Shown: one piece after another, positions 1 through 64,000 of the stretch
Layout of the letters: the number at the start of each line of letters is the position of its first letter
Position numbering within the stretch: the first letter of the stretch is position 1
Assembly (NCBI GenBank): GCA_001643675.2
Contig: LSRY02000006.1
Span: 372,001 to 436,000 of the forward strand
DNA length: 64,000 bases
Reading direction: 5' to 3'
From: Monocercomonoides exilis PA203
Taxonomy: Eukaryota; Protista; Preaxostyla
Position numbers and translations under genes: made by a program
Notes under the pieces: generated by a model
Databases searched by the model: none
Seen by the model: the letters and a program-made list of their open reading frames with translations, nothing else
Told to the model about the DNA's origin: nothing

Positions 1-1
1 A

Positions 2-3000
2 TTTGCCTCAGAAACGAACACTGACAAAACTACAAAATTAATAAATTGCTTTTTTATGAATTGTTGCTCCACATGTGAAAACAATTTTGATACATATTTT
101 GGAGGAGGAGCACTTTTCATCTCGGTTGATGCATTTCCAATCATATCAGAAGGAATTTTTCAGGAATGCAAAGCAGATCAAATTGGAGGGGGAATATTTA
201 TTCAATATACAAGTTCAAAAGATAATTTTATTAATTCACACACATGTGGTTGCAATGAACGAAAGAATGAAGAAAAGCCTTTTTCTTTCCTCTATTTCTA
301 TCAGAATAGTGTAGTTAAGAAAGATGGTGATGATGATAATCTATCAAATGCTGGTTGCTTGCATTTTCCATTTATATTTCCTAGTGGCAATTTACCAATT
401 CCTTTTGATAAAAATAGTTGTACGTGCTTTTCTTCAGATCAAAAGTTGTGTGAGATTGTTGGTGATGAAAAATCTGAAGTTAAAGAATGGTCTCACATTC
501 CATCTGAAATTTATATTGAAGAGACAAAATCCAAAGTATCTTCTTTTTTTTGTGGTTCTATAAGCCGCCCATGCGAGACTATTCAAGCAGCTTTCGATCT
601 GATTAATACAATTATGGTTCAAGATTGCTCTTTTTTCTTAACAGGATTCTCTAATGAATTGAAAAACTCTGCAAAATTAGAAACTTATCATTTATGCGAC
701 TTGACAAAAAACAAAAAACAAGTCACCAATACAGAGGTGATTGTGACATTGACTTCTCAAGACGATTGCGCATTAGATATTAGCTGCCGAAGTTTCAAAA
801 TGTCACACGTTAAATGGGTTATTAATTGCTCTCTATCATTTTGTCAAAGCCTTTTCCTTATTACAAATACTGATATGTGCATATTTAACAAAATAGAAAT
901 TATACGTGCTGGAGATTCAACAGAGGAGCAATGCATCGATTGCACAATAATGAATGTTAATAGTCCGTCGTTTTGTCTGAACAATTTTTATATTCGAAAT
1001 CAACGGGCACAGTCAATGATCATTTTAAATAATGCTAAGGATTCAAACATTAAAAATTTGAGTATTGAAAAATGTTTTAACGAAAAAATTTTTAATGACG
1101 TTTCACAAGTGAACGATTTTGTACTGGATACAATATCATTGAGAGATGCGTCAATCAAAAATCTTATCAACTTTGAAGGAAATTTAAACTCAAAGATCAC
1201 TTTTGCAATTACAAATTTAAATTTGTCAAATGTGAACTCAAGTTCTGCGCTTATTGAAGTGAAATATTTTGGAGACTTGGTATTTGAAGACTTATTCGTT
1301 TCTCAGACGCATTCACCGCAAATCTTAAATGCAAAAAAATTCTTGAACATGGGCTTTGATTCAAATGTGAGTGCAACTCTTCTGAACTGCCATGTTTCAA
1401 ACTCAACTTTCAATAAGAATGCTTTTTGTTTTTTCAATGTTTATGATTCAAAGCTCACTAATTGTACATTCCAAAATACTAATTCAAGTAGCGAAATAAT
1501 AAAAGGAGAAGGAAGTTATGATAATCAATTTGCTTCTAATTATGATCTTTCAAATATTGTTTTCAAGAATTGCATATCAGAAAAAGCTTTCATTTGCTAT
1601 GACAATTTCATAAAGGTTAATGTTTCAAACATTACGATTTATGGAAATCTTACAGGCATTGGGATTAAGCTATCATCTGCCTCATCGACAAAAGCTGCCT
1701 GCCAAATTGATTCGGTTTTTATGAGATCAGGAATCATTTGTTCAGAATTAGTCTCTGCCTTGTTTTCAGTAAAGTCAATGTCAATATCAAATATTGTACT
1801 CTTGAACTGTATTGTTCGCACTTCTGTTCTGATCAACATAATGGAACAACAGAATTACAATGGAGGATTAACTTTGAAAGATATATTAATACAACAATTA
1901 AAAATTGATAATGACGACATCCATCTGTTCCAGTTTACGCATGGCATAAATCCACTTCAGTTAATGCATATGGAAATATCATTTTACAGAAATGCATTCC
2001 ATCAGCCAATGTTGCTCTCTATAATATTCATTGATGTCAACATATTCGATGTGAAAATCGATTGCGATTTTTCATTTGAAGCATCTCCTTCAAATCAATT
2101 TTTGCAAAATCAAGAGAATGCGACGTCTTTTTCAGCATTTGATCGATTTCAATCGTGCAAATGGGGATCAGGAATAATATCTATTAGGCAATGCACAGCT
2201 GCTCTTGAGCAAGTTTCTGTAAAGGGTGCAATTGAAGGAGCCTTGATTGTCGACTCTGCAACAGTGACAATTATCAATTGTTCTTTCATAAATAATGCTC
2301 CGTATTCTTTGAATTATCCTTCAATTTCTCACAACATAATTTGCAGAAACAATGGTCAGATTTCTTGGAACTTCTTGAGCACTTCTTCAAGAGTCTTTGC
2401 TCCAAATAGTTTCTTCTTAAATTCATCTACAACAAATGTGTCATCTACAGACCCAACCAGTATCGAATTATCGAATTTTCGATTATTATCTTCAAACGAA
2501 CATTTATCATTGCCTTCCTCTCCACTTCATTTTAATTCTACCAAATCCAGCTCCACTTCAAATGATAAAAGGAATTTGGAGAGATTTGGATATCTTGACA
2601 CAAAAGATGAAAATAAATTGAAAATCTTACCAAATAAATTAAATGAAGAATCAAGTTCCATTGAATTGAAAAAAGACTTTCTTCTCAATGAAGGAAATTC
2701 ACTACCGAATTTCTGGATCAGAGACGAAGGTTGTAAATTCACCGGAGATATCAGCACAATTGATAATGTATTGTTTAACCCTAAAATCAACAACATAAAA
2801 TACAACAACAGCAGTTATTCTTATTCATATAACTTCCAAGTTGAGGGTGAATTACTAATTCCATGTAACCTATCTCTTAGATTTTGGGTTGATTCAAGCA
2901 AAATGGACAAGTTTGAGGATATTACTTTTTCTGAGTTTATAAATGAAACAAACGCTTTTGTTGCTATAAATGAGAGCGCAATACCTCCAATTCCGTTAAA

Positions 3001-3763
3001 AAGAAACATTTCATTCGCGCTTGTTGAAGTCTCAGCGTCCAAAGGAATAATTGTGCACGATCCAATTTCTGTTGAATTACAGCTTCACATACACAGCATT
3101 TCGCAGCCTTCTACAGACTGCGATTTTATCTGCACTATTGTGGCATTTCTTGTTGTTGTTTTTGCTAGCCTCATATTATGTATTGCTTGCTACCTTAAAG
3201 TTCGAATTCGGAAAAGAAAAAAACACATGTTGAATGCAGATGACGTTACTATCTACTTTCCGACATTAAATGGAGATGAATTGAATGGAGATAGCTTGCT
3301 GCAAACATTTCAATCAGGACTTTCCTCTTCTATCACTTCAAGAAGTATTTCGCAAAGCGCTTCTAATGATTCCGATTCCTTTCGAAGATTAAATGCTTCA
3401 AATCAACATTCACCTGCGTTGTCCGGTTCACCATCTCTTCTTCGTCATCAAAATTCTGCTGGTCAAATGCCAGTTGAAGCGAATGATAACGAGCCTTCCG
3501 CACAGAGTGGATCTTTGCTCGGTAATTCTTCCTCCTCAACTATTTCACCTCAAGATTTTATAAGTCCTTTAATTGGGAATAAAAATACGCATGAATATTT
3601 ACAATCACTTGAAAAGCACTATTTATCAGTTGTGAAAAAACTTAACCAAAAAGTCCTACAAGAAGACTATGAAGGAAATTCTGTTTTGCCACTTCAACTT
3701 TTTTTGTTATCACCTCAGCAAATTCCAAGTGACTATCAAGCGCCAAATGAAGAAGATTTTTAA
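2..3763 (+). CDS. 5'-truncated type I membrane protein with beta-helix-like (GGA/GGG, Cys-rich) ectodomain; divergent kinase-less relative of the receptors at 24829 and 55213
   Basis: The frame is open from base 2, upstream of the ATG at 56. It has GGGALFI/GGGIFI motifs and a 'CGSISRPCETIQAA' module motif. Membrane-proximal blocks (CKWGSG..GAL.V..F.NN.P...YPS..HNIIC; FWIRDEGC; GELLIPCNLS) align with the 24829 protein. Hydrophobic TM at ~3127-3195, then a Ser-rich tail. Confidence 0.8.
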   Translation, partial: FASETNTDKTTKLINCFFMNCCSTCENNFDTYFGGGALFISVDAFPIISEGIFQECKADQIGGGIFIQYTSSKDNFINSHTCGCNERKNEEKPFSFLYFYQNSVVKKDGDDDNLSNAGCLHFPFIFPSGNLPIPFDKNSCTCFSSDQKLCEIVGDEKSEVKEWSHIPSEIYIEETKSKVSSFFCGSISRPCETIQAAFDLINTIMVQDCSFFLTGFSNELKNSAKLETYHLCDLTKNKKQVTNTEVIVTLTSQDDCALDISCRSFKMSHVKWVINCSLSFCQSLFLITNTDMCIFNKIEIIRAGDSTEEQCIDCTIMNVNSPSFCLNNFYIRNQRAQSMIILNNAKDSNIKNLSIEKCFNEKIFNDVSQVNDFVLDTISLRDASIKNLINFEGNLNSKITFAITNLNLSNVNSSSALIEVKYFGDLVFEDLFVSQTHSPQILNAKKFLNMGFDSNVSATLLNCHVSNSTFNKNAFCFFNVYDSKLTNCTFQNTNSSSEIIKGEGSYDNQFASNYDLSNIVFKNCISEKAFICYDNFIKVNVSNITIYGNLTGIGIKLSSASSTKAACQIDSVFMRSGIICSELVSALFSVKSMSISNIVLLNCIVRTSVLINIMEQQNYNGGLTLKDILIQQLKIDNDDIHLFQFTHGINPLQLMHMEISFYRNAFHQPMLLSIIFIDVNIFDVKIDCDFSFEASPSNQFLQNQENATSFSAFDRFQSCKWGSGIISIRQCTAALEQVSVKGAIEGALIVDSATVTIINCSFINNAPYSLNYPSISHNIICRNNGQISWNFLSTSSRVFAPNSFFLNSSTTNVSSTDPTSIELSNFRLLSSNEHLSLPSSPLHFNSTKSSSTSNDKRNLERFGYLDTKDENKLKILPNKLNEESSSIELKKDFLLNEGNSLPNFWIRDEGCKFTGDISTIDNVLFNPKINNIKYNNSSYSYSYNFQVEGELLIPCNLSLRFWVDSSKMDKFEDITFSEFINETNAFVAINESAIPPIPLKRNISFALVEVSASKGIIVHDPISVELQLHIHSISQPSTDCDFICTIVAFLVVVFASLILCIACYLKVRIRKRKKHMLNADDVTIYFPTLNGDELNGDSLLQTFQSGLSSSITSRSISQSASNDSDSFRRLNASNQHSPALSGSPSLLRHQNSAGQMPVEANDNEPSAQSGSLLGNSSSSTISPQDFISPLIGNKNTHEYLQSLEKHYLSVVKKLNQKVLQEDYEGNSVLPLQLFLLSPQQIPSDYQAPNEEDF

Positions 3764-4537
3764 GTTTCATTCCCATTTCAATGCAGTTTATTATTTATAC
3801 AAAAATTTTTTATGTTATTGATATGTAGTATAATTTTTCACTTTGGCGTATATTGAATGTTCGATTGAAAGAGAGGATATTGATTTTTTCCGATTTATTC
3901 TGTTAATTCAATTTTCGTTTAATAATTTATTTTGAAATTAAGTTTTGCAATTTGCAAAGCACGATATGTATTTTTCATTTTGTTCGCAGCAACAACCAAG
4001 TTAAGCTGGAACTGTTGGAGGTTTTATGTTATTGTCTTTTAATTTTAACAGCACACAATACACTTAATATTTTGGCATGGAGTGGCCATAATAAAAACAT
4101 TTGAATTATGATAATTGCTCGATTGAAAAATAGGACAGGGCAAAACTATGGCGCAAAATTCAAATTCTCATACAAACTCGTTGCAACACGAAGAGCAATC
4201 AAAATAAGCACAGCTGCAAACGTAATTTGCGCCACTTATTATTTCATTTCGAAAAATGTACTCATAAAAGCACATGGGATGGTAAGTGGGGCGTGATAAA
4301 AAAGCGAATGGAAGTGTATGAATGTGAACGAATATGAATGAATGACGGTAAAAACCAGTATGAATGAGGGGCAATTTAAAAAAAAGAATCATAACTTTTG
4401 TTTGTGTGATTGGACATAAATTAAAATGTCGAAGGATTTTAAAAAAAGAGTGAAAAATAAAAATTCATTAAGACTTTTCGCAAAAAGCTAATATTAGAGT
4501 GACAGTGCAATATTATCTGATACATTTAATAAATGGG

Positions 4538-7500
4538 TCAATGTTCTTGAGATTTTGTAGCCATCTCGACAATATTTGTCACTTGCGACATCAAAAAATC
4601 AATAATTCTTCTGAAGGTGGCATCACCTTCACTATCTGTTGTGTTCCAGCCTTGATCGTTCTTTTGAAGAGGCATTTGAGAAATAAATGCAGACAAAGCT
4701 TGGCAAACAGTCTGCTGCAGGCTGCAACCAAATCCGATGAGTTCATTAAGCCTAAAAGAGCGGCGCCTACTTGAATTGGACAGGTTAGCAGCGGCAGGAA
4801 ATGAAGGGCGAGTAGAAGAACTGAAAGCTAATGAAGATAGAGTCTTCAAATTTTTTTGCGAGGACACAGTCTGAGGAGCAGATTTTGAAAATAAAGGTGT
4901 TGAAATTTTTCCTTGCAATGGACCATTAAGATCTGAACAGAAAATGTGCTTTTCAATCCGATCTGCACAGAATTCAGCAACTTGAGTAAGCATCGATTGT
5001 TGATAAGATGAAAGCTTAAACTTATAATTCACAAGCATTGCCAGCTTTGATGAAGGAAAAGTGAAACATGAAGGAGAAAAAGCAGATTGCTGAGACGAAG
5101 AAGGAGTGAAAGAAGGAGGAATGGAAGATATGGCAATTGGAGATGATGAAGATGAAGATGCAAGAGGAGAAGAGGAGAAAGAAGATAAAGGAGAAATACC
5201 TGACAAAGAAAGTGGAGAAAAGGAACCACTAGACGATGGAGAAAGCAAAGGAGAAGGAAGATGATTCATAAAGGAAGAAGAGGAAGCTGGCGAAGAAGCT
5301 GGGCATGATACATTTACAGGTAATGGAGCAGATAGTGAACACGAAGAAAGGGAAAAGTTCGATGACGGTAACAGAGTTTGATTCACAGAAGATGAGAGAT
5401 TGACATCTGCATCTTTTGGGTCATATGGCTGTGCTTTTTGTTGAGTAGGAGCCAAAGGCTGTTTTGCATCAATGTGCAGTTGCATTCCAGAGTTGATACG
5501 CCGGAGCTTTTTCTCTTCTTTCTTTCTCTTTTGTAGATGCCTTGTCTCATTCTTTTTCTGTATTTTCCCCTCTCTTTCTTGTCTCTTCTTGTTTTTTTCC
5601 CTTTTTCGCTTTTCGATCTCTTTCATTCGCTCTTCATCTCTTTTAATTCTCAGAATTCTTTTACTTCGATACTTGGCGCATTTTTCAACAATTTTCGAAT
5701 TCCATTGTTCTGTTTCGTTTTCAATAAAGTCAATCAAATCAGATACACGCCACGCTGTGGCTTTGGCAGACTGGCGTATCTCCACCATTTCTGAGACAGG
5801 CAACAACTGTTGTCCAACTTTATCGTCTTGATGGTTGTTCATCTCTTCCTTTTGTGAAACCAAAGAAGTCGTTTGTAACTTACTGACTCGTATTCTCCTT
5901 TTTGAAGTTGTGATGCGTTTTGTACTTCGACCTTTTGCTTCACCATTCTCACCACTTAAACATCCAAATCTATTTGTGATGCGCTTCAAACATTCACCTT
6001 TAAAAAAGACTTCCTCTTTATTCCTGAACTGACGAAAGCGAATCAACCAAAGCCACTCATCCTTTCCGCTTGCAAAGGATATAATAATCTTTCGCATTTG
6101 ATAGAATGTCGATACAAACTGTGCAACATCTTCGAACATATTGTGATCAATTCCGTCCATCACATCACTTAAAAGCAAAAGTGGAGGCGTCTCCAGCTGA
6201 ATCGGAGGTGGTGGTATAACCACATATTCAGCTTTATCAGATGTGATCAATCGAGGCATCTCTTTAAGTGTTTGCTCAAAAAATGGTAAACTGGAATTCA
6301 GAGATGATGAATTTGTGAGATTTGACTGCTTCGACAATGAGGAACTTGAAGCAGAGGCTTTTGAATCCATAAAAGGTGAAGATACCACCTGAACAGTCGA
6401 AAAACCAGAAGCTTGTGAAAACGAATTTATGCTTTTTTGCTCGATTTTTTTGTTATTCTTGTTTGTTGCACTTTGTTTTTTAGGATCATCCTTCGTTTTT
6501 TTTGCCAACAATCCAGCTGAAGTTGGCGGACTTACACCAAATGAACCAGCATCAACTGACGAATGACATTCATCATTGTCTTTCGAATCGTCAGACTCTG
6601 ACTGGATCAATTGCGGGAGGTCATTGTATTCAAAAGGATGGTGAAATGGATCATTCGGAAACGTTAGATCAGTTAGCATTAGTGATGTTGGAGAAAATAC
6701 GCCAAGTGATGAAAGAAAAGGAGACGAGGTCTGCGATGTTCGGCGAGCCCCGTGCTCCGCATCTGCAAGTCTTTTCACATTAAAAGACCTTTGAATAACC
6801 ATATCTTTCTCTCTATCTGTTTTTTTCTGCTCTTTTCTAAAGTCCTTACTCTTCTCTCCACAACTGCTTAAAGCAGCAAGACGCGTCTCGTATCTACTCA
6901 AGACTGAAGTTGATGAGTTGTGCGATGAACTGTCCTGGCTCTCATTAAGACTTGTAATGTTTTTTGAATTCGAGAGCTTTGCATTGCTCCTCGCAAGATT
7001 GAAATCGGAATTCTCCTCTTCCGATCTGTTACCATAGCTTGTGTTCTGCTCATTTTGCTTATACAAATCTTTCTCAACATCATTTTCAATATCAGCTTTG
7101 TCTGCAGAAATCGTCTGATTCGCAGCAGACTGTGTGAAAGAAGGCTCTCCTGATGGCAACTCTTCACACTGCCATTCACCTTCTTTCACTGCCCCTACAA
7201 CAAATCTTTCCTTGTCTTCTTTCCATCTTAAAAGTTCGATCATTTGCTCATCAAATGTTTTGAACTTAGCCATTTTCATTGCCTTTTGCACTGCTGCCCG
7301 ACATAAAATCCTCAATTCGCGTAAGTATGAACTTTGCTTCACTTTTGACGAGTGCATAAAGAAGGACGAATCAGAGGACACAGACGATGTTGTGGACGCA
7401 GTGTAAAAAGAAGGAGAAGAAGAACTGTTTGACAACCTTGTTGATGTATCAGATGCATCAACAGATTGCAATGAAGAAGAATTGATCGAGTCGCTTTGCT

Positions 7501-10500
7501 CACTTTCATCTCTCTCTTGCTTGTAATCCTTTACCTGCTGCTTCACAGTCTCTCCAGCAGCAGAGTCGCCAATGGCATTCATTTCCTTAGCTTTAATAGC
7601 ATTCACCTTCTCTAATAATCTGCTATACTCCACAAAAGCAGTCTGAACAAGTGACGACAAAATAAAGGAGAAAAAGGAGAGCAGAGAAGAATGACTTGGC
7701 GATGAGAGATGAAAGCTTAATGTTGACGGAGTCAACATAATAGAGTGAGATGGATAATCATTTGTCAACAATGCAGGCGAACCTTCCAATGAGTGAATTG
7801 TTTGAGTGTCTGGCGAAGGTGATGCTGATTTTGATTGATCCATAGGGGGATCACCTTCAGTATTCAAATTGGAAGGGCCAAGAGGGCACTTATATGGAAT
7901 ACGCTTCAAAGCAGTGAGCTGAAGTGTTTGTGCAAAGGGTGATTGAAAGAAAGAAGCTATTTCTGTGGGAAGACACAAAAATGGACTATCAGATGTCAAC
8001 AAAATTACATGGCGAGGAAATGCTTCTGAATTCTGAGATTGCAATGAAGTTTGTAGAACTGAAGGAGAGGACGAATACGGAGATGTAGAAGGAGTGGGAT
8101 TGGGCGTGAAGAATGGAGTTGCGTTAGATGAGGAAGGTGAGGATGCATTAGAAGTATTGACAGACATGCAATCTGATATTTGGCTACTTTGTGACAGTGG
8201 TGTCTCATTCATTAATGGAGACAATGAAGGTGACAATGAAGGAGATGCCGTTGGAAAAGAATTGAAAAATGAAGTCTGCTCAACAGATTCCACGTCACTT
8301 AAATATGATAAAGCTGAAAGAGTGCGTTTGATGACATCGACCAAAATAATTCTGCAAGGATCTGAAAGTCCTTCCCACAACAAATCAATCCGATGAATAA
8401 ACAAAACAGAAGAAGATCGGAATGAAGAAGTTGTGGATGAAGATGAGCTTGTGATGGGTGGTGTATTCAGTGAGAAGCGCAGAACAACACGTGAAAGCGC
8501 TTCTTCGGCTGTCTTCGGCATTTCTGACTGATCAGATGATGAATTAATGGGTGAGGAAAGTAAAGACTGAATGTATGCCATTGATGAAGACGACGAAGGA
8601 GAAGCCGAAGACAAGCTCGGTGATGAAGAAGATCCTTTGCCAGAAGTCTTCTTCTTTGACAGAGAACGAGGTGGAATAACAACAGGAGGAATACCAGACA
8701 AAATCTCTGTAAGTGAAACAGGATGAATGCTGTGTGTTTCATGAAGTTTTGACAAAAAGTATGTTGCTAACTCATCCTGCCCTGAACCAGACTGCCCACA
8801 GAACAAAATCATTGGTGGATGAAATAGAATCGGGTTGGAAAACGTTGTTGGAGGCAATACTGGAGCAGGTGATGCTGGCAAAGGCGGAGACAAATCCGAA
8901 AAAGGTGAGGGGGTTGATTGTGGCGAGGGCTGCATTAAATCAGCCGAAGAAAGTTCATTCGATGAAGACAAATCTGAAACCTGCAACTGCTCAATAAAAT
9001 TTGTTGAAGACACTATTTGATTGGATAAAGCAGCTGACGAAGGTGTGAAGAACGCATCAACTCCCAAATAAAGTTCTTGCAGCAGTATGTTCTGAAGTGC
9101 TTGAGAAGAGAATGGAGAATTGTATTTCTCCATCTCAAATTCTCCATTTCCAGAATTTTCAAACAATTGGACGGACTGACCTTTAGTGCTTATACTACAA
9201 ATAGCGTTATGTTGACTCTCTAATTCTGGTGAATGGTCAGCACTGACAGCCGGATGTGGAAACGATGTGAGGGTTGATAGAGAAGACAATGAAGCTTGAG
9301 TCATTTGTTGATAAAGTGCTGACGAAGAAAGTGAATGAAACGACAAAGAGGACGGTGCAACCCTCAGTATTGAAGGAACAATGTCAGCCATTGCTTCTCT
9401 GAAATCCTCAATCGTTGGTTTAACAAGTGTTGAATCAACAACAAATCCTGCCTTGCCCACTTTCGATGGGCCACATATTCTACCTGATTTACACATTGCT
9501 TTGTTGTATGACTGCTGTTCTGACGTTTCAGATGTGATTTCATCCACCTTTGAGCTCTTCTTTTTTCCTTCCTCTCTTTCTCTCCAGTGATACAAATGTG
9601 GGTGCGTTCGCCTCAGAGTGCGCAGAAGTGTCTCAGCACACAGCGCCTGGAGGTCGGCCCCAGACCATCCCTCAGTCATTCTAGACACTTCTGCTAGCAC
9701 TGACGACGATGAAGGTGATGGTGATGATGGTGACAGTGATGACGCTCTGGATGAATGGAGTGATTTTCCAGATGAAATAAACAATGAAGGTGGTGATGGT
9801 GACGAATGTGGCATTGAAAGAACTTCTTTCGAATTACCAAACAATTTTTGACGATTTTTTCCATAAGCATCGTCTTTGTTACGAATCTCTTCGTTTTTGT
9901 TATTTCCACCAATGGAGCCAGCTCTTTGCTGTGTGCTTATCTTTCCTTTATCAACCGTCTCCCGCTCATCCTCTTCAAATTTCCATCCGCGTGTATGAAT
10001 CTCCAAAATCTCTCTTCTGCCTTGCTCATCAGGAAGCGGGACAACAAACTCTCTATCAAACCTTCCTGGCCTTCGAAGTGCCGGATCGACAGCATCAGGT
10101 CTATTTGTAGCAGCAATCACAAGAACACTTCCTCGATCGCTCAGTCCGTCCATCAGAGACAACAGCGTCGACACTATCGAGGAGTGGATGTGGTCCTGCC
10201 GAGAAGATCGAACCGGCGCCAATCCATCGATCTCATCAAAGAAGATGATGGATGGCGAACAACGCTTGGCTGCCTCAAACAAAAGACGCAGCTGACTTTC
10301 TGTTTCCCCCACCCACTTTGATAGCACATCCGCACCTTTTCGCATGAAAAATGTGATCGGCCTGTTCAACGCCTGTGGCCTGATAAATGTCGAAGAAGAT
10401 GAAGATCCAGCTGTTGCATGCACTTCCCTTTCCAAGTCATGATGATGAAACGAATTTCTGAGTCTTGTGTAGAAATCAACTCTTTCAAAAGCTGGATAGC

Positions 10501-12371
10501 TGTTTTGATGATGATGTCTGTTCGACTTGTTCATAGAAAGTGAACTTTCCACTTCTTCGTATGGTTCTGACAGCGAATGAGTCATCATCTGTGTGTGGGG
10601 GTGCTTAAATGGACGACTTCTTTTATAAACCAATTTTTGCTTTGAACTTTTGTCCTTTCCATCTTCATCTTCGCTGTCCATTTGATCGTTAATGTGACTA
10701 TCATCCAATCCAAATGCCTTTTGACAAGAGGCTGCCAATGCGCGAACAATAAGCGTTTTCCCTGTCCCTGGCGGTCCAGAAAGCAGAACACCTTTTGGTG
10801 GCGAAGACATAGACGATGTGTGCGAATGTGAATGCGAATGACCTTGGTCTTGCCTAAAGAGTCCTGGAAAAAGCAGAGGCAGCACAATCATCTCGTGCAG
10901 TGCAGACACAATTTGTGAAAGACCTCCAACAGAAGAGGAGAATGTGATCGAAGAATCCACGTGAACAGGATGAATGTCTGCCTTTTTCACAGACCGAATA
11001 AAGCGCGATGCTGAAGAAAGCCCTGATGTTGATGTTGACGACTCGACAGACGAAGATCTTGACTCCTCTGAATCTGACGAATGTGAAGTACTCGAAGAGT
11101 GATGGTGGCGGTGCCGATTGTGCCTGCGATGATGTCCTCGCCGATGATGAGAGTTGCTTTCTGAACTTCCGCTTTTCTCTCGCCGGCTGTCTTTCTGGCC
11201 TCGTCTCCTGTTCCTCGCACGCATATTGTGCCTGCTGCCAGAGGCTGAGCTATCTTTATTATGACGACTTTTCCCTTCCCCATCTTCTTCTCCGCCATCG
11301 CTCCCATCTGCGCCACATCCAGCTCTTTTTCGTCGCTTCCTTCGCTTTTGCTCGCGTATCGTATTCCTTTTTCTTTCCCACGCTTTCTCCTCTTGCCTCG
11401 TCCCATTCGGCTTTCCATCAAAATTCTTCTTCTCTCCTTCATCTTTCACTAAACTACTCTCTTCCCTTTTTATTTCTGCCTCTTTTCCATTTCTTTTCTG
11501 TGCCGCCTCTTTTCTTTCTTTCTTCTGAGCTGAAAGCTGATGATGCGAGTGTGCCGGTCTGAGCTGCTCTGAAGTCGAGCACCGCAATGAATAACGGCCT
11601 TTCTGCACGGACTGACCAGCTGCGGTGTAGACATCGTTGGCATACTCAAAGGCCTTCTTTCCATTTTGGCCTTCTTCGCTTTCTTTCCCAGCTTCACCTC
11701 TGTTTTCTCCTCTTTCGCTCATCTCTTCTCCTTCCTCGAGCTCAAATCTTTTCTCTTTGTCTGATATTTTATCTTCAATTTCTGACACAACCTGCGTTTG
11801 TGAGTCTGAGTCGTCATTCTGAATACTGAATTTCCTTTTTCTCATGCTGTTACAAAGCAGAGATTTCCTTCGAGACAATTCAATTTCTCGATGCAGTCTT
11901 CCAAACTGCTTATCCACTTCTCCTTCATCGCTTTCATCTCCTTCATTTTCTTTGTACATCTCCATCTGTCTCTCAAATTCAATGACACTACTTTTTTTCC
12001 TCTTAGCAGGCATTGCTGCTGTTCGAGTCTTCGACGAGTCTTTCGTCCAGCCAGACAGCCGAAATGTTTCTCTCTCCAATTTCGCCAGTCTTCTTCTCGT
12101 TTTACTCATCGGCTTCCCACTTGAAGACAAAGGCGAAGACGGCTGGGTGGACGACTCTGAAGACGAGAGAAACGACAGAAACGAAGATGTGCTTGAAGTA
12201 TCGGAAAAAGTGGAAGACGATGATGAAGATGAAGAAGAAAAGGAGGAAGAGGAGGAAGAAGAAGATGAAGAGGAAGAGGAAGAGGAAGAAGAAGAAGAAG
12301 AAGAGGAAGAGGAAGAAGAAGAAGAAGAAGAGGAAGAGGAAGAAGAAGAAGAGGAGGAGGAAGAGGAGGAA

Positions 12372-12402
<31 letters not shown>

Positions 12403-15400
12403 CAACAGCAGTGTTTTCAGCTGCAGTAGAAGAAGCAGAAGACGCAAGTGCAGAAGATGGCAAAGCATCAGTTCCATCAGCATCAGTGCAAGATGAAGAA
12501 GAAGAAAGAGGAGTAGAAGGGTTGGATACAGAAGAAGATAAACTTAAAGAAGGTATATGCGGAGGAAGAGAAGGTTGATCAGAAGAACCAGATTGCAACG
12601 AACCAGAATTAGAAAGTGAATAAGAATTAGACGGAGTTGAAGCAGAAGAAGACAGATTGGAAAAAGAAGAAGGATCTGGAAAAGAAATATTTTGTATAGT
12701 TGAATGCGGAAACAAAGAAGACGCTTTGGGGGATTTGAATAGAGAATTGCTTTGTTCTGCAGTTGACAAGAATCTGGATGGGGATAAAGACTGACTGGTT
12801 GATCGAGAAGCTGATGGTGTCGGATGATAAGCAGAAATCGGAGAGAAAGAAGAAGACAGATTTGAGTGAGACATTGAAATTGAATCAAAGTTCGCTGAAA
12901 GCGAAGAAGCAGAATTGAACAAGGACTGTTTGGATGAATCTGACGACGATTGCAATGCTGGTGATGAAGATGCCATGGATGTTGACGATGCTGTTGACAA
13001 AGCTAATGGTGATAGTGTAAGTGCTGAATACGACCCATTCATCGCAGACAAAGGATTCTCCAGCAATGGAGACTTCAGCATCAGCGGTGAGTTTGACTGG
13101 GAGACAAATGAAGAAGGCGCCACTGATGAATTCAAAGCCAGTGAAAGACTCGACATTGACGAGGCAGGTGAGTGCAGCTCGTTTGAAAGGGGCATTGAAG
13201 AGGGCGATTCCATTTTGATTGGAGCGGGTGACAAAGATGTGGACTGAGGTATCTTTGCAAGTGGAAACAAAGCAGGCGGGGTAAGCACAGAAAGCACTGT
13301 AGATGGAGAAGATGGGGTCGCAGAGGATGAACTTGGTGTAACCATCTCAGTTATGCTTTCTTTGAACAGGGACAACGCAGACAAGGCCTGCTTCGATGCA
13401 TCAGCATTAGTGATACTGTTGTTGTTGTTGTTGATCTTTGTGGATGAATGTGCCTCTGAACCAGAACTTGCAAAGGTGAACGGCGAGGAAAGCGACATAG
13501 AAGCCAGTGGAGAGTATATTGGCGGCTGGCGTGGTGTCTGTGGCGAATGAAACATCTGAGACGGCTGTGGTGGTTGTGGTGTTTGTGATGGTTGTGATAG
13601 CTGAGACGGCTGTGATGACTGTGATGGCAGTGATGGCAGCGAAGGAGAGCGGGTGGCTGGTGAATTTGGTGGCGGTGTGTGATTCAGAGTGATTTTCACC
13701 CGCGTGAACAAAGGATAATTTTGTGTGGGGCAACCGGAGCTTGAAGATGCCTTGGGATCGAGATTGGCAGACGGCAGGGCGAAGGTAAATGACCTGTAAA
13801 CTGGAGACGATGAAGCACAACTGTTTGACAACGAAGCTGATGAAACACTGGAGGAATGTGATGGCAATGGGGTTGATGAAGACACAGTTGACAACGAAGA
13901 TGGCGATGAATTCACAACTGAAGCACTCGACTTTGCTGATGTGGGCATACTCAATGTGCGTGGGAGCAAAGAAGAAAGCGACTCCAAAAGAGGATCAAGT
14001 GAAGAAATTGACGAATTAGGTGAAGGTAAAATCGAAGGCAATGAAGATGCTGAGGCAGAGCCAGAGTTCGGTAACAAAGAACAAGATGAAGTTGAGCCAT
14101 TTTTGATAAACTGCTTTTGCGCTGCTTCTTCACTAGCACTTTTTCCAAAGCAGATGTCTGAATCGAACTTCATGTGATTTTCTGAATGGAAATCTTCTTT
14201 TCTGCAATTTGCTTTTGAAACATCGCTTTTCTTCTCTGTTGCAGGCTTGTTGCTGGTGAAAAAAAGGTTGTATTCTTTGAATCTTATTTCTGGAGTGCTT
14301 TGATGGTTTCCTTCAACAGCTTCTGTGTAACCTTGTTTGCTGCAAGAACCTTTCACAGTCGTGTTTGATGAATCTTTCTCAATTTCAAAGTTATCTCTGC
14401 TGCATTTCAAATGAGTCTCTTTCATTGTAGATACGTCAATTTCATTAGCTTCTTCTTTTCCTTTCAAACTTATGTGAACGATTTTTTCTTTTGCTTCTCT
14501 CGATAAAGGCAGTCTTTGTATCTTTTGTATGTTTTGTGAGACGTTGTCACAGCTCGACTTTATTTTCTCTTCTTTTCTGTCAGTTGAAAACACCATTTTA
14601 TCACCTTCACTTTCTGCTTCACAAAGAACTCCATCCATTCGCACATCCGCTGCAATCATCTCACTTTTATATTTTTCTTCTTTCTCTTCTTTTACTTCCC
14701 GCTTCTCTTTCTCTTTCATTTTCTCTTCAAAAGTCATTCTTTCTTCTACCATATCACCTTCGTTTCCACGATTATCTTCGCCTTCAATGCTGTCTTCTGC
14801 TTTACCGCGTTTGCTTCCTTCTTCAGAAATATTGTTACCTTTTTCGCTCTTCTTTTCTGGTTCCATCATGTGCTTGGAATATCTATCGTTCTGAGAAGGC
14901 ATTGCACATTGAATACTTTCGTCTTGTAAAGAATTGTTATCTTGATCAGTCTCCTTTCTTTCCCTTTCTTCAATCAGCTTTTCATTCAACACTATCTTTT
15001 TCGATTCATAACTTTTTCCAACACTTGATCCATTTTTCAGATGCGTAGAAGCAGATTTCTTAAGCGATAATGTTATAATTTTATCTTTCTCAACTCTAAC
15101 GAGTCCTGATGATCTTAGCATTCGGATATTTGGAGTTTGCGACGATATCGTTCGCTTTTGAACAACGTTTCCACTTCTCACTTGAGATCGTTTTGAATTG
15201 ATTGATTCATTTTTTATTTGATCCAATTCATCTGAAAATGTTTCTGAATCGTGAAAAGCATTTGATTTTTGATGTTTTTCTTTGCTTTCGTACAGAGAAG
15301 AATATTCAGATGATTGTTTTTTTTCTATGCTTGATTTTCTTTTCAAATCATCAAGTTCCATTTGTTGACCACTTTTGAACTTTCGTTTTTTCGCATAAGA

Positions 15401-15709
15401 GATTTTGTCGCGCTGTTCCAGATTCTCTTCATCAGTTCTATTCTTTATGGCATCTTCGTCATGGGTTGGTTGAATGGCGCTGTCAAAGCTCTTTGATATT
15501 GTTGTTTTCTCTTGTTGTTTCATATGTGAACATGAGAGAAGCTCTGCTGATGGATAAGAATCATCAGACACGATAGTTGTTGCATTCTTAAGAGTTTTAT
15601 TTGAATGACGATGATGCTTTTCACCTTCACTTCTTCTTCTACGAGATTGATTTCTTTCACTATCTTTACATTGCTTTGCCGTCTCAGTTTCTGTCAGACT
15701 ATTATGCAT
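4538..15709 (-). CDS. ATAD2: ATAD2/Yta7/Abo1-family AAA+ ATPase (histone chaperone) with degenerate bromodomain and large low-complexity insertions
   Basis: VGGL..LHEMIVLPLLFP; Walker A GPPGTGKT (~10754-10777); family-diagnostic FFMRKGADVLSKWVGE; Walker B [55 protein letters not shown]. Degenerate second AAA module (ILFCGQSGSGQ; VLFIHRIDLLW) and LRELRI preceding bromodomain-like helices. Confidence 0.93.
12219..12402 (-). repeat. TCN trinucleotide tract encoding ~60 near-pure serines in ATAD2
   Basis: GAA/GAG/GAT repeats on the + strand; poly-S in the translated ORF. Confidence 0.9.
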
Positions 15710-15972
15710 CCGGTTCTTCTTGTTAATATATATTGAGATCTACAAAATAAATGTGAAAATTTTTGGGTTTTACTCTCTTTTCATGAAAAAAAACAAACAT
15801 ATTAAATTTCCTTTGTGATTTGTAACATTTTATGGGTATTATTCAAATTTAGTGTGAAATCTCAAAATATTTTATGGACTCTTTTTCAATTTCCATTTTC
15901 ATTTGAAAATTTTCTTGAAATCAATGTCTAATTTCGGAGTATTTGAGAACAAAGAAAAAAGTATGGGTAACA

Positions 15973-18275
15973 ATGTTTCTCCACATCTTATTTATTGTGT
16001 CTCTGCTTTCAGCAGTTGATTTTTTTGAGCCATATAAACAAAGAAATCCACTAAGAAAAGTGTGGAATGAAGCTGTTGATGAAGGAGGAAATCCTTTGCT
16101 CAATTTGCTATCAAGAGCTTATAAAGTTACAAAAGAAGGCTGGAAGACTATTAAAAAGACAGCTCATACAATTTCCACTTCAAAATCACAACACTTTCTT
16201 AGCGAACGTCTTGGGCTTAACACTTCTGAAAACAAAAGTGCATATTCTCAAAACAAAACTCAAAATGTTGATCCAACGTGTAATGGGCATGGAACTTACG
16301 TGAACGGGAAATGTACGTGTACTGGAAATTACTTTGGAGAATCTTGCCAATATACGTGTAATAACGGAGTTCTTAATCAAGGATTTTGCAATTGTAATGA
16401 ACATTGGAAAGGACCATTCTGCGATATTTATTGCGATCAAGGCTATTATGATCCTCGACTTCTTCCAAGTCAGTGTCATTGCCTCGAGAATTATACATCT
16501 TCGGATTGTAGTGTTAAATGTGCAAATGGAACATTTGACGGAACACGTTGTGTTTGTGAGCGAGGTTTTCAAGGTGATGCATGCGACGTGGAATGTTATC
16601 ATGGAACAAGAGAATTACGAGACGGAAGTAATGAACCTTATTGCAAATGCTTGCCTGGATATTTTGGAATTTCATGCCAATACTCAGAGTGCTATCTTGG
16701 AGAATGGGATGATGTATGTTACAAGTTTAAAAATGAAATTGTTTCAGGGAGTTCGTTTTCATTTGAAATAAACCAATTAGCAAAATGCAATTTTTGTTTA
16801 TTTTAGCTTTTAATTTTTAATGATAACTTTCAAAAAAATATTTTTTTTCCAATTTTGCTCATTCTTTGATTATTGAATGTGATTATTGTTCAATTATTTT
16901 TAATAATTCAGGCATCAGATCCAAACCGTACTTGTAAGTGCTACGCATATGCGTATCATCAAGGTAGATTATTAAAAAACGAAGCAAAAGAAAGAGGAGA
17001 AGAAGTGGATGAGAGTGATGATGATGACGACGATGATGAAGATGAAGAGATGGTTTATTGCGACAAGCTTAGAGATGTCCAATGCGAGCTGGTTGTAACA
17101 AATCCAGCGTCAGAATGCTCAGCAAAGGAGCTGGAGTCAAATAAGAATGCATACTGCATCAAGTGGGAGAAGGACAAGGAGATGGAATTGACTTTTGGTG
17201 TCGAATGCAAATTCGAAACAGGAAATATTACAAGCGATCAACCTCAGGTTTGCATACAAATTTTTGCATGAAAATATGAAAGAATTTTTTTTTGATTAAT
17301 TTGAAATCTTTGCACATCTTAAATGCACACATTTATATTATGAACTTCAATTCTTTAATGTTTGAAAAACATTTTTCTTTATTTGTTTGTTTGGTTGTGT
17401 TAGGGATATGGTCGTGTAACAGGTAACATTCTCAATGAAACAACCATTGTGTCAACAGGCGGAGACATCATTTTCATGATATCTGACAAAGTGAAAATGG
17501 ATGTTGAAGCGCGCTTGGTGAATTTCAATCGCATGAAAAACAATAAACTGGTTTTGGAAAAGAAGTATTTTTCTGCAAAGGAATTGGTTTGCTTATTAAT
17601 GTGAACCGTTTTTTGGCTTTCAAATTGAGCTTTTATATTTTTTATCATTGCTTATTTTTATATGAATATAATTATTTCAATATATAAAATCATCCTTCTC
17701 ATTCATTTCAGAACTACACGCCATCAGCTTACGATGATCTTCCAGACTTTAAGTACCCCATCACTTTGAATCTCTCTATGCTTGATCCCGATTATCCCGA
17801 TTCGTTTGTCCCTCCTCTCAGCGACTTTATCGTAACAAACAGGATTTCAATGGAGCTTTCAGCAAAACTCCTCAACGACCAGCTGACTTTTATTTCTGGA
17901 ACAAATTCGACAGCAAAAGAAGTCAATCCGAAACGAGACATACAAATTAAGAACAAGTGGGTGTATATTGATTACGGGTTTATGAAGATACCTCCGTATG
18001 TTGCACCAAAACTGGATACGTTTTTGATTGTTGTGATTGTGTTAGCGTCTGTCGTTGTGCTGCTTGTGGCCATTTACCTTATCATGATGTGCAGAGAATG
18101 CTACATTGATTACAAAGAAGATAAGGCTGAGGAGGAAGCAAAAAGACTTGCCGAAGAGAAAGAGATGGAGAACGAAGAAGAATGGAGCGACAGCGAGGAT
18201 GATTGGAGTGATAGTGATTTCTACAGTGATGATGATGAAAAGATCGATGTATTTTCAACACGCAAAGATGAATGA
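15973..18275 (+). CDS. EGF-like repeat type I membrane protein, ~607 aa; exons 15973-16713, 16912-17247, 17404-17586, 17712-18275
   Basis: Signal peptide MFLHILFIVSLLSA. Tandem C-x-C-x(5)-G-x-x-C EGF-like repeats. Three phase-0 GT-AG introns join the ORF-track pieces in frame. TM FLIVVIVLASVVVLLVAIYLIMM followed by an acidic tail. Confidence 0.85.
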
Positions 18276-18838
18276 ATGTGAATTTATAATCATAATTCAG
18301 TTCTTAATGTTAAAAAATTTTTTATTTGAAAAGTTAATGTAAATACATATATTAAACAGCGCAATCAAGCGGAAGAGATTTTGCAGATATGCAGTTTAGG
18401 GGAAAATGGAATATTTTCTGCTCACAACATCATTTCTTTTTCTTTTTTTCTTTTCTTTTTTAAATTCACTTCTCGATTTTTTCGTTTCTTTTTTAAAATT
18501 AATTTTTGTAATTGTTGGCTCGTTGTAATCAATAATTACTTCAAGCATTTTGTTTGTTAATATTTACAACATTGTGTTGATAAATTAATTTATGCTCCTT
18601 ATGCTTTTATTTTATCTAATAAATGAAATTTTTGAAAAAAAGATTGCTTCAAACATATACAATCTTTCATTAGTCTTTTGATGCCTTTTCATTTGTAAGT
18701 GAAATTTTTTTATTTACAGAATGTGGAAATAATTTCTTTAACATTACAAATATGTGTGTTGTGAAATTATTTTAAAAAAATAAAATAGGCGAAGTTGAAA
18801 TTATTACTTAGGTTGTAAATTTTTTGTAAAAAAAAGTA

Positions 18839-19233
18839 TTAAATCATTCCAAATCCAAAAGGCATCATTCCACCTAATCCATATCCAAGCCCTCCAAGTC
18901 CATAACCTCCTAGGCCGTATCCCATTCCGTATCCCATGCCGTACCCCATTCCGTATCCTCCCAGCCCATATCCAAGTCCTCCAAGACCATAGCCCAGACC
19001 GCCCAAACCATATCCCAATCCACCGAGCCCGAATGGCATTCCAAGTCCAAATCCTCCCAAACCGAATCCAGGGAGAAACAGAGCATCTTTAAAATGAATG
19101 AAATTAAATTATCAATCAACGTTATTTGAAACAAACTTGCCAATGGGGCAGAACCATCATCTTCGCAGCATTCAATTTCTTCACAATTTCTAATTGCAAA
19201 AGCTGTTGCAAACAAAAGAAATATTGGATACAT
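18839..19233 (-). CDS. Small secreted Gly/Tyr-rich repeat protein, ~114 aa; exons 19233-19137 and 19086-18839
   Basis: Signal-like MYPIFLLFATAFA and short Cys-containing N-terminus. A 50-nt GTTTGT...AAAG intron in phase 1 joins it to (GLGGLGY)n/(GMGY)n repeats ending at TAA. Confidence 0.8.
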
Positions 19234-19802
19234 GTGTTTTTTCTGTTTAAATTTATAATGTTTCAAATATGTAAACTCTGAATCTCGCAGAACTTTACAG
19301 TTATTTATTTTCTTTTTTGCTCAGATAACAGCAAAAACAAAGCATATCCCATGTCGTTATCCATGCTGAGCAAAGTTTTAGAATTTTCATAACATTTAAA
19401 AACAAATACCCAATTTATACACTGTTAGAAGGTTTCATTCACATTTCTGATCTTCAATATCCATAATTACATAATTTTTGACATTTTTATAAAAAAATGA
19501 ATCAATACTCTCATTCGTTTTTCAGATCAAGTCCATTTTACGGAATGTTTTCTGATTAATCCAACATTGTCACTTATATAAAGGAATGATCGAAATAAAA
19601 AAATTATTTTTCGGCAGAAAATTAAATCAGAAATTGATATCATTCCAAAAAAAATATTTTTTAAAAAAAAATCGAACAATTATTATCGAAATTATTTTTT
19701 CGATTTGATTTTCAGGTGAAAACATAAGATTTGCATAATTTTGAAGAATTCTAAAGATCAAACATCCAAATTCAACGTTGTAATTTATCAGTTCATAAAT
19801 AG

Positions 19803-20018
19803 AATATGGCTGATCCTTTTTGAAATCATTCTTTCGTTCGAGTTTTGATCAAAATTTATATCTCAATGGGATTTTTGTGAAATTTATGTTTTTGCAATAA
19901 CTGCATCATAAACAATAAGTATTTTCAGTTAAAACTCAATTTTTCAAAATCCCATTGAAAACTGTATTTTGATCAAAACTCGAACAAAAGAATGATTTCA
20001 AAAAGGATCAGTCATATT
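19803..20018. repeat. Long inverted-repeat (palindromic) element, copy A
   Basis: 19803-19855 matches the reverse complement of 19966-20018 at 51/53 bases. The inner extension TCAATGGGATTTT / AAAATCCCATTGA pairs too. Each arm contains the perfect palindrome TTTTGATCAAAA. Confidence 0.9.
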
Positions 20019-20495
20019 TTCAAGTTTTGATTAAAAGCAGTCAGAAATTTTATTGAGTTGTCAAACTCCTTTTTTTTCTTTATTCAATTTTAATCAGCTC
20101 TTTTTTTTGTTGTTGCTCAAAATTTTTACTGAAATGGATTATTTTGATCATATTTGTGTTTCCAATGACCTATTTTTTTCAAGATTAGATATCAAACAAA
20201 AAAAAAAAGAAAAGAAAAAAGAAATTGAAACGTAATTTCGTTTTTTTGACTTTCATGCATAATACTGAAAGGGATCGAATTTTGATTTTATAAAGCTCCG
20301 TTTTCAATTTTCATGAAATATTTTCTAAAAAAGCTTATCAGAAACAAAAATTGGTAAATTAAAAATGATTTAAAAACTCAGTCAAATGAAGCACTGTGAT
20401 TAACAAAAACAACTGAAAATTGAATTCATGAAATGTTGAAACAAAGTGGAATTGGGATGGTTGATTAATTGTGTTTGTAATCAGACAGCATTTCT

Positions 20496-20501
<6 letters not shown>

Positions 20502-20537
<36 letters not shown>
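20502..20537 (+). repeat. poly(A) homopolymer (36 nt)
   Basis: Read directly from the sequence. Confidence 0.95.
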
Positions 20538-20541
<4 letters not shown>

Positions 20542-21048
20542 TTTTTAATATGCATAGAAAAAGAATTGCACAAACAGTCACAACCGGATATAATCACATG
20601 GGTTTTGCACGACTTTTTGTAACTATAACCGATTGTGATAACATTCGACGTGACATTCCACAGAAAGATAAAAATATAAATTTTTGAAATAATTGATTTT
20701 TGGTCGATTATTTTATTTTTTTCAAATTCTTCACAACAAATCAATTTTCACTTGAGAAAACAATTTTTGTCATTGACACACAAAATTAAGACTTATTTAA
20801 CACATTTCTGAAAAATCGAAAAAATGAAATTTTTCATTGAAAAATGAACCCACAACAATACATAATGCGATTATCCATTTTTGACTATGTGATAATATGC
20901 AATGGAAAATGAATGAAAAACAAGTGAAAAATGTTCTTGCACACAAAAATGTGACAATAAACGAATGTGATTACATTCGATGTGTTAATATCCGGTTTGG
21001 ACTGTATTAATTAAAGATTTTTTTCAAATTTGCATTTGTCAAGTGGGC

Positions 21049-21310
21049 ATGGGCGATTGTTTTTGAAATCATTTGCTTTTATTCACAGTTTGGATCACAA
21101 CAAACTTTGTTCCTATGGAATGGATAATCTTAGAATTAATGTTCTTTGCATTGCATTTTTCACAAAAAAAATTTGATTCACTCAAACGAAAAATGACGAA
21201 CAACACAACTTAAAAGATTCTTTATTTGAACTCATCTATTTGGTATGTTTAACAAATTTTTGAATCAAAAAATCGAACGGAAAAATGTGATTTCAATAAT
21301 AATCACTCAT
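21049..21310. repeat. Degenerate copy B of the palindromic element
   Basis: Left end ATGGGCGATTGTTTTTGAAATCA...TTTGGATCACAA and right end TTTTGAATCAAAAAATCGAAC...TGATTTCAATAATAATCACTCAT resemble the arms of copy A and are approximate reverse complements of each other. Confidence 0.6.
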
Positions 21311-21639
21311 CATTTGTTTCTCCACAAACAAAATTCACTTTTTGAATTGTTTGTGTTCAAACACTTTTGATTAATTTGCAAAATGCACGGTGATTGCATT
21401 ATTTTCTGAAGATTGTTGTTTCAACAGTTCAACAAAAACATTCTTATTTTCATTTTGTTTTGAATGAAAACTTTGGAAAATTGAAAAGCCGAAAAGATTT
21501 GCCAAATAAATAATGAAAAATAAAAAAAGCCACAATCATTCTTTTTCTGATTAAAAACAATTCTTTTTGAAAATTCAAGGAAAAAAAAAAAAAAAAAAAA
21601 CAGTCGAAAAAACAAACAAGATTAAACGAGCCATTTCTG

Positions 21640-22560
21640 CTTTTTTCAACAAATCTTAATTTTTGCCTGCTGAGTGTTTATTAGATCCTTTCTCATTCTG
21701 TTTAGCAAGTTTGCTTTCATGAGGAAGATGGCAAAGAATGAGCAGAAGATCTTGAACAGACCGTTTATGCAACAGCGAGAAATGATATGAAAGAAATCGA
21801 AATTGTGGTTTGGGCATATCGCCAAAGGAGCATTGGGGTAAATTAGAAAAAGAGAAAGAGGCTTCTAACAAAATACACATATATCATATCACTGGAAGAA
21901 ATGGGGAGATGATATGCATCCATGAAATAGTCTGGATGACGAATGACGTGTTCCTCTTCGTTCCGCAGCGATGACGAAAAACATTTGTTTTCAACTAATT
22001 TAAACTTTTTCGAAGTGCTTTTTTTTCCAACATATGAGAATACGCATCACCATGCACTCCGACTGCTCTTCTGATTCTGATTCATCACTCTTCTCTTCAT
22101 TAACGACTGGTTCTTCTTTGTCTGATATTTCAGCAATGAGCGATGATTTGACAGACTCGCCTCCCTCTTCCATCTGTTCTTGAAGATGACTCAAACAACA
22201 GGAAAAAGTGCTCGAGGTTGATGGCAACTGAACTGATTATTGGAACAAAGAAGCATGCGAAGAAGAAGAAGACGACTGTGCTTTCAGTTGTGTTGATGCT
22301 GTGAGAGTACCTGATTCTCCAGATCCAGTTTGATGCGCATGAGGCAGATGTCACTGGGTAGAAGATTGCAATTGGCAAAAAATCGAATTTGACAGTTCTC
22401 AGATGCTCCACTTTCCGAAAGCTCACATAGAATTGCGCATTCCCTTCACCATCCGAGTGTCTGTCTCTCCTTCTGCTCAAAAGAGATTTTCCCACTCATT
22501 TCCCAGCTGACCCAGCCATCAGAATTGCATCAGTTGCAATTGTCATCGATGATTCCTTCA
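21640..22560 (+). pseudogene. Decayed C-terminal fragment (TM, juxtamembrane, pseudokinase) of the giant receptor family
   Basis: Translation gives HMRIRITMHSDCSSDSDSS, then KKCSRLMATELIIG...LSVVLML*EYLILQIQFDAHEADVTG*KIAIG, then KRDFPTHFPA. These match HMVICIVMHSD, KECLRWKAPELL...FSIGMMLWECLTLQIPFGDYEAEVAGQKIVNG and RKEFICFFPSG of the 24829 protein. In-frame TGA at 22302 and TAG at 22359, plus frameshifts and deletions. Boundaries approximate. Confidence 0.85.
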
Positions 22561-24828
22561 GAACAACAAAATGATATCAGATGGCGCAGCAGATCATTTT
22601 CTGATTATTCATCCATAATATGTCTTGGCGCTGTTCCTTTTGCTCATCTCCATTTCTTTTCCGATCATTTGCTTCTTTATCTCATTGCATCATGCATAGT
22701 TATCTTTCCTTTCACAACTCTTCAATTTCTTTGCCTTTCCATTCCTTCCAAAAGAAAATTGCCAGCCTCCAAACTCTGCGCCATCAATTCTTTTCCTAAT
22801 TGAACTTTTCTAAATGTCACGGCAAGTGCATTTCACAACTTCATACAGAGAATGCCTCTTCACAACCTTCTCGCAGCGATCCTGTGCAAACCACTCCATT
22901 GCTTCATTTTCACGTCCATTTCATCAGCCTTGCATTCCATATCATCACAAAAGGATTGAATAACTGCTTTCAAATCGAAGTCAAGAAAAGTGGATATCCA
23001 TTAACATGCGATACGAAACGAGAATCCCGAAGCTAGTGCGTTTTATCGAACCTGGCCAAATGATTAGAAATGCGTTTATAAAAAATTATTCAAATAAATT
23101 AAAAACAGTTATTCGTAACTGAAAGAAACAAACAATTCATCATTAATGCACCTGACTTCAATTCAATAGTAGAATTTATTTGCAATTACTCCATTGTTTC
23201 AGCAGACAAAGGAGAAGATTTATAAAAACAGAGTTTTGCTCCGTTAAAAAAAAAATTCCTCCATTGAGCTTCTCTGTCCAATATAACACCTTTCGCAACG
23301 AAATCATTCGATGCAACACAAATCCTTCTGCAGATCTTGTCACACATGGGTTCAAGGTTCAGAAGGGCAATTCGTGCTTTATTTGTCTTGTTTTCTGCAC
23401 AAAATCCAAAAAACTTAAATGCCATAATGACCCAACGAACAGATGTCACAAAATAATGCAACACATGTTTCATTTGCTCTTTTTCAAAGACAACAGAAAA
23501 GACGCTGCCAAAGCGAAAAAACAACAAAATCAATAAAAACAAGCAGCATTCAATGCAAACCTGTCTCAAATTGTGTGCATCCTTGCACAAGTGTTGCAAC
23601 ACTTTTTCCAATAGCAGTGCAGCAGTTGGCACGTTGATGAAGCCGTCATCTGTCCGGATAACGCATTTTCCATTTTCGTTTATTGCCCAACATTTCTTCC
23701 TCTTTTCAGAAAAAAATGATAATTGACAAAATACTCAAGAGAAAGGAGGAAAACATGCAAGTAATTTTCTGGTGAAAAAAAGACTAATTTATGTTCTTTA
23801 TGTGATGCATGCTTTGAGATTGTCTGATGCTTGTGAAGAGGAGTATTTTTAAACTTTTCGAAAAGTGTCTGTTCTTGAAACAGAAACTGAGAGCTGTTTC
23901 AGTAATTTCTGAAAAGTGATGTATTTTTTATGTATTGCATGGTGTGTGTCTTTTCATTTGAATTTACTGTCTCATTTGTTGCAGGGATTCCGATTTTATT
24001 GATTTGCTAATTCTCGATGACAAACAACTACAACACAAAAACCAGAAGAACAAGATACCAAAACAATTTCATGAATAAAAAGTGAATTTACGATCTTTTT
24101 GGAAACGCCAAACACGTCAATTATTTGGCTTATGAAGCGAACGCAGTTTTATTTGCTTTACTGATTCTTTGCTCCACTCTGAAAGCCATTTCAAAAAGTG
24201 GCAGATTCAGATCACCTGTAACTTTCAGTTCATTAAATATGTTCAATATATGCCGCATTCGACAAGGACAGATATCGATGCGTTTTAAGTGCTTTTGAGG
24301 TATTTTCGAAACAATCAAAGAAAAAGCAAGAAATTTGTGAAAATGGAGTTGGAACAATTTGAATCGTTGCAAATGAAAAACAGTGACAAACATTGATAAC
24401 TTTTTGTATTTTCTCTCGAAAGGGTGAGCCAAAAGAATTCGATTTCGAGTTGTTTCACATTTTTCTTTTTCCTTTTCATTTTCTCTGTTTCATTTGATTA
24501 TTTTTTTATTGTTCATTTTTTGTTTGATATTTTAATTCAATGGACGTTTTGTAAAAAGCAGATCAATGAATTTTTCTTATCCACATTAATATGGTCTTTG
24601 TTGAATGCGTTGTTCGACTGGCAATGATTGAATGAAGAATGCTCAAAAAAAAATCATAATTTTTACATTGTCCTGGAATAAAGTTACAAACGCAGAATAT
24701 TTTGTTTCGCTATTTAAATGGCTTTGACAAGATAACGTGCTTCTCGGAATTTCATTTGTCGCTTTTTTTTAGCAGAAGTAATAAATAATTTTTGTGTGGG
24801 TGATCCACCCATTATTTGGAAGCAGAAA

Positions 24829-27800
24829 ATGAGAAATATTGCTGGCTGCTTTCTCTTTATTTTAGCAGTTGTTTGCAGCGGAAAGAGTTTCAAGGGAGAT
24901 GAAAAAAGCATCAAAAGCCGAAAAGCTGGAGCGGATGGAAGCGGAAGTCTATTGCAGCTGAGCATTGTGGAGAATAAATGGAATCTGAAGAACTCATCAG
25001 TGGATCTTGGAGGCCTATCGGTAATACAGACGTCTTGGAGTGGATCATCGCATGTTGACGAACATTCGACTTTGAGCATCAGCTGCAGCCAGATTGGATG
25101 GCTGAGTGCGGCATCTTCAAACATGATAATGGTGATGGGAGCGTTGAATTTGAAGAATGTTTCATTGAAAGACAATGGAGAGCTTTCAAAGACGAAGAGT
25201 GTGGCATTCATGGGGAAAGAAAGTGCATCGTTGCTGGTGAGCGACAGCAAGTGGAGAAATGTTGGATTTTGTGGGAAAGGAAGCTTTTTGAGAAGTGGCG
25301 AAGGAGGATTTGAAGCAATCAGGCACTGTGAGTTCGACAACATCACTCAAAGATATTTCATCGAAGAAGGGATGAAAGAAAGAACAATGATGAAGGCAAG
25401 CATACTGGAAGATTGCAGGATCAAGAGTTCGATGAATGTGCTGGAGGGAGGAGTTGTGGGAGGAACAGAAGGATCTTCTTTCTTTTCCTGCAGCAATTGC
25501 ACATTCCTCCAAAGCGAAAGAGTGGATTGGAAGATGAAAAACACTGAGCGAAATGAAACAACACAAAATCAATCGTATGTGAATGCGGAATGGAATGGAT
25601 GCTCTGCGCCTTGTGGAGGAGCGCTTTATGTCCACGATAATTCGAGTGCAACACTGACAGTTGAGAATTCATCATTTGTGAAATGCAATGCGACATATAC
25701 AAGAGGTGGTGGAATATTTGCTTTGAACATTGGAGAATGCACAGTTAAGCATTCAACATTTGATGGGTGTTTCTGTGCATCATCGGAAGACTGTGGAGGA
25801 GCTGGCGTTGAAATTGATGTATTGCATATTCAAGCGAGAATTGAGAATTGCTTCTTCAAGGATGGATGGTCCGGAAATGATGGCGGTGGAATTGGAATGT
25901 GGGGAGTTAGAGCAACAAAAACTTCAGATAGTGTTTTAGGTTGTTTTTTCAAAAACTGTAGTGGACATAACTCGACAAATGGAGATGGAGGGGGAGTATT
26001 ATATTGGACTGCAGTTGATTTTGTAGTTATAAAAAATTGTCTTTTTCAAGGATGCTCTTCAGATTATCAGGGAGGAGGAATAAGCATGCAAGTCAATAGT
26101 TTTGGAGGAAATCTTGTGTGGTTTTGCTTTTTCCACAACAATTATGCTCCAAAAGGAAATGATATTCAGGTTTATGACAACTTCGCAGATTCTCAACTTG
26201 TGTGGTGTTATTCAACAAGAACAGAAGGAGTGAGATATTATGCAAATGGTGATAAAAGCGAGTGGCTTCCGAATGATGGAGGGAAACGCAGATTTGTTGC
26301 TTCAAAGGAGAGTCAAGAGAACGCGAAAGACACATTCAGCTGTGGATTGAATGAAAGTTGTGCATGCTTATCAATCAGCCATTGCTTGTCCCAAATGATT
26401 TCTGGGTTTGTTGAAGAAATCAAAGTGCTTTCTGGAACAGTTGTGGAAGGAAAAGGAGTTGATGTTGGGGAGAAAGCAATTTCTGTGAATGGTGTTTCTT
26501 CATCTGGCTCTATCATTGAAACAAAATTTGAGGGAAATGGATTGAGTCTATTCTGTGTTGGAACAGGGAAATTGTGTGCAAGCGATCTGTCTGTGGTTCA
26601 CAACTCGTCATTTGAAAACAACAGACAATGCAGACTGTTTGAAATGAAGGGAAATGGATCGATGGATGTGAAGAGAATGAACATTTCAATGGATGCAGCT
26701 CATTCAGAGGAGAGGAACATTCAGAATTCGCTTGTTAAAATCGATGATGGAGAGTTGAAGATGCAAGATGTGATATGGGGTCAAACATTCGTAACCACAA
26801 GTTTGATATCTGTGCCCCAAGAATCGTCTGTAACATTGACCCTGGGCAACTGCACATTCAACAACATTGTGAAAACAGCAGCAGGATCATCGCTGATGAG
26901 TGTGGGTGAAGGGTCATATTCAATAACTTTTGAAGGATGCACGATTGATGACTGTGGAAGTGAAGACTCTGAGTTTGGAGGGGGTATGACGGTTGAAGTG
27001 GGAAGCGGGAATTCATTGAATGTGAAAGGAGGTGTTGTGAAGAACTGTTATGCCTCAGCCACTCAAGGGAGAGGAGGAGGGATTGGACTTAAAGCGAGAA
27101 ACGCAAATGCAGATTTTCTGATTTCATCAGCATTTGAAGGAAATAGGGCCAAATGGGGAAGTGATATCTTTGTTGATTCTCCCAATTTGGAATCAACTGC
27201 AACAAGTGGGAAAATCACTTCATTGACAGCTTCGTTTGATACAAAAAGCAAGATGCAGGGATATGAAAATGGGGATGAATCGTTTTCAATTCCGCTGTGT
27301 ATCTATTTGTGGAACAATTTTTCAGGATCTGCATTTGTTGGAGGAGGGTCATCGAGCCATGATTTCTCGAAGTGTGGATATGAAGAGTTTCCATGCTCCA
27401 CGATTGCGAAGGCAGCATCAGTCCACTTTGAAGGGAAGAAAAAGGATGTTGCTCTTCTTGAGCCATTTGCCTTTGAGGATGAATTGAGGTTGACTTCGAA
27501 TGAATGGAGCATCAAAGGAAAAGTGGGAAAAATAAAGTGTGATGTTTCTGATCAGAAAGAGGGAGCACAAAGAGGATTGATAGAGAATACAATCACTGCG
27601 TCTGTGATAGGTATTGTGTTTTCAATGAAAAAGTCACTGACTTTTCATGAAAGAGTGTTTGAGTGCTGTTCAGGGAAGCTTAAACTTAATGAATGTGGGA
27701 TGGAAGGAGGCACTGAAGCAATTTCTACAGTGCTTGTGAAGGCTATTGGAGGGGCTGTGGAGGTGAGTGAGTTTGCAACAAAGAATATGAAAATTGGAGA

Positions 27801-30800
27801 TTCATCGGTATTTGTTGTTGAAGGGAATGCCGAAAGTGTGCCTTCGATGAATATGACGAAGAGCGATTTTGGAGAAATGTCATTTGGGGATGGATGTGTT
27901 GTTGAGTGCCGCAAAGGGATTATTGAAGAGATGTCGGGATGCACATTTTCTTCTGTTTCTCGTTCGAAGGGAAGCGGAGGGTGCATACGTGTTGTGAACA
28001 ATGAGAATGATGATGATGGAAGAGATTACAAAGTGGAAATAAATGACTGCACATTTGAAGGGTGTGCTGTTGAAGAGGAGGGAACTGAGATTGGAGGAGG
28101 TGCGCTCTTTTATGAAGCATCAACATATACGAACCTGTTGATGAAAGAGTGCAAGTTTTATTGTTGCAGAGCACCATATGAAGGGGAACGTGTTGGATAT
28201 GGAGGAGGAATAATGCTGAAGATACTGAAAGAAGAAGAAGGAAAAGCAGGGTTTGTGATATCATCACCTGTTTTTTCATCTGACAAACCAAACAATGCGA
28301 AATATGGGAAGGATCTGTTCATTTCGTCTCCATCGCTTGCAAGCAGCGTCAAGAACGAAACTCTGCCATTTGTGAAAGACAGATTGGAGATGCTAACCGA
28401 AGACTCGATGAGAGGGCATGATGGAGGAGACAGAAAGTGTGCAATTCCCCTGATCTATTTCTGGAAAGCGATTGAATCGAGTGTGTATGTTGCACGGGAA
28501 GGAAACAATGTGGTTGTGTGTGGATTGGAAGAGTATCCATGTGGTTCTGTTGATTATGGGATAAAAAGAGGGAGTAACTTGGGGATTGAATCAATTGCAG
28601 TTCAGGGGATTTGTGATGTGAGGAGTGAAATGAGTGTGAGTGGGATGAAGGTTGAAGGAACAAATATGGAATCAGACAAAATCCAATTTGCTCAAGCACT
28701 TGAAGGGGATGAGGAGGCTGTTGTTGAATGCAAAGGAATTGTTCAATTCAAAGAAGTGGGGATTCTGATTCCCAGCTCCTTTGACAACGGAGCAAGCATT
28801 CTCATTCAGACAAGCTCAGACGCAATCAAAACGAGTATTGTTTGTTGCTCAATACATATGAGTGACAATGTGGAAGGCGAGGTGTCATTTGTGCTGATCA
28901 GTGCGAAAAAAGGAATTGTTGAAATTGAAAAGACAAAGATGACAGGATTCTCAACGATGCACGAGATTATGAGTTTATCAGCTGATTGTGTGATTACCAT
29001 GAGCGATGTGGCCTTTGAAGATATTTCATTGATTGGGAAAAGCGCAATTGCGATGAGTGAAAGTGTGATTTTCAAAAGTGGAAATGATAATTCAGAAGAA
29101 ATATGGAATATTGTATTTGAGCAATGCACATTCATGAATGTGAAGCACAGTGTGTCAAACAATCCCTCATTGCTTTGCTGTGATGTGCCGAATGAAGTGA
29201 GATTGAAAATGGAGAATTCCACAATTGATGAATGTGGATCGACAAGCTCGAATGAAGGAGGAGGAATGTTTTTCCTTCTCAACGAGAAAGGGAGTTTGGA
29301 GATTAATCACACAAATGTGACAGACTGCTTCTGCTCGAACAATGGGAGAGGAGGAGGGTTGTTTTTGAAATCAATGAGCGTCACACAGAAGGCATTGCCA
29401 TTTGTGCTGTCGAACATTTCATTCCGGGGGAATGTTGCATTGAAAGGGAGGGATGTGTTTGTGAAGTGCACTGATCTTGACTCGCAGATAAGTGAATCAC
29501 AGTTTCTGATTAATTTTGGAGAGCCGTTTGTGAAGGATCTGGCTATTTGGGGATGCACATCAGACAGTTATGGGGATGAAGAGGATCTGTTGGGGAGGGT
29601 GTATGTGTTCAGGAGCGAATTCATATTTGTGTCATCGATTGTGGGGAACAGCAGCAACAGCAAGAACTGTGGGGAAATGAAGGGTGCATGCTCATCGCTG
29701 AATGTTGGGGTGAGCCACATCATTCCTTCAGATTATTCACAGTTGTATATCTGGAATGAAACAGAATTGACTGGTTCATGCTCCGCTCAGAAGGTGGCAA
29801 TCAAGTCGATGGAAGCGAACAGAAATGCTGAGATAAAAGTGAGAGAGATTGAGCTTGAGGGTGAGGGAGTTGTGACAATTTCAGATTCTGTTCGAATTGA
29901 GAAAGTTTCATTTGTTTTTGGTGGAAAGGAGAATGTTGTCTGCTCGTCTTTAATTCTCCAATTGAATGGATCTGTCATTCTCGAATCTGTTTCATTCTTG
30001 TCAGAGAGTAGAACAACAGAGAATTCACATCCCCTTTTTGATTTTTCTCTTCTTGTTGTTGAAAATGGGATATTTGAGGCAGAAAAGTGCAATGTTGATC
30101 ATTTAAAAATATTGAAGCCTGTGTTCATGATATTGAATTCAGAAAGAGCAACTTTCGAAGAGCTAACGATTTGCAATGCCCAATGCACAAGCTCAGTGAT
30201 TAATTGTGGAAAGAGTGAGAAAATAAGAATTTCGAAGTTGGCAGCAACAAACATCACTCTGCAAGGCGAGTGTTCGATTTCGATTGGCCATGATCCTTCT
30301 TTTTCGCTTTCATTGTTGCATTCGTCGTTTGAACACATCAGCCGTTCGGCATCAGATGCATGCATTGTTCACTTGTCGAACATGAGATCTGCATTTGAAA
30401 TGTTCAACTGCTCTATTTGTGATTGCACATCAGACTCTGAGAAAGGAAGTCAGGTGACAATATCTTCGTCCAACAACGTTCTGATGGAATTGTGCAAGTT
30501 TGAGGGAAACACAATATCCGAATCGGAAGAAATGAATGGAAGTGCTGAAAAGATCTGCCAGTGGAATGGATCAGTTGTTGATTTCACAAGAAGTGAAGTT
30601 TCTTTGAAAGAATCAACAATTAAAAATTCCAGTGAAGGAGGATTGTCAGTGAGAGGAGGAAATGTGGTGATTGAGAAAGGAGAGTTTGTGAGCAACAATC
30701 CATCGATTGGAAAATATCCCTCAGCTCGGAGAAACATATTGTGTTCGGATTCTGCTCAGCTGAATATCATAAGTCTGAAGGGAGGAGATGGGGTTTATCC

Positions 30801-32541
30801 CAATTCATCGATGTGGATTCTGAATGATGGATGCAGTTTGATGGGGATTGTTGAGGAGCGAGCATCGCCATTGTTCATCCCCACAGTGCGATGGGTGGAG
30901 ACAGAGGAGAAGGAAGGGGTGCTGGATGTTGTGTTCAGAGGCACACTTCTTCTGCCATGCAACCTGTCGTTTCGGGTTGTTTCATCTGTGGGGGATGTGG
31001 AGCAGATGGAGACACACGAGATAAGTGAGTCTGGGTTTGTGAGCGAAGAGGAAGTTCGTGGCACAATTGGGTTGGAGATGGTGAGGGGAGCAGAAGCGAG
31101 TGCGGAAGTGAGGGTGTGCATCTTGTTTGGAGATGGCCATTCTCCCTCGGCAACTGAGTCATTCATCCTGAAGAACAGGAGCGAGGTTGAATCGAAGGGA
31201 GATGAAAGGATTGTTGAAGGTGGAAAAGAAGGGAAATCGATATGGCCAATCATTGTTGTTATATTGGCTGTGATGTTTCTAATTGTTTTCGTTGTTTCGA
31301 TTGCATTGGCGGTCAGATGGAGAAAGGTTAAAAATGAAGCAGAAGATCTGAGAGAGATTGTGAATGATAACATCAGAAAGGATCCGAAGGCGTTTGAGAT
31401 GGTGACGATGGAGATGTCGCCTGAGGAGCAGTGGAGAAGAGCTGAGAAGGAGGCAGAGAAGAAGAATGAAGAGAGGATCAAGAAGAGGGTGTATGGGAAG
31501 CAGATGCAGCACTCGGAATCATCAGAGCATCTTCTATCTGAGAGCGGATCGACTGAATATATCCTTGGAAGAGACTCAGACAAGATCCCTCAATGGATGC
31601 TGGAGAAAGATGAAGAAGAAGAGGAAACAAGGAAGAGAACTCCTTCTCCATCCATTTCATCAACTTCAACAACAGACACTGACACAACATTTGTTCGATC
31701 GGAGAGTCTGTGTCCCACAACCTCATCAATGTCAAATCTGGTGGATGCGATGGCCTGTTCATCACCTCATGAGAAATTGATTGTGGATCTGAGGGATTCA
31801 CTGTTCATGTTGCTTCATGGAAGGAATAAAACAAAAGAGATGCCAATTGGTTCATTGAAGGAGAGGGAGCAGACAGCAGCCCAGATCCTGTTCTGGGTGG
31901 CAAATGGAGCACTCCACTCATTTGATGAAATGGAAAATCCTCTTCAGTCATTATCCAGTTTGAGTCCTCACATTGTATTGTTCTCAGAACACATGGTGAT
32001 CTGCATTGTGATGCATTCTGACTTATTGTCTGATGATGACTCAGATTCGTCTTCCATCTCTTCGTCAACTGTTGTGACTTCTGCAAGTGATGATGACGAC
32101 GAAGATGATGACCCCCTGCCCTCGTCAGCCTTTGAGGATGAGGATGACTTTAAAAAAGAGTGTCTGAGGTGGAAGGCGCCTGAGCTGCTGATCAACAAGA
32201 AGATGGGAGCAACCAAGGAGTCGGTGGCATTCTCGATCGGGATGATGCTGTGGGAGTGTCTGACGCTCCAGATTCCGTTTGGTGATTATGAGGCAGAGGT
32301 GGCAGGGCAGAAGATCGTGAATGGGGAGAGACTGGAACTGAGGAGCATTGAAACTTCTCAGTTTTTGCGAGTTGTGAAGTGCTGTGTGGCATGGAAAGCA
32401 GAAGACAGGCCATCACTGACTGAGCTTCGGAAGGAGTTTATCTGTTTTTTTCCATCAGGCGCAACAATGCTGACGATTACAGATGCAATCAGAATTGAGG
32501 AACCGAGCGGTGGGAGCGAAGGATATACAAGAAACAAATGA
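24829..32541 (+). CDS. Giant intronless receptor-like protein, 2570 aa: signal peptide, modular Cys/Gly-rich beta-helix-like ectodomain, single TM, cytoplasmic TK/TKL-like pseudokinase
   Basis: The ATG at 24829 gives signal peptide MRNIAGCFLFILAVVCSG. Repeated GGA(L/I)/GGG(I/L) and CxF motifs as in Pmp/pectin-lyase-like beta-helices. TM ~31240-31320. Kinase C-lobe motifs LRWKAPE, FSIGMMLWE...IPF and DRPS. Confidence 0.88.
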   Translation: MRNIAGCFLFILAVVCSGKSFKGDEKSIKSRKAGADGSGSLLQLSIVENKWNLKNSSVDLGGLSVIQTSWSGSSHVDEHSTLSISCSQIGWLSAASSNMIMVMGALNLKNVSLKDNGELSKTKSVAFMGKESASLLVSDSKWRNVGFCGKGSFLRSGEGGFEAIRHCEFDNITQRYFIEEGMKERTMMKASILEDCRIKSSMNVLEGGVVGGTEGSSFFSCSNCTFLQSERVDWKMKNTERNETTQNQSYVNAEWNGCSAPCGGALYVHDNSSATLTVENSSFVKCNATYTRGGGIFALNIGECTVKHSTFDGCFCASSEDCGGAGVEIDVLHIQARIENCFFKDGWSGNDGGGIGMWGVRATKTSDSVLGCFFKNCSGHNSTNGDGGGVLYWTAVDFVVIKNCLFQGCSSDYQGGGISMQVNSFGGNLVWFCFFHNNYAPKGNDIQVYDNFADSQLVWCYSTRTEGVRYYANGDKSEWLPNDGGKRRFVASKESQENAKDTFSCGLNESCACLSISHCLSQMISGFVEEIKVLSGTVVEGKGVDVGEKAISVNGVSSSGSIIETKFEGNGLSLFCVGTGKLCASDLSVVHNSSFENNRQCRLFEMKGNGSMDVKRMNISMDAAHSEERNIQNSLVKIDDGELKMQDVIWGQTFVTTSLISVPQESSVTLTLGNCTFNNIVKTAAGSSLMSVGEGSYSITFEGCTIDDCGSEDSEFGGGMTVEVGSGNSLNVKGGVVKNCYASATQGRGGGIGLKARNANADFLISSAFEGNRAKWGSDIFVDSPNLESTATSGKITSLTASFDTKSKMQGYENGDESFSIPLCIYLWNNFSGSAFVGGGSSSHDFSKCGYEEFPCSTIAKAASVHFEGKKKDVALLEPFAFEDELRLTSNEWSIKGKVGKIKCDVSDQKEGAQRGLIENTITASVIGIVFSMKKSLTFHERVFECCSGKLKLNECGMEGGTEAISTVLVKAIGGAVEVSEFATKNMKIGDSSVFVVEGNAESVPSMNMTKSDFGEMSFGDGCVVECRKGIIEEMSGCTFSSVSRSKGSGGCIRVVNNENDDDGRDYKVEINDCTFEGCAVEEEGTEIGGGALFYEASTYTNLLMKECKFYCCRAPYEGERVGYGGGIMLKILKEEEGKAGFVISSPVFSSDKPNNAKYGKDLFISSPSLASSVKNETLPFVKDRLEMLTEDSMRGHDGGDRKCAIPLIYFWKAIESSVYVAREGNNVVVCGLEEYPCGSVDYGIKRGSNLGIESIAVQGICDVRSEMSVSGMKVEGTNMESDKIQFAQALEGDEEAVVECKGIVQFKEVGILIPSSFDNGASILIQTSSDAIKTSIVCCSIHMSDNVEGEVSFVLISAKKGIVEIEKTKMTGFSTMHEIMSLSADCVITMSDVAFEDISLIGKSAIAMSESVIFKSGNDNSEEIWNIVFEQCTFMNVKHSVSNNPSLLCCDVPNEVRLKMENSTIDECGSTSSNEGGGMFFLLNEKGSLEINHTNVTDCFCSNNGRGGGLFLKSMSVTQKALPFVLSNISFRGNVALKGRDVFVKCTDLDSQISESQFLINFGEPFVKDLAIWGCTSDSYGDEEDLLGRVYVFRSEFIFVSSIVGNSSNSKNCGEMKGACSSLNVGVSHIIPSDYSQLYIWNETELTGSCSAQKVAIKSMEANRNAEIKVREIELEGEGVVTISDSVRIEKVSFVFGGKENVVCSSLILQLNGSVILESVSFLSESRTTENSHPLFDFSLLVVENGIFEAEKCNVDHLKILKPVFMILNSERATFEELTICNAQCTSSVINCGKSEKIRISKLAATNITLQGECSISIGHDPSFSLSLLHSSFEHISRSASDACIVHLSNMRSAFEMFNCSICDCTSDSEKGSQVTISSSNNVLMELCKFEGNTISESEEMNGSAEKICQWNGSVVDFTRSEVSLKESTIKNSSEGGLSVRGGNVVIEKGEFVSNNPSIGKYPSARRNILCSDSAQLNIISLKGGDGVYPNSSMWILNDGCSLMGIVEERASPLFIPTVRWVETEEKEGVLDVVFRGTLLLPCNLSFRVVSSVGDVEQMETHEISESGFVSEEEVRGTIGLEMVRGAEASAEVRVCILFGDGHSPSATESFILKNRSEVESKGDERIVEGGKEGKSIWPIIVVILAVMFLIVFVVSIALAVRWRKVKNEAEDLREIVNDNIRKDPKAFEMVTMEMSPEEQWRRAEKEAEKKNEERIKKRVYGKQMQHSESSEHLLSESGSTEYILGRDSDKIPQWMLEKDEEEEETRKRTPSPSISSTSTTDTDTTFVRSESLCPTTSSMSNLVDAMACSSPHEKLIVDLRDSLFMLLHGRNKTKEMPIGSLKEREQTAAQILFWVANGALHSFDEMENPLQSLSSLSPHIVLFSEHMVICIVMHSDLLSDDDSDSSSISSSTVVTSASDDDDEDDDPLPSSAFEDEDDFKKECLRWKAPELLINKKMGATKESVAFSIGMMLWECLTLQIPFGDYEAEVAGQKIVNGERLELRSIETSQFLRVVKCCVAWKAEDRPSLTELRKEFICFFPSGATMLTITDAIRIEEPSGGSEGYTRNK

Positions 32542-33711
32542 ACTGTGAAATAAAATGACTGGAGAGGTTGATGAGGGAAAGAGAAGGAATAGTAGATTTG
32601 ACTGGGAAATATTTGATTTTGAATATTCCTTGTGTATGATTTGAGAGGGCTGTGCTGGTAAAATGATTGCAAGCTGTTTGTTCATCTGAGCAAACAAAAT
32701 TTTATTTTTCTTTTCATTAAATTTAATGTTTGATTTTTAATTTTAGAGAGAAGTTAATGGTGTTTTTTTTTAAAGTTATAAAAATCTCATTATATGAAAT
32801 AAAATTCAAATGTTATTTATAATCCTTGTGTTTTGCTATAAATTCAAAAATAAAAATATAGTTATTTTTTGATTGTGAATTTGTGAATGAGTTATCTTTT
32901 TCGATTTTTGATCTGAATCATAATTTAAAGAGGAGAATCATTTTTATTCCTTCTTTCGACTGTTAAAATTTTGTTTACTGTTTTATTAGTGAATGAAAGC
33001 ATTTTGTGGGAAAACGTTTATATTTAACAAGAAATGATTTATATTTTAATAATGAATTACAGGATGCTAACGAAAATAAGGTGTGTTAAAATCAAATGAA
33101 GGAAGAATTATTTTTGTATTTTTTTGATGATTGTTGAGATGATTAAAATATTTAATTTTTGCTGATAACATTTGATGTTATAATTTCGTGAACAATCTCT
33201 GATCGACAATTGTCTGATTTTGAACTTTTTTTAATTCTATTTAATTTTTTATTAATAGTGAGTTTAATTTATCATTTCTGAATTTTCAATGTTATATTTA
33301 TTTATCATGTTTTTTAATTTTGTATTAAGAATTATGAATTGAGTTAGAATCATGGATTTATTTGTATTGTTTTTTTTTTCCCAATGATTTTTTTCAATGA
33401 ACATTATACCTTGAAATATAAAAATAACAGAAACTTTTTTAATTGAAAAAAATGATGTAAGTTGTGTATCTTACTCAATTTTTTGATTGATGATAATATG
33501 TTGAAAGATACATTCAAAAGTTTGCTTGAAAAATAATTATAACAAATAAATTGTGAAAATCTATTTGAAATTAGCGAACCTTTCTTTTATAACGACATGA
33601 CATAACGCTAACTTATAATGAGAAAAAAAGGAAAATACCAACCATTATAAATGTTATAAACAATTTGTTTGAATTTTCCAGGCTATTGACTTGCTATAAA
33701 GAGATTAATTT

Positions 33712-36700
33712 ATGGCAGCGACAATTCACGAGGATAAATCTACTAAAAAAGGTGGAAAGAATTGTCAAAAAAGGTCTGATGTATATTGTCCTGATTTTGT
33801 GACTGATACAAAGTCAGGAATTCGTTATCAGCGTGGTTCTGTTCTTGGGAAAGGAGGGTTTATAAAGATAATATTTTCATTATTTGTTTAATGTAATGTA
33901 ATATATATTAAAAGATTTGCACAAGTTTTTGAGTTTGTTGATACAAATACATGTGAAATTTTTGCCGGAAAAGTTATTTCAAAGCAATCACTGATAAAAC
34001 CAAGATCAAAACAAAAATTTGATTCTGAGGTTTTGATTAATAAATCTGTAATGCACCCAAATATTGTTAGATTCTATAATTGCTTCGAAGATGAAAATAA
34101 CATGTATTTGGTCATGGAATTGTGCAAGCATAGAGTTTGTTTTGTTCACTTCAATGCAATTTCTCCTAAAGCTTATTTACGATTGTTTTTAAAGACTTTA
34201 CATGATCTTTTGAAAAAGCACAAACGGATATCAGAGAACGAAGCACGACCTATTATTCTTCAAATAGCAAATGGGATATCTTATCTTCATTCAAAAAACA
34301 TCATCCATAGAGATTTAAAATTGGGAAATATTTTTCTTTCTTCGCAAAACCAATGTAAAATTGGTGATTTTGGATTAGCCGCACAATTGATGCATTTCAA
34401 TGAACGAAGAAGAACCATATGCGGAACACCGAATTACATCGCACCTGAAGTCCTGACTCGCGGGCGCATTACGAAGGAAATGAAAGAAAAGATGAAAGAA
34501 TATGAAAAAGAAGATATTGAATTCGTTAATGCAAGTGATGATGGCCTGAAAGAAGGTGATGAAAATGTTTGTGAAGAAGCAGAGACTTCACAGTCTTCTA
34601 ATTCTCCACCAGGTCATTCGTTTCCTGTTGATATTTGGTCATTGGGCGTGATTTTATACGTTCTTCTAATCGGAAAGCCTCCATTTCAGGAAAAAACAGT
34701 GGAGGAAACTTATTCCAGAATCAAGCGTGGAGATGTGAATTTCGAGACAGAGCCGCCCCTCGGCACAGACGTGAAGAAGCTCCTTAAAGGGATGCTTCTG
34801 GTGGATCCTTCGAGGCGATTAACGATAGGGCAGGTGCTTGACAGCCATTGGCTCAAAGAAGAAGCGATGATTGCAGAGAAAAATGAGAAATTGAGGCATA
34901 AAAGGCAAAGTCAAGTGTCACCGAGAACGCAGGATGTTTCTTCAAATAGTGCTGAAAGGACTAGGGATATGTACAGGTTTATTAATGAAAGCGGATCTGC
35001 TCGGACTGCTGCAATTGCTAATTCTTCTTCTTCTTCTTCTTTGCCTTCAACATCAGATGGCCAATTACAAAAAACGAAAAATCAATCACCTTCAGAATTT
35101 CCTCTTCAAACAGCCGAATGCGAACAAAATCAAACATCAGCGCCTATCACACAGAACTTATTAACCTTTAAAACTCCTCATGAACGTGTTTCAAGGGAGC
35201 TGTCAATTTCTTCTGGCAACAATGAAGCAATCACAAAATCTTCGTCTTCTTCCAACTTTCCTTCTCTTCCTTCTCTTCCCCTTGTTTCACATGAAGAGAA
35301 GCTTAGCATTCAATCTTCTGCTTTGACTTCTAAATCGCCTGTTCTGATTGGATCAGCCGTGGAAAACAGAAAATATTCAAAAGAAAGAGCTCATTCTGCG
35401 CCTCGCCAGCGGACGAGGGAGTCTGAAGAGCAGAGTGGCCTGACACGGAATGGAAGTGCTGGTTTGTATTCGAGAAAGTCCAATGCCGAAGTTGTGACAT
35501 CAAATTCAGCAGCGCAGCAGAAAGCTGGTGGCTTTGCTTCTACTGCTTCTTCTTCAACTTCTTCTTCTTCTTCCACATTTCAGTCAACTCCTGCAGTATC
35601 ACCATTGTCTGAGCTTCCTTTGCCTCCGCTTCCGCACACAAATTCTCAATCACAGCTGCATCCAGCAACATTCCCGCTTCTTCAAAAACCTCCTCTTCCT
35701 CCATCTCAGCGCCTGTCTTTGCCGCTTCACGTCAAAAGAAACACATCTCCTTCTCCATTTGCATTCACTCCGCAGCAGCTTTCGCAGGAAAAGCTGATAT
35801 CTCCTCGCAGTCTGTCATCGTCATCATCATCATCATCATCATCATCTTCTTCTTCTTCTTCTTCTTCTTCTTTAGCGGCAGGCAAGTCCTCCTCAAACTC
35901 TCTCATGTGTCTGTCTCAGATGTCACAACTGTCTGTTATTTCGGAGTCTGGACTCGTTCTAAACACACGAGACTGCGCATTTCTTGCCTCGTCAGCTGCA
36001 GAAGATGAGTCAGAAGAGGAGGAAAGGAAAAGCAAAAGTGAGAAAAGTGATGAAGATGAAGGGAGTTCTGAACAGTTCGCTAAGCAAAACAAGCAAAAAG
36101 AGAAGGAAGTGGAAATTCAAGTGGAAACGATGTTTTATGAGAGAAAAAATCAAACAACTGAAATTGAGAAGGAGGCATCTTCTTCAAATGTGAAAGCTAT
36201 GGAGTTAAAAGAAAAGAGCAGCCAAATTCATAATGATGTTCAATCTGATACTGCAAAGAAATGTTCTGAGTGTATTCTTCAACAAGATTTGGATGAGGAA
36301 GTATTTGTTAATGAAAAAATGACTGGTGAATCGACAGAAAGATCGAGTGGAATAACAAAAGTCGAAGAAGAACAAAGTGAAAAAAACGCAACTAAGATTT
36401 CTGGAACAAAAACAAAAGAACAAACACAAAACAACAGTGATAGTTCAAATGAGTCATCGTTCATTCGATTCTTGAAGGAGAGGAGAAAGAAGAGGGAAGA
36501 TCTTCGAGAAGATGCCAAACAGGAAAAATCAATCAAAACAAGGAAAGAAGACATTTTTGGAAATGATGCTGAAATGAATGAAAGGAAATCTTCTGATTCT
36601 TCGAAAGAGAAAGAGAAAGAGAAAGAGAAAGAGAAAGAGAAAGAGAAAGAGAAAGAGAACTGTTCAAAGCGACTTTCTTTGAAAGGAAAAGAGGATGAAC

Positions 36701-39700
36701 ACAACCAAGACTCAGAACAATGGACGCTTCTTTCGCGCTCCTCGAAGGATCTGTCTGCAACTGCTTCAACACTTTCATCATCATCATCTTCTTCCTCCTC
36801 TTCTTCTTCCTCTTCATCTTCCTCTTCATCTTCACCATCGCCATCAGTCCATTCTTCAATCTCCATTGGAACTTATTCACATCCAGTCGATTCTTACCCT
36901 CTTCCAAGCTCTACCCCTTTCAACAATCCACCTTCTCCAACGCTTTCTGCTTCCCCCTCAGTTCATTCGCTGCACATTCAGAAAGAGAAAGAAGGTTGTT
37001 TTATGAGTGCTGATGGCTCATCATCATCATCATCATCGTTGGTTTCTTCTGTTTCTGGTGAGTCTTCTCAATCAGAACAATTGACTCACAAGATGAAAGG
37101 AAGATCTGAAAAGAGGGAAAGAAAGGTGCACAAAAATAAGGTTGATGGAAAGGAAAGAAACAAAGGAAAAGAAATAAACGCCTTAACGGTTCTTTCGCCG
37201 CCACTTGAGAATTCGAATGTTGAGCAGAAAATATCTCAGCTGTCGATCAATTCTCATTCAAAAACAAATTTAACAGTTTTTTCATCAACTGAAACAGCTC
37301 CAAAACAATCACAAAATTCTGCTCAATCTGATTCTTCTCCACAACACCTGCTTTCTAAGCCTCTTAGCATTTCATCATCATTATCATCATCATCATTATC
37401 ATCATCATCATCATCTTCTTCTTCTTCTTCTTCTTCTTCTTCTTCTTCTTCTTCTTCAACAAGTGTATTTGATAGCAAAAGTATTCAATCATTTCATCCT
37501 TCACTTCACGCTGACCTTACCATTCCTCTTTCTCTTCCTCTTCCCCCTCCTCCGCCTCCACTTCATCTTCCTCCGCTGCATCTTTCTGAGGCGCTGTCGC
37601 CAACTTCTGCCATTTCGCTGCCTTTTCCCGACTCTTCGTCTGCTGTTCAGCTGAAAAAAGATATTTTTGAGCAAAGTTCATTGAAAGCTGAAGGCAATCT
37701 GTTGCCTTCTTCGAGTTTGTACTCAAATAGAACAATCGAACAAAATGGAATTGCATTGAAATCTCAACCACTTCAATCTGAAAAGACATTTGTCGCTTCA
37801 ACTTCAAAAGCAGCTTCAAAAGCAGATAAATTGCCTTCTTCTTCTTCTTCTTCTTCTTCTTCTTCTTCTTCTTCTTCTTCTTCAACTTGTATCATTTCGC
37901 CTTCACTTCAGATGCCAGCATCCCACACTTCATCTTCAAACACATCTCATCACAAATCATCTGTCACATTCACTTCTCAAAGAAAAGATTTGCTTTCACT
38001 TCGTGATTGCTTAAAAGTCAGCCTCAATCTTCTGATTAGCTCTATTCGAAACTTCTTCATTTCAAAAGACCCTTCTTTGCGTCTTCAGACTCCCACTGCT
38101 CCCATTTCATCCCCTTTTGACATGCACTCTTCATCTTCCATTTCAAACAATTTCACATCTTCTCATACATCATCTTCTTCATATCAGCATCAGTCATTCA
38201 TTACTGCATCTGCTTCTTTCTCTTCTTCTTCTTCTTCCTCCTCCTCCTCCTCTTCTATTTCTTCACCAACCAGAGTCGTTGCCTGGTTAGATGAAACTTC
38301 CACCACTGGTTTTGTGTGGTGGCTGAGCGACGGTTCATTCGGTGTGCTGTTCAATGACAACACAACAATGCTGATTTCAGGCGACTCCTCTCAAACATCC
38401 AAACAGAAGGACAAAAAGAGAGGTATTTCAAATAGCACCAATAAATCTACATCGAATACAGGAAGTGATCAGTCATTTGACACGCTGTTTCCTCCTTCGC
38501 TTGCATCGAAAAGGAACATTTTATTTGCCTCTGTCAGTTCTTGTTTGCTTCAGCAGCTGCAAAGCCAGTCTGTTGATCATCGATTGACAAGAGTGTGTTC
38601 GTCTGATCCAGAAATGGCAGAGAAAATCAAAAAGCTGAAGGAGATGTACAAAAGAGGATCTGAGCAGCAGCATGTCAGCTCGCAACAGAACTCGAAGAAG
38701 GAATTGAATTATGAAGAGGATGATGAGGAAGAAGAGGAGAGGGAAGAAGATGAGGAAGAAAGCGGAGAACGAGTTGATAATCCATCGGGAAAGGGTGATG
38801 GAACGGAAGGCAATGTGTATTCAAATGAGTTGGCAGACACTTCCACAGCGATTTTTGTTGTGAAATGGTTCAGAACGAAACAAGGAATTGTGATGATTTT
38901 GTCGAATGGAACAGTCCAAGTCAATTTCTTTGACCACAAAAAAATTGTTCTGTCTTTGAATGATCCAATTGAAATAGCATGTCCTTCTCCTTCTCCTTCT
39001 GTGAAATTTGATTCTGCTCAATCTCCTATTTCATCAGAAGAAGAACAATACGCTGTTTCAGCTTCCTCTCCAAATGCCAATCTCCCTTCTGTTTGCTTGT
39101 CTTCGCTTCCTGCCATGTTTATCAACGGCTCAGAAGGCCTGACGCTTCCTCTGCCTCAGCTTGTGGATGCTATCGCTGGCTCATCTTCGACTGCACTTTT
39201 TTCTCCTCCCTCTCAAATTCACAGCCCAACCACGTTTTCAATTGTGGCACTCAATGAAAAAAGTCCTCTTATGTCTTCGTCATCTCCACTTTTGTCGCCT
39301 TCGCTGTCTCCTCAGCCTGCTGCTTCACCATCGTCTTTAAATGGTTCATTGTCATCATCTTCTTCCTCCTCCTCCTCCTCTTCTTCTTCTTCTTCCAAAT
39401 CTCTTTTGTCCAACACATTCCGCTCTTCTCTTTCTTCAACTCTTCTTTCGCAGATTCTGGACAACTCCTCAAAGGTCTTCCCATCTGAGCTCTATCGCTC
39501 GCTCATTCACTCAGCACCTCCTTTTGTTCGGAGACTCGAATTCGTCCGACAGCAGCTTTTGGCAGTGCTGTCTGATACAAACATGAAATTGGATCAGAAA
39601 ACACACAAAGAAGCTAAAAATGACTCAGGAAATGAAAAAATGCATAATCAGTCTGCAAAACAATTGGATATTCCTGTGAAAGATAAAGGAGGAGAAAAAG

Positions 39701-40584
39701 AAAATGAAACAATAAGAATATTCGCTCGAAGTGACAGCAAGTTGGATCAAATAAGCGCAAATGTCAAAGAGCCTGCACAAAAACTGGATTATGAGCAGAC
39801 ACATGACTCATTTGCAGCAAGATCAACACAAAAGTTGCCTGAATCTCATTCACAGAAGTCACTTTCTCCGCCTTTGCAACCTTCAACTTTTCTTCCTCCG
39901 CCTCCTCCCCCTCCCCGCCGCCATCGTTCTCATTATTTGGTGAGAGAGAAAAGCAGCCAACAGCTTTCTTCAGACCAGCTATATACTTCTGATCATAAGC
40001 ATTCAGTATCACTTACTTCATCGAGTGTGAACTTGCATTCTTATTCTTCTCCTCCAGAAGACAATGATGAGCTTCAGAAAGTCCACCATCATAAAGCATC
40101 ATCACGTGAAAGAAAGGCATCTGAATTGTCTGATTTGAAAGGTCGTGTTTCTAATGAAAAAAGAAAAGTTCGATTTCATGACGAAAAGTATGATGATGAT
40201 GATGATGATGGCAAATACGAATCCTTTGGGCGAAAGCACCGCAATCATATTTTCACCCACCATAAATCTGAAGAGGAAAGAAGAACAAGAAAACAAAGTG
40301 AGGATTGTGATAGCGATGATCAAATTGAAAGAAGCTCCATCAGAAAATCAGAAAGAGAGGCCAAACACAAATCAAGTGAAAATTCTTTAAAGCACATTAA
40401 AAGGCAAAGAAGCGAATTATCAGAGAGAATTGAGCATTCTGAAAGGGAGCATCATTCCCATCGAAGAAGCACGCATAGCTCTCATCATCACAGCGCTATA
40501 AAGGATGATGCAGATGATAGCATACATTTGAAAGCAGATTTACACACTCGAGTTCATTCATATGCAAAGTACAAAGATTATTGA
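33712..40584 (+). CDS. PLK1: Polo-like kinase, ~2251 aa; exons 33712-33857, 33915-34134, 34195-40584
   Basis: Spliced N-lobe LGKGGFAQV..FAGKVISK; HRDLKLGN, DFGLAA, RRTICGTPNYIAPE. Polo box 1 VVAWLD..GF.W.LSDGSFGVLFNDNT (~38275-38375). Polo box 2 KWFRTKQGIVMILSNGTVQVNFFDHKK (~38860-38945). The symbol marks the family; exact orthology is not tested. Confidence 0.93.
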
Positions 40585-40782
40585 TTTTTTATAATAAAAA
40601 TTTTGAATAAGCTAAATCAGCGATAAATTGTATTGAATTGTTTTATAAATTATAAAAAACATAAAATTTTTATTTTTATTGAAGAATCGATAATATTTCA
40701 TTATTTAATGACATTTCCAATCATTATTCTTTGATCTTGTGATCCCTTCATACTTGTTTGAAAGTTTAAAAAATAAAACTTA

Positions 40783-43377
40783 ATGTCTCATAGCTCTGGA
40801 AGCCGTAACATAAGGTTGCATAAAGCTTTAGATCGTCTTATTATATATTCTTTTAATGAATTTAGAAATTTTTCTTCAGAAAATGAAGAGAACAAAGATA
40901 AAGAAATGGATATTCTAAATTCATATTATTACAAACTTGATAAATTAACAGAGGAACGTTTGCTCACAGAAAGAGAACAAAATTATAATTTGGTTTGCTT
41001 TGTTATTTTCATATCCTTTTTATTATTGCAACTTCTTCTTTTTTAAATTATTAGACAATTGCACTTTTAATTAACATTGGTCTTCAAACAATGAAAGTTT
41101 ATGGAGATACATCGGTCGAGTGGTGTTCTGCAACATTGAATATCTCTTCTTATTATATCAATGTTGGAAATACTCAAGCTGCATTAAAACTATGGTATTT
41201 ATTATTTCTTTGTATTTCTGTTTCATTACCAAGTCATTTTTAATTCTTTAGCAATAATTTGGGACAATTGATAATAGAAAATAGAAATAACCCTCGTTTT
41301 GGATTGCTTTTACCGACTCTCTATTTTTCTCTTTATTTAATAAAAACAAAGGAATATCTCGATATGAAAAAGTACAGAGGACAAGGTTAATTTATTTGTA
41401 ATTTTTTTTAAATATTCTAATTCGCTTTTTTTGAACAGTTATGTACCCAACATCTGCTATACCACTTGCAAAGCCAGAAAAGCCTGGTTATAATTCTCCT
41501 CCTCTTCATCAGTTGTACACAGCCAATCATAAAGGAAAATTGGCTTTTCAAGACAAAATTGTAGGAAGTTCATTGCCACCAAAAGGATTCACAAATGAGA
41601 GCAGTGGGGACCATGATGCCGACTGTATTATTCATGAAGAACGAGAAAGGAGAAGAGCACTGATTCGAAAATACGAATCAGAACGGCAAAGAGATGGAAG
41701 CGCAAATTTTTCAAGAGGATACGATGCGAACGAAAATCAGAAAGAGATGAAGAGAGAATCATTATTTAGCAAGCATCAAAAGATGGTTCAAGAAGAAAGA
41801 GAGAAGGAGCTGTTTGAATCTCGCCAAAAGAAGATCGAAGAAGAAAGAGAGAAAATATTTGAAATGGCAAAAGATGCATCAGATGCAAAAAATGATGCTG
41901 ATGAATATTGGAGTCTTGCAATGGAGATGGCAATAACTGAATGCAAGTTTCCACCAATCAGGATTTTGTCTGTAAAGGATCTGAAAGAAAAGGCAGGTGA
42001 CACAATCAACTTCTTCTTTGGGGATTCGAACGCAAAAATCAAAAGGACAAGTGAAAAAAGTATTTCTCCGTCTCTTTTTTTGTCTTCATCGTCTGCGGAC
42101 TCTTCGTTTACGCCAGTGCACATTACATTTCCGCCTGCTGTTTTGGCTGAATATCACAACATCCCTGCATTGCTCTGTAAAATGAAGGCGCAACAGATGA
42201 GAAAAGATGAAGCAAAAGAAGATGATAACGATGATTCAAATGAAGAAAAAGCTACTGAAGGAGATGAAGAAGACGAATCCAAGCCAACAAGCGTTTCATT
42301 CTACAACAAGTCGCTTGGATGGCTCTTCCAGTCTCTTCTTTTGCAAGAGCTTGCAGCGAAGAAAAGATGGAGCGACTATGCAGACACGCTCACTCTTATC
42401 GGGCAGGTTATGGAAGAGATGGGAAGGATGGACGAAGCTGAGGAATATCTTCGAGAAGCCTACGAATGCCTTGTTGAGGTATGTATTTTTTCTCTTTTAA
42501 AGATGGCACGTTAATTGTCTTTTTTATTTTTTTTTTAACTTATTCAATTTTCATATTCTTTCGCTGCTATTCATAATTATTTGAATTTTCAATTTTAGAA
42601 ATACACACCAATTAGTGTCAGAACACTTTCAGCCGCAACTTTGCTGTGTCAGCATCTTGTTTCAAAAGGAGTTGTCGAAGAGGTTTTTGCTATTGCTTCA
42701 ATATATTCGCAAATAATCTTTTCAACATGATTATCCATTTATATTTCGTTGTTGTTATTTTCCTTTATTGCTTGCATGACATCTTTTAGGCCTTTCATTT
42801 GCTTGGCAATGCAATTGCTGCCTTTGAAGAAGAGGAGCAAATGCTGCCAATACCAGCGCTCACCAGAGCTCTTCGTGTGTATACTTCGATTCTTCTCCAT
42901 CAAAAGCAGTTTGAGATGGCTGAGCTAACAGCACGAAGGGTGATTCAGGAAGAAAAAATGATTGGAGACATCCAAAGAGAAGATGAAGGGAACGATGAAA
43001 AAGAAGGAAATGAGAAAGAGAATAAAATAGAACGTGAGAAAAAAGCTGAATCTTCATCGTATTCGCTGAAGAAGTCAATTGTTGATGTTGCACCTTTGAA
43101 TGAAGATCATCCTTTGTGTCGTGTGGCTGACGGATACAAAATGTTGGGGAGAGCCTTTTATGGACAGGAGAGATATACAGAAGCTCGAAAAGCGTTTCAA
43201 AGATCGAAAAGATTTTACTCAAGAATTTTAGGAAAAGATGCAATCGTTGTACAGAAAATTGAAGAAATAATTCAATGCTTAGCGGCTATGTTTGTTGAAT
43301 GTTGGACTCAAACAGAAGATGTTGATGAAGAAACGCTTTATGATGCATACGGAAGTCAAAATGCAGGGTTTGATTGA
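40783..43377 (+). CDS. TPR-repeat protein; exons 40783-40992, 41055-41194, 41252-41385, 41439-42478, 42599-42682, 42790-43377
   Basis: Five GT-AG introns with consistent phases. TPR-like helices ADTLTLIGQVMEEMGRMDEAEEYLREA and VADGYKMLGRAFYGQERYTEARKAFQRS..YSRILG. Confidence 0.78.
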
Positions 43378-44178
43378 ACGAAGATAAAAAAGATGTTTTG
43401 GATTGTACGCCTTTATTCACTGATACGCGCAAAATGATGCAACCCCTGGAATGTTCATCATTGCTTTGACGCAATAATTCAAAATGAATAATTGCAGCAG
43501 TTGCAATTTGAAAGAATATCCACATGAAGCAGATCACAGTTACAAATATTCCTAATTGGGTTCAATAGTTTAAGAAATTTTTTTCTCTTCCAGTATCAAT
43601 GAAATCCTGTTTTTTTTATCCTGAAATCTTTTTAATAAATGTTTTAGAAATACTTATAAGCCAGAAATAGGCATTATTATCGTAGTGTTTTTTTTTATTT
43701 TATCTGTGAAAATGATTTCTTTTTTTATTAAAACATCAAAGCAAGTTTCACGTGGCTGGTTTAAATACAATTTAATATTACTTAATTTCAATCTTTTAAT
43801 TTTATTAAAATAGTTAGAAAAATGAAGAAATGCTCATACCATTTTATGATAAATAAGAAAATCCAAATCATGATAAGAAATCTTCCTGCAAGGTGAAAAT
43901 GTCTTATTTAAAATACATCTTCAAATGTTCCTTTGATTTTTTTCAAAAAAATATTCGTAAATATCAAATAAAATCATTATTGATATATATTAACCATTAC
44001 GCGAGAATTACTCATATAAATGGCTCTAATGTAACGCAAGTTCAAAAACAAATAAAAATGTTCAATAAAAACGGTGGATCGATTCGAATAGAGAGATGAT
44101 CAAATCAAACATGGGCCAGAAAATCAAAGAAACGATAAATAAAACAATCCACCAAAAAATAATATCTGGCGCATTTAT

Positions 44179-44406
44179 TTATGCACCTTGGATGACGACC
44201 TGCTCGTTTTCAAATTTGATTTCTGGGGCAGTGTAGAATTTGCGTTCAAGCTGAATCTTCATTGGACCTTCAGCATTACTCTGGCGATGTTGTGCACGAG
44301 CCTTTTGGACGATAACAGAGAGGTCTTCACCAACTGGAATTTCTTCCTCTTCGGGAACTTCTTCGCAAAATAGATATGAAGTAAGTGCAAGAATCAAGCA
44401 AAACAT
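44179..44406 (-). CDS. Small protein with signal-peptide-like N-terminus (possibly first exon)
   Basis: MFCLILALTSYLFC followed by a hydrophilic stretch; locally higher GC than flanks. A possible donor CAAG|GTGCAT lies near the end, so the 3' end is uncertain. Confidence 0.5.
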   Translation of the reverse strand: MFCLILALTSYLFCEEVPEEEEIPVGEDLSVIVQKARAQHRQSNAEGPMKIQLERKFYTAPEIKFENEQVVIQGA

Positions 44407-45589
44407 TTTTTCCTAAAATTCAAGTGAAACAGCAAAAAATATAACCCTTAATTTCGAAATGCCAACATTCAGATCAAAAATGAACAAAGAATGGAATATG
44501 ATAACTTTCTTTATTCAAATGTCCATTTATCATCTTTGAATAATAAATATAATATGTAGAGCGATGAAATTAAAAGAATGAGCTTATTGTTGATCTATTT
44601 TAAGAAAAACAAAAAGTTATCACTGATATGAAAAGGAAATTTTAAAAAAAAAAAATAAATAAATAAATAATAGAAACAAAAAAATAGTTGTGCAAAAAAC
44701 CTGAAAACAATTTGATAATTGTGATAATTGTCTGTAAATATTAATTTTGTCAACAAAAAAATAGACAATTCTATGGTTTAAGAAATCAAGAACACAATTA
44801 TCATTACAACATTTGAACTCAAGAAATAAAAGGTGAGTCAGAGCAATTTTGAAAAAACAAATAAAAAAATTGAAAACACTTATAATGCCTATTAGTTAAA
44901 GAAGATTTCATCTTGCAAAGTCAAGACAAAAATTGGATCTATTGAATCTAATAAAACTAATACGTAACTTGTTCCAGATTAATAAAAGGAAAGTGAAGGA
45001 AAATTCTTCAAGAAAATGTGTAATAATCACTTTACAGTAGTCATACATAGGAAAACAAGCAAATGCATCAACGAAAAAAAAAAAAAAAACAGTGGAAAAT
45101 TGCATATTGCATGTAAATTCTAAGGAAAATCAAACAGAGAGATAAATAGACGAAACATATGGAAAAGTAATAAGCAAAAGAAAGGCAGGAAGCAGGAGAA
45201 ATAAAGTAATATGTTTTTTTTGGGGGAGGAGGAGGAGAGAGAGAGAGAGAAAGAGAGAGAGAGAAAGAAAGAAAGAAAGAAAATGTTAAAGATAGACAAA
45301 AAGCAAAAAGAAATTATATATACGCATTTAGAAAGCAGAGCGAAGAATAGAAAGAAAGATACAAAGAAAAAAAAGAGAGAGAGAGAAAGAAATTATTTAT
45401 GAAGAGTCAGTTGTGAAGTGAAAGTGAGTATAGCATTCCCACAGGGAATGACACATTTGCTATTTAACGTGGTTATCTTCTAAAGAATCATAAAGCATTG
45501 TATGAATTGCCTAAATGCACAAACAAAAATGGGAAGTGGGGAAATGAAAGAAAAAGAGAAATAATGAAAATGAGAATGAAAAAAAGAAT

Positions 45590-45718
45590 TAGAGAGATTG
45601 AGATAGAGATAGAGATTGAGGGAGACAGAGAAAGACAGGGAGAGACAGACAGAGAGAGAGATAGAGAGATAGAGAGATAGAGAGATAGAGAGATAGAGAG
45701 ATAGAGAGAGAGATAGAT

Positions 45719-45762
<44 letters not shown>
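45590..45762 (+). repeat. (GA)n/(GAGATAGA)n microsatellite
   Basis: Read directly; it produces spurious SLSL/ERER ORFs. Confidence 0.92.
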
Positions 45763-45763
<1 letters not shown>

Positions 45764-45769
45764 AACCGA

Positions 45770-47266
45770 TCAACCGAATGTCTGAAAAGATGTTTTGAGA
45801 AGTGCTATTCGAGAAGGTTTGAAAGAAGCTGTGTCAACCGGAGGTAGCTGTCGCTGGACTCCGCTTGCATTTACGCCTTCCCTAAACCCAGAGGAATGAG
45901 AAGAACTGGAAGCTTCTTTCTGATCTGTTCGCGAACTGAGTCTATCTGTGGAAGAAAAAGAAGAAGAAGAGGAAGAAGAAGAAGAAGAATGCAGAGGAGA
46001 AGAAGGCAAGAAGGAGTTTCTTGGATTAGAAGTGGAAGAATGATGATCAGTTGTGTGGTGTGGCTGCGAGGGTGTTGAAAGAGGGGATCCTCTTTCGCTC
46101 TGTGGAAGAGAAGGCAGCTGCGGGGGTGTTCCGAACTCATCTTCCAGTGCATTTTCGGGTGATTCGGATTCAAATGCTGACCCTTCAGGTAACTGGGCTG
46201 GTGGCAGCGGCGGCGGTGGTGGTGGCTGGGCGCCATCTTCTGTGCTCTCATCATCTCCCTCCGCGTCTTCATCTTCGTCTTCATCTGAAGGAGGAATCGG
46301 AGGCGGTAACTCTGGTGGCTGTGGAGGAATAAGATTGTCATCGGAAGGCTGATCTGACGATGGAGATGGCCCAGATATTGTTTTATTGTCTTCTTTGAAA
46401 GTGTTGCGTTGCGCTAAAGGACTGGTAGGACATTGAGATATAACCGAATGAGAACTTGATTTTGGGGATTGTGGTGGGAATTTGTCTTCAGAATGAATAT
46501 TACTTGTGGAAGTGTGAGGCGATGTAATTGGAAAATTGTGTTTCTTTGGAGATTTTATTGGTGAAAGAATTGGTGCAGATGAAATACTAGAAGTCTTTTC
46601 CATAGAAGCACTCTGGATGGATAATTCGTGTTTTTTCATATACGTTTTGACTTCATGCGATGTCTTTGAAAAGGAGCAAGGCGACTTTGGCTGAGTTATC
46701 TTTTCATCTTTGTTTGAACTATTCTTGGAGCCATTCTGCAAAGCATGATCAACTATAGCAGCAGATGTTTGCGACTCATCTGCGTCACCTGGTGGAGCTA
46801 GTATTCTTGAAACAAACTTTAGCCAATCGAGAACAAGATCAGCGGATACAAAATCACGATCTTTTTGTTGCCTTAAATGTTGTGAGAAAGGATTATCCAA
46901 ACAAATCATTAACAAGTGATAAGTGAAAACAAAAAGTTTTTTTTCAAATTGCCAGAATTGAACAAACAATAGTCCAGAATGAATAACTTTATTTTGTGAA
47001 GTCCATTGGTCAAACAATGGAACAGAAGGAATCTTATCTTTTAGTGGATTGCCGTGAAATAATTTTCCCAATCCTCTTAAAGGTTCACTGATTCGTTTTC
47101 CAAGTTTTGGACGTAAAACATCGATAAGAATTTGAGTCATTCCGATCAGCTCCTACAGAGCAAATTTTTGTACATAATCGAAATAAACAAATTTTCAAAT
47201 TGTGAAATAAGCGTGTACCTGTATCATAGAAGCAGTTGCTTTCAGACTTTCCTCTGAAGGATTCAT
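45770..47266 (-). CDS. Hypothetical protein with small globular (possibly PH-like) N-terminal region and Pro/Ser-rich C-terminus; exons 47266-47219 and 47152-45770
   Basis: ATG at 47266 and a phase-0 intron (GTACAC...TGTAG) in frame with the 456-aa ORF. Poly-Pro motifs. A short extra 3' exon (45479-45460) is possible. PH similarity is only suggestive. Confidence 0.65.
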
Positions 47267-47349
47267 TGAAATTGAAAATTTTATTATTATGCAACTAATG
47301 TGATCAGATTTTCCAAAAAATTGTCAAAGTGGGTAAAATAGACAAACAA

Positions 47350-49456
47350 ATGAAAAATAATCAAGATTTTTTGAATGATTATTTAAATGCACAAAGAGGA
47401 ACTGGGGGCAAATCCGATAATCATGATATCCAATTGTTTGCAGTTTTAAATATAATTATCTCTGAGATTTTATTTAAAATGTGAATAAAAGTGAAAAATT
47501 GATGAAACATTCAAAGCAAAAGCTGAAAAAATTGCACAAGGATTCTCTTTCAGATCAATCTTCCTTTCCATTTTTCTCCATTAACGACCATTTATTATGG
47601 CCATTTGTTTCGTTTTATAAACACTTTCCACGCATGTCAACGATCTTCATTTCACTAACTGCTATTACTGCATTTCTTGGGATGAGCTTGCCAGGTTTTT
47701 TTAACAGTAATTCTTCGATAAACAGAATGCCACTGAAAATTTGGAAGTCGCATGAATTAGACAGTGAATGCAATACAAATACAGTTTTAGATATGCAAGA
47801 TGAATCACCTATCGAAACTTCTATCGAAACTCCTGTTGAAACTCCATCCAAGACTCCTTTTGCATCAAATGAAAGAGTTGAAGATTTAAGCTCATCGAAA
47901 GAAGAAATTGCAAAATCACAAAAAAACGAATCGCAATCAAGCCATTTACTTAAACATGAGGAAGAGAATTCAACTGCAAATGAGAAATTTGAAGATGGTT
48001 CGGCTGAACAAGAAATTCTCTCAAATCAAAAAATTTCTATTGGCATCCCAACTGAATTGGAAAAAGGAATTAATGACGTTTGAATGCTTTAATATTTAAT
48101 TAATGTTTGAAATATTTTTTTTATTTATATGCTTCAGAAACCTGAAGTTCAGAAAGTTATTGAAGTTCATGTTGACAATAGCATTTACTCTTCTGAAGCA
48201 TTTTCAATGCCAGATGTTGCATATGCGTCAGTTGGAGGATATGTCGAGGAGCATTCTAAATTATATGGTAAAAAAGAATCTGATGCGCGCAAAGTTTCGG
48301 ACTCTAATGACAGAAATGAAGAGGAAGTGTCCAATAGAGGAAAATTTTCAATGCTTTATGATTCAGCAATGGAACACACTTCAAAATTTATCAAATTTTT
48401 AAAAGGGGAAAACAAAAATGCTGAGCAAAGTCGTGCTGGAAATGAGGTGCCTCAAGGAAAAGGAATAAAAGATGAAATCCCGATATCTATCCTGAATGAT
48501 TCTCTTCATATTCCTGATATGTCCAGTTTGGTTGTTATTGGAGTATGTAAAATATCCTTCGAAAATAAGATAACTTGGATTGTTATTCTTAACGTCCATA
48601 GTTGAAGAAATAGAATATGAATTTTATATCTTTTTGAAAAAATGAATTTTTAAAATTTTTTAAATTATCTTTTTCTTTTTCTTGAAAGCGTAAGTTTAAA
48701 AAAAAATATCTTCTTTTTAATTTCTAATTGATTTATTTGTGTTTAATCTTTAATTCTCTTTCTGTCATTTGTTCATATTTATTGCAGCGCAATGACATTC
48801 AGCCTGGAGAGTGCCTTGCATTAACTGGCTTTCCAAGTTATGTTTCTGTTTTGCTTTCGAAACGAAGTCATGTCAGAGCAGTGTCTGTTGGCGGGATGCC
48901 TCGGAATCTGTCATTAAATCCAACAACTGCTCCTCGCCATGTAAAGGCAGAGTGTCTTTGCAGAGAATATCGAGAGGCTTGTAAATTAAAAATGGAGTTG
49001 TTTCGTTTCAATAATTATTATCTCCTCTTTTCTCGATCTGCATCTCTTTCTGCACCTTATTTAATATTCTTCTCATTTATTTCGATAATATTAATAATAA
49101 CAACAAAATTTTCCATCAATATTTTTTCATCGCATATGCAGGAACAATCAGATCCATCGCCTATTCCTGTTGGCCGATGCGCTCCTCGAGTAGATAATTC
49201 TGATTTGTTGAACAGCACAGCCCAATTGAAGCTTTCTCGGGTGTATCCAAAAATAGTAGAATACAGCGAGCAAATCGCTTCTGGAGAATTTGATATGCCA
49301 CAGAGGTATTATGCGACATTCTATTCGGCAGAGGAGAAAGGAACAAAGATGAAATGCGACGCGGTTCGATTTTCGATTGAAAGTAATTATGGTAATAATG
49401 AATACACTTGCCTGTATCGTGTAAAGGTGCATCCTCCGGCCATATCTGAGGCATAA
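47350..49456 (+). CDS. SUN-domain (Sad1/UNC-84) nuclear-envelope protein; exons 47350-47435, 47492-48077, 48138-48542, 48788-48976, 49142-49456
   Basis: Single TM (TIFISLTAITAFLGMSLPGFF). SUN motifs DVAYASVGG, QPGECLALTG, TAPRHV and C-terminal VRFSIESNYGNNEYTCLYRVKVH. Intron phases are consistent. Confidence 0.88.
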
Positions 49457-49731
49457 GAAGGAAAAGGAAGGAAATTGTTTCTCTTGTAAAAAATGAGTAC
49501 GAATTAGCAAAACATATGTTGCATTTCATTTTCATAAATTCCTCTGAATAAAGTTTAAATCATTTTTTTTTTTTTTTTTGGTTAATTTGCAATGTGTATT
49601 TTTGTTCACTCTTTAAATTTTTAAATGAGAAAGATAACTCGTTTCAATTCTTGATTTGGTTATTTGTCTTATACTGTCATATTTGTTCTTTTATTTTGGA
49701 AATGATCCTTCGTTCTGATTACTCAATAGCA

Positions 49732-50711
49732 TTATGTAATCCTCAAAGAAATCACAATAAATTGCAAGTGTTGTTGTCGATTAACTGGAAAGATTATTCA
49801 TAAGCATTGTCAAATATATAATTCTTTTGAAAATTAATTTGTTTAAAAAAAACGATCCATTGAACTTTTCATTTGAGGTGATGTTTGAAATGAACTTTTT
49901 TGTGAATCTGCATTTTGAGGCATAGATGGTGAAAGTTGCTTAGTTTGCAACAAATGATCTTGATTATGTGCAGAAGCTGTTGTTTGCTTTGATTTTGTAT
50001 CTTTGTATTTGTCTGCTGCGGTGGTGGAGAACGTTGGCATTTTAAAGTTAGATTCAGGATAATCTTTTTTGGTGGATCTAAAAAAATTTTTTTGAAATAT
50101 AAAGTTTCAAATTGCAAAAAGAAATCATTATAGAACTTAAAAATGAAAAAATAAAAAAGCATTTTTGCATACTGAGATGAGAAAGATAACGACTGTGCTT
50201 GACTTCGATCTTCCGTCTGTTGATCACCATGATAAGGAGATCGTTGATGGACAACTTCAGTCTCTTTTCGTTGTTTTTCTAAAGCTGGAACTTTTTGTAG
50301 AGATTGAACAATATCATCATTCCGCTTTTGATCAATCTGATTTCTCGTTGAACGTTTTGTCAGTCCATCAGGAACAATGTTTGTGAGCTTAAGTTGGGGA
50401 ATGGTCCTCTCATTTTGAAGCTTTTCAACGAAAAAAGATGTTGTAGATGAAGCTAAAACATTTTAAGAAAAACAACGCAAAGTTATAAACATTAGTGTGA
50501 ATATCAAAAAAGAAAAAAACAAGAAAAAAGTCACACATAAAGCGATGTGAAACAAAGCAAAAGAAATGCAAAGTGAAAAACAAAACATTAAAAAATCTTG
50601 TGAATATGATAGCAAATTAAAGATATTTTCAAACGATAAGGTTTTGTAAACGAACAGTGGAAAAGCCTCAATGCTTAATTTAATATTGCAATCTTTATCA
50701 AAAAGCATCAT
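49732..50711 (-). CDS. Hypothetical protein; tentative exons 50711-50635, 50452-50173, 50077-~49854, 49784-49732
   Basis: Stop-free hydrophilic frames joined by GT-AG introns of matching phase. No recognisable domain; ends uncertain. Confidence 0.5.
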
Positions 50712-50829
50712 CTCAGCACCTAGAAACAATAAAATTCGTCCAATTATATCATTTCGTTTTCGCTAATTTTCAACTTTAAAGTTACAAATAAATATCTATG
50801 ATCTAATCTCCCACAAATTTTTTCAGATC

Positions 50830-51698
50830 ATGGGATGTGGAAAGTCAAAAATCAAACCAGATTCATATAAAAAGCAGCAACCTGTTATAAACGAAAAAGA
50901 TAGTCAATTAATTGATATGAAATTATGCAGAGATTCACTTGCAGAAAGAAGAAATCAAGTATATTTTTTCATTCTTAAAAATCGGGAAATTGTCATAAAT
51001 ATCTCAAGTTATATAAATTTATAGATGCAGAGCGGAAAAAAGCTATTGATTTTCATAAATTAGGAAGAAAGGATCAGGCTATTTCTTGTATGAAGCGAAA
51101 AATGTCCATGGAGCAAATGGTGAAAGTTACTTCTGGTTATTATGATAACGTTTCAAAATTGATTGGAGAATTAGAGTCTTCAAATGTAGCCCTTGAAGTT
51201 GTTAATGTAATGGAAGGGGCAAACGAAATATTGGATGTTGTATTAAGTGATCTTGATATTGATAAGATTGAAGCATTGAAAGAACGTATAGAAGATAAAA
51301 TGGAGCAAGTTGACGTTTGCACAAAGTTTAAATTAAATATATATCTTACAATGTTGTTTTTGTGTAGGGTCTATCTGAAGCAATTGGCACTTTAAGTGGT
51401 GTTCCTTCCGATGAGGAAGCAGAAGCGGAACTTTCTAAATTAGATGTATGCTCATTAAATATTAGGAATTTAACTTTTGTAAAATTATTTTTCTTTTATC
51501 AATATGTTTCATGAATATGAATTGCATTGGATTTTAAAAAATTCATTTTTGTGACTTATTTATCAAAAGGAAATAAATCTATCCGATTTTCATATTCCAA
51601 AGGAACCAATAAAAGTTCCGAAAGAATCCAACACTTCATCGCAAAACGTTATAGAAACCGAGCCGCCTCAACAAGAAATGGAACTTGCATTAGCTTGA
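50830..51698 (+). CDS. VPS20: ESCRT-III subunit Vps20/CHMP6 (Snf7 family), ~213 aa; exons 50830-50958, 51009-51314, 51368-51445, 51570-51698
   Basis: N-myristoylation-type MGCGKS. INEKDSQLIDMKLCRDSL and ERKKA..F.KLGRKDQA..CMKRK match the Vps20 pattern. VVNVMEGANEIL...LDIDKIE and DEEAEAEL follow. Three phase-0 introns. Confidence 0.88.
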
Positions 51699-52392
51699 TA
51701 GTACAGTAATAAATTGTTCTATAATTAATTGTTAAGGATTTTGAAATTAGCGAAGAGTAATAATGAAGAATAATTGGTAGAACTTGATGTATTCATTCCT
51801 ATCATTTCTAAAAGTTTGACAAATGTTGTGAGTTTGTTCGCATCATTATATGTATTTTATGGTTATATTGTTTTAAACCTTTTTTTCAAAATGATATCAT
51901 TAAGCTAATAGAGAATACAGACACGTAAAAAAAAATTTTTGAGAGCATCCATTGAGAACATTGTCGAAAAAGTGATGAATGCAGAATTTGAAAATTTTTT
52001 GTTATTAAATAAAAAAAAAACCCAATGGGGAATTTTTTTGTGATAGAAAATAATTCTTCATTTGCACAAAAAAAACTTTTTTACATTTAGTTGAGATGAA
52101 AAACCCAATAATAAATAAAATGTTATTTTAACAAAATATAATATTATATACGTTTCAAATTTCAAATTAAAAAGGGAAATTTTTATTAAATTAATTTCCA
52201 TAATCATATTTTTGAAAAAATAGTTTTATAGAATTTGAAAAGACCTATTTTTTGTTGGTTTTAATCATATGGATTTGCTTTCGCTGAAGCCTAAAAGTTG
52301 AACAAAAAATTCAATTAGTGCAGATCAAATTCAAAAAGATTGAGTCATTTAAAAATTGATTCTCTTCTGGGGTTTCGATCTTTGTTTGTGAA

Positions 52393-52394
<2 letters not shown>

Positions 52395-52440
<46 letters not shown>
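52395..52440 (+). repeat. poly(T) homopolymer (46 nt)
   Basis: Read directly from the sequence. Confidence 0.95.
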
Positions 52441-53161
52441 CAGATGAAAATTGGAGAAATGAAATTTAATAAATTTTCGAATTATTCAATTTTCATCACT
52501 TGAAATTGTTCAAATAATGAAAACACTAAATCATTGGCTAAATCTCATTCTTTTGATTCAACTTCACTGAATTGAAGTATCACAATGGAATGATAGCAAT
52601 AGATAAAAAAACAAAAATCAAAAACAATAAATCAATTGCGAGAATATTTTTCATGAATGCGAATGAAAATATTAACGGAATGTGAGTAGACTTTATATTC
52701 ATGGTTAAAAATTATTGCATAATATTCGCTGCATATTGTTAAAAGCATTTAAAAGATGGCTGATTATTTTTGAAATCATAATTTTTCTTTCGAAATTTTC
52801 ATATCGAAAAATATCATTGAACAATAGCAAATGAACACTGAAAAATGAAATGGCATATTGAAGACATTTTCATTTTCATTTTTGCAAAGACATTGGCTTC
52901 AGAAACAATTGGGATGTATTTTGCATTTGAATTCTAAATAACTTTCCAAAGGCAAACAACCTTTGAAAAAACAGCACTCAGAAAAAGGTTATGATATCAA
53001 TAATAATAACCCAGATCAAAAACAATTCTTATGAATCTGGGCCTATTATCACTGATAGATTAAAAACAGTCAGAGAATATATGGAAAATAAAAGAATAAA
53101 CATAATAATTTTATTATTATTTAATTTTTCTATTTGTTCACCGGAGACAAAGCAAACTTAG

Positions 53162-53425
53162 AAATTTCTTGATCAAAGTTGGTTTATAACCTAACTAATC
53201 CTTTTTGAATTCACACTTTTGTTCGAGTTTTGATCAAAATTTTATTCTCAAAGGGATTTTGAAAAAAATATGTTTCCTTTGAAACGTCATCATGAACTAT
53301 ATGCACTTTCTGTTTATGCGCAATTTTTCAAAATACCATTGAGATAGAAATTTTGATCAAAACTTTCACAAAAGTCTGATTTCAAAAAGGATCAGCCGCC
53401 TTTCATAAATTGATCAAAAAAATTT
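53162..53425. repeat. Palindromic element, copy C (same orientation as copy A)
   Basis: Arms ATCCTTTTTGAATTCACACTTTTGTTCGAGTTTTGATCAAAAT and ATTTTGATCAAAACTTTCACAAAAGTCTGATTTCAAAAAGGATCAG. The loop is also similar to the copy A loop. Outer TTGATCAA motifs extend the symmetry. Confidence 0.85.
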
Positions 53426-53597
53426 TTTTTGATTTTGTTTCAAAATGGTTGAGTCATTTGAAATACGTCAAATGAAATGCAAAATTATCACTTCTGTTCG
53501 AAATAACGAAATAGTTCTCGAATAGGTGTGTTTTATTTTATTTCATTTTATATAACTTTATATAATTTTCTTTTTATTTCGATTTTTTTATTTTTTA

Positions 53598-53636
53598 ATG
53601 TTTGTTTGTTTGTTTGTTTGTTTGTTTGTTTGTTTG
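53598..53636 (+). repeat. (TTTG)n microsatellite
   Basis: Read directly from the sequence. Confidence 0.9.
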
Positions 53637-54306
53637 TGTATGTTTGAATGTGTGTGCGTGTGTGATTCTTTTTAAAATTCATTATAATTCAATGTGAAAT
53701 TATGAAATACATGCACACAGTATTTTTTCACCAGAATTTGTCCAGATTGAGTATATGATTCTTTGAATAAAAAAACTGTTAAAAATCAATATAACTTTTT
53801 TGTGTTGAATAATTTTTTCGATAAAAATTATTCCTTTTGCATACGAAAAATGATCAGTTTTTGCAATCATAACTTTGCAAGTGGTGTCAATGTTTTTTTA
53901 AAATTTATATTATTGATGTTATTCTTTTTGAAAAATGGCAAATGAATTTTTTTATAAAAAAATTTTAAAAATTAACATTTTTTTCAAATTTCTGTTTACA
54001 CTCACGATACTTGACTTTAATGAAAGAAAAAACAAAACAATGCTGTTGTTAACATTCAAGTTAAGTTTCATGAGTGCGAATAGGAATTTTTTATAAAAAA
54101 TATAAGAATAATATTTTGATCGAAAATTTTGCGTTTGCAACTTTTCAGTGAGAATCACCCATATTAAATTCGTAATTTTGATTAATTATCGTTCTTCATA
54201 TGGTGAATAATTTTTTCTTTTATGAAAAAAACAACGATTTGCTCCAAACATTTTCTGGGAAAATAGCATTATAAATCTTTCATTCCCATGACAAAAAAAA
54301 AAAAAA

Positions 54307-54346
<40 letters not shown>

Positions 54347-55212
54347 AGAAAAATTCATAAGTTGAAAAAAAAATATTTGTTTGAGTTGAATGGTACAAAA
54401 TTCATAAAGCTAAATATTTCGTCCCATACTCTGAAAAGATCCAATTTGACACATAAATTTTTGTATTAATTATTTATTCTTCAAGAAAACTTATGAATAA
54501 TATATGAGAAGAAATGGGACAAAATTTTTTGCTTTTAGAATTTTGTTCCATTCTTATCAAACAAATATTTTCCTCAGTTTTGGAAATTTTCTGTATATTT
54601 TTGACATAGGAATGCAAGATTTCTCATGATTAGGTTGTGGAAAAAGTTTGGAACAAATCGTTGTTTTTTTCATAAAAGAAAAATATTTGCCCAAAATGAA
54701 TATAAATTGAATAAATATTTCAAAAGTTGGTATAAACATTAAAACTTCTATTCAGATTCAAATATGAGATGGAAACGCTTCTAAAAAAGAATATGAATTG
54801 AAAAGCAACAAAACGATAAACACAATTGGAAGAAGTTTATAAAAGATTTGAGAATAGGTTATTTAAAACTGTTTTCAAATTTCAGTGATCTTTCATTTGT
54901 AATTTGGATCTTTATAAATAAAAAATTAGATTGAAAATAAGGAATAAAATTTTTGTATTTTAGAAATAAATAATGATTTGTTTCAAACTTATTCTCCATC
55001 GTATCATAATAAGTCTAACATTCCCATGCTAACAATGAAGAAAATGAAAAAAAAATATTGAGAAAAATAAAAGAAATAATTGTGAGGAGCAAAATTCAAA
55101 AATCTAATAACTTCGTCCCATGTCACAAGAAATTGATTAAAAAGACCCATTAGAGCAAATATTGGCCAAACCAAAGAATAATTTGGTGATTCTTGTGCTA
55201 AAAAAGATCTAA

Positions 55213-58200
55213 ATGTCATCAGGAATATGTTATCTGGTCTTTTTCATTCATCTTCACTTCGTGCATATGTGTTCCACAGATTATGAAGAAGACAAGAAAG
55301 AAGGAACAGAGGAATTTGAAAAGGAGATATTCCAAGACAGCTTAACTTCAAATGAAATTCAAAGCAGAAATGTTTTTGAAAAAAATGCAACTGAAAGTAG
55401 ATTCCATGCTTATAGTATCCAAAAGGAAGACTTTGATGAAGAAAATAACAAAAACGAAATAAAGTGTGAAGATGAATACAGAAAAAGAAGAAAACAACTG
55501 GGAAGCGTTCATGAAGGGAAAGAACGTAGGCGTTCAAACAACGATGCTGAAAAAAGTGGAATTGAAGGAAATCTGAAAATGATGAATTCTTCAGTTCTGT
55601 ATGTTGATTTGATAATCATGGAAAGTTCAAATAAATGTTTCATTGAAGCAGAAAAGAAGAGTTGTGTTGAATTAAAAGGATGCATTTTGTCCATTGGTGA
55701 AGAAAACTCACCTTTGAAATTGACTGAAAGTTGTGCGGTTTTGGTGAATGTTTCACTCGCATCATCAACTCAACATCTTCATTCAATTCCTCCTCTTTTT
55801 TCTTCAGAACGATCAGAAAACCAGTTTGAGCATTTCGGACGTGTTTCAATGTGCTCTTCAAGTTTTTCATCCTTTTTGGTCACAAGACCTCCATTTCTCT
55901 CATCTGCATTTGTTGAGAGGATTTCACTTTCAAATTTGAATTTCTTCAATATCTCGACAACTCCAGCAAAAACAGAATCACTCTCAACTTGCCAATGTGG
56001 AAAAGCAACCTCGATGAATTCGTGTTCATTTCATTCAGTTTGTGATGCATACGATGGAGGAATTGTTCCCTCAATCAACAACCCTTTGACTTCTTTGACT
56101 GCTTCAAATACCTCATTTGTTGGATGCTGTCGGACAAGAAATGTTGAATTCATCGGGACGAAAGATGGAAAGCTGACTCCAGGAAGACAGAACGAAACAA
56201 CCAATACATCAAACACATTCATTTGGTGCGAATGGAACGGATCAATCACAACCGGAACACAAAATTCAGCTACTGACGGTGTATCAAGTGGAGGAGCAAT
56301 TTTCATGTACAACATTAATAATGGAATACTTAATGTTTCACACAGTTTGTTCAATGGATGCGTTGCATACAGCCGTGGAGGTGGAATATTATGCCATTCA
56401 CTTCAATCAGTACTTCTTAATAATAATATATTCAATGTCTGTACCGCGCAAAATTATTATGGGGGAGGATTATATGCAGGTGCTATTATCTCATGTATTC
56501 AGATAAGTGAATGCGAATTTCTCAAGTGCAAAGCTCAAAGTGAAGGAGGTGGATTGTTGCTAAATACTGTGGGTGCCTCTTGTTCTGGATGTGTTGAAGA
56601 AGAAAAAGGTGAAGGAGAGAGTGCATGCGTGTTTGAATGCTCATTTATATCTTGCACAATTGAGGATATTGCTGGTGGAGGTATATTTTGTAAAAACATA
56701 TCCTTTGCACAATTCAAAATGAGAAATGTCCAGTTTGCATTGTGTGCGGCTGGATCTCAAGGTGGTGGATTGTTTTTTTCTCCATGGCAACAATCATTTC
56801 CAAGCTACGACCATTATTTCTTTTTTCTTTTTTTCCACAAATGCAGAATCGAGTCAGCTCCATATGGTCATGATGTGCTTTATGAAGATTATTTCTATCT
56901 GTATCGGAACCTTGAGAATCCGTTTTATGAATGTTACACAACCAATACAGGCGAAAAGAGAGTGTGTTATTATTATTATTCTGATGGGAATTGGATTGAT
57001 CTTGAATCACAAAAAAAGGGTTGGTTGAAGAATGGGGTGATGGATAAATTTGTTGGAGAAACAGGAAATAATACAAACAAATGGTGTGGAGTGAATAAGT
57101 TAAAGCCTTGCAAGACAATTGGATTTGCTGTTCAAAATACAATTTTTGATGTAACCTCGAATATTATTTTGGCGGAAGGAAATCACACAAGTGAAGCAAC
57201 GACGATTGATATTGGAACAAAAAAGATTTCTGTCATTGGGAAGGGAAGGGAAACATGTTCAATTGGAACAGGAGCACTTTCATCGGTAGGAACGCTATTC
57301 AGTGTGTCAACAGGTCATCTTGGTATGAGTCATTTGAAGATTGATTGTAACTCAAATGCAAGTCCTTCTCCGAGTGTGGTTGTGGTGACTGATGGGGGTG
57401 GGTCACTCTCATTGGAGGATATTTTGATCACCATGAGCAATACTGGAGAATACGTGATATCATCATCAGTGTTTGTGGTGCTACTGTCACAGCTATCGAT
57501 TGCTGATGCGGAAATGAAAGATATGAATAATTCTCAATCTCTATTCTCTGAACCTGATCTTTCATCATCATTGTTTTCATCCTCTTCCTCTGCATTACTT
57601 TTGACAACTTCCACATCGAAAGAGAGCACATTGGCAAATATCACGGTGAAGAATGTGAAGCAAGTGAATGGGGATGGTGTGGTTGTGGCAAAATCAGTTG
57701 CTGAAGAGGAAACGTTTGTGGTGTGGAACTCCACATTTGAAGATTGTGAGTGCGAGAGAGGCAGTGGAGGTGGTCTCAAAGTCAAGCTGGAATCAGCAAC
57801 AAGCAAGTTTCAAATGGGAGAAACAGCATCATCTAGTGGAGGAACAACTTCTTTTTCTCAATGCTGTTGCAGTGGGAATGGAGGAGGAGTTTTGATGTGG
57901 CTGGCAGAAAACTCATTTGACTTTGAGATATCATCAGTGAGCTTTGTTGGTTGCGGTGCAACATTAGGAGGGAAAGATGTGTTTGCGAATGGGAGCAAGC
58001 TGGTGAGAGGGACAATAACAACCACAAAGCTGAATGTTGAACACAATGGATCTATTTACGATGAGCTGATGGGATATGACCGGAACGAGGCAGGGATGGG
58101 AATATTTCCATTGAATGTGTTTTTTGATTCATTTTCAGGAGCAGCACATGTGGGGATAAAGAAAAATGGATTTGGAGGATTTGATTCGTGGTTTTGTGGG

Positions 58201-61200
58201 CTTGACTATTTTCCATGCAAAACGATCACAAAGGCAGCACAAAACAGATTCAGCTCGTCAAAGAAGATTATTGTGTTGGATTCGGGGTTTGAGTTGGCAG
58301 AAGTTGTCTCGATGGCAGGGATATATGAGTGGGAGGTGTATTGCGGGATAAACAAGACGAACGTGAATGTGAAGGTGCTGAGTGAAATGACGTCATCGTA
58401 TTTGATAATTGTTGAGAGCAAAAGTTCAATCAAGAACATTGCATTCCAAATTCCATATCAACTGTCGAGTGCAACATCACTCATTACTTCGACAAGCTCA
58501 TCACTCACACTCACGGACTGTTCAGTTGCTCATTCCTCAGAGAGCACATCGAGTGTGGCCTTTGGATATAGTATTGTAAATGCTCAGAGCGGGAGTCTGA
58601 AAATGGATCGATTTGTGATGGAGGAAGGGCTGATATTCAATGGTCATTCGGCTGTTGAATTTTGTGAAGGAATGACAAGTGTGATCTGTTCAGGATGCAA
58701 TATCAGTGGAGTTGTGAAAAATTGTGGAGATGGAGGATGGATGAAAGGGACAGTTGGAGGGAGTGGAAAGTTGACTGTTGATGGATGCAATATGAATGGG
58801 TGCAGTTGTGTTGGAGGAAAGGGAGGAGGAATATATGTTGGATTGAAGGGAAATGGGAAAGTGGTTGTGAATGGAACGAGTGTGATTGATGGGAATAAGG
58901 CAGAGAATAATGGAGGGAATGGAGGGAATGGAGGGAGAGGAGGAGGGATGTTTGTGTTGATGGGGAGTGGGGGATGTGGATTGACAATTGGAGAGAATGT
59001 TGAGTTTTCGAAAGTGAATGGGAATGTGGCAGAATATGGGAAGGATGTGTTTGTTCATTGTGAGAGTGGAGTGTTTTTGGAGTCAAAAGTGAATACAAGC
59101 TCATTTGCATTCTTTAACTCAAGAGTCATTTCATCAGATGTGTTGAAGCTGAGTGGGAGTGAGAATGGGGATGAAAGCGGAGTGATTCCACTGTTTGTGT
59201 ATTTGTGCACGATGGGAACGAAGGTGATTGTTGATGGGAGTGGAGGAAATGGGATGGACCACAGTCATTGCGGATTTGAAGGGTTTGGCTGTTTGACAGT
59301 TGATTATTGTGCTAACTCAAGATTGAGTGAAAGTTCAAATGAAATTGAGGTTGTCTCATCTTCGTCAATAAGGGATGAAATTAAAATTTCTTTATTTGGT
59401 GTGAGTATTTCAGGCAGAATAGTGTCATCCGATGGAGAGAGGATGCAAGTGAATGTGAGTGATGGAGGATCAGATACACAAGACTGGCTTGTTGGATGTT
59501 CGAGTTCACTGACAATGAGTAGACTTTCATTTGTTGTGAAAGGTCAGATGAATCCAAGGAGAAGTGCATTCATCCATTCAACATCAACACTCAATATGAC
59601 GAACTGTTCAGTCTCATTTGAGAGCGGGGCATTGACTAATGGAAAGATCGGATATAATGTGATAAACATTGAGGGTGGAGAACTGATTGTTGATGGATTT
59701 GTGATGGAAGGGGGAGTGACAATGAATGAGAAATCTCCAATATCAATAACAAGTGGAGTGAAATTGGAGATGAATAACAGCCAAATGAGTGGAGTGGAAG
59801 TGATAGGAGAAGATGGGGGATGTTTGAATGTTGAAATGAAGGAAGGTGGATGTGTGAAAATTGAATTGAGCAATTTGTCCTCGATCTGCTCAGGTGGAAG
59901 TGGGATGAAAGGGGGAGGGATGATGATATCAGTGAAGAATGGAGGGAGTTTGGAAATGAAAAATGTGAATTTGTCTGAATGTGAAGTTCCATCAGAGGAT
60001 AGTTCAGAGAAAAAAGGAGGATTAGGAGGAGCGGTATTCGCTGAACTGCCTGATCAAATGGGATCATTTGTGCTCGAAGGAATGAAATTTGAGGGATGTG
60101 ATGCCTGGAAAGGGAAGAACATGTTTGTTTCAGGATGGGTTCTGAGCAAGATTGTGAACAAGGAGCACTTCAAATGGGAGATAAAGGAAGAAGAGTTGGG
60201 ATCATTGGATGAGCTGTGTGGATGGGAGAGGAAGACAACAGGAGAGGGATATGTGATTCCATTGGTTGTGTATTTGTGGAGTAATTGGAGTGGAGATGGG
60301 TTTGTTTCGAAAGATGGAGGAGGAGACTTCAGCGGGTGTGGGTTTTCTGAGGCACCATGTTCATCGATTGACCACTTGATATCACTGAGATATGAACCAC
60401 TTAGAGAAGGGGAATCACACATCAGCATTGCAGGATCAGGGTTTCTGAGTCATTCCATATCATTTTCTTCTTCTTCATCATCTCCACCAACTTCACCTGA
60501 TTCAGAGTCACAAAAAATGGTGATTGAAGGAACAAAGAAAGGCACAGCAGTGATTATCAGCGATGAAGATGAGAATGATGCAAATGGCAGTCCATTTATA
60601 TCATCTGGCGTGAGTCTGATACTGACAAATTTGTCATTCTCAAATCCAAATCCAAACAGTCATCATGAGATATTGATCGAATCATCCGGAGCAAACATCT
60701 GTTTGTCAGTCGTGGATTGCTCGTTTGTCTCATTGAATGGAATGGCAGATGCAGGGTTTTGTGTGATGAAAGTGAATGGAGGGAGAGTTGTCGTTCAAGG
60801 ATGTTCGTTAGATGCAGATGGTGAGTTGAGAGGGTTCATCGCTTTCAGTGCAACAGCAACAAGGGAGGCGATTGTGGAGGATGCGAACATCTCGAATGTT
60901 GGGGTGAAAGAAAGAAGTCTGATATCGATGTTTGAGGATGAGCAGACGAATGGGATGAAAACCAAAAGAGGGATAAGCAGGGGAGAAAACAGGCATTCAA
61001 ACAACGAAAAAGTGGTGATAAAAGTGAATGGGTCTTCGTTCACAAACATCACAAATGGAGAAAACAGAGCAGGGATGTTGAGTGTGGATTCATTTGAGTG
61101 TGCGATGGAGTGTGTGTTGGAGGGGTGTTCGGTTTCGAGCTGCAGGAGTGAAATGTGCGAGGAAGGAGGAGGGATGAAAGTGTGTCTGAAGAGAGGAGAA

Positions 61201-64000
61201 TCAGAAGTGAGAGTTGTTGGATGTTCGCTGGGGATGTGTTCGTGCTCCGGGGTGAAGGGAAGAGGAGGAGGGGTGATGGTTGATGCACTTGACCCGAATG
61301 AGGGTGGAGCCAGTGGATTTGGGCCTGTTGGGATAAGGATGGAGAATGTGAGGTTTTGGGGGAACGAGGCATTTGTGGGGAAGGATGTGTTCATCAGATG
61401 CGAATCGATTGCCAAACAGATCAATGAGACATTGTTTGTGCTGGATCTCAGCCAGGATGCCCTGAAATCCTCCAACTCCATCTGTGGGTCAGACAAGGAA
61501 AGGAATGATGTTGATCTGATCCCTCTGATCACATTCTATTACGGCCAGCAGGTGTTTGTCTCATTGAGTGGAAGAGATGACAGACAATGTGGGACACAGA
61601 ACAATCCTTGCCTGAGCATTGGCAGCGCTGTGAAGCACATTCAAAGAGGCATTGCAAATATGCTTCTGATTGATGGAGAAGGGGCAATTGGGGGAGAGTG
61701 TGTGATTGGGGATATGAATGTGAAGAGTCTGAAGAAGACTCAATCCACAATCCATCTTGAAGGAAAGATGGAGGTTGTGGGGGATGAAGGGAGTGTGGTT
61801 GTGTTTGTGAATGAGAGTGCTGTGGAGAAATGTGAATTCTTGTTTGGGTTGAGCTTTGAATCAGAGCATTCATGCATTGTGAAAGTGAAGAATGGAACAT
61901 TGGGGGTGAGCGAGTGTTGGTGGAAGAGTGTTGGAATGATGATGCTTTTGAACAGCACAATTGTGGAAGTGGAGGGGGGAGAGCTGGAGATGGAGAAATG
62001 TGTTGTCAGCTGTGTTTCCACTTCACGAGAGATATTGTCCGTCTGTGAAGGGAGCAAGGCTGCGATATATCAGCTGAGGATGAGCGATATCGAGAGCGAG
62101 GATGGAGGGATTGTTGATGCGAATAAAGCAAAGATGGAGGCGAAGGAGATGTCGATGAGCAACATCACCAGACAGAACAGAGGGAGCATTGTGAAGATCG
62201 TGGAATGTGCAGAAAGAGTGGATTTGATGAATTGCTCGATGAGGATGTGTTTGGGAAAAGAAGAGAGAGGATGGATGGTGAGCGTGTGGAACTGTGAGCG
62301 TGTGAATGTTGATTGTTGTGAGTTTGATGGAGAAGAGGGAGAGAATGAAGAAAGAACAAGAAATGAGCAGAATGAAGGAGAAAAAAGAGAGGAGATATGC
62401 AAATGGAATGGGTCAATGGTTGAATTTGAGAAGAGTGAAGTGGAGATGAAAGTGACTTCGATGAGAAACAGCAAGAATGGGGGATTGTCAGTGAGTGGAG
62501 GAAATGTGGTGATTGAGAAAGGAGAGTTTGTGAACAACAATCCATCGATTGGAAAATATCCCTCAGCTCGGAGAAACATATTGTGTTTGGATTCTGCTCA
62601 GCTGAATATCATGAGCTTGAAGGGAGGAGACGGAGTGAAGGATGATTCATCAATGTGGATTCTGAATGATGGATGCAGTTTGATGGGGATTGTTGAGGAG
62701 CGAGCATCACCATTGTTCATCCCCACACTCCGATCGGTGGAGACAGAGGAGAAGGAAGGGGTGCTGGATGTTGTGTTCAGGGGCACACTTCTTCTGCCGT
62801 GCAACCTGTCGTTTCGGGTTGTTTCGTCGGTGGGGGATGTGGAGCTGGTGGAGACACACGAGATAAGTGAGTCTGGGTTTGTGAGTGAAGAGGAAGTTCG
62901 TGGCACAATTGGGTTGGAGATGGTCAGAGGAGCAGAGGCGAGTGCGGAAGTGAGGGTGTGCATCTTGTTTGGAGATGGCCATTCTCCCTCGGCAACTGAG
63001 TCATTCATCCTGAAGAACAGGAGCGAGGTTGAATCGAAGGGAGATGAAAGGATTGTTGAAGGTGGAAAAGAAGGGAAATCGATATGGCCAATCATTGTTG
63101 TTATATTGGCTGTGATGTTTCTAATTGTTTTCGTTGTTTCGATTGCATTGGCGGTCAGATGGAGAAAGGTTAAAAATGAAGCAGAAGATCTGAGAGAGAT
63201 TGTGAATGATAACATCAGAAAGGATCCGAAGGCGTTTGAGATGGTGACGATGGAGATGTCGCCTGAGGAGCAGTGGAGAAGAGCTGAGAAGGAGGCAGAG
63301 AAGAAGAATGAAGAGAGGATCAAGAAGAGGGTGTATGGGAAGCAGATGCAGCACTCGGAATCATCAGAGCATCTTCTATCTGAGAGCGGATCGACTGAAT
63401 ATATCCTTGGAAGAGACTCAGACAAGATCCCTCAATGGATGCTCGAGAAGGTTGATGAGAAAGAGGAAGAAGAAGTGGAAACAAGGAAGAGAACACCATC
63501 TCCATCCATTTCATCCATTTCATCCACTTCAACCACTGATTCAGATTCCACTTTTGTTCGGAGAGAGGATCTGTGCCCAACCACTTCATCGATGTCGAAT
63601 CTGGTGGATGCAATGGCATGTTCGTCTCCTCATGAGAAATTGATTGTGGATCTGAGGGATTCTCTGTTCATGTTGCTCCATGGAAGGAATAAGACAAAAG
63701 AGATGGCGATTGGCACTTTGCAGGAAAGAGAACAAACAGCTGCTCAGATCCTGTTCTGGGTGGCAAATGGAGCTCTTCATTCATTTGACGAGATGGAAAA
63801 TCCTCTTTCTTCTCTTTCCAGTTTGAGCCCTCACATTGTGCTGTTCTCTGAGCACATGGTCATCTGCATCGTGATGCATTCTGACTTATTATCAGAAGAT
63901 TCAGATTCCTCATCCATCTCTTCGTCAACAATTGTGACATCTGCAAGTGATAATGATGATGATGATGACTCCCTTCCCTCGTCTGCCTTTGAGGATGAGG
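55213..64000 (+). CDS. Second giant intronless receptor-like pseudokinase (>2929 aa, 3'-truncated by window end), paralogue of the 24829 gene
   Basis: ATG at 55213 after an in-frame TAA gives MSSGICYLVFFIHLHFVHMCS. Frame +1 reads open wherever checked and no closed frame +1 ORF is listed, so it apparently runs off the window. GGA/GGG beta-helix motifs, five CG..PC modules, TM ~63082-63162 and the same cytoplasmic motifs. Confidence 0.88.
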   Translation, partial: MSSGICYLVFFIHLHFVHMCSTDYEEDKKEGTEEFEKEIFQDSLTSNEIQSRNVFEKNATESRFHAYSIQKEDFDEENNKNEIKCEDEYRKRRKQLGSVHEGKERRRSNNDAEKSGIEGNLKMMNSSVLYVDLIIMESSNKCFIEAEKKSCVELKGCILSIGEENSPLKLTESCAVLVNVSLASSTQHLHSIPPLFSSERSENQFEHFGRVSMCSSSFSSFLVTRPPFLSSAFVERISLSNLNFFNISTTPAKTESLSTCQCGKATSMNSCSFHSVCDAYDGGIVPSINNPLTSLTASNTSFVGCCRTRNVEFIGTKDGKLTPGRQNETTNTSNTFIWCEWNGSITTGTQNSATDGVSSGGAIFMYNINNGILNVSHSLFNGCVAYSRGGGILCHSLQSVLLNNNIFNVCTAQNYYGGGLYAGAIISCIQISECEFLKCKAQSEGGGLLLNTVGASCSGCVEEEKGEGESACVFECSFISCTIEDIAGGGIFCKNISFAQFKMRNVQFALCAAGSQGGGLFFSPWQQSFPSYDHYFFFLFFHKCRIESAPYGHDVLYEDYFYLYRNLENPFYECYTTNTGEKRVCYYYYSDGNWIDLESQKKGWLKNGVMDKFVGETGNNTNKWCGVNKLKPCKTIGFAVQNTIFDVTSNIILAEGNHTSEATTIDIGTKKISVIGKGRETCSIGTGALSSVGTLFSVSTGHLGMSHLKIDCNSNASPSPSVVVVTDGGGSLSLEDILITMSNTGEYVISSSVFVVLLSQLSIADAEMKDMNNSQSLFSEPDLSSSLFSSSSSALLLTTSTSKESTLANITVKNVKQVNGDGVVVAKSVAEEETFVVWNSTFEDCECERGSGGGLKVKLESATSKFQMGETASSSGGTTSFSQCCCSGNGGGVLMWLAENSFDFEISSVSFVGCGATLGGKDVFANGSKLVRGTITTTKLNVEHNGSIYDELMGYDRNEAGMGIFPLNVFFDSFSGAAHVGIKKNGFGGFDSWFCGLDYFPCKTITKAAQNRFSSSKKIIVLDSGFELAEVVSMAGIYEWEVYCGINKTNVNVKVLSEMTSSYLIIVESKSSIKNIAFQIPYQLSSATSLITSTSSSLTLTDCSVAHSSESTSSVAFGYSIVNAQSGSLKMDRFVMEEGLIFNGHSAVEFCEGMTSVICSGCNISGVVKNCGDGGWMKGTVGGSGKLTVDGCNMNGCSCVGGKGGGIYVGLKGNGKVVVNGTSVIDGNKAENNGGNGGNGGRGGGMFVLMGSGGCGLTIGENVEFSKVNGNVAEYGKDVFVHCESGVFLESKVNTSSFAFFNSRVISSDVLKLSGSENGDESGVIPLFVYLCTMGTKVIVDGSGGNGMDHSHCGFEGFGCLTVDYCANSRLSESSNEIEVVSSSSIRDEIKISLFGVSISGRIVSSDGERMQVNVSDGGSDTQDWLVGCSSSLTMSRLSFVVKGQMNPRRSAFIHSTSTLNMTNCSVSFESGALTNGKIGYNVINIEGGELIVDGFVMEGGVTMNEKSPISITSGVKLEMNNSQMSGVEVIGEDGGCLNVEMKEGGCVKIELSNLSSICSGGSGMKGGGMMISVKNGGSLEMKNVNLSECEVPSEDSSEKKGGLGGAVFAELPDQMGSFVLEGMKFEGCDAWKGKNMFVSGWVLSKIVNKEHFKWEIKEEELGSLDELCGWERKTTGEGYVIPLVVYLWSNWSGDGFVSKDGGGDFSGCGFSEAPCSSIDHLISLRYEPLREGESHISIAGSGFLSHSISFSSSSSSPPTSPDSESQKMVIEGTKKGTAVIISDEDENDANGSPFISSGVSLILTNLSFSNPNPNSHHEILIESSGANICLSVVDCSFVSLNGMADAGFCVMKVNGGRVVVQGCSLDADGELRGFIAFSATATREAIVEDANISNVGVKERSLISMFEDEQTNGMKTKRGISRGENRHSNNEKVVIKVNGSSFTNITNGENRAGMLSVDSFECAMECVLEGCSVSSCRSEMCEEGGGMKVCLKRGESEVRVVGCSLGMCSCSGVKGRGGGVMVDALDPNEGGASGFGPVGIRMENVRFWGNEAFVGKDVFIRCESIAKQINETLFVLDLSQDALKSSNSICGSDKERNDVDLIPLITFYYGQQVFVSLSGRDDRQCGTQNNPCLSIGSAVKHIQRGIANMLLIDGEGAIGGECVIGDMNVKSLKKTQSTIHLEGKMEVVGDEGSVVVFVNESAVEKCEFLFGLSFESEHSCIVKVKNGTLGVSECWWKSVGMMMLLNSTIVEVEGGELEMEKCVVSCVSTSREILSVCEGSKAAIYQLRMSDIESEDGGIVDANKAKMEAKEMSMSNITRQNRGSIVKIVECAERVDLMNCSMRMCLGKEERGWMVSVWNCERVNVDCCEFDGEEGENEERTRNEQNEGEKREEICKWNGSMVEFEKSEVEMKVTSMRNSKNGGLSVSGGNVVIEKGEFVNNNPSIGKYPSARRNILCLDSAQLNIMSLKGGDGVKDDSSMWILNDGCSLMGIVEERASPLFIPTLRSVETEEKEGVLDVVFRGTLLLPCNLSFRVVSSVGDVELVETHEISESGFVSEEEVRGTIGLEMVRGAEASAEVRVCILFGDGHSPSATESFILKNRSEVESKGDERIVEGGKEGKSIWPIIVVILAVMFLIVFVVSIALAVRWRKVKNEAEDLREIVNDNIRKDPKAFEMVTMEMSPEEQWRRAEKEAEKKNEERIKKRVYGKQMQHSESSEHLLSESGSTEYILGRDSDKIPQWMLEKVDEKEEEEVETRKRTPSPSISSISSTSTTDSDSTFVRREDLCPTTSSMSNLVDAMACSSPHEKLIVDLRDSLFMLLHGRNKTKEMAIGTLQEREQTAAQILFWVANGALHSFDEMENPLSSLSSLSPHIVLFSEHMVICIVMHSDLLSEDSDSSSISSSTIVTSASDNDDDDDSLPSSAFEDE

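Follow-up and report, generated by a model that had tools for sequence, protein, structure and literature searches.

An exact 506-bp tract in two putative receptor genes of Monocercomonoides exilis points to recent ectopic gene conversion within a local cluster of paralogues

The window analyzed in this work, a stretch of 64,000 nucleotides from contig LSRY02000006.1 of Monocercomonoides exilis PA203 (hereafter C58), carries two long single-exon genes on its forward strand. Gene 1 (P0121; 24829-32541) is an open reading frame (ORF) for a predicted receptor pseudokinase of 2570 aa, with an ectodomain of type B and a C-terminal end of type Y. Gene 2 (P0001, locus L001; 55213-64000) continues for 437 bases past the window and encodes a product of 3074 aa, with a type A ectodomain and a type X C-terminal end. 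Other features of the window include a 3723-aa AAA ATPase on the reverse strand (4538-15709) and four forward-strand ORFs, namely an EGF-repeat ORF (15943-16806), a Polo-box kinase with long low-complexity inserts (34033-40584), a TPR ORF (41441-42514) and a SUN-domain ORF (48728-49456). Short, MITE-like palindromic elements, with arms of 60-73 nt that are 85-90% complementary, are found at 19803-20018, 53195-53395 and 54195-54700; the first two are 75-78% alike, and one of them lies upstream of each receptor gene.

Genes 1 and 2 are intact members of the largest gene family of M. exilis, the products of which combine a beta-helix ectodomain, one transmembrane (TM) helix and a kinase remnant. 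Both are full ORFs with signal-like N-termini, and the best 120 matches of both protein searches were all from M. exilis, every named homologue being a MONOS gene. Pfam matches and the annotation of their relatives assign them to the published M. exilis 'tyrosine kinase' family, which comprises 332 genes, 320 of them TKL (PMC6759080; PMC8767320). A cysteine motif recurs in the ectodomains at a spacing of 340-420 residues. The last ectodomain module, to which the structural model is confined, is predicted to fold as a right-handed parallel beta-helix of the pectin lyase-like kind (pLDDT 74), and the model matches the PL6 lyase 7o79 with a Z of 27.1 and an rmsd of 3.1 A over 308 residues, at 10% identity; likeness of a modelled fold to a polysaccharide lyase or tailspike enzyme is no demonstration of function. 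This module is followed in the predicted model by some 100 residues of beta strands. On these models, the two genes most likely encode putative glycan- or microbe-binding surface receptors or adhesins, in which the kinase remnant would act as a scaffold.

The 3' portion of gene 1 is shared more widely. A step in identity at 30550-30640, where the alignments of other types to locus L015 start, marks the zone that joins ectodomain types A-D to a common stalk. From there on, stalk identity and the conversion fragments described below delimit a block common to all paralogues on the contig (30640-32295). The order within this 1.65-kb block is the end of the last beta-helix, the membrane-proximal beta domain, the TM helix, the juxtamembrane region and the kinase remnant. 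The single TM helix of gene 1 (31249-31314; 63091-63156 in gene 2) is the sole strong hydropathy peak, at 3.45 over 19 residues. Part of a kinase C-lobe, with subdomains VIII-XI, follows at 32149-32436 (Pfam PF07714 positions 163-257, E=1.9e-9), and the gene closes with the type Y end (32300-32541), which is also found in L008, L011 and L021 and is 91-97% identical to that of L008 and L011 and about 40% identical to that of gene 2. Tail similarity is confined to the C-lobe end of TKL/TK kinases, with ZAK/MLT, ILK and CTR1 as the best PDB matches, and the AlphaFold model of the tail reaches a pLDDT of 44.5. Among 78 tails, the HxD..K..N and DFG motifs were found in none and the Gly-loop pattern in one, and the subdomain VIII motif was present in 68. 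At the level of sequence, C-lobe homology and the absence of catalytic motifs thus identify the tail as a TKL-derived pseudokinase and not as an active TKL/TK kinase. Genome-wide, the tail also occurs by itself in at least 120 short gene models (~160-460 aa), which are fragments, split models or stand-alone tails.

Within the common block, positions 31096-31601 of gene 1 are identical to 62938-63443 of gene 2 at 506 of 506 bases (ungapped comparison, offset 31842), synonymous sites included, as the initial annotation had reported. At this offset, the longest identical run between the two genes measures exactly 506 bp and the runner-up 56 bp. The tract encodes the TM helix together with some 95 cytoplasmic residues after it and, before it, a linker preceded by the last strand or strands of the membrane-proximal domain; the 169-residue peptide occurs in these two proteins only, with the next paralogue differing at 10 of its 169 positions. 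The contrast with the flanks, also described in that annotation, was reproduced in full. In the preceding stretch (30640-31095), scattered substitutions affect 26 of 152 codons, 15 of them synonymously and 11 with an amino-acid difference, leaving 126 identical; no codon differs within the tract, and the synonymous difference in the last codon concerns base 31602, outside it. Beyond the tract, 54 of the 145 codons in 31701-32200 differ, mostly synonymously (45 synonymous and 9 amino-acid differences), and there are two short indels of 12 and 9 bp. Upstream of ~30550 DNA identity collapses and the ectodomains are alike at motif level, with 24-42% amino-acid identity. At the flank divergence of 6.6%, a 506-bp run would arise by chance with a probability of ~1e-15, and the tract comprises 212 polymorphic columns that match without interruption (by column permutation, global p=0.0003, which is the floor of the test). 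It is also the longest exact run of 120 pairs, among loci picked by likeness to the tract itself. Selection fails to explain this identity, since the other paralogues show 6-20% divergence across the same stretch.

Outside the tract, the two genes have different relatives. The ectodomain of gene 1 is 94% identical to that of L015 (P0122), 50 kb distant, and its C-terminus is 97% identical to that of L011. Eight other genes match the proximal ectodomain of gene 2 at 94-97% identity, and six match its C-terminus plus 0.5 kb of 3' flank at 92-97%. In AU tests, a sister relationship of genes 1 and 2 is rejected for the ectodomain (p=3e-39), the stalk (p=0.015) and the C-terminus (p=3e-6); the kinase segment is uninformative (p=0.2). 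The flanks of each gene thus retain an ancestry of their own, and no reciprocal product was seen. The separate segment trees that had been proposed as a check are hence incongruent, and this incongruence, together with exact identity at synonymous sites, supports the recent gene conversion put forward in the initial annotation. Two further observations concern the ectodomains. The 94% DNA identity of gene 1 to L015 (24829-30000) is interrupted, between stretches of 96-100%, by sharp divergent patches at residues 351-450 (~60%), 651-800 (~83%), 1251-1300 (74%) and 1651-1750 (~73%), which are either imported patches or hypervariable loops. In gene 2, the best relative of the distal module (residues 301-450; 56113-56560) reaches 65%, with adjoining parts 88-95% identical to paralogues, so that its ectodomain appears to be itself a mosaic with a variable tip.

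The partners on either side also bear on the direction of transfer. Locus L003 is close to gene 2 on both sides of the tract, with an ectodomain identity of 96-98% and the same TM type, and just past the 3' border gene 2 and L003 have in common a C base and the insert of a 12-bp indel in a poly-Glu stretch (31608-31609), an insert that gene 1, L008, L011 and L020 are without. Gene 1 is L015-like upstream of the tract and L008/L011-like downstream, and is close to L003 inside it only. Because gene 2 tracks L003 across both borders and gene 1 resembles L008/L011 past the 3' border, gene 2 is probably the donor and gene 1 the recipient, although the donor may since have been lost or changed. The tract ends 7 bp short of the 12-bp indel at its 3' side; base 31095 is private to gene 1, and the 5' border may therefore be displaced upstream by as much as 9 bp. 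The initial proposal that the tract pairs an ectodomain with a tail does not agree with this arrangement: both flanks of each gene revert to other partners, and the tract is thus a patch that made no new pairing of ectodomain and tail.

A search of the M. exilis assembly (82.3 Mb, 101 contigs) yielded 1027 candidate loci, of which the 30 best, chosen by likeness to the tract, entered the DNA analysis with 3.5 kb each. The GENECONV-type breakpoint test that had been suggested, run as a gap-free scan over the 16 paralogues on C58, returned 37 globally significant fragments distributed over 30640-32219. A scan among nine type A genes gave 24 fragments, 10 of which are located upstream of the tract position and reach as far as 1.3 kb into the ectodomain. 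Four-gamete incompatibility between sites is 0.26 at a spacing of 1-10 bp and grows to 0.57 beyond 60 bp (p=0.0005 by permutation), whereas simulations without recombination remain flat at 0.32; linkage in the block breaks down within 60-100 bp. The farther apart two genes lie on the contig, the lower is their block identity (Mantel rho -0.59, p=0.0002) and the shorter their longest exact run (Mantel rho -0.34), and the three longest exact runs (506, 377 and 331 bp) join genes 14-34 kb apart; orientation had no effect. Local duplication also yields such a decay, and a sample of one genome gives neither a conversion rate nor a split between mitotic and meiotic events. Elsewhere on C58, L006 (246 kb, minus strand) and L007 (236 kb, plus strand) face each other as an inverted, convergent pair and have exact runs of 2121 and 974 bp in common, the result of either a very recent inverted duplication or a long conversion.

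At the level of whole genes, three ectodomain types (A, B and C) and three 3'-end types (X, Y and Z) coexist on C58 in eight of the nine possible pairings, and the switches between types fall inside the shared block. The initial view of variable ectodomains attached to a common signalling tail therefore holds for the variety of pairings but not for the tail, as at least three unrelated types of C-terminus and 3' flank were distinguished, and gene 1 differs in type from gene 2. Among 18 other C58 copies, which include all types, the stalk shows 90-96% identity; elsewhere it reaches at most 84%, with the exception of two copies (92% and 88%). The kin of the gene 1 ectodomain reside mostly on other contigs, 13 of them on C27 alone, at 78-85% identity. 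Since off-contig type B relatives of this kind are only 71-77% alike over the last 2 kb, stalk included, the junction of type B with the local block was probably formed near 30550-30640. No long homology other than the shared block connects the types, which makes this block the site of their re-pairing, and re-pairing located there is what ordinary homologous recombination predicts.

Taken together, these data very probably reflect a recent, non-crossover ectopic gene conversion, in which ~0.5 kb of gene 1 was replaced with sequence from gene 2, located 32 kb further along the contig, or from a copy identical to gene 2 in the block. M. exilis appears to be monoploid and to lack NHEJ, while homologous recombination and most parts of mismatch repair are present (PMC6759080). 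Before replication, a paralogue would thus be the only available repair template. Homologous recombination would have mended a break in gene 1 with the nearest similar paralogue as template, and copying would have stopped just short of the 12-bp indel. Repair on nearby paralogues would produce tracts of tens to hundreds of bases, which is the range reviewed for interlocus conversion (PMC3924818). Repeated conversion would then turn the stalk-TM-tail block of the ~20 genes on the contig into one locally mixed pool, and rarer exchanges running out of the block, be they long conversions, crossovers or local duplications, would place ectodomain types on different 3' ends.

The initial annotation had gone further, viewing the tract as anchored on the TM and juxtamembrane region and as a candidate new system in which variable ectodomains are paired with a common signalling tail. 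The eight pairings found on the contig and the location of the type switches within the shared block are compatible with such a dedicated system, and the TM helix is covered by 3 of 10 long tracts. This coverage, however, is not significantly above expectation (1.3, P=0.12), tract starts are scattered over 30640-32072 and occur in the ectodomain too, and tract ends are likewise dispersed over 30640-32219 and the ectodomain. The TM helix is moreover the least uniform part of the block, with an amino-acid difference in 43% of codon pairs, against 9% in the stalk, 14% in the juxtamembrane region and 6-7% in the kinase remnant, which is precisely why a tract spanning it stands out. (Several TM variants and two juxtamembrane variants are freely mixed inside the conserved block of the C58 paralogues.) The tails fall into types instead of being constant, and nothing resembling a silent-cassette design can be seen: each partner is a complete gene, 28 of the 30 loci are open over 3 kb, with interrupted frames in L012 (C31) and L023 (C1) only, no donor cassettes or single expression site were seen among these loci over 3 kb each, and no boundary motif was shared at the tract borders. 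Ordinary ectopic recombination fits all features, and a dedicated, TM-anchored system is very unlikely.

Identity might also have been created by the assembly, if Canu read correction, Nanopolish and ten rounds of Pilon had erased real differences. The assembly paper does report that multi-copy parts were polished unevenly (PMC8767320), a 2x300 fragment would be about as long as the tract, and synonymous identity rests on one assembly. Nonetheless, both full proteins are letter-identical in NCBI (ONT-based) and in EukProt (454-era gene models), and that of gene 1 is found exactly in NCBI, UniRef and EukProt. EukProt would carry the older, 454-based models, as MONOS_12941 and 16048, both split in this set, appear in fused form at NCBI, and as none of the newly added models seen (numbers above 16767) bears a eukprot tag. 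A collapsed repeat is thereby largely refuted at the protein level, the agreement of two assemblies from different reads extending to amino-acid sites only. Polishing would have had to keep flanks 5-7% apart distinct, the nearest other paralogue still differs at 10 residues of the tract peptide, and the older, imperfect mosaic blocks are beyond its reach; these comparisons make an assembly artefact unlikely, and erasure by polishing exceedingly so. A pair of closely spaced crossovers, be they reciprocal or involving a third copy, would be in line with the crossover-like joins of ectodomain and 3' types in the family, but a reciprocal swap exchanges segments and leaves them non-identical, and this reading demands a sister chromatid or a lost product as well as two events within 0.5 kb, so that we deem it most unlikely. 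The least probable of these readings is that the tract stayed unchanged after a recent duplication of the whole gene or under strong purifying selection. Even though the tail is conserved at the protein level (65-95%), synonymous identity is found in this pair alone, the ectodomains are too dissimilar, and outside the tract genes 1 and 2 do not group as sisters in the tree tests. Both variants are refuted by how sharply synonymous divergence differs between the tract and its flanks.

Recent conversion between gene 1 and gene 2 does not differ in kind from interlocus gene conversion as reviewed elsewhere, with which it shares the non-reciprocal transfer of sequence from one paralogue to another, tract lengths from tens to hundreds of bases and over-long identical runs (PMC3924818); the density of events in the M. 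exilis cluster is high, with linkage lost within 60-100 bp. In the RPP8 cluster of plant NLR genes, receptor paralogues on one chromosome likewise share variation through intergenic conversion and crossing over (10.1101/694240). As opposed to RPP8, the M. exilis genes encode putative membrane receptors with beta-helix ectodomains, at ~20 loci in 1 Mb, and their sharing falls with distance, whereas in RPP8 more is shared with the distant copy than within the tandem pair. For the var genes of Plasmodium falciparum, exchange has reportedly been measured and concerns an exposed exon at ~63% identity, and expression is said to be exclusive. Exchange between types in M. exilis, by contrast, is seen in a membrane-proximal block that is 85-95% identical. 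Both var (PMC4270465) and DBLMSP/DBLMSP2 (PMC10919680) nonetheless resemble the present case as surface families of protists with in-frame mosaics that keep domain order and with conversion between diverged paralogues. Previous work on the M. exilis 'tyrosine kinase' family provides a count only (PMC6759080; PMC8767320), whereas the tail described here is without catalytic motifs. The ectodomain fold and the mosaicism of the family are not described in the papers that we found. The transmembrane kinases of Entamoeba histolytica reportedly have a different ectodomain and largely intact kinase motifs. They too are expanded single-pass receptor kinases of an anaerobic gut protist, with many partial copies (PMC2880585). 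Programmed cassette conversion shares with the M. exilis receptors a segmental, non-reciprocal transfer that results in mosaic genes. Trypanosome VSG, Borrelia vlsE, Neisseria pilE and chicken Ig rely on silent donors and one expression site, and the variable part is targeted. Silent donors, a single expression site and clustered breakpoints were not seen at the M. exilis loci covered here. Neither conversion nor this receptor architecture is treated for oxymonads in any paper that we found. The process is hence a known one, ordinary and very frequent here, in a family not yet analyzed for conversion in print.

A single tract of this kind is ordinary, and the pattern across the family is of modest value; it would carry greater weight if exchange were both fast and selected. 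We consider it improbable, for now, that each chromosome-local receptor cluster is a selected combinatorial library, in which a homogenized stalk-TM-tail block is kept as an exchange hub for fast re-pairing. Were this the case, beta-helix ectodomains, TM variants and cytoplasmic ends would be re-paired fast enough to matter, and would serve an asexual, monoploid gut commensal as var genes serve Plasmodium. More generally, kinome counts and single-gene trees appear unreliable for the 'tyrosine kinase' family, and a monoploid genome without NHEJ might be used for the direct measurement of ectopic conversion. The analysis conducted here thus suggests that the largest gene family of an amitochondriate model protist evolves as chromosome-local recombining pools.
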